Positions 1 to 43,305 of a stretch of 43,305 nt of DNA are shown here, piece by piece. Position 1 is the first letter of the stretch. Every line of letters begins with the position of its first letter. The notes beneath the pieces are model-generated. The model ran no database searches. It had not been told where the DNA came from and was given only the letters and a program-made list of their open reading frames with translations. Position numbers and translations under genes: made by a program. This stretch comes from Macrostomum lignano (taxonomy: Eukaryota), in contig NIVC01001488.1 in assembly GCA_002269645.1 (NCBI GenBank), positions 1 through 43,305 on the forward strand. Reading direction: 5' to 3'.

Positions 1-654
1 CTAGTTTATCCCACTCACTCGCGTCTCCCGTACCACCGATGAGTCGCCATAAAAAGTTTTCAGTTAGCAATGTGTATTATCAATTGTTTCCATTTGACAC
101 CCGGCGCTCTCCCTACTACCCACTGCCCTGTCCCGTGCTCATAAAACAAGATGGAATGCAGTGAGCAGCATGAGGTGGGGAGTTTGCCGCGCTCAATTTT
201 TTTCATCAAGAATGTTTTGTAAGGCTGGGGAGGCAGAGAGGCAAGGCGCAGTTGTAAAACATCAGAAATGTTTATGAGAGAGTTTGTGAGAGTAGTGCAG
301 CGCATCTTTACCCTCCACTGCCTGCCTGCCCCTCTCTTGTATGAGGCTTCAACCCTGCTGAGTAGGGCGGTGTTTTGCCTTCTGTGCTTGTTTCGCTCTG
401 TGCTCAAGCCACCCATGAGCGCACTTGTGAACGTAGATATATTGATTGTGAATCGGTAGTGACAGATTTTGTACACGAACAAAGTGGTTGTGAATCATGG
501 CTGAAGAATGGGCATTTAAACGGAATGGGAATCAAGTGGGAAAAATCGAAAGAAGAAGAATATGGGTGTGAATGTCAATCAACGTTTGGACTGTGAACGA
601 ATATAGGGTAGTAATAGTATGAGAACGGGAGTAATAGGTTAAGTCACGTACTGA

Positions 655-1180
655 CAGGCGTGAATCAAGAGTATGAGGCGTGAATGAAGGCTGCCAGACG
701 TGAATCAAAGCCGAGATATGCGAATCAAGGCTGCGAGGCGTGAATCAAGAGTGAGATTTGTGAATCGAGGCCGAGAGACATAAATCAATTATGAGATATG
801 TGAATCAAGACTGAAACATGTTAATCAAGACTGAGATTTGTGAATAAAGGCTGAGAGACGTCAATCAAGGCTGAGATATGTGAATCAAGGCTGAAATATG
901 TGAATCAAGGCTGAGATATGTGAATCAAGGCTGAGATATGTGAATCAAGGCTGAGATATGTGAATAGATTTGATAGTCAAGATTGAGATATGTGAATCAA
1001 GGCTGAGATATGTGAATCAAGGCTGAGATATGCGAATCAATGATTGAGATTATGTGAATCAAGGCTGAAGTATGTGAATCAAGGCTGAGATATGTGAATC
1101 AATATTGAGATATGTGAATCAAGGCTGAGATATGTGAATCAAGATTGAGATATGTGAATCAAGGCTGAGATATGTGAATA
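655..1180 (+). repeat. 20 bp minisatellite GTGAATCAAGGCTGAGATAT
   Basis: About 25 tandem units, degenerate at the 5' side. Confidence 0.95.
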
Positions 1181-1276
1181 AACCCGAGTTCAGTTCATAA
1201 AAGTTTATATGGATGCTTAGGCAACGTCCTTAGCATTCGAGTCCTTGTCTACCACCGACCCGAACGCCCCGCCCAG

Positions 1277-4200
1277 ATCGGCCTCCCTGGCCCACGTGAA
1301 CGCGATGCTGCGGAGGCAGCTGGACCAGGCCACCCAGGTGAACCAGTCGCTCACGGAGGACATGAAGCGCTCAGCGAGGACTTCCAGCGCACCCCGGTCC
1401 GACCTCGAGCGCCGCGAGTCCGAATGGCGCGATGAGGAGGCCAGCTTCTCCGAGTACTTCTCGTCCGAGCACAACCGCCTGCTGTCGCTGTGGCGCAACC
1501 TGGTGAGCTTCCGGCGCCAGTTCAACGAGCTGAAGACCGCCAACGAGCGCGACTTGAACAACTTCAAGAACGAGATGACCCCCCAGTCCCGCGGCGTCAC
1601 GCGGCCTGCCAGAATCTCAATGCCAACCTGAAATCGGCCGAGACGCAGGGCGCCGTGGCGCTGGATCAGGAGCGCTCCGGGCGCGCCAATCTGGAATCGG
1701 CGCTCCGCGAACGAACCCGGGAGCTGCAGGACCTGCAGGCCAAGTTCGAGGCGCATCAGGCCGACCTGAGCGGCCGGGTCAACGAGCTGTCGGTGCAGAA
1801 CGAGAAGCTGAAATTCCAGTTGGCCGAGAAGGATCGAACCCTGTCCCACCTGCAGCGGCTGCGCAGCAGCGGCGGCGGCGGCGGCGGCGGCAGCGCAAGT
1901 CGCTCGCAATCTGCCGAGCCACCGGTGAGTTTCTCTCAGGCTTGAGGTCTGCTGCGATCTCCTGAGTCTGAGTATGCGGATGCTTGAGATTTGTCAGTGT
2001 AGGAGATTGTTTATGCGGTTAGTTTATTTTAGCATCGATATCTAATCTAATGGGTGAGATTATTTTAGATTAATATCAAATCTCATTGGTGGGATCATTT
2101 GATATCAATATCAAATCTCATGGGTGGGATTATTTGAGATCAATATCAAATCTCATAGGTGAGATTATTTGATATCAATATCAAATCTAATGGGTGAGAT
2201 TATTTGACATCAATATCAAATCTCATGGGTGAGATTATTTGAGATCAATAGCAAATCTCATGGGTGAGATTATTTGAGATCAATATCAAATCTAATGGTG
2301 AGATTATTTGGGATTTACGTGTAAGTCTAATCTATGAGGTGAGATTATTTGAGATCAATGAGATCAATATCTAATTTATTCCTCTCGGACTCAAACTCCC
2401 AGGGTGCTGACGACGCGGCCACACGCGCGCTAATCGAGGAGACCGAGGCCATGCACCAGAGCCTGCGCGACATTGCCCAGGCCGTCATCAGCGACGCCGA
2501 CGGGTACCGCGACTTCTCGGACGCCGGTCGGGTCGCTCCGTGTCGCCGGTCGGTCGCGGCGGTCGCTCGCCGGCCGGTCGGCAGCGCTCGCGGTCTCCTG
2601 CGTTCGCTGACTCCACCTACAGCGCCGTACAGGCCGCGCTGAACAAGAGGGCCTTGCAGGTAGGCGCCTGGGGACTTTCACGCTGAGTTGATGAAGGCCG
2701 CTGTGCACCGGTGCTCCTTTGGCGCCTCCATGATTTTCCAATTCCAATTGGCGCCCCATGATTTTCCCATTGGCGCCCCATGATTTTCCCATTGGCGCCT
2801 TCATGATTTTCCAATTGGCGCCCCATGATTTTCCAATTGGCGCCCCCATGATTTTCCCATTGGCGCCCCCATGATTTTTCCCATTGGCGCCTTCATGATT
2901 TTCCAATTGGCGCCCCATGAATTTCCCATTGGCGCCCCCATGATTTTCCCATTGGCGCCCCCATGATTTTTCCCATTGGCGTCCCCATGAATTTCCCATT
3001 GGCGCCCCCATGATTTTCCCATTGGCGCCCCCATGATTTTCCCATTGGCGCCCCATGATTTCCCCATCGGCGCCCCATTTTCCCATTGGCGCCTTCATGA
3101 TTTTCCAATTGGCGCCCCATGAATTTCCCATTGGCGCCCCCATGATTTTCCAATTGGCGCCCCCATGATTTTCCAATTGGCGCCCCCATGATTTTCCCAT
3201 TGGCGCCCCCATGATTTTCCCATTGGCGCCCCCATGATTTTCCCATTGGCGCCCCATGATTTCCCCATCGGCGCCCCATTTTCCCATTGGCGCCCCATGA
3301 TTTCCCCATCGGCGCCCCATTTTCCCATTGGCGCCGCCATATTTTATACCTATCCTTATTTACACCTCGCGTCTCACGGTGTCCCGTTTCCCATTGGCGA
3401 CTGGTCTCCTAGTCCGGCATTGCATCACTGCCAACCCCCATGCCGCTCCGATGTGTCTGCAGGTGCAGGAGCTGCGCGGCAAGCTGGCCAGCGCCAAGGA
3501 CGCCGGGGACAACATACGCCGACAGCTGGACGAGTCTGAGAACGAGCGCCGACGACTGGAGCACCAGGTGCTGGGCCTGCGCGAGGAGCTGGACACAGTG
3601 CAGAGGGCGCAGACCGATAGCGGCCGCGACTACGAACGGCTGAAGTCCGCCTTGACCGCCCGCGAGCAGGAGAGGAGCCAACTGGAGAAGGTGCGGCCAG
3701 GGAGAGGAGATTTAAGGGGCAGACTGGGATTCTGGAGGCATGGGGCAAGACTGAATGATGAAGCTTAAACTAGCTGAGATACAGATGAACGAAAGTAGAT
3801 AGCAGTGAGAAATATAAAGTAAATAGGAGTGAGATTTCGGTTTAAGGTAGAAGTAGATAGACTATGAATAGAAGGTAGAATGCAGTCAATGCGAAGGATA
3901 TAGGGGTTAGGTAGAGAAGTAGATATGGTTGAGAGAGAAGTGGATAAAGGTGAGAGAAAGGTCGATAAATGAGAGAGAGAAGTAGATAAGTGTGAGAGAA
4001 GTATATAGAGGAGAGAGATATAAGTATGTAGATGTGAGGGAGAAGTAGATAAAGATAAGAGAGAAGTCGATAAGTGTGATAGAGAAGTAGATAAAGATGC
4101 TATAGAAGTAGACAAGTGTGAGAGGAGTAGATAAAGATGAGATAGGAGATAAAAGTGTGAGAGAAGTAGATAAGCGACAAAGTTCAGCCGATATGTATCG

Positions 4201-7200
4201 AAACCCGGCTTGTCCCGCAGGTCCGCTCGGCCCTGAACGAGCAGATCGAGTCGCTGCACGCGGACCTGGACCGGCTGCAGCAGGCCAACAGCGAGCTGCA
4301 GCGCTGCCGCGACTGCCTCGAAGATCAGAAGGCCGACCAGAAGAAGGACCTGGACAGGCAGGTGAAGGAGAACGAGCGGTGCCAGCGCTGCATCGACCAG
4401 CTGGAGGAGAAGCTGAGCAACCTGAAGTCCGACCTGGTGCAGACCAAGGAGAACCTCAACCGGGCCTGTCTGGAGAAGGAGGTGCTGGACCAGGAAAAGG
4501 CCGAAGTCTCCGACGCGCTGTCCCGCAGCGAGCTGGCCAAGGCCGAGTTGGAGCTCGAGCTCAACAAGATGAAGAGCGAGGAGGCTGCCCTACGGGACGC
4601 CCTGCTAAAGATGCAGTCGCTGAACGAGGGCCTTGGCACGACAAGGTGGAGCTGAACAAGATCCTCATGATGTACGAGAACGAGAAGGCGCAGCTGTCAG
4701 GGGAGAAGCAGGCCCTCGAGCAGGAGAAGTACGGCATCCGCGAGGAGCTGCTCCGCTGTGAGCAGGAGAAGATGGAGCTGGACAACGAGAAGGCCGGCCT
4801 ATATCAGACACTCGAGCTCAGCGAGATGTCGCGCGAGAAGCTGGAAGACGAGCTGCAGTCAATCAACCGGGAGCGGCTGGAGCTTGCCGAGCAGCTGAAC
4901 GCCATCGGCAGGCAGAAGCGAGCCCTGGCCGAGGAGCTGCTGGCCTCGCGCCGGGAGACTGAGCGGGCGTCCAACACCGTCCTCCGAGTTGCCAAGGAGA
5001 AGGAGGACCTCACCAAGGAGAAGGGCGAGCTCGTTGTGCAGCTCACCGCCTGCGAGCGGGAGATTCGCCGCCTTGGCGAGCTGGCCTCCGGGCTGCGGGC
5101 CGACAAGGACCAGCTCGAGGACGCGCTGCACGAGGCCCAGGAGCTGATCGTCCAGCTGGAGACTCGCAAAGGCCAGCTGGAGGGCGAGAACCAGGAGCTC
5201 ATCATCAAGAAGGAGAATCTCAATGGTAAGCTGCATGGCCAATAGCCACTCAGTCGCTGTTTGCTGTAGCTTATCATTGCTGAGGCCTGCCAAACAGACT
5301 GCATCTCTTTTTTTAATAAATCTGTTCTGTCAACTCTCAGCTCGAATATCTCAAACCCTCACTGCTGCAGCCGAGATCAGCCGCATCACCAAGGAGTTCG
5401 AGGTCGAATGCGACAAGCTCACCAGACAGCGCGAGAATCTGCAGCAGAAGATGCAGCAGATGGAGCGCGACCTGAAGCACGCCCTGGCTCAGGAGCAGCA
5501 GTCTCATGAGGACGATCTGGAGAGGCTGACCAAGGAGAAGGTGAGCAAATTTCTGGATTTCTTGTGATGCTTTAACTCATTATCATCCGTTCAGTAACTC
5601 TCTGAGAGCGTCACGTGACTCTTTTCTTCTCGATGACTCTGGGAGCGTCACGTGACTCTCTTCTTCTCTTTGGGGTCGTACTATAAAGCTGTCGTAGTGA
5701 AGTTCGAACGTACGTCGGAACTTTTATACTGCGGAGATAGAAGCTAAGAACGATCTTATCTTACGATGGCTTTATAGAACGGGCCCCCTGACTCTGAGAG
5801 CGTCACGTGACTCTTTTCTTCTTGATGACTCTGAGAGCATCACGTGACTCTTCTTGATAACTCTGAGAGCATCACGTGACTCTTCTCGATGACTCTGGGA
5901 GCGTCACGTGACTCTTCTTGATAACTCTGAGAGCATCACGTGACTCTTCTCGATGACTCTGAGAGCGTCACGTGACTTTTTTCTTCTCGATGACTCTGAG
6001 AGCGTCACGTGACTGTGCTCAGTGACTCTGAGAGAATCTCATGACTTATTCTACTCAGAGGCTATTCTCAAAGCTGTCAGGAAGTCCGGTAACATCCCCC
6101 TCTCCATCCCATCTGTCCCGCAGGACAACCAGCGCGCCGAATACGAGAACCAGCGCCAGGAGATGATCCACCAGAACAACATGGAGCGCGAGGAGATGGT
6201 CAGCTCGTTCGAGCGCGAACGCGAGCAGCTGCACACTGAGATCGCCGCCTGCCAGCGCGAGCGGGACGAGAGCCTCATGCTGGCCGAGAATGACAAGCAG
6301 CAGGCGCTGAGCATTGTGGAGCAGGAGAAGTCCACCATTCTGGAGCGGCTGGGCAACACGCACGCCGAGCTGCAGGTGCGAGTTTAGTCACTTGATCTCT
6401 TAGTTGCTAGGCGTGAATCTCTATCTATGCTTATGGCTTGTTTTCTTATTGAAGCCTGGGGCACTTTAGGCGACATTGTCACACAACCGGGGACTCCCCT
6501 GAGCAGGCACACAAGCACAGGCACGCACTCACACAGGAGTGTACAGTGACCCTAACTTTATTTATATTTAGTCATGTAAAATTCACTGTGCTTTGGGGGG
6601 GGGGGGCGGTTGGTCCAAGCCGAGATTCCAATTTAGCCCCAAATTAATGGCATGTGACTGCGTTTGGAATTGCTGCGCAGGACCGCTGGTCTTGCCTGTT
6701 AATCAATTAATTAATCGATTAATTAGTCACGTGACCCTCCCACCTGCATCCGATTGGCTGGTCGGCATTCTAAGAAAGCTCCTCCCCCCGCTACCACGTC
6801 ACCCGATCCCCGTTCGCTCGTCCCTCTCTCCCCCAGACCGTCGCCTCTGAGCTGGACCGCGCCCGGCGCGAGGCGGCCGCCAAGCAGCAGCAGGACAAGG
6901 AGACCATCAACAGTTTGAACGGCGAGCTGAAGAAATTCCGCGACCAGTTCGAGCAGACAGTGGAGGAGCACGAGGCCGAGGTGCGCAAGCTGAATGAGCA
7001 GATTAACGAGCTCACTCAGCAGCGCGAGGCCGCCTGCCGCGAGGTGGCGGAGCTGAAGGTGCAGCTGCGCATGGCCGAGGACGCCAGGGACAACCTGCGC
7101 CGCGAGCTCATCGACGCCAATCGCCGGATCCGCGAGCAGGAGGAGGCGCTGGACGCCCAGAAGCGCGAGATTTTCGAGCTCAAACGCCAGCTGGCCGAGG

Positions 7201-10200
7201 AGGGCCGCGCCCGGGAAGCCGTGGAGAAGAGCAACGAGGAGCTGAGGAAAAAGGTGAGAGGTCTGGTGGCCAAGGCTGGGACAGGTAGTGAGAACCAGTG
7301 AAGGAGACAGTGAGAGCCGGTCAGACAGGCAGTGAGAACCGGTCAGACAGGCAGTGAGAACCGGTCAGCCAGGCAGTGAGAACCGGTCAGACAGGCAGTG
7401 AGAACCGGTCAGACAGGCAGTGGGAACCGGTCAGACAGGCAGTGGGAACCGGTCAGACAGGCAGTGAGAACCGGTCAGACAGGCAGTGGGAACCGGTCAG
7501 ACAGGCAGTGAGAACCGGTCAGACCAGCCCAGTCCGCACCCCTGTCCCCGCCCAGATCAAGGAGATGGAGGCCGAGCGCATCGAGCGCGACCGGTCTATC
7601 GCCGAGCAGAAGCAGCGCATCGGCGTGCTTGAGGAGCAGAAGGCCGCCCTCGGCAAGGAGGTCGCCGACCTTCGCGGCAACCTGCGCGAGGTCGAGAAGG
7701 CCCGGGTGGAGGCCAAGCGCGAGCTGCAGGAGCTCCGTCGCCAGGTGAAGATGCTGGACACTGAGCGGGGCAAGCTGTGCAAGGAGGTCTGCGACCTGCA
7801 GTCCCGGGTGGCCCACGACGAGGAGAAGGACGAGGAGAACCGCCGGGAGAACTTCGGACTCAAGCAGAAGGTGAGCGATGAGGGACAGAGTCTGGGACTT
7901 CATAATTCTTTGATGAGTTTTATCAGCTCAAATACCCAAAGACACTTAGGACATCCAGTGATTCCGATATCCAGTTAAGCAAGATACCCAGTGACTCCCA
8001 GATACCCAGTGACTCTCAAGATACCCAGTGACTCCCAGATACCCAGTCTCGCAAGATACCCAGTGACTCCCAGATACCCAGTCTCGCAAGATATCCAGTG
8101 ACTCCCAGATACCCAGTCTCGCAAGATACCCAGTGACTCCCAGATACCCAGTCTCGCAAGATACCCAGTGACTCCCTATACCCAGTCTCGCAAGATACCC
8201 AGTGACTCCCAGATACCCAGTGACTCTCAAGATACCCAGAGACTCCCAAGTTACCCAGTGACTCTCACGATACCCAGTGACTCTCAAGATACCCAGTGAC
8301 TCCCAGATACCCAGTGACTCCCAGGTACCCAGTGACTCCCAAGATACCCAGTGACTCCCAGATACCCAGTGACTCTCAAGATACCCAGTGACTCCCAGAT
8401 ACCCAGTGACTGTCAAGATACCCAGTGACTCCCAGATACCCAGTCTCGCAAGATACCCAGTGACTCCCAGATACCCAGTCTCGCAAGATATCCAGTGACT
8501 CCCAGATACCCAGTCTCGCAAGATACCCAGTGACTCCCAGATACCCAGTCTCGCAAGATACCCAGTGACTCCCTATACCCAGTCTCGCAAGATACCCAGT
8601 GACTCCCAGATACCCAGTGACTCTCAAGATACCCAGAGACTCCCAAGTTACCCAGTGACTCTCACGATACCCAGTGACTCTCAAGATACCCAGTGACTCC
8701 CAGATACCCAGTGACTCCCAGGTACCCAGTGACTCCCAAGATACCCAGTGACTCTCAAGATACCCAGTGACTCTCACGATACCCAATGACTCCCAAGATA
8801 CCCAGTGACTCTCAAGATACCCAGTGACTCCCAAGTTACCCATTAACTCTCATTATTGATATTCATATTTTCTGTTCAAGAGACGAAACCATCTGAAAAA
8901 GAAGTTTTTTCAATCGTAATTAGAAATTTGAGCCCAGCCAGGACTCACTGGCTCCTCTTCCGTTCCTCTTAGCTTCCAAGCCAGTCACTCAGGCAGTTCA
9001 ATCAATCACTCAATCAGTCAAATTAAGGGCATTCTGAGTTTTCCAATGGACTCTTCAGGATGGGTTGGGCCTGTTATTAATAATTTATTGGCATCAGTTC
9101 TCACCGCTGACAGCTGAGCCCCAAACTTCAACAGCCATAAATTTCATTTGCTGTTTATAAAATGACAGATTGACAGATGGAAGAATGATTAGAAAGTGCT
9201 TTTTAGAAAGCAATTTATTGATTAGAAAAACTTTCGTCCAAAGATCGTCCAACTAATTAACTTGGTCATGACGGAACCTGATGACTTCTGCCTGCAGAGA
9301 TATGCTAAGTCCCATGCAGCCTTTTATAATGATCCCCAATGACCCAGTGAAGGGCTCATAGCAGTCCCCAATGACCCAGTAAAGGGCTCATAGCAGTCCC
9401 CAATGACCCAGTGAAGGGCTCATAGCAGTCCCCAATGACCCAATAACCCCGCAGGTGGTGGAGACGGAGGCCTCCCGCGAGGCGCTCCGCAAGGAGCTCG
9501 GCAACTCCAAGCGCCGCGAGGCCGACCTCGAGGAGGAGCTGCGCAGCAAGCAGCGCGACTTCGCCCTGGCCATGGAGGACGCCCGCAAGGAGCTCCGCCG
9601 TCTCGATGACGCCCGCAGCGAACTGCAGCTCAGTGTGGAGGCCGCCAGCGCCGAGAACAACGAGCTCCGCCAGGCGCTGGGCGGAGCCGAAGGCCGCATC
9701 AACGCCCTGGAGACCACTCTGGCCCGCACTGACTCGGTGAAGAAGGAGCTGGAGTACAAGCTGGCCAGCATCCACTCATCAATGCGCCGCCTCATCGGAT
9801 TCCGGCAGGACAACCCGCGCTCGCCCAGCCCCATGCGCGGCCGGTCGCCCAGCCCGGCCAGGCGCAGCCGGCCGAACAGCCCCACCAAGGGTAGGTCCGG
9901 CGAGCAGCAGCAGCCGCCTAACGCCTTGCGCAAGCCGACTTCCCTGCTTAACCTGCACCGGTCTCGGCCGGGCTCCAACGCTAACAGCCCCCAGCAGCAG
10001 CAGCAGCAGCAGCACAGATACTCAGCAGCTGGCGGGCCCGGCTATGTTAGGCGCACACTAACCAGCTCGTCTCTGAGCCTTAACGAAGCTAACGTAGCTT
10101 ACAAGGGTAAACGCTTTATTTAATAATTTAACAACAAGATTAACTGCTTAGATATCGCATTTCATCTGCTAGGGGGGCTTCTACTCTGCCATTCTCAGTT

Positions 10201-13200
10201 TCGCTGTCTCTGACCCCCCTCTCTGCTTTTCGTTCTGTCACTTTCAGTCCGAGTTCGGGCTCTGGTTGTCATGACAACCCTGCGCTACTAGTGTAGACTG
10301 AGGGGAGGGAGATGGGGCTGTTTGAACTGCTCATTGATTGAGAATGGCACACAGCTGTGAGAGCAGCGCTGGTCACGCTTAGATGAGCATCGGCCTCGCC
10401 CTCAGGCTGTGCGGCTGCCTGCCCATTGTAAACTCGCTACTGCCCTCCCCGCCTCCGCCCATCTCTTTCTCTCCGTTCTCGTGGCTGAATAAAAATGGCC
10501 TGCAACAGCACAATAGAGTTTTAGTTGCTCAAAGTTGCTCAAATTCTAGGCCAGAACTAGCTGCCTCTAACCGTCTCAACCTGCTGCAGTGAGTTCGTAA
10601 AGCTATGGTGCAATTTTTGTATTTCTAATAAATTTATTTGCATTTTATTTATTACAGCTGCGCGCATTTCACCTACTACAAGTAGTCTAACTCTAACAGG
10701 TTTTTAATAACTATAGCGGTATACACTATAATGCTTCAAGTAAAACTAATTTCACTCTTCGCAGCGGGCGGCCGCTCCGAACGGGCCGGCCAACTGTGCG
10801 ACTGCCTTGACTATGAGCTGCTGGCTCTGCCTGAGTAGCCGCAGATTATCCAGACTGATGATGAGCTTATTAATTCCAACAGTTCCAAGACGGCAGCTGC
10901 AGACAGTTCGCTAGCATGAGCATGAATGAATTCTTGCAATATAGAAACTGAAAAAATAAGTTCAATATTACTTAGTCAGTGTCAAAGCAAAGCATTCGCG
11001 CTTCGCTTACTTATAGTAGGCAATAATGTTTCATTATCATCAAGCAGCTCCCCCAAGCGGGTAGGGCAAATCGCATTCAAGGTTGCTTTTGTGTTTTTGA
11101 CGTGTCGAATGTCGAATTTATGCAGATTTATATGGTCTGGTTTTTGCATGCAGCTGGATAAATTTGATTTTCTATAAAGTACCCTTGGAACTTTGAAATA
11201 TACTTATTGTGACCCCGTCGGTTTTAGCGCAATACTTTAACTTTAACAATTTGCCGGCGTTAATACAAATGGATTGCAAAATGTTTGCCCAACCTACTAT
11301 CAGTAGCATTGATCAACTTAAATAATGCCATTGAAATTGCAACTTGGCATTGAATAGGCTTCGACGGCTCGCAGCCGTTCGCCACCACCGCCGAGGGCCG
11401 CGGCTCGCCGATCCCGCGCTCCGGCTCTCCCGCCGCCCGCGGCCGCTCGCCATTCCGCTCCGGCTCGCCGTCCCGCGGCGACATTGCCAACGCCTGCGAC
11501 ATCGATCCGGAGGCTGTCCGTCTGGCTCTGCGCGACTTCGTCCAGCAGCTCGTCAACACGGAGCGCGAGCGCGACGACGCCCTGGCCGCGGCCCGCTCGC
11601 TGGAGCAGCGCGTCGCCGAGATGGAGGAGGCCGCCCAGCGCAACGAGCAGCGAACCCAGCAGCTGCACCGGAACCTATGCGAGACCGAGGAGGACAAGAA
11701 AGGCATTGACGGCCGGCTGGCCAGCGCCCAGACCGCGCTGATGCTCCAGGAGGAGACCATCAGGCGCAACGAGCGCGAGAAGAAGGCCCTTGGCGACAAG
11801 ATGTCCGGCCTGGAGCGTCAGATCTCCGGCCTGGAGACCGAGAAGCGCCAGCTGCAGGTAAGGCGAAATTCTTTTTGTATTACAATGCCCTTTGTAACTA
11901 CTGAACAGATGACATCACAAGTAGTTCAATAAAGATTTTTGCCAAAGATATTTAATGCTTGTTTCCGACTTAATCAATGACGTCATGAGTAGTGCAATAT
12001 GTATATACTATTAAAAATCACTTCCACCTTTCAGGAGAAGTTGAACAAGATGAAGCAGCACGACGCCCGTCAAGAGGAGGACAAGAAGAACCTGAAACGT
12101 TCCCTTGACGACGTGGAGAACCGTTGCACCCAGCTGGAGCTGACCAAACGCGCGCTCGAGGGCGACCTGCAGAGAATGCGCCTCGCTTTGGGCGATAAGG
12201 ACGCCGAGAATCAGGTTGGGGAATCGCGCCGCTAATCAGATTGATCAGATTCGCCTTTGCCGGCTATGATTCGTAGTTTGAATTGAATTATCCTGTTGTT
12301 GAATTCCAGGTGCTACACGACCGCGTGGACAACCTGAACAAGCAGATTGCGGACCTCGAGTCCAAGGCGCAGTCGCTGCAGCTCACCATCGAGCGGCTCA
12401 GCGTCTCCCTGGCCAAGACTGAAGAGGACGGCAGCCAGCAGAAGGACCGCGTGCAGCAGCTCAACGGCTCCGTGTCCGACATGGCCGCCACCATCGACAG
12501 CCTGCAGGAGCGGGTCGGCCAGCTGCAGAAGGCGCTCACCAGCTCCGAGCATGATCGGCGGGTTCTGCAGGAGCGTCTTGACAACACGCACGCCGCTATG
12601 AACGAGGCCAAGCACCAGAATCACCAGCTGCTGGAGCGAGTGCAGTCTCTGCAGGTATTGCGATTGGATAATATGGCTGTCATTGACTGCCATAGGCATA
12701 GACTGACATAGAGTGCCATAGACATAGACTGACATAGAGTGCCATAGACATAGACTGACATGGAGTGCCATAGACATAGACTGACATAGAGTGCCATAGA
12801 CATAGACTGACATAGAGTGCCATAGACATAGACTGACATAGAGTGCCATAGACATAGACTGACATAGAGTGCCATAGACATAGACTGACATGGAGTGCCA
12901 TAGACATAGACTGACATGGAGTGCCATAGACATAGACTGACATGGAGTGCCATAGACATAGACTGACAGAGTACCTTAGACATAGACTGACAGAGTACCT
13001 TAGACATAGACTGACAGAGTGCCATAGACATAGACTGACATAGAGTGCCATAGACATAGACTGACATGGAGTGCCATAGACATAGACTGACATGGAGTGC
13101 CATAGACATAGACTGACATAGAGTGCCATAGACATAGACTGACATAGAGTGCCATAGACATAGACTGACATGGAGTGCCATAGACATAGACTGACATAGA

Positions 13201-16200
13201 GTGCCATAGACATAGACTGACATAGAGTGCCATAGACATAGACTGACATAGAGTGCCATAGACATAGACTGACATAGAGTGCCATAGACATAGACTGACA
13301 TGGAGTGCCATAGACATAGACTGACATGGAGTGCCATAGACATAGACTGACATGGAGTGCCATAGACATAGACTGACAGAGTACCTTAGACATAGACTGA
13401 CAGAGTACCTTAGACATAGACTGACAGAGTGCCATAGACATAGACTGACATAGAGTGCCATAGACATAGACTGACATGGAGTGCCATAGACATAGACTGA
13501 CATAGAGTGCCATAGACATAGACTGACATGGAGTGCCATAGACATAGACTGACAGAGTACCTTAGACATAGACTGACAGAGTACCTTAGACATAGACTGA
13601 CAGAGTGCCATAGACATAGACTGACATAGAGTGCCATAGACATAGACTGACATGGAGTGCCATAGACATAGACTGACATAGAGTGCCATAGACATAGACT
13701 GACATGGAGTGCCATAGACATATACTGACAGAGTACCTTAGACATAGACTGACAGAGTACCTTAGACATAGACTGACATGGAGTGCCATAGACATAGACT
13801 GACATGGAGTGCCATAGACATAGACTGACATGGAGTGCCATAGACATAGACTGACATGGAGTGCCATAGACATAGACTGACATGGAGTGCCATAGACATA
13901 GACTGACATGGAGTGCCATAGACATAGACTGACATGGAGTGCCATAGACATAGACTGACATAAACTACCATAGACATAGACTGACATGGAGTGCCATAGA
14001 CATAGACTGACATAGAGTGCCATAGACATAGACTGACATAGAGTGCCATAGACATAGACTGACATGGAGTGCCATAGACATAGACTGACAGAGTGCCATA
14101 GACATAGACTGACATAGAGTGCCATGGACGGACTGACAGAGTGCCATAGACATAGACTGACATAGAGTGCCATAGACGGACTGACAGAGTGTCATAGACA
14201 TAGACTGACATGGAGTGCCATAGACATAGACTGACATGGAGTGCCATAGACATAGACTGACATGGAGTGCCATAGACATAGACTGACAGAGTGCCATAGA
14301 CATAGACTGACAGAGTGCCATAGACATAGAGTGACAGAGTGCCATAGACATAGACTGACAGAGTGCCATAGACATAGACTGACAGAGTGCCATAGACATA
14401 GACTGACAGAGTGCCATAGACATAGACTGACATGGCGTGCCATAGACATAGACTGACATAGAGTGCCATAGACATAGACTGACATAGAGTGCCAAATACA
14501 TAGACTGACATAGAGTGCCATAGACATAGACTGACATAGAGTGCCATAGACATAGACTGACAGAGTGCCATAGACATAGACTGACATAGAGTGCCATAGA
14601 CATAGACTGACATAGAGTGCCATAGACATAGACTGACAGAGTGCCATAGACGTAGACTGACATAGAGTGCCATTTAGAATGCCATAGGGAATATCATTTT
14701 TATTTCTCATTGTACAATCGAACAAAAATACACTGTCAGGGTGAGCTCACCGACAACGAGCACCGGCGCAACGATCTGGAGGGCTCAAATCGGCAGACGA
14801 ACTCTCTGCTGGCCCAGAAGCAGGAGGCTGAGCAGGAGCTCACGCAGAAGCTCAACAAGGCCAATCAAGAGCGCGCCGCCATGCAGGAGCGGGTGCAGAG
14901 CCTTCAGCGCGCCCTGGCCGGCTTGGAGAATGAAAAGAAGGAGATTGAGAAGTCGGCCAGCCGATTGGAGAAGGACAAGACCGCGCTGAAGAAGACGCTC
15001 GACAAGGTTTGTTATTTTAGGCTTTTCAATATTTCTATCGATACATATCGCTAAAAGCTTCGTGTCGAAATCAACAAAAATATTTTTAGTATGAATTTCC
15101 ATAGAGTAATTAATGATTACAATGTTCCTTTATTCTACCTACTGTATGACGCAATAAGTAGTGTAGTATAATTTATATGAATTTTATATTCGATTATTCA
15201 TTCTGCTTTGAAAAGCCCCACCACTGCGGCCAAGTCGAGTCCCGCTCGCTTGTGCACTGTCGCCACTGCGGCGGCCTCGTCCTGCTGGTGCGCCAGTACT
15301 GCCCCGAGCACGGCCCGTTCGTGGAAACCCCCGCCGATTTCTGCGACGATCTGTCGCTAATAGATAGTAGGTGCCGGGAAAGGCGGACCAGATTATTAAT
15401 TTGGTTTTAACTCACGGTTATTCAGCATAGTAATGAATATTCTTTTATTTCCAAAATTGTTATAATTTTCGGATTTTACAATTTTTTTTACACTTAAAAA
15501 GAGCTCAAAATGCTACTGACCACTCACGAGTTCCTGTCAAAGATTTTTATGTTTTTTTTCTTTTTCGGTCACGTGTTTTTTATACTTGCAAGTTTTTTAT
15601 CTACCGATGTTATTTGGCTTGTCTAGGAACTGCTCCCAAAAGGTTTTATAATATTGCCCAACAACCCCTTCAGAGGATCGAACCTTTTAGATAATCGCCC
15701 TAAACTACCCGAGATAATCGCCATAAAATTCCAGAAATAATCGCCATAAACTACCTGAGATAATCGCCATAAACTACCCGAGATAATCGCCCTAAACTAC
15801 CTGAGATAATCGCCATAAACAAAAACTACCAGAAATAATCGCCATAATCTACCCGAGATAATCGCCATAAACTACCTGAGATAATCGCCATAAACTACCC
15901 GAGATAATCGCCCTAAACTACCCGAGATAATCGCCATAAACTACCCGAGATAATCGCCATAAACTATCCGAGATAATCGCCATAAACTACCCGAGATAAT
16001 CGCCATAAACTACCCGAGATAATCGCCATAAAATACCAGAAATAATCGCCATAAACTACCCGAGATAATCGCCATAAACTACCCGAGATAATCGCCATAA
16101 ACTACCCGAGATAATCGCCATAAAATACCAGAAATAATCGCCATAAACTACCCGAGGTAATCGCCCCAAGCTATATTTAAACGGTCATGAAAAGCCAATG

Positions 16201-17103
16201 AGGCCATAAAGTGCAGCCGCGCTTCACCGCCCCGCCAGGTGGAGCGGGAGCGCATCCGCACGGAGGAGGCGGCCTCCAAGTCGGCTTTCGCTCGCGGCGA
16301 GCTCGACTCCGCTTTGCGTCGGTTGGAGGAGGAGAACGAAGCCCTCCAGCGCCAGGTGCAGGCCCTGCAGAGTCACCTTGCCGAGGCGGAGCAGGCCCAC
16401 TCGCAGCGCCTGATGGACCTAGGCGCCAAGCATCGCGAAGAGACCGACACGGAGCTGGAGCGGCTGAAGGCTGGCCAGCTGGCTGCGGAGCGAACTCTGG
16501 AGAACCGGGAGCGCCTGCACAGACAGCGGGTCAAGGGACTGGAAGAGCAGGTGAGTCTCAGAGAATTTTATGTTGAGTAAAATTTCATGTTTAACTACAA
16601 AAAATAGAATCTTTACAGTTCCGCATCATACTACTAAATAATTTTTAAGTAGAAAAATAAGGACATAAAACGTAAAAAAATATTGAATCCATTTATAAGT
16701 GACGCAATTAGCACAAAAAATAATGATTTTTTCTCGCTCGCAGGTTGCCACGCTGAAAGACCAGCTGGCGCAGGAGGTGCGCCGTAGGAACCAGTTCCTG
16801 TCCAAGTCGGCCCGCGGCGCCGCCGGCGACCTGTCCGACATTCGTACCATCCTGGACTCGTCGCTCGGCACCGTCAGCCGCGACCCCGGCCTGGACGCCG
16901 CCCTGTTCGACGCCGAGTCCCGCCGGCTCGACGAGGCCCTCGACTTGCACAACGCCTTCCCCGGCGGCGCCGGAAAGCGCGCCGGCTCGCCTTCGCGCCT
17001 CGGCGGCGCCGGCGGAGCGCTGCGCTCGTCCACCCCGTCGGGCCGGCCGGCCGGCATGCGGCTGAGCCGCGGCCCCAGCCTGAAGTCCTCGCTTAAAAAG
17101 TGA
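1277..17103 (+). CDS. CROCC: Rootletin (ciliary rootlet coiled-coil protein), 5'-incomplete, 15 exons: 1277-1924, 2403-2659, 3463-3690, 4221-5225, 5371-5540, 6124-6375, 6837-7253, 7556-7870, 9455-9890, 11358-11857, 12035-12214, 12310-12654, 14740-15006, 16239-16550, 16744-17103 (about 1,900 codons in window)
   Basis: Rootletin-domain motif SASLAHVNAML-RQLDQA...E-SF-EYFSSEHNRLL-LWR, plus the motifs VQAALNKRALQVQELR and DIDPEAVRLALRDFVQQL, within a long heptad coiled coil. All introns are GT-AG and phases match once one base is restored in each of three exons (near 1601, 2523, 4637). Stop TGA at 17101-17103. The 5371 acceptor has an in-frame alternative at 5341. Confidence 0.93.
2030..2365 (+). 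repeat. ~35 bp minisatellite GGGTGAGATTATTTGAGATCAATATCAAATCTCAT
   Basis: About 9 tandem units, each containing internal inverted repeats. Confidence 0.9.
2719..3340 (+). repeat. 21-24 bp minisatellite TTGGCGCCCCCATGATTTTCCCA
   Basis: About 27 tandem units; source of the spurious repetitive minus-strand ORFs. Confidence 0.95.
3900..4170 (+). repeat. Degenerate purine-rich repeat (GAGAGAAGTAGATAAG-like)
   Basis: Recurring GAGAGAAGTAGATA motifs within a rootletin intron. Confidence 0.7.
5597..6030 (+). repeat. ~31-37 bp minisatellite GACTCTGAGAGCGTCACGTGACTCTTTTCTTCTCGAT
   Basis: Tandem units, each with the palindrome GTCACGTGAC, interrupted by a MITE-like insert. Confidence 0.9.
5672..5788. 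mobile_element. MITE-like ~116 bp element with imperfect ~27 bp terminal inverted repeats
   Basis: Left end GGGGTCGTACTATAAAGCTGTCGTAG versus reverse complement of the right end GGGGCCCGTTCTATAAAGCCATCGTAAG; interrupts a minisatellite. No clear TSD. Confidence 0.55.
6454..6690 (-). mobile_element. Truncated copy of the same SINE family in a rootletin intron
   Basis: Reverse complement shares ATTAATTTGGGGCT..ATTGGAATCTCGGCTTGG, AAATAAAGTTAGGG..CTGTACACTCCTGTGTGAGTG and TGCCTGCTCAGGGGAGTC with 40315-40676. Confidence 0.8.
7305..7524 (+). repeat. 22 bp minisatellite GTGAGAACCGGTCAGACAGGCA
   Basis: About 10 tandem units. Confidence 0.95.
7950..8852 (+). repeat. 18-20 bp minisatellite GATACCCAGTGACTCCCA/GATACCCAGTCTCGCAA
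   Basis: About 45 units with a 397 bp higher-order duplication. Confidence 0.95.
9334..9442 (+). repeat. 32 bp repeat CCCCAATGACCCAGTGAAGGGCTCATAGCAGT
   Basis: About 3.4 tandem units directly before the exon acceptor. Confidence 0.9.
12685..14672 (+). repeat. 26/24 bp minisatellite GACATAGACTGACATAGAGTGCCATA
   Basis: About 77 tandem units filling a 2.1 kb intron. Confidence 0.97.
15688..16168 (+). repeat. 23 bp minisatellite GATAATCGCCATAAACTACCCGA
   Basis: About 20 tandem units. Confidence 0.95.
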
Positions 17104-19089
17104 ACGTAGACTGAGAAATTGTTTAACAATTGGTAGCAACAATAACATCAGACACCCGGGTTTTCATTCTTGGATTCTTCTAGACTTGCTTGTTTTTCTC
17201 TTCTGTCAGTTCCCGCCCTGCCCCGCTGCGTGCCGGGGTAGCCAGCCCGGCTGTAAAGTCTGTAAGGATAAGTAAAACTAGCTGATATATACTACTGCTA
17301 CTTCTAAGTGGGTCACAGACGTTCCGTCCGTTTTTTTAATAATATCTTTCAAATTTCCCAAGTTTTTCTTCTCGTGCCGTTCAATTTTGAATCAGAAAAT
17401 TCATTCCCGCTTATTTTTTCAGATATTGTTTTTTGTCGAAAAAAAATCATTTGCCTTGCGCTACTCGTACTACTCATGTACAATTAGGCGTAATCAGTAG
17501 TAGAAAAATGTGTAAAAATTTGGAATTTTTTAATTAAGCTTTGGGTCCAGCGTGTTAGAAAATTTCAATTGTTTAATCCAGGCTTTTCTGTTCGGTTTCG
17601 AGCTCGGAGAGCGGCGTCTCGCCGCCCTCTCAGCCGCAGTTTCCCAGCTTTTTTGTGCTGCCTTTTTTCCCAAGCCGCTCGTCTGTTTTCGAACTTTCGC
17701 GAGCTGCCCGTCATTGCGCTCGAGACTGTCGCACGCACCCGGCAAACCTCTGGCAGGTTTCATCCATAGCGCTCATTTTCTTGTCTGTCCCGTGTGCGCC
17801 TCTCTCCATCTTCTGGTTCCCCCAGTTACTCTTGCTCAGATCCAGAGGGGAAACGGCCGACTTTGAGCTTCTCAGATTTGAATCTGAAGAATTGAAGTTT
17901 TCTGAGTGCTGGAATTATTTAAGAAAAAATTGAATTTCTAGCGGCTTCTCCCCCTCTGGACTCCCCACTGTCTTTTCTAGATGTGAGCAAAGATTCTGTT
18001 AATGATTGCGATTAGAAATATTATTTTATTAATTACAGAATTCACTAAGACTCGCCAGCGCCCCCCCCCTTAGCGATCTTTTCAAACGCAACCAGCCGTA
18101 AAGTAAAATTTTTCTATTACATATTTTTGTTACAATTAAAGGTATTAACTGCACAGACAGCCTACAAGATAATTTAATTCGTAGGTTTATCATTACTAGG
18201 CCTAAATGCTTACTTGTTATATATATATATTTATATATACCGTAGATACATAGAAATTAGCAAGATGGTTATCAGTAGTATGGGAAGATATTATTTTCTA
18301 TTCTATTTACACTCTTCTGTTCGCCCCGTCATTTCTGTGTTTTTGTTTGTTTAAATGAAACGGTAGCCGCCGCACTCTAGCGAAGCATCTCTTTGCCGGG
18401 TTCATCTAAGGTCAAGCTGTGCCCGGCCCCCTCCAGCTCACATTTGCTGCATATACTGCAGCCCCGCTGCATAGCGGGGCTGCATAGTAACTGCTGGCCC
18501 CGCTGTTCATAGCAATAGAAATTTATAATCAATTCTTGTCCGGCTGTGCTGTGATAACCGTCAAATTTGCTGAGCTCGCCTCGCACCCTCGCGCTGTCTC
18601 TGTCCGTCTTTTAAGAAAAAAATTACAGTTTTTCATTCGATAATTTGCGAAAGCGGAATTTTTTATTGGAAATTAAAATAAAAAAAGCACTTCACGCCAC
18701 ATATTACTAATATTTCTATACAACAACACTTATTTTTACTAATCTTTTCTGTTTCTGAAAATACCTTTATAACAATGCTTCTATCGCTATAGAAATAAAT
18801 CAAGGTCTGTGTTTTGTTTAAATTGTTTCATTTTTTTGCTGTTTTTCTTTACAAATAAGGCCACTGCCTACTTCTGAAATGGAAGGCTCCATTGTCTTGC
18901 GAACACCGATAGCAAGTACTGATTAAAGTTCAGAGTTAGCTATCCATAGCTTGAGCACTGCTCAATGAGATGGAATGAACATAAGCATTCAAACTACATG
19001 CAGCCGGCGAAGCCCCTCTATCCGGCTCTCAGAGCCCTTCGAAGCTTCATAATAGCAATCCGGCCCGCTCGCTCATTGTCGTGTCTTTT

Positions 19090-19090
19090 C

Positions 19091-19129
<39 letters not shown>

Positions 19130-19327
19130 CCTCTCTTTTCTCCCCTCTTCTCTCCCCTCTTTTCTCTCCCCTCTTCTCTCCCCTCTTTTCTCTCCCCTCT
19201 TCTCTCTCCCCTTATCTCTCCCTTCTTCTCTCCCCTTCTCTCACTCCCCTCTTCTCTCTCCCCTCTTCTCTCTCCCCTTATCTCTTCCCATCTTCTCTCC
19301 CGTCTTCTCTCTCCCCTTATCTGTCCC

Positions 19328-19360
<33 letters not shown>

Positions 19361-19392
19361 TCTCTCCCCTCTCCCTCCTCTCTTCTGTCTTC
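19090..19392 (+). repeat. Polypyrimidine tract: (CT)n plus TCTCCCCTCTT repeats
   Basis: About 300 nt almost entirely C/T. Confidence 0.9.
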
Positions 19393-19989
19393 TGTCGAGA
19401 CTACAACTTGCGGTAAGTAGCAACTTTAGCAGCACGTGTCAATTTCACTTTGAGACTCAGTTGGTTTTTCAAGCATCCTGAATGAAAATGACGCAAATAA
19501 GCCAATTCCCTGGACCCGACGCAAAAAACTGAGACTCCGGTCTCCAAAACGCAAAAACAAAAAATTTCGGCACATGGTCGCCACGGCCACTGGACTGCCG
19601 CTTAAAATGACAACCAAAATGGAACCAGATTTTGGAATGGACGCCAAGCACACGCACCCAATTTGCAGCTGGATGAACTGAAGCAGTGTTGCCACGCCAC
19701 TTTGCCCATTTTTCTTCCGAGAAATTCCGCAGGGTAGAAAAATATGTCCTAACCAATGCAAGCCCTAAAAAATGAAGCTAGACACATAAATTTTTACTAC
19801 TTTTTAGGTTCACAAACGCCCTACCCAAGGCTGTTTTGCGCTGGTTCAGATGACCCCCTAAGCCAGTTTTGAGCTAAAACTTCATCTCGCCGCAACTGAT
19901 GCAGCTAGCTGTGAATGCATGCAAGCCGCAAGCGCGCAAGTGAATGGATAAGCAAATTCCATTCTGAATGCTCAGAAATCTTGGTACGG

Positions 19990-20085
19990 GGAAAGGACAG
20001 GGACAGGAAAGGAAGGGAGAGGGACAGGAAAGGAAGGGAGAGGACAGGACAGGAAGGGAGAGGACAGGACAGGAAGGGCAGGGAT
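19990..20085 (+). repeat. ~20 bp purine-rich repeat GGACAGGAAAGGAAGGGAGA
   Basis: 4-5 tandem units. Confidence 0.85.
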
Positions 20086-20641
20086 ACAATAAAGATGACG
20101 GTGATCAGATGACATCAGGTAGTCTGGATCGACTATAGCAAATCCGAAAATCACAAGAACAGTGCAACAAAATCGCAGCATAACAATTTCCACAAAGACA
20201 TTGAACAACAAACCGAACCAGTAGTCAGAATTGGGGTATTGGGGTATAACATAAGAGCAAATTCAGAAATGAAAAATTTCCGCAGAGTACGAAAATCCCC
20301 TTGATTTTCCGCAGGTCTACTTAAAATCAGAGACACAAACTGTTCCGAGTGGTGTCGAGAATCGAACCCCGACCCTTTCAGTTGTGATTCCGATGCTCTA
20401 ACCACTTCGGCTACTGTTGCTACACTCAGTTAATCCAGGCACCAACAAATTCTTTAGTCTATGGTAATTTACAAGTCATCGGAGCGCCTGGCTTAGCAGA
20501 GATCACGGAAGAACAACCTTTTAAACCTTTTGCTGCTTGATGATCTACTCAGCTTGTTCACTTCGCTTTGCTTGTAAAGATCCAGTCTGCTATCTTGAGT
20601 AGAAATTAGCGTCGCCAAGTTAAATCCCAACAACGGAAGCG

Positions 20642-23555
20642 ATGCCGTCAGTCGCTGAAGCAGTCGAATCGGCCGTGTCAGAAGCGTGCGCCGAGCTTTG
20701 CGGTCCCTGGGCGCAGCTGCGAATTCTTCTAGCGGCCGACATTGAGGCAGCCATGAACGAGGCGCGCAGAAGCTTCGAGTCCAGCACGGTTGTCAAGCTG
20801 GGTGGCAGCGCAGTTGCCGTCGCTGGCGGCGTGGTCTCCGTAGTTGGCTTCGCCCTGCTGATGGCCAGCCTGGGTGCGGCCTTGCCGCTAGCCATTGCTG
20901 GCACAGTTGTTGCTGTCGGCGGCGGCGTCAGCGGCGGCGCGGCGGCGGTGCGTCACGCAGCGGCGCAGACTGGCATTGCGCGGCGTGTGCGGAAGCATTT
21001 CAACGACAGCCTGCGCTTGTTGGAAAGCGTAGTTGACCAGCTGGCAGCTTCCTTGCTGACCCAGGTACACTAGCTTGGCTCTGTTTGAACTGACCAGCTG
21101 GCAGCTTCCTTGCTGACCCAGGTACACTAGCTTGGCTCTGTTTGAACTGACCAGCTGGCAGCTCCTTGCTGACCCAGGTGCACTAGCTTGGCTCTGTTTG
21201 AACTGACCAGCTGGCAGCTTCCTTGCTGACCCAGGTACACTAGCTTGGCTCTGTTTGAACTGACCAGCTAAGGAATGTGCCGTAAATCTGGTTTTTACAA
21301 TACAGGGTGGTTTAGAAAGGTCTCCCGGACAAGAAGCAGAGTTTTCTCTGCATTGGATTGATGGATTGGTCTGAAACTTGACCTGCTTAAACCTAATTTT
21401 TTGGTGGCATCTTTTACTTAGCACAATTTGCGTGAATGTGCTGTGACAGCTGCTACTCACTGCTCAGCACTATGGCCCTCGTTGTTGATGCAGGCGCTTC
21501 TTAAAGCCATGAGGATGCCAGTTTGACTCATAACTGGCGTGTAAGCCATGGAGCTGAATGCAGACGATACGATAGTTAGTGAAACGGTTTTTTTCTGAGA
21601 AAACTGCTGTAACTACGTATAATTAAGTAAAAATCATCAGAACAAGATTAAGTCATTCATCAACCCAGTGCAGAGAATCCGGGAGACCTTTGTGGGACCA
21701 ACCTTGAATACAACTTGGGCAATCGTTGCCAATGAGTGACTGATTCTCAATCTAGGGGAGTCCCTATTTCCAGACTGCTGGACATGCAGTTTTATAGTAC
21801 CCCTGTGTGCTTTCCTTTCAGGCTAAACTTTCAGTCCGGCGGCACCGTGACAGGCATCTGGGCAGCCGGGTCTGTCGCCTGCTGTCCTGGCTTATATTCG
21901 AGGTGCGCTCCTGTCGCAAGCTGCACGCCCGTCTCCTGGCCGAGGCTGGCGTACCCGACGACCGAGTGGCCCAGATTGACGCTGCTCGGCGAGCCGACCA
22001 GCTGCTGGCCCTGGTGGTCGGAGCGCACGAGTTCGTCGTGGAGCGCCTCGCCGACGATTTCGTTGGCAGAATCGGCCAATCAGTAGAGCAGCCTGACGGG
22101 ATACTGCGGCACCGATTAGGCGGCACTGAAGGCAGGGTTGAAGAGGCAGCTGACGGTGACCAAGCCCGGTTTAGAAGAGGACGCAGTGTAGCCGAAGAGC
22201 TGGTCAGCGATGAAAGCGGGGCTGAGTGGCAATCCAGACGGGGAGTCGAGTTCGAGGGGGGGCAGACGAATCAAAGTGTTTTCGCTGGAGGGCAGTCGGA
22301 GACTGAAATCGGTGAGAGACAGTTAAGCGGCGGCTTTAGAGCAGAACCTGCGGAGGATATCGGCAGAGAGGGAGCAGCCTCAGTTGCGGAGGGCGACCAA
22401 ACAAATACAGTTGAATGCTTCCCAGAAGACAATAAGCGGAGTAGTCTAATAGGACACACTAATAGCCCAAGCGAGTGGGCCGCAGCTGAGGTTACTGAGC
22501 TGAGATCGGACGAGCGTGAACGAATTCTCACAGCTTTGACAAGAGCCGCCCGGCTGACTCTGTCGCTGGTGCGAGTGTCTCTGTTTGGCAGCGCCAATGC
22601 AGGAAATCTGCCAAGTGGTGAGGCGCTAGCGGTCTCTCTGCGATCTGCGGCGCTTCATTGCAGTTTGGACATCACCGAGGGCGTAGTTCAGGTAGGGCGC
22701 TTGGCTGCTTGCCAGGACGGCAACGAAACTGAAGACAAGGACGTCACATGTTCCCCTCAGAAAAAGCTATGGGAAGACATGCCAATGTTTTGTTCCCCCG
22801 CCCCACTTTGGGACTTATGGAACTAAAAAAAATTGCTTCAGGGTGCCAAAATATAGCACCAAATATAGCACCAGATTGAGTGCCCGAGGCTCTCAAAGGA
22901 GTTCTAGCATCTCCGATTCCCAAAGCAGTGTAGGGATTTAGTAATTTAGAATTTTTGGCTTCCTCCTCCACCATAAAACCCATGGCAACGCTCCTAAATG
23001 AAGATGCAGTTAAACCCGGAGCCACTGAGAATCTTATAAAATAGTCAATCAGATCCTTCTCCTCTACGCGTGCCTTAAGCCAGTCAAAAGGTGAGACTCT
23101 GTTATAGGGATGAGCAATGGCTCAAATAGACTAAAACAGGCAGAAACAGGAAAATGTTACATTTTATATTGACTGGTGAGTGAAACCAAGAGTCCCAGTC
23201 AACACGCTTCGATCCAGTTGGTTCCGCTTGCTTCCAGTTTCATTGAGAACATGCTCAAATGAATGCCGGATAGACTGTCATTTTTAGGCTGACTTTTAAA
23301 CAACTGCAGGGCGTCGGCCGAGCCAGCGCCATCTCCATGGCCCGCGTGCTCGGCACGGCCGTCGGCTCGGCCGCGTCGACCGCCCTGGACGCTGGCCTGC
23401 TGGTGTACTACGCCAAGCAGCTGCACGACTTTCGCCGCCGAGGTCGCGAACCGGAGCTGGTGGCGCAGCTGCAAGCGATGCGGCTCACCGTGCAGCTGCA
23501 GCACGCCGAGGTGTTGAGCCTGTGCTCCGGGCCAGAGTCTCCCAGTGGCCGGTGA
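20642..23555 (+). CDS. Apolipoprotein L-like protein, 3 exons: 20642-21064, 21822-22691, 23310-23555 (512 aa)
   Basis: Exon 1 has the ApoL-type Gly/Ala hydrophobic hairpin (GGSAVAVAGGVVSVVGFALLMASLGAALPLAIAGTVVAVGGGVSGGAAAV). Exon 3 has an ApoL-type C-terminus (SMARVLGTAVGSAASTALDAGLLVYYAKQLHD...ELVAQLQAM). Both introns are GT-AG phase 0; AATAAA at 23671-23676. Family assignment is by motif recognition, not a database search. Confidence 0.75.
21034..21269 (+). repeat. 57 bp tandem repeat spanning the ApoL-like exon 1/intron 1 boundary
   Basis: Units start at 21034, 21091, 21148 and 21204, with a partial unit at 21261; each full unit contains CCCAG|GT. Confidence 0.95.
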
Positions 23556-23973
23556 CGACGCTGGTAAATACATAGGACGGAGAACCAGACGCGTCTTGAT
23601 TTTTACCAGTTTCTCGATTAAAAAACATCGTTGCAGAAATTCGCCTGATTACTTCTCAATTCAGTCTTCCAATAAAACGTTTTAAGAAATTGAGTAATGT
23701 TAAGGCACCTTAGAATCATTAGGCACAGGTGCGTTTAGCAAAAAATTTTTAACTTGAGTTTTATTTATTTGAGTATTTTCGAAAAAAAGTCGGAATAATT
23801 TATTGTAGCTCGCAGTTTATTAATCTTGCGTAGTTAAAGAAGCTGACAATGTACAGTTATGATAACAGATGAGGTGTCAGTCCAGTGAGCAGCATTGCAG
23901 CATTTGAGCAACTGACTCAAAAGCAACTCAAACTGAGCTCAGAAACGCAGTCAAGTCCCTCCTGTAATTTAAC

Positions 23974-25907
<1,934 letters not shown>

Positions 25908-26357
25908 TAAACTTGGGCAAACTGTTAATACCAAAGATAGTTGCCACCAGATTTCTTCCATGTATCTATTTTAGTTCAATTTGCATTGCAGGCAAGTTCT
26001 ACTGGTTGAAAAACCCCAGAAGGAGTGAGTACTCGTACTGAGATATCGTATGAGTTATTTTTAGCAACACAATGGCTCATTCCTGTGCAATCGGGCGTTG
26101 GAGTATTGCTGTCGGGCCACTGAAAAGCTTTCGGGAACTTTCAGGTAATCTTTTCAGGTGACTTTTGACAAGGTCAAAGTAGCATATAAAAAGTATTCTG
26201 TTATTTTAGGCAGCATTAATTTTTGTTGTATTTCTGGGAATCTCTCTCGAGCTGTTATCGTGTAAGTTACGGTAATCGTAGTTCCGCCAAGATCCGACTT
26301 TAATGTGTCCATGGAACACTGCATCCATAAACTCTTGGAATCATTTGCAGCCTCAAG

Positions 26358-29300
26358 TCACAGCTTGGAGTCTGCATCAATTTTCAATTCAACATCGTCG
26401 GCTCGCACAGTCGGCCTGCTGCCGCTACTCAAAACTGCAGGTCCTTGCAGGTGCCCAGCAGAGCCGGTGGCTGCCTGACGACACTCGCGCATTCGAGCTC
26501 CCACAGCCAGCGCAAAGTAGAGCAGAAGCTCAAACAGTTCGCAGGCAGTCAGAATAGAAATTCCGGACCAGAGACCAAGGGCTCCTAAAGTAAAATTGAA
26601 GGTTTACTTGCAAAAAGTATCGATAACTTCTTGGTTTTTATGCAGATAAAATTAACTTGAAAAGAATTGCGACAGCACGTAAAACCTCTTTGGACTCGAC
26701 ATTGCTTTGAATGGTCCGGCTAGGGATAGCTCTCACTGGCTTGAATCGCTGAACCAGCCTCCCTCACGCTCACACGGGATTAACAGCGGCCTTGACTCTC
26801 AGGCATGTCAGGCATGTACACTTCCGGGATCCTTGGGGGTCGGCCTTCGTGGATGTGAATCGTACGAAACCTTTGGGCCAGTTTTTCAAGTACAAGCGAA
26901 TCGAACGTTTAGTTACTAGGAAACAATTTCGTTAGCAAACTTGTTATCTAACCTCCAATGTCAGCCAGAAGGTTCTTGGTGGGATAAGCCTCTTCCTCTG
27001 AGACCTCCTGTCCGTACGATGTCCAGGCCTGAACTGTTAGCTGGGCAAGTCTGTTTTGAAGTGCCGTCAGCTCGCTGTCGAAGCTGAGAATGTCCAGCGG
27101 GTTCCTCATACTGGCTGGCGATTGAGTGAAGTTCAGCGATCTCAAATAGGCGCAGTAGACGCTGTTGATTCCCCTGAGGCCACTCGGACTGCTGCCGTAT
27201 CCGAGGGCAAAGGCGAGGTTCTTCAAAAACGCCAGCGACCGGAAGCTGTTCAGATTCGGCCACGGATACGTAATGTGCCGGGCGCTGAAATCAGTTGTGT
27301 AGCACGCAGCCTTGCAGAGGCTGACGGCATCGAACTGGTACTGCACCAGATTCGCGACTTGATTCCTGAAGCATAAGTCGGTTTCCGTGGAAATATTTGG
27401 CATAGTTTGGGTGTCGAAGCAGTAAGCATGTCTTGCAAAGAAATCGGCTCGGACAGGCAAAAACGAGGGCAAGCAGCGGCATTTATCGATGAACTTCTCG
27501 ACAACGTAGGTGTTGATGCAGTCCTCCATGTCAGTGTAGCTGAATACTTTGTCTACTCCAGTTAAAGTTCTAAAAATCAATAAATATTTGGAACTTAAAA
27601 AATTTGTCCTTTGTGAAGCCTTTTTTCTTAAACAAACCTGGAGCTGTTCAGAGTTTCCAGCATCATTTGAAAGTGTGCGAGCTTTTGTTTCCAATCGGCG
27701 GCAGAGACTACCGCCTCAAGATCCGTACTCATGCTGAAGTGTTATTACAAAATTAATGGTATTCTTAAAACAGTGCTTGCTACCATGGCAGGTAGAGCAC
27801 TTTCGCACTTACTCCAATTCCTTGTTCGAATCGGCCTGCTTCCACGACGGTAGCCGGTACACAATTGGCTCGGGAACCTCCGAGCAGGGTCTCCGAGCGG
27901 TGGAGAGTTTGGAGAATTTATCGAGTCTCAGCTGCACATCCATGCGTTGAGCAGCGGCTACGTCGATGCCCTTCGATGGCCAGGGGAAGCTGCTCTCCGG
28001 AACGATTATCGCCTGTAAGATGAAGACAATGATAGGGAGACGGCTTGGTGGACTTAAAAAGAGAAGAAAATCTTGCATGGTTCATAATTTCTCGTCGTCT
28101 ACTCCGTTTTCTGAGGTCCCAGAGCGAAGCAAGGATTTATTATTGATGATCCGTGCTTTTCGTGGGCGACAGCACCAGTAGTGGCGCCAGTACCATTGGC
28201 GCCAAAGGCAAACTAGTTGTTAAGGTAATGCTAAAATTAGGAACAGAGGGTGCCCAACCCATTGTGAGGGGCACTAAAGCTGTCTTGAAGGAGGCGCCAG
28301 TCAGCTGGAAAAGGGCACCATAATTTCTGTTACTTACTGGGGATGGGGGCCGCGGTGCCATTGCCCTCCCCCTGGCTGCGCCCCTCTGTGGTCTCCCAGC
28401 TCCTATTGGACCATCAGTTTCCAGTTTCCTGAAAAGTTGGTCCCTGAAAAGTTTAGGCGAAAATTCTTCCCTTGAATGCAATTCGGCTGGCATCGGAATC
28501 CACGCTGCCGTGCACGACTCCAGCCAGTTGATCCATGTTGGCTACCATCTGTCCCTTCGAGTCGGTTGCGTCAGTAAAGTACTTGATTGACAGCTGACTC
28601 TGGGCCTGTTGCCTGCTGGTCATGCTGGCAGTGAAACGCTGCTTGAGAAACTGATGGCACATGCCCAGCTGGGGGTGGGCAATGTTCAAAAAGTCATCCT
28701 TTGTGCATTTCTGACCAGCGAAGCTGCAGTTCGCAAGGCTGATACTGAGGTCGCTGCCGAACTGGCGTGCCAGCAGGTGGCTCCCGACCGAGTCCCTGAT
28801 GGCCCCTGTCACAGTCGGTACTGCTGAATCTATGGGCGCAGAGTTTAATTGCGGTTAATTTTATTGTTGTTGAGACTGCATTACGCTCTTATTCTTCGAC
28901 TATAGCTACAACATTTGGCATAATTACAGCAGTATGCAATGTCGCATGGCTCAAGCTCAACGTTCGCGAACGCAACGGCAGCTCCAGTGTTCACGGCGCA
29001 CACAGGTGTGTCAGAAAAAGCAATCGGATACCGACTGAAGCAACCACGTGAGGGGCGGTACGTATGACTTGAGGCAAATGCATTTACCTAATCAATGTTC
29101 AAAGAAAAGTACGCATATTATACCGTTTTACTCTGGATTCAACGCTATCTTCCGCTATGATTTCAACTGATCGACAAAAATTTTCGCCACCTTGTTCACT
29201 GTAGTCGGGCGTTCGAATGTCAAAGCCGAGAAAATTGTATGGTCCTGAAAGAAAAATCAAAAAAGATTTTATCAGTGCCTTCAGACAGAATTCAAAATGA

Positions 29301-32300
29301 CTTGTTCGGTTCAAACAAACCGAAAAAGAAGCGCCTCGACATGCTTTCTTCAAGCGAGCTCCATGGCAAGCACGGCTTTACGGTAGAGGAAACATTTTTT
29401 CGACCAGTATACTTTGCTCGCTGCTGCTTTTGAACGACCTCTTCATCGGAGCTTACTATGCAATCAAAGGCGCTGGCAGTAGCTGAAATGCAATAAAGAG
29501 CGCCACTATCGATTTTAAGAGCTAAAGCTAAAACTTTGCCTAATTCGAAAACTTACGGCAAAACGGAATGTCACAGAAGGCTGCATTCAGTTTATCAAGC
29601 TCATCCAAAAAGAAACAATACGGCCCGTTAGATAAGACTGTCAGATTGCTGAAGTTTCCGATTTGCAAAGGCTTCGGTTCTGTAAGCGGAATGATTCGTC
29701 AATTTCGCGGCTTTCTTAGCCACTTATTCAGTTTGTTTGCACTTGTATCTGTTTACTTGTTTTCTCTCCCTCTGTCTTGTTCAGGTCTTGTCTCTTCTCT
29801 CTCTCTCCCTTGACGCCTTCTGATTGGCTCTTCAGTCTCGCCTCTTTCCTCAGTCGCGCATTCCACCCCCTCCTTTTCTTATCTGCACCCAACCTCTCCC
29901 TCTAATTTATTGCCTTGTTATTATACCCGTTTAAGCCCTGCGCCACACTTACTTTCTGTTTTCAACTCTAATTAAATAAATAGTTTATTTATTCCGACTC
30001 AATTGTGACTAATATCCCTGAAAATATGGAATTAGCTTGTAGAATGATGCTTAAAAATAAAGATTTTGCGACTTTTAACCAAACAACCCACCCGTGTCCG
30101 CAATCTGTATCACGGTTACGGCAGTCGGCGATCCGCAGGCCTGCTTCCGGTTGCTGATGCAGCTGCTGTTGCAGATGCTGCTGTTGCTACTGCTGTTGCC
30201 CGAGCCGGGAAAGCCGTTGCCACAGAGGCAGCTGCCGGGCTGCAGCCCGATGTGCGAGTATCCAAGGAGACCGCAGCAGTCGGCGCAGGCCTCGTGGCTG
30301 ACCAGCCCGCCGGTGCCGCAAGTAAAGTTGAACTCAAAGCCGGTCGAGTTTGCAGCATAGCATCCAAGCAGTTTCAGTAGTGGACCTGGGATTCAAGGCG
30401 TGGATTGAAAGTTAACCAACTTATGTAGATGTTTTGTTGGAACGCTTGGCACTTACGGTTCGCTATGGTTAAAAACTCCGTCAGAGGTAGGCCAGGGGGA
30501 GAGCGGCACCTTGACTCGCTGTTTGAGTAGTTAAGCGCGAGCAGCTTGTCAGCAAGTGCTTCAGCACTTCTTCGTTTCAATTTCCGAGCAGCATCGTTCC
30601 AATTCATGCACCGCACTTGGGACCTGAGTGGCGGAAGTTTAATTGCAGTGATGTTCTCTGACTCCAGCGCTATATTTGAGCGCTGATAGATGATAGCTGA
30701 GCTCTTAGATCCAACTTAATCCTCTCCTGAGAACGTTGTTCGACATTCAGCCGTGTCTGAAAATTTGAATTTCTTATGCATCAGCTTTGCCAAAGTATAG
30801 TAGTACATGCAAATCCTATATACTAAAAATGAAAATCTTGCTTGCTTGCTTGTAATCGATTAGAGAAAAAATGGCTGGACCGATTTTCATGAGACTTGCA
30901 CTGTTCGATCAGAAATTTTCCTGGGACGGTACATGCATCTTGGCTAAGAAATTGCTCCATGTTAAAGCGATTAAATATTCGAAAAACATGCTTTTTTGCA
31001 AAGGTCAAGCAAACTTTTCGACTTGAAATGCATTGTAAGAATGCTAGAGAAAAAACTGACTGGTTGAATTCTGATTCTGAAATGGATTACATCATAACTG
31101 AATTGTAACTCCGAATTGAATTGCGTCACAGTATTGAAAATGCAGTGTGGAAGCGTAGCACCAGACTTGATTTAGATTGCGCAACCATATTGTTAACTGA
31201 TACTGACTGACTGAGAAATTGATTATGTAATAACTGCCTCGTGTGATTTACTCTATGCTTGGAGTTTTGAAACTTATAATTATAAGTGCTGAATTCATGT
31301 TATCAAAACGATGAGAGCTAGCCTAGAGGTAAACAGACTGAACTGCTAAATGCAGAAACGATGGTTCGAATTTTTAGAGAGTAGAGTTTTTTAATTAAAG
31401 CTTTTTAACGCCAAGAAAACTAAAAAAATCATAAAAGCGTCATGTAAAAAATCATAGAAGCGTCATGTAAAAAATCGTGGAAGTGTCATGTAAAAAATCG
31501 TGGAAGCATCATGTAAAAAGCATAGAAGTGTCATGTAAAAAATCATAGAAGCGTCATGTAAACAATCATAGAAGCGTCATGTAAACAATCATAGAAGCGT
31601 CATGTAAAAAATCATAGAGGCGTCATGTAAACAATCATAGAAGCGTCATGTAAAAAATCATAGAAGCGTCATGTAAACAATCATGGAAGCGTCATGTAAA
31701 CAATCATAGAAGCGTAATGTAAAAATCATAGTAGCGTCATGTAAAAAATCATAGAAGCGTCATATAAACAATCATAGAAGCGTCATATAAAAAATCATAG
31801 AAGCGTCATGTAAAAATCATAGAAGCGTCATGTAAAAATCATAGAGGTGTCATGCAAAAATCATTGAAGCGTCCTGCAGAAATCGTAGAAGCGTCATGAA
31901 ATAATTATAGAAGCGTCATGTAAAAAATCATACAAGCGTCATGTAAAAAATCATAGAAGCGTCATGTAAAAAATCATAGAAGCATCGTGTAAACAATCAT
32001 AGAAGCGTCATGTAAAAAATCATAGAAGCGTCATGTAAAAATCATAGAAGCGTCATATAAACAATCATAGAAGCGTCATGTAAACAATCATAGAAGCGTC
32101 ATGTAAAAATCATAGAAGCGTCATGTAAACAATCATAGAAGCGTCATGTAAACAATCATAGAAGCGTCATGTAACAAATCATAGAAGCGTCATGTAAAAA
32201 ATCATAGAAGCGTCATGTAAAAAATCATAGAAGCGTCATCTAAAACATCATAAAAGCGTCATGTAAAAAATCGTAGAAGCGTCATTTAAAAAATCATAGA

Positions 32301-35300
32301 AGCGTCATATAAACAATCATAGAAGCGTCATGTAAACAATCATAGAAGCGTCATGTAAAAAATCATAGAAGCGTCATGTAAACAATCATAGAAGCGTCAT
32401 GTTAAAATCATAGAAGCGTCATGCAAACAATCATAGAAGCGTCATGTAAACAATCATGGAGGCGTCATGTAAACAATCATAGAAGCGTCATGTAAAAAAT
32501 CATAGAAGCGTCATGTAAAAATCATAGAAGCGTCATGTAAACAATCATAGAAGCGTCATGTAAACAATCATAGAAGCGTCATGTAAAAAATCATAGAAGC
32601 GTCATGTAAAAATCATAGAAGCGTCATGAAAAAAATTATAGAAGCGTCATTTAAAAACTAATGAAAGTGTCATTTAAAAAATTAAGAAGCATCATAGTAG
32701 AATAAAAGAAGCGTCATGTCAGACATGAAAGGTGTCATGGAAAAATTAAATGCAGCTATAATGCTGTGCTGGGGAGAATTACTGAGACGTCAAGGCTCTC
32801 AGAGAATAACTGAGATTACGGGGGGGGTTTCTGAGATGTCAAAGCAAAAGTCAGAAGCTAATTCAAAGTTCATGTACTTTACTCAATTTTTTTATTGCAT
32901 TCTTTGTTGGCTCGCCACGGGAGGCGCTGATAGAAGAAGAGTCATGTAAAAAATAAAAGTAGCACTAAGTATACATAAAAGAAGAGTCATGTCGAAGTTA
33001 AAAGATTCATTTGGGAATTGCTACGATGTCAAAGCTAGGTGGAAATCGTTATAGTGCTGTGATTCTTAAAGAAGGAATCACTAAAATGTCAAGGCTTAGG
33101 GGAGAAGAATTGCTGAGATTTCAAGGCTTTAGGTTGGGTTAAAGTTAGGTTTAGGTCAGGTGTGGGTTGAGGGTTATATTTTATCGAGTTTCAAGGTTAG
33201 CAGGGGATTTTTCAGATTTCAAGGTTTATGGGTGCCATCGCTGACATGTTAAGGCTTACGGGGGGAATAGCTGAGATGTCAAGGCTCACGGGGTATAAAT
33301 GAGATTTCAAGGCTAAAGTCAGAAGCTACATGTAGTTTATTGAAAACTTTTTATTACATTATTTGATGCCTCCTCAGGGGAGGGATCGCTGATTAAAAAA
33401 GCGTAATGTAAAAAATAAAAGAAGCTTCATGTCGAAGTTAAGATATTCATTTGGGAATCCCTACGATGTCGAGGCTTGCAGGGAATCGCTATAATGCTGT
33501 AGTAGTGCTATAATGACTCTTAGAGAGACTTACTGAAATTTCAATGCTTTAGGGTTAGGTTAGGGTTAGGGTTAGGGTTGGGGTTAGGCTAGGGTTAGGG
33601 TTAGAAGGTTGACAGATATTTTTAGATTTCCAAGGCTTATTGGGGGCATGGCTGAGATGTCAAGGGGGGAAGTTGATATGTTAAAGCTTGTGGGGGGAAT
33701 TACTGACATGTCAAGGCTTACAAGGTTTGATAGGAGATTTTTTAAGATTTCAAGGATACATGTAGCTTATTAAAAAAACGTGAATTGCATTTCTTTGGCT
33801 CCCCAACGGGGGGCGTAGATTGCTAGTAAGTGCTAAAATTCATATTATCAAAACGATGAGAGCTAGCCTAGAGGTAAACAGACTGACTGCTAAATGCAGG
33901 GACGATGGTTCGAATTTTTAGAGAGTGGAATTTTTTTAAGTAAAGCTTTTTAACACCAAGAAGAAAACTAAAAAATCATAGAAGCGTCATGTAAAAAATC
34001 ATAGAAGCGTCATGTAAAAAATCATGGAAGCGTCATGAAAAAAAATCATAGAAGCGTCATGTAAAAAATCATGGAAGCGTCATGTAAACAATCATAGAAG
34101 CGTCATGTAAAAATCATAGAAGCGTCATGTAAAAAATCATAGAAGCATCGTGTAAACAATCATAGAAGCGTCATGTAAAAAATCATAGAAGCGTCATGTA
34201 AAAAATCATAGAAGCGTCATCTAAAACATCATAAAAGCGTCATGTAAAAAATCGTAGAAGCGTCATTTAAAAAATCATAGAAGCGTCATATAAACAATCA
34301 TAGAAGCGTCATGTAAAAAATCATAGAAGCGTCATGTAAACAATCATAGAAGCGTCATGAAAATATCATAGAAGCGTCATGTAAAAAATCATAGAAGCGT
34401 CATGTAAACAATCATAGAAGCGTCATGTAAACAATCATAGAAGCGTCATGCAAAAAATCATAGAAGTGTCATGTAAAAAATCATGGAAGCGTCATGTAAA
34501 AATCATAGAAGCGTCATGAAAAAATCATGGAAGCGTCATGTAAAAAATCATGGAAGCGTCATGTAAAAAGCATAGAAGCGTCATGTAAAAAATCATAGAA
34601 GCGTCATGTAAAAAGCATAGAAGCGTCATGTAAAAAGTCATGGAAGCGTCATGTAAAAATCATAGTAGCGTCATGTAAAAATCATAGAAGCGTCATGTAA
34701 AAAGCATAGAAGCGTCATGTAAAAAATCATAGAAGCGTCCTGCAGAAATCGTAGAAGCGTCATGAAAAAATCATAGAAGCGTCATGTAAAAAACATAGAA
34801 GCGTCATGTAAAAAATCATGGAAGCGTCATGTATAAATCATAGAAGCGTCATGAAAAAATCATGGAAGCGTCATGTAAAAAATCATGGAAGCGTCATGTA
34901 AAAAGCATAGAAGCGTCATGTAAAAAATCATAGAAGCGTCATGTAAAAAGCATAGAAGCGTCATGTAAAAAGTCATGGAAGCGTCATGTAAAAATCATAG
35001 TAGCGTCATGTAAAAATCATAGAAGCGTCATGTAAAAAGCATAGAAGCGTCATGTAAAAAATCATAGAAGCGTCCTGCAGAAATCGTAGAAGCGTCATGA
35101 AAAAATCATAGAAGCGTCATGTAAAAAACATAGAAGCGTCATGTAAAAAATCATGGAAGCGTCATGTATAAATCATAGAAGCGTCATGTAAAAATCATAG
35201 AATCGTCATATAAAAATCATAGAAGCGTCATGTAAAAATCATAGAAGCGTCATGTAAACAATCACAGAAGCGTCATGAAATAATCATAGAAGCGTCATGT

Positions 35301-37044
35301 AAAAAGCATAGAAGCGTCATGTAAAAAGCATAGAAGCGTCATGTAAACAATCATAGAAGCGTCATGAAAAAATCATAGAAGCCTCATTTAAAAACTAATG
35401 AAAGCGTCATTTAAAAAATTAAGAAGCATCATGGAAGAATAAAAGAAGTGTAATGTAAAAATCAAAAGAAGCGTCATGTCAGACGTGAAGGATGTCATGT
35501 AAAAATGAAATGCAGCTATAATGCTGTGCTGGGAAGAAAAACTGAGACGTAAAGGCTCTCAGAGAATAACTGAGATTACGAGGGGGGGGTTGTTTCTGGG
35601 ATCTCAAAGCAAAAGTCAGAAGCTACTTCAAAGTTCATGTACTTTACTCAATTTTTTATTGCATTCTTTGTTGGCTCGCCATGGGGGGGGTGCTGATAGA
35701 AGAAGAGTCATGTAAAAAATAAAAGTAGCACTATGTATACATAAAAGACAAGTCATGTCGAAGTTAAAAGATTCATTTGGGAATTGCTACGCGCGATGTC
35801 AAAGCTTGGTGGAAATCGTTATAGTGCTGTGATTCTTAAAGGAATCACTAAAATGTCAAGGCTTAGGGGAGAAGAATTGCTGAGATTTCAAGGCTTTAGG
35901 TTGGGTTAAAGTTAGGTTTAGGTCAGGTGTGGGTTGAGGGTTATATTTTATCGGGTTTCAAGGTTAACAGTGGATTTTTTAGATTTCAAGGTTTATGGGG
36001 GCCATCGCTGACATGTCAAGGCTTACGGACGGGGGGGAATAGCTGAGATGTCAAGGCTCACGGGGGTATAAATGAGATTTCAAGGCTAAAGTCAGAAGCT
36101 ACATGTAGTTTATTGAAAACTTTTTATTACATTATTTGATGCCTCCTCAGGCGAGGGATCGCTGATAAAAAAAGCGTTATGTAAAAAATAAAAGAAGCTT
36201 ATCGCTATAATGCTGTAGTAGTGCTATAATGACTCTTAGAGAGAATTACTGAAATTTCAATGCTTTAGGGTTAGGTTAGGGTTAGGGTTAGGGTTAGAAG
36301 GTTGACAGATATTTTTAGATTTCCAAGGCTTATTGGGGGCATTGCTGAGATGTCAAGGGGGAAGTTGATATGTTAAAGCTGGGGGGGGGAATTACTGACA
36401 TGTCAAGGCTTACAAGGTTTGACAGGAGATTTTTTAAGATTTCAAGGATACATGTAGCTTATTAAAAAAACGTGTATAGCATATCTTTGGCTCCCCAACG
36501 GGGGGCGTAGATTGCTAGTACTGTCTGAAAATTTACCCGAAAACTGAAGTTTGCTCATTATTGCGGCTTCTGTGCTGTGGAGCACCTTCCCCAATGCAAC
36601 AGCGGGTTTGCTGGGATCCACATACCTCCCAGATAGGAGCTCAAAGTTGTACAGAGCGATTTTCGTGCCAATTCCTAGATTGGGAAAGTTCTCAAGCGCG
36701 TAAATTTGGTAAGACGGCAGCTGCTGGACTGCCATGCTCATCGTTACTGTGCTTGTTGGACAGATTTACACATCCGGGAACTGGAACGACAGTGTAGAAA
36801 ACTTCATCGTCGTGAGCACGGGAGCCTGGATAAATCTTTCGAACAAAGTGGACAGGTGGTAGGCAAATCCGCCGTAAGTGCTCAATAGAAATCCGACCCA
36901 GATGCACTTGCCAATAAGGCTGGACTGCTCAGAGAATCGACCCAAACCGTGAGCAGTTGTGTAGCTGCAGAAGTTTTTCACGAAGACGCCCAGCTGACCG
37001 GCTATTGGAGCTGGCCTGTCAGGAGATTTTGAGCAGCTGCTCAT
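26358..37044 (-). CDS. DEG/ENaC (amiloride-sensitive channel) family gene. Exons: 37044-36626, ~30726-30457 (5' edge unresolved), 30385-30092 (WSC), 28829-28471, 28012-27813, 27733-27638, 27569-26953, 26584-26358. Contains apparent lesions
   Basis: Pre-TM1 F-SYTTAHG motif, TM1, FPDV-IC, LANCSFAGQKC...GMCHQF, FPWPSKGIDV...RPC, Cys-rich thumb (CINTYVVEKFIDKCRCLP...CKAAC) and TM2 LLADIGGALGLWSGISILTACELFE with a G-x-S filter. Phases match across the last seven exons. There is an in-frame TAA at 36768-36766 and a GG in place of the GT donor at 28470-28469. Confidence 0.88.
26720..26930 (-). mobile_element. Diverged relative of the same SINE family in the last DEG/ENaC intron
   Basis: Reverse complement contains GTTCGATTC, CCCCAAGG, AAGTGTACATGCCT and GGCCGCTGT...GTGTGAG in the same order as the 40315 element. 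Confidence 0.55.
30092..30385 (-). CDS. WSC-domain exon of the DEG/ENaC gene (symmetric phase 1-1, 98 codons)
   Basis: Translation PLLKLLGCYAANSTGFEFNFTCGTGGLVSHEACADCCGLLGYSHIGLQPGSCLCGNGFPGSGNSSSNSSICNSSCISNRKQACGSPTAVTVIQIADT has the 8-Cys WSC pattern. Acceptor cccag at 30390-30386, donor gtgggt from 30091; in frame with both neighbouring exons. Confidence 0.85.
31425..32720 (+). repeat. 22-23 bp satellite array (AGAAGCGTCATGTAAAAAATCAT), copy 1
   Basis: Direct tandem repeats, roughly 55 units. Confidence 0.95.
33549..33604 (+). repeat. Interstitial telomere-like (TTAGGG)n tract
   Basis: TTAGGG TTAGG TTAGGG TTAGGG TTAGGG TTGGGG TTAGG CTAGGG TTAGGG TTAG. Confidence 0.85.
33965..35480 (+). 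repeat. 22-23 bp satellite array (AGAAGCGTCATGTAAAAAATCAT), copy 2
   Basis: Direct tandem repeats, roughly 65 units, with an internal ~335 bp higher-order duplication. Confidence 0.95.
36265..36297 (+). repeat. Interstitial telomere-like (TTAGGG)n tract, copy 2
   Basis: About 5 TTAGGG units at the position homologous to the copy-1 tract. Confidence 0.85.
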
Positions 37045-37435
37045 GACTTATGCTTGATTTTTAACTACTTGTAGATAACCAATCTAATGATTACCCTATG
37101 TAAGTCTACAGTTATACAGTTTAAATAGTACATGTGATGTCAAACCTCCCCCCCCGAGCGTCCAATCGGACGAATTTTGCCATTTATTCTGACCAGTGCC
37201 CAGAAAAATGTCTGTACGCTCGTACACAGGAAAAGCAGCGGACAGTTGCGTGTCAAATGAGGGCCTTGATCAGATTAGACAATCTAGGCCCAAGCCTTGC
37301 GGATTCAAAACACTTTTTGTAGGTCCAGTAAGCTTTTAATTAGTATCAGAGGATAAATGGATGCATTGCACTCCACACGGCAGCGGGGGTTTGATGGATA
37401 AAATTGATAGATGATCTCATCTGAGTACTAAAGAG

Positions 37436-37570
37436 TTCGTGCCTGCGTAGAGTATTGGCGAGCTTGTGTGTGCTCAGGAGTCAGCGGAATGGGCAGAGTT
37501 GCCGTCAGCTCTGGTTGTGAAACGATTTCGCCGAAGTCGTTGCGCCAGTGTGCGCACATCCCCTTTGCGA
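37436..37570 (+). mobile_element. Diverged 3' fragment of the same SINE family
   Basis: GTGCCTGCGTA...GCTTGT..TGCTCAGGAGTCAGCGGAATGGGCAG...GGTTGTG...TGCGCCAG matches 40537-40650. Confidence 0.6.
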
Positions 37571-39255
37571 ATATATTATCCTTATTTATGACCCGAAGGG
37601 TGCGGTTCTCGCTTGTCGCTAGCAAATTCAGCAAGGCAATATCTATTTTGCTTTTAACTCTGGAGTAAGCATTAAGCAGCAGAAAACAGCAGCGTCTTTT
37701 TATGGGGAAAAGAGTCTCGATGTGAGTGCCTCTGAAACTGATTCCAACTTAATGGTTCAACTGTATCAAGAGTCAGTGAAATGTATCAAAGCATCAGAGT
37801 AATGGCTGCTTTTATCGGGTAAGCCTGGTAGCTTGAATTTTGTCGTTAAGAGATTCCGTTTCCAAATCCTTCCTCCCTGAGTGCCATAAAACTTCTTGAG
37901 ATTTTGAGTGTTTGATGAAACTTGAATCACCTGCTTTCAAGGATGCTTTTCAACTTGCATTCTACTATCATTTGCATGAGGTCTGTCTAAAATGGGTGCC
38001 TACAGACTGAACTCAAACTCTAACGGTGCTAAGAAAAAATATTTTATCTTGACCCCTGAAAGTGAGAGTTCTTGCTTCCAACTGCTTATGAAAAGTTTCG
38101 CTATTGTTCTACATGTACTCCTGAAAAAAATGTTATCCAAGCTACTGCTAGTAGTACAGTAAACAGAGTGAAACATCAAGATCAAGAATCCAAACAACTT
38201 GGCTTCCATAAGCAGGATATCGAAGGTATTAAAGCGATGTAGTTGATCGAAAGTTGATCTCATAATAAATTTCTTAACTCTCTCAGCAGAGGATCTCCGT
38301 TACCTGCTCTTATGCTGAGTGGTCTGCCATTGAGTTTCTAGTGGCTTTTCGGCTGCTAGTTTTTTCGCTTTCTTCAAGTCGCAATCCACTATCGCGAATC
38401 TCCTGCACCCAAGTAGCCGTCGCGTTCTTATTTCAACGGATTTTTAATGTCTCGACCTCGGATCAGCTCAATCCGCTTTTTTCTACCATGCAATCCAAAA
38501 GCCACTCAAAGCACTTAAAAGCTAAAATTGCAAGTAAATTGCCATGTTAGCGAACCCTCAGGGTGATCTACGAACACGAGAGAAAATGGCCAGGTAGCGC
38601 GATGATGGCTTATAGTCAGTTGCCTTGCTGTTCTACTCGTGAATAACTTAGTTGTGCCAAGATGTACTTGTACGAGCGTAAGTTGACATATACATATACA
38701 GCTTTTATACATCTTCCTGCCTCGACAGGCCTTTTCTTGTGTCACAGCCTAATGATCTTGACAATATTCTTGATACTGTTCATGCTTTGCTTGAGAAGCA
38801 GTTTGGTGATTATAGGTAAATTTGTAATTTTTCAAGAACAAAAAAGTCCTGCAGAGTTTTGAATAATTTTTTTCGAATTTTAATTCTTCGTGCTCATTTC
38901 AGTCAACCCCAATCTAATTGAATGCTTCCGGTCAATCTTCTGAGTGAGCTGAGCTCCGAGTGTGGTTAATTATTCCCCTAATAGTACTTCTCTTATTTTC
39001 CAAAAAAAGCTGGACCTCCAGTCACCCAGTGCATCTCTGGTCGGACTTCCATTGTGTTTGGCTGCAGTCATATTTCAAAATTTCCCCATGCACCCCATGA
39101 ACGCCTTGGACCTGCTGCACTGATATCTGAATCCCGCGGAAACGGAAGTGTGGAGTCGTGCTGAAGCGATGGCTTTGCCCGCACGGCAAGCGCAAGTCAG
39201 GCACGGATCGAGCACAAAATTCTATCTCTTAATTGTGCGTTAACTAAAAGCGACT

Positions 39256-39560
39256 TCACTCATGAATGAGCGAATCCTGCAGCTGCAACCCAGGGCTCCA
39301 CCAGCTGCACTTTTCTACCTGCAAGAGGGCAGTCGACCAAACGCCCGATGCTTGCCCTGCCCCATGCCGGTAGGGAGCCTGCAGCATCAGCAGCACCTCC
39401 AGCACCGACTGTGGGCAGTAGGATTCGGCGGAGATGACGTGGTCTGCTAGATGTAGTCGCCAACGGCGCAAAAGGTCGCTTGAACGGACCGGGCCAACGC
39501 GTTGATAAAGTTCCGTGTTAGAAACCCGCTCGTTTCCGATCTTGATCTGAGAATAACAAG
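39256..39560 (-). mobile_element. Degenerate non-LTR retrotransposon (RTE-like) ORF2 3' fragment
   Basis: ERVSNTELYQRVGPVRSSDLLRRWRLHLADHVISAESYCPQSVLEVLL resembles the post-RT C-terminus of RTE-type LINEs (R-SN-ELY-R...RRLR-AGHV-R). Confidence 0.65.
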
Positions 39561-40314
39561 GAGAGATCGTCGACTTAGCCAAGCACGGTGAGCCGCCCGT
39601 GTGGCTGACGTCGATCCACGCGTCGTTGCAGCAGAAAGCCGTATTTTTGTTGTTTCTGCAGGCGTGCGAAAGCCAGCAGATTTGCAATGCATTTTGTCTC
39701 TTTCTTATTGGCAAATACAGCTGCTTCCAACTGCTTTGTGAACAACAATAAAATACAATTACAGTTGTACACAATAGCGGGTGTTACGAGCAATTTATTC
39801 CCATTTCCTAGTGCTTATTGTCTGTCTAAAATTCAATGCTTTTCCCAAACCTTTGTGAAAATACGGGGCTGTTATATCGCTAAGCAATTAACAAAAGCGC
39901 CCGTACCAGAAGCCTAATCTATGCTGGAGTTCTTTGCTGTGAGTAAAATAATATTAACAGTACGGCTCGTACTCCCTTCCACATACTGTAAGTTATGGAA
40001 TTCTCTATCTGCAGCATTAGCTAATCCTGTCATCAAGCCATCTATATTCAAGAGCCAGGTGTCTCAAAGACCACCTTGATCAGTTTTTTAGACTTCTCTT
40101 TTCCCTGGTTTGTTCTCTTTCCATCATCTCCCTTTTTATTATTTCATTTCCTTTCCCCTTTAACTCTTCTTAGCCATGGGACACCATTGGTGTTGTTGGT
40201 CCTTGGCCACTCCCATGGAGAGTTGCATATAATGAATAATATTAGTAATAACAGTTATTAATTACATCTGTGTTAATTGGCAGATATGCAACCTGAAAGC
40301 TACGTACGGCTGTT

Positions 40315-40676
40315 AAGGGGGGCCGTAGCCCAGCGGTAGCGCAGCTGCTCTGGTGTGCCAGCGACCCAGGCTCGATTCCAAGTGCAGCCACATTAATTTG
40401 GGGCTGGATTGGAATCTCGGCTTGGCTCTGCTCGTGCAATTAACGGCCTTGAGAGCCAGCCCCCAAGGCGCAGTGAAGTGTACATGCCTAACGATAAAAT
40501 AAAGTTAGGGCCGCTGTACACTCCTGTGTGAGTGTGTGCCTGCGTACGTATCCGCGCGCTTGTATGCCTGCTCAGGGGAGTCGGCGGAATGGGCAGTAAT
40601 GCCTCTCGCCGGTTGTGTGCCTATGTCGCTTAAAGTGCGCCAGGGTGCACACAACCCCCCTGCCTCTAAAAAAAAA
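40315..40676 (+). mobile_element. Full-length tRNA-derived SINE with target-site duplication
   Basis: A box TAGCCCAGCGG (40326-40336), B box GGCTCGATTCC (40369-40379), A9 tail, and exact 14 bp direct repeats TACGTACGGCTGTT at 40301-40314 and 40677-40690. Confidence 0.85.
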
Positions 40677-40690
40677 TACGTACGGCTGTT

Positions 40691-40860
40691 GAGTCCAAGG
40701 ACTGGGGGGTCGCCACACAAACCCTTAATTACCCCAGCTAATGCTGGCACCCATTTTACAGCTGGTGAACTGAAGCAATGCAGAGTTAAGCGTCTTGCTC
40801 AAGGACTCAAACTGTTCCGAGTGAGCCGAGAATCGAACCCCCGACCGTTCAGTGGACCAA
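40691..40860 (+). mobile_element. CORE-like SINE segment immediately downstream of the tRNA-SINE insertion
   Basis: CACCCATTTTACAGCTGGTGAACTGAAGCAATG...GTCTTGCTCAAGGACTCAAAC...GAGAATCGAACCC resembles the CORE-SINE central domain; related pieces occur at about 19650-19690 and 20330-20412. Confidence 0.5.
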
Positions 40861-42453
40861 TTGGTTCTATGGTAAAGCACATTTTTTTCGTACGGACAAC
40901 TAAACTGTAACTCAAATAAAAAAGTTAAAATAGACAAATACGAAGGCGTTCTTGAACTGTTTTCCTATCTCTCCCTGTGTAGCATCGATTCTTTCAGTCT
41001 AGATGCCCTCTGTACAAGCCTATAAAAGTGCAGAAAATTTCTTTCCCAATTGAAGTCTTTTCCATCGATAAACTACCCTGAAAAGCATATTTTTCACTAC
41101 CACTTTCTCAAACAGGAAAAGCTAGCTCGTGAAAAATAGCTGAAGCTGACGGTTTTAAACATCTGGCAGGTGTCTTCTGCTTCACAATGCGATTTGGAAT
41201 AGATGAGATATTGCTTAAGCTGTTCTGGCAGGCAGTGAGTCCGCAGTGCGAGCGTATAATGCGGAATCGATTCAAAACAGGTGAAAAACCTGGCTCGCTT
41301 TGGTCTCTACTAAAAATACTGGCGTGCAAGCGTTTCTGAATCCATTTGTGCCTCAGCGAAACCTTACGGCAAAACTATATTAACACACGGATTCCCTTGA
41401 CTTCCGGAATTAGCTAATTAATAGAATTAGCACAGTACGACCATTGAATTAGAGCAAGTAGTCGCTCAGCTTTGTGAATGGACTGTTGAGTTGAAATTAA
41501 CTGTTCACGCAGCCTTCAGCGTCCAGCTGGCGTCAAGTCAGCGCGTGCAGTAAAACAATTCTTAAATTTGTCTATTTAAGGCGGGCGTGATCTTTACAAT
41601 GCGAGCTGAAGTACTTTCTCCCGCCAAATAATGACTGTTGATTTCTGAGAGTTCGGTTTGAGCTAAAGGAAACAATAAATGACTGTTTTTGACGCTGTCA
41701 CAGGATATTATAAAGTTGGGATTTGGCTTTTGAATTTCGCTCAGGAGGGTCGCTGTACTAACTGGAAGCTCGGGGGCAGAGCAACTGGCGGTAAACGCCC
41801 TGGCGCCACGATTCTGGCGCCCCGGCCCTTGGTTTGATTCGGTGCGAATGATGCGCAGAGTTTTTCCCTTGTAGTGCCTGCTTCACAAAGTACGAGAGGG
41901 CTTCAGGATCCACTTGGGCTAGGTAACTCGGATGTCTGATCCACACCAAACCTGTAGCTGTACTAATGCTCCTATAGGATCCTTGCAGCATTAGTGCTCC
42001 TTGAGTTTCTATTCCTGCGTTGCATAACCATGCGTGCATGTATTGTAATCCTATGAATTCGTGTCTTCAAATTGAGTTTAATTCTCTCTCCAGCTCCAAC
42101 TCGATCATCCTTTCTACCCATCCATCTCACCTCTAACTATTCCTCATCCAGTTGCATCACTCGCATGCTCCTCCAATCAACTCAAACTGCATTTCCCATG
42201 CCGCTTATTTGCTAGATTCACTGGCACACACGGCTCCAGCATTTTGTCTCGGCCGCACTCTGATTCGTCATGGGAATGCATCTGTTTTTTTCAACAGGCC
42301 CAGTGTGGAAGCCTTCCCAAATCAAGCTATATATGAAAGCAGTTTTTAGTCAGAGAGGGGTGCCATGGCGGTGACTGTTTGATGCATCGATACTGCAGTA
42401 TTTAAGCTCAGCTAAGCTCAGACTCAGTTCCTACCTTTCGGGCGCTCGATAAA

Positions 42454-42753
42454 ATGAGGACACTCTTGTACGATAGAAATCTGCTTCTGCAGCACCTGCT
42501 GCAGCTGCCGCTGCTGTATTTTCCAAGCTTGTTACCGACGGCGGACGCCAGCACGACAGTGCCTCCAACCACCTCGGCTGACAACTTCAACGCCAACAAC
42601 TCGCAGTCGCAGGTGCTCGCCAGTCTGGCCACGAGTCTGCTGGCCTCGCCCTACAACAGTCAGGTGCGGCCCAACCTGGAAAAGCGACTGCCAGTCATCG
42701 TCAATATCAGCATCTACATCATCGAGGTCACGGCTACAAACGAGGTCAATATG
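42454..42753 (+). CDS. First exon of a Cys-loop ligand-gated ion channel subunit (probably GABA-A/glycine/GluCl-type); gene continues beyond the window
   Basis: Hydrophobic leader, S/T/N-rich spacer, then LATSLLASPYNSQVRPNLEKRLPVIVNISIYIIEVTATNEVNM (helix, Y-x-x-x-x-RP motif, beta1). Donor GTGAGC at 42754. The ending NEVNM resembles anion-selective subunits more than the nAChR DEKNQ. Confidence 0.72.
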
Positions 42754-43305
42754 GTGAGCCTTAGTGCTCAATCTTTCTTATAATCTAAATTAATGCTTAA
42801 AATGATTTGTTTTCGTGACATCGTAGGCTGTTCTAAACTGTTAAACAGTAGTAAAGTTGTTATCCTTTACCACAACAATAGCAACAACAGATACTCCTGT
42901 TTATTGGGTGTTATTAAGTAGGACATCAGCATTACAGGGCGTTCTCTAGGCTAGGATGTGAACATAGGCCGCATCGGTGACCGAACACGGGCCGAGTGCA
43001 TGTGTGCTCTCACCGATGCCTCCAGCGTCAGCGGCAACATGATCTGGTGTGAATGATGTGGCCTGTCAGCTGGAGTTGCCGACGGAACAACAGATTGCAA
43101 CAGGAGCGGTGACAGTGCGCGTGGTTAACTGACAGCTGACTCTGTAGACAGCAAATTAAACATATTGGCAGACTTCAATTGCAGCAGATAACTAAGATAG
43201 CAAAGAAGCACAGCTCCTATCACAATTATTGATTGATATGCAATCATATTTTCAGTCATTGACTCATTGCTCAATCTCGTGAATAAGCGCGAGCATTATC
43301 AGAAC

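Follow-up and report, generated by a model that had tools for sequence, protein, structure and literature searches.

A DEG/ENaC channel gene of a Macrostomum lignano family with a WSC domain in a predicted kringle[WSC]-kringle finger, in a probably inactivated copy

Introduction

DEG/ENaC channels respond to protons, peptides and force, and there is continuing debate about how those that are mechanosensitive are linked to the extracellular matrix. Lineage-specific regulation of these channels is hosted by the finger. This part of the ectodomain is regulatory and varies most, and large, lineage-specific insertions have been described in it, i.e. the GRIP domain of the ENaC subunits and the extracellular regulatory and Cys-rich regions of the nematode degenerins. 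These insertions consist of family-specific sequence with no recognisable mobile modules. The flatworm Macrostomum lignano serves as a laboratory model. In no paper that we found is ENaC, ASIC or a degenerin linked to a WSC or kringle domain within the channel, and a paper on FaNaC in which three M. lignano DEG/ENaCs were tested makes no mention of WSC or kringle domains.

Here, we analyse a stretch of DNA of 43,305 nucleotides (the window), for which it had been predicted that a WSC exon is spliced into the finger region of a DEG/ENaC gene. We suggest that this exon belongs to a 12-exon DEG/ENaC gene of an M. lignano family with a kringle[WSC]-kringle finger and that the copy in the window was recently inactivated, a reading to which, taken as a whole, we assign a probability of about 80%.

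Results

The host gene is a DEG/ENaC gene that extends from 37044 to 26358 on the minus strand and comprises 12 exons. Its features, with the type of evidence for each, are as follows (a slash marks an exon/intron junction):

36537..37044, minus strand: exon 1, with the ATG, the HG motif (TTAHGLGRF), TM1, FPDV-stop-ICP and the first finger helices (Pfam ASC N-terminal part, 39 bits; aligns with all paralogues)
Exon 1 donor, minus strand: G/GTAAAT, phase 1 (splice-site and phase check)
36766..36768, minus strand: in-frame TAA at codon 93, at the invariant Tyr of FPDVYICP (TAC in paralogue loci L001 and L002)
30457..30756, minus strand: exon 2, predicted N-half of kringle 1 with C1 (ECRTT), GE[ED]Y.G, C2 (RCMNW) and C3 (ESRCRSPPG), phase 1-1 (paralogue alignment, kringle profiles)
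After 30457, minus strand: exon 2 donor C/GTAAGT, phase 1
30716..30718, minus strand: in-frame TAA at codon 183, at the invariant kringle Tyr (GEEY.G in paralogues, which have TAC)
30092..30385, minus strand: exon 3, WSC domain (approximately 30368-30132), phase 1-1 (Pfam, Cys alignment, AlphaFold2/Foldseek)
29557..29679, minus strand: exon 4, predicted C-half of kringle 1 (GPYCFF...AAFCDIPFC) with C4, C5 and C6, phase 1-1 (ORF segment, splice sites)
29321..29482, minus strand: exon 5, predicted first part of kringle 2 (FDC...YTGRKN...KPCLPW), phase 1-1 (paralogue alignment, kringle profiles)
29124..29244, minus strand: exon 6, predicted middle of kringle 2 (IRTPD...ENFCRS), phase 1-2 (paralogue alignment)
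28928..29034, minus strand: exon 7, predicted end of kringle 2 (PVC...EPCDIAYC), phase 2-1 (paralogue alignment, kringle profiles)
28471..28829, minus strand: exon 8, in which the ASC ectodomain resumes (SVGSHLLARQF, CSFAGQKC, GMCHQF), starting in phase 1 (Pfam, paralogues, PDB relatives)
After 28504, minus strand: possible cryptic in-phase donor AGC/GTGGAT (sequence)
28469..28470, minus strand: GG in place of the conserved phase-0 donor GT after exon 8 (AAG/ggaaga; GCATTCAAG/gtgagt in L002 and CAG/gtaaca in L001)
27813..28012, minus strand: exon 9 (AIIVPESSFPW...), phase 0-2 (paralogue alignment)
27638..27733, minus strand: exon 10, 96 nt (MSTDLEAVVSAADWKQKLAHF...), phase 2-2 (present in P0003, P0008, P0154, P0011 and P0162)
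26953..27569, minus strand: exon 11, palm/thumb/knuckle part of the ASC ectodomain (Pfam ASC, 36 bits)
26358..26584, minus strand: exon 12, TM2 (GALGLWSGISILT) and C-terminus, stop TGA at 26360-26358 (Pfam, paralogues, PDB relatives)

The spliced model is in frame apart from the stops, has AG/GT at all junctions except one, and aligns collinearly with the full-length paralogues P0168, P0154, P0011 and P0162. The Pfam ASC profile PF00858 matches it with 137.3 bits (cut-off 23.6) in two stretches, at model positions 1-70 (N-terminal) and 148-455 (C-terminal), and FaNaC, ENaC, ASIC and PPK26 are among the PDB relatives of the channel. The HG motif lies ahead of TM1, and TM2 (GALGLWSGISILTACELFELL, with the pore motif of the GxS region) aligns with TM2 of FaNaC and ASIC. 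The insert is located between ASC-profile positions ~113 and ~147, which corresponds to the finger region. Both the DEG/ENaC identity of the host and the finger position of the insert, as originally predicted, are borne out by these data.

Exon 3 (30385..30092) encodes a WSC domain. It comprises 294 nt, is flanked by AG (30387-30386) on its 5' side and GT (30091-30090) on its 3' side, and with two leading bases and one trailing base it is of phase 1-1; its stop-free translation reads PLLKLLGCY...ACGSPTAVTVIQIADT. The splice-site ends and phases proposed earlier are thus read directly from the sequence, as is the absence of this frame from the list of ORFs started by ATG, GTG or TTG. The Pfam WSC profile PF01822 (gathering cut-off 27.8 bits) scores above its cut-off against the exon alone (35.9 bits, E 8.9e-9) as well as against the spliced protein (29.2 bits), whereas ORFs in the other frames or on the opposite strand of the exon gave no Pfam match. 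The eight WSC-type cysteines counted in the original prediction are all present (C8, C33, C37, C52, C54, C71, C75 and C83) and occupy the eight canonical columns, which are invariant across 50 aligned WSC domains (that of the window and 49 others); C22 and C36 are two additional, family-specific cysteines. An AlphaFold2 model of the exon reached a pLDDT of 83.7 and in Foldseek matched the sensor domain of yeast Wsc1 (7PZ2; TM 0.83-0.84, rmsd 1.5 A) and the WSC domain of glyoxal oxidase (TM 0.80), the alignment behind the model consisting of WSC domains, which is a caveat for this fold test. Against the WSC domain of Kremen1 the TM score was 0.73-0.76. By analogy with WSC modules elsewhere, the domain may bind carbohydrate or act as a sensor.

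The WSC exon is only one part of the insert. The finger insert of ~376 aa is, as judged by profile comparisons, a kringle[WSC]-kringle cassette, in which a divergent kringle 1 appears to be split by the WSC domain in its C3-C4 loop and is followed by kringle 2; the three modules are of the disulfide-rich type. The cassette comes after the first finger helices and precedes the last helix ahead of the CxFxGxxC strand. The profile and structure work was done with paralogue subsequences and single exons of the window. In single-sequence Pfam scans neither kringle reaches the gathering score of the kringle profile PF00051 (34.3 bits), the scores being ~13-19 bits; with the WSC domain excised, two of seven kringle-1 sequences match (best E 1.4e-4), as do eight of nine kringle-2 sequences (best E 2.4e-4), all below the gathering score. 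Profile-profile tests with controls were therefore used. All 51 PDB matches of the WSC-excised kringle-1 profile are kringles (best E 5.6e-5), and the alignments to tPA and plasminogen cover C2 to C6 and so span the excision point; for kringle 2, 53 of 54 listed chains are kringles (best E 2.4e-3). With hhalign against 15 canonical kringles, kringle 1 reached a probability of 97.7% (E 1.7e-12) in an alignment that crosses the exon-4 junction and kringle 2 reached 97.2% (E 4.7e-11), with column-shuffled and reversed controls remaining at or below 8.6%.

The six-Cys framework and the ordered motifs Y.G, C..W, CR.P.G, P[WY]C and C.[IV]P.C are present in both kringles of the window copy and of all full-length paralogues, and in kringle 1 the Cys framework is collinear only if the WSC exon is removed. 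A counterpart of exon 4 is present in P0007, P0008, P0010, P0011, P0012, P0015, P0168 and P0170, and UniProt lists the family fragment P0163 as a kringle domain-containing protein. For the whole cassette of P0011, AlphaFold2 modelling from an alignment of nine rows gave a mean pLDDT of 52.5, too poor for a fold search.

The same architecture, i.e. the N-terminal ASC part, the N-half of kringle 1, WSC, the C-half of kringle 1, kringle 2 and the remainder of ASC, is found with the same intron positions and phases in at least six paralogue groups of M. lignano. The following paralogues share it:

A0A1I8IV52 (P0008), M. lignano: same architecture
BOX15_Mlig006056g1 (P0168), M. lignano: same architecture
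PAA86857.1, BOX15_Mlig006398g1 (P0154), M. lignano: same architecture
PAA82974.1, BOX15_Mlig007204g1 (P0011), M. lignano: same architecture
PAA47210.1 (P0162), M. lignano: same architecture

In UniProt and NCBI the family entries are automatically annotated as uncharacterised "WSC domain-containing" or hypothetical proteins. A search with the cassette profile at E<=0.001 in 1.84 billion representatives gave 254 matches; among the best 150 of these and the other proteins examined, only M. lignano proteins combine the cassette with ASC parts. The original statement that no functionally characterised DEG/ENaC with a WSC domain was known agrees with the literature that we found; in the databases the architecture is already present as an M. 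lignano family of several paralogues, undescribed and in deposited, uncharacterised proteins. The search turned up no gene with a nested kringle[WSC] that could have served as donor, the other matches being ordinary multi-WSC proteins. One mussel protein among the matches has five WSC domains and a linear kringle.

In the 33%-identical paralogue at locus L001, the introns around the WSC exon have the same position and phase as in the window. The proposal that the WSC domain is a shuffled symmetric 1-1 module therefore stands with respect to the symmetry of the exon and its conserved introns, but not with respect to a lone WSC domain, which is instead embedded in the predicted cassette.

The window copy shares the Cys framework, the architecture and the intron positions and phases of the WSC exon with the listed paralogues and differs from all of them in having TAA in place of two invariant Tyr codons as well as the GG donor. 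It is 53-58% identical to the two closest of these, a divergence at which synonymous sites are saturated, and none of the annotated proteins in the searched collections matches it, the closest reaching 54-58% identity. The window and the 35-kb paralogue locus L001 share a single match of 63 bp, and the neighbouring genes differ, with zf-U1 and RPL22e at the P0168 locus and an actin-like and a rootletin-like gene in the window. The window copy is either one more paralogue or an orthologue belonging to a related species. The rootletin-like gene gave no more than a 58% match, in Elysia.

Discussion

The WSC domain and the DEG/ENaC host are observed directly, and together with the family data they place the window copy in a group of channels with a predicted kringle[WSC]-kringle finger. 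This copy has neither an uninterrupted frame nor a full set of intact splice sites: with its two TAA codons and the change from GT to GG at the exon 8 donor, it cannot encode the family protein in its assembled form and is unlikely to yield a channel. Against inactivation, the copy otherwise looks selected: the 3.1 kb CDS is free of frameshifts, and only seven of 169 otherwise-invariant columns deviate, two being the stops and five conservative changes, a deviation no worse than that of the intact paralogue P0168. Still, the window copy is most likely a very recently inactivated pseudogene.

Alternatively, the gene is functional, and the two stops and the GG donor either arose as errors in sequencing or assembly or represent variants of a single haplotype. 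The remaining CDS, as conserved as in intact paralogues and free of frameshifts, would fit this idea, and the cryptic donor after 28504 could bypass the donor loss at the cost of 11 variable-loop residues. Moreover, the actin-like gene of the window carries a 1-nt homopolymer deletion typical of errors in long-read assemblies, and therefore assembly errors are possible in the window. All three lesions, however, are base substitutions and none is an indel. Because nonsense paths account for only ~4% of the single-base changes in the CDS (362/~9300), three disabling random errors imply an error rate at which many other changes would be visible, and none are seen. That the searched collections hold no protein matching the locus also argues against this explanation, and we regard it as unlikely.

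Recent inactivation remains our preferred reading of the window copy. In our gene model the WSC exon has exon 4 as its downstream neighbour, whereas the original prediction had joined it directly to the exon that begins at 28829, a splice that might also represent an alternative isoform. The exon end at 30457 (C/GTAAGT, phase 1) and the exon start at 28829 (phase 1) are indeed frame-compatible with the 1-1 exon, as had been stated, and the automatic M. lignano gene models P0001 and P0002 lack the exon for the C-half of kringle 1. These two models, however, lack only that exon, whereas four exons with canonical splice sites and compatible phases (29679-29557, 29482-29321, 29244-29124 and 29034-28928) lie in between and are found in the paralogue models spanning the region (P0008, P0011, P0154, P0162 and P0168). 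If all four were skipped, half of a kringle would remain, with cysteines lacking their partners, and the 30092/28829 junction occurs in no database protein. The intervening exons in the homologues rule out the direct splice as the main form, nothing points to the WSC-plus and WSC-minus isoforms that had been envisaged, and we consider the direct-splice model overall very improbable. A WSC-minus form, with 30457 joined to 29679, would make kringle 1 contiguous again.

Still less probable is a full-length channel made from the window locus by decoding TAA as Tyr or by readthrough. Both internal stops are TAA and both fall on an invariant Tyr, which has a chance of ~0.003-0.008 under random nonsense mutation for a pattern that was noticed post hoc, and the CDS is otherwise under apparent constraint. 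Against this, the remaining Tyr codons of the gene are ordinary (10 TAT and 22 TAC), the actin-like gene is free of internal TAA and terminates in TGA, the M. lignano paralogues use the standard code with TAC at both sites, and the mutated donor adds a third lesion unrelated to the stops. The window contains no suppressor-like tRNA, tRNA and Rfam scans of its whole length having given no match. To our knowledge, no nuclear reassignment of TAA to Tyr occurs in flatworms. Finally, the idea that the WSC-like reading frame is open by chance, or belongs to a separate, nested gene with no relation to the channel, has nothing in its favour except that the frame does not appear in the list of ATG-started ORFs. 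Its probability is negligible, since it is effectively refuted by the Pfam match above threshold, the recovered WSC fold and the paralogous channel genes that carry the same exon in the same place and phases within annotated proteins.

Returning to the kringle[WSC]-kringle channels as a family, we suggest a tentative scheme for their function based on the roles of WSC and kringle modules elsewhere: (i) the intact family members would be trimeric Na+ channels, (ii) a WSC module of the glycan-binding type and two kringles of the protein-binding type would be exposed on each finger, and (iii) the cassette would act as a built-in extracellular receptor or tether, so that binding of matrix, a glycan or a protein ligand would open, tune or anchor the channel by way of its own finger, with the window copy as a freshly decayed member. 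We consider (i) and (ii) likely, and the receptor, tether or ligand-sensing role in (iii) possible but rather doubtful. If (iii) were true, gating driven by the cassette would be a mode not described for the DEG/ENaC superfamily, and the protein would have domains nested at three levels, with WSC inside a kringle inside the ASC finger. The origin of the cassette may lie in stepwise exon insertion, with which the phase-1 introns flanking the cassette and the phase 1-1 WSC exon fit.

The significance of the window copy itself is smaller, since this copy is probably dead and its architecture is already, undescribed, in public protein databases. For the family, fingers that carry a WSC domain and two kringles would offer a natural experiment for studying gating that is tethered or ligand-coupled, and the presence of the family in M. 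lignano makes it experimentally testable. Likewise, the phase-1 exons and the nesting of WSC in a kringle would provide a clean example of stepwise module insertion.

Among known systems, Kremen1/2 resemble the family in having a kringle and a WSC module next to each other in the same ectodomain, and the family WSC and kringle profiles both match Kremen1 chains in the PDB. The order in Kremen is a linear kringle-WSC-CUB, whereas in the cassette family WSC appears to lie inside kringle 1 with a second kringle after it, and the window protein has no CUB match. The hosts differ as well, Kremen being a single-pass receptor and Wnt co-receptor and the cassette host a two-TM ion channel. Yeast Wsc1 (7PZ2), a sensor of cell-wall stress, is the best structural match of the WSC exon and the best PDB sequence match of the cassette profile (E 8e-6); it is, however, a single-pass fungal sensor, is only 25-26% identical to the WSC domain of the window and does not have the extra Cys pair C22 and C36. 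Compared with the GRIP domain and the degenerin insertions, finally, the cassette differs in that it would be built from modules known from unrelated extracellular proteins, WSC and kringle, carried on phase-compatible exons.

The WSC exon and its host channel gene

The window is eukaryotic in character, with spliced genes whose introns are rich in minisatellites, and pieces of the ASC profile (Pfam PF00858, the DEG/ENaC channels) lie on both sides of the WSC exon. Guided by homologous proteins, we built a 12-exon minus-strand model that runs from an ATG at 37044 to a TGA at 26358 and has AG/GT and compatible phase at all junctions except one donor. Its 1,037-codon product is collinear end to end with full-length paralogues, and its nearest relatives with solved structures are FaNaC, ENaC, ASIC and PPK26. 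The exons central to the argument are:

30385-30092, minus strand: WSC exon, 294 nt, AG before and GT after
29679-29557, minus strand: additional exon, canonical sites, compatible phases
29482-29321, minus strand: additional exon, canonical sites, compatible phases
29244-29124, minus strand: additional exon, canonical sites, compatible phases
29034-28928, minus strand: additional exon, canonical sites, compatible phases

Read in phase 1-1, the WSC exon is stop-free (PLLKLLGCY...IADT), and the original prediction was right that this frame is missing from the ORF list, because it contains no ATG, GTG or TTG start. No family match was found for the ORFs in other frames or on the opposite strand over the exon. 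The WSC assignment is confirmed: Pfam WSC (PF01822) matches the exon alone with 35.9 bits (E 8.9e-9, cut-off 27.8), the eight canonical Cys columns, invariant in an alignment with 49 other WSC domains, are all filled in the window exon, and an AlphaFold2 model (pLDDT 83.7) adopts a WSC fold close to the yeast Wsc1 sensor domain (TM 0.84, rmsd 1.5 Å) and the Kremen1 WSC domain (TM about 0.75). In the spliced protein both profiles are detected, PF01822 with 29.2 bits and ASC with 137 bits. The ASC match is broken between profile positions ~113 and 147, which in the known ASIC and ENaC structures is the finger, the part that precedes the CxFxGxxC strand; thus, the insert had been placed in the finger correctly.

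The exon also encodes an extra Cys pair, Cys 22 (30320-30318) and Cys 36 (30278-30276), in the motifs FN.TC and C.CC, which is kept across the Macrostomum family, is not found in the other WSC domains aligned and may form a fifth disulfide.

A WSC domain nested in a kringle sequence

The original prediction joined the WSC exon directly to the exon at 28829. This splice is not supported: the four additional exons intervene, and all are represented in homologous proteins. The finger module does contain the WSC domain; it is not a lone WSC domain, for in the sequence one kringle surrounds it and a second follows. Exon 2 (30756-30457) encodes C1, GE[ED]Y.G, C2-x2-W and C3 (ESRCRSPPG), and exon 4 encodes GPYCFF...AAFCDIPFC with C4, C5 and C6; together they supply a kringle framework, in collinear order only with the WSC exon taken out. 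With the WSC domain excised, all 51 PDB matches of the kringle-1 family profile are kringles (best E 5.6e-5), and the tPA and plasminogen alignments cross the excision point from C2 to C6. Exons 5-7 add a second, long-looped kringle, for which 53 of the 54 PDB matches listed are kringles. Against 15 canonical kringles, hhalign gave 97.7% (E 1.7e-12, full length) for kringle 1 and 97.2% (E 4.7e-11) for kringle 2, compared with at most 8.6% for 20 column-shuffled profiles and one reversed profile. Neither reaches the Pfam kringle threshold in single-sequence scans, so that both are divergent kringles. The whole-cassette AlphaFold model of one paralogue was of too poor quality for use.

In total, the predicted architecture is ASC finger [kringle 1 (WSC) - kringle 2], an insert of about 376 residues with phase-1 introns at both ends. 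The observation behind the original prediction is confirmed and its interpretation partly supported.

Both kringles have an intron ~17-18 residues past the third Cys, after 30457 in kringle 1 (phase 1) and after 29124 in kringle 2 (phase 2), and the WSC exon sits exactly within that of kringle 1. This placement is consistent with a 1-1 exon having entered an intron that the kringle already had.

Elsewhere in the gene, a symmetric 2-2 exon of 96 nt (27638-27733, minus strand) is present in some M. lignano protein models, such as P0003, P0008, P0154, P0011 and P0162, and absent from others, such as P0004 and P0005, a difference that could come from a cassette exon or from noise in the gene models. 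The 5.8 kb intron 1 holds two arrays of one 23-bp minisatellite, at 31423-32719 (57 copies) and 33969-35479 (67 copies); their flanks appear similar, which hints at segmental duplication inside intron 1.

The cassette in Macrostomum lignano

We searched 1.84 billion representative proteins with a profile of the kringle-WSC-kringle cassette and obtained 254 matches at E ≤ 0.001. Among the best 150 of these, only M. lignano proteins have ASC parts alongside the cassette match, and those without ASC parts are ordinary WSC-repeat or kringle proteins. The M. lignano cassette proteins form at least six groups, with 32-58% identity among the full-length members compared, and carry the UniProt/NCBI names "WSC domain-containing protein", "Amiloride-sensitive sodium channel" or "hypothetical protein". 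Closest to the window copy are P0008 (A0A1I8IV52, 57.8%) and P0168 (BOX15_Mlig006056g1, 53.2%); no annotated protein identical to it was found. In the paralogue at genomic locus L001, only 33% identical, the WSC domain is again a single phase 1-1 exon with flanking introns at the same positions, which argues that the exon and domain structure predates the diversification of the family.

In the paralogue group of P0154, P0010 and P0169, several canonical WSC Cys are gone and the flanking kringle halves are intact; Pfam WSC is undetected in P0010 and P0169, the two members scanned. The WSC fold may, thus, not be essential in every paralogue. In a comparison with 35 kb of L001, the window has a single nucleotide match, a 63-bp element of 95% identity (window 40727-40789, L001 9472-9533), which is neither a tRNA nor an Rfam family and may be a short conserved repeat.

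State of the window copy and neighbouring genes

Two neighbouring genes were recognized. A divergent actin-like gene (23974-25612, minus strand) ends in TGA, and an 18-bp minisatellite (24991-25440) takes up its intron 1; near 24807-24811, a C-run at RVAP/EEHP is one base short, and the resulting frameshift points either to a homopolymer error of the assembly or to a second damaged gene. A large coiled-coil gene (~1200-17000, plus strand) looks rootletin-like and has introns dense with minisatellites, among them 12677-14673 (26-bp unit x79) and 7979-8842; its best database match is an Elysia chlorotica protein (58% identity), and the search retrieved no M. lignano protein.

The channel gene itself carries three lesions. 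At codon 93 (36766-36768, minus strand), TAA stands in place of the FPDVYICP Tyr that all paralogues share, and at codon 183 (30716-30718, minus strand), TAA stands in place of the kringle Tyr (GEEY.G), likewise shared by all paralogues; both sites read TAC in the paralogue loci L001 and L002. The donor after exon 8 is AAG/gg, where the paralogue loci have AAG/gt or CAG/gt. Splicing might escape the donor lesion through a cryptic in-phase donor 33 nt upstream; bypass of the two stops is impossible. The CDS has no frameshift, and among 169 otherwise-invariant columns the copy deviates in only 7, which comprise the stops and five conservative changes, similar to intact P0168, so that apart from its lesions it looks selected. 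The simplest reading of these sequence data is a very young pseudogene, probably inactivated. Sequence error or allelic variation is possible, given the 1-base homopolymer deletion in the nearby actin-like gene; it is the less likely reading, as each of the three lesions is a substitution that falls on a disabling site. Were nonsense mutations to strike this CDS at random, the probability of two TAA stops that each replace an invariant Tyr would be about 0.003-0.008; this pattern was spotted post hoc.

A putative receptor in the channel finger

The interest lies in the family architecture, a DEG/ENaC whose finger insert is modular and nested, rather than in the window locus. Our literature search found no paper that ties a DEG/ENaC to a WSC or kringle domain inside the channel, and these domains go unmentioned in papers sampling M. 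lignano DEG/ENaCs. The architecture is already in databases, yet undescribed. At the level of sequence, the identities, order and nesting of the domains are demonstrated, as is their conservation among old paralogues. Intact members would form trimeric Na+ channels in which each finger displays one WSC domain and two kringles. WSC modules of other proteins serve in carbohydrate binding or in the sensing of cell-wall stress, kringles elsewhere have protein ligands, and the finger of ASICs and ENaC passes regulatory input to the gate. By analogy with these known roles, the cassette is most plausibly a putative built-in receptor or tether for a matrix, glycan or protein ligand.
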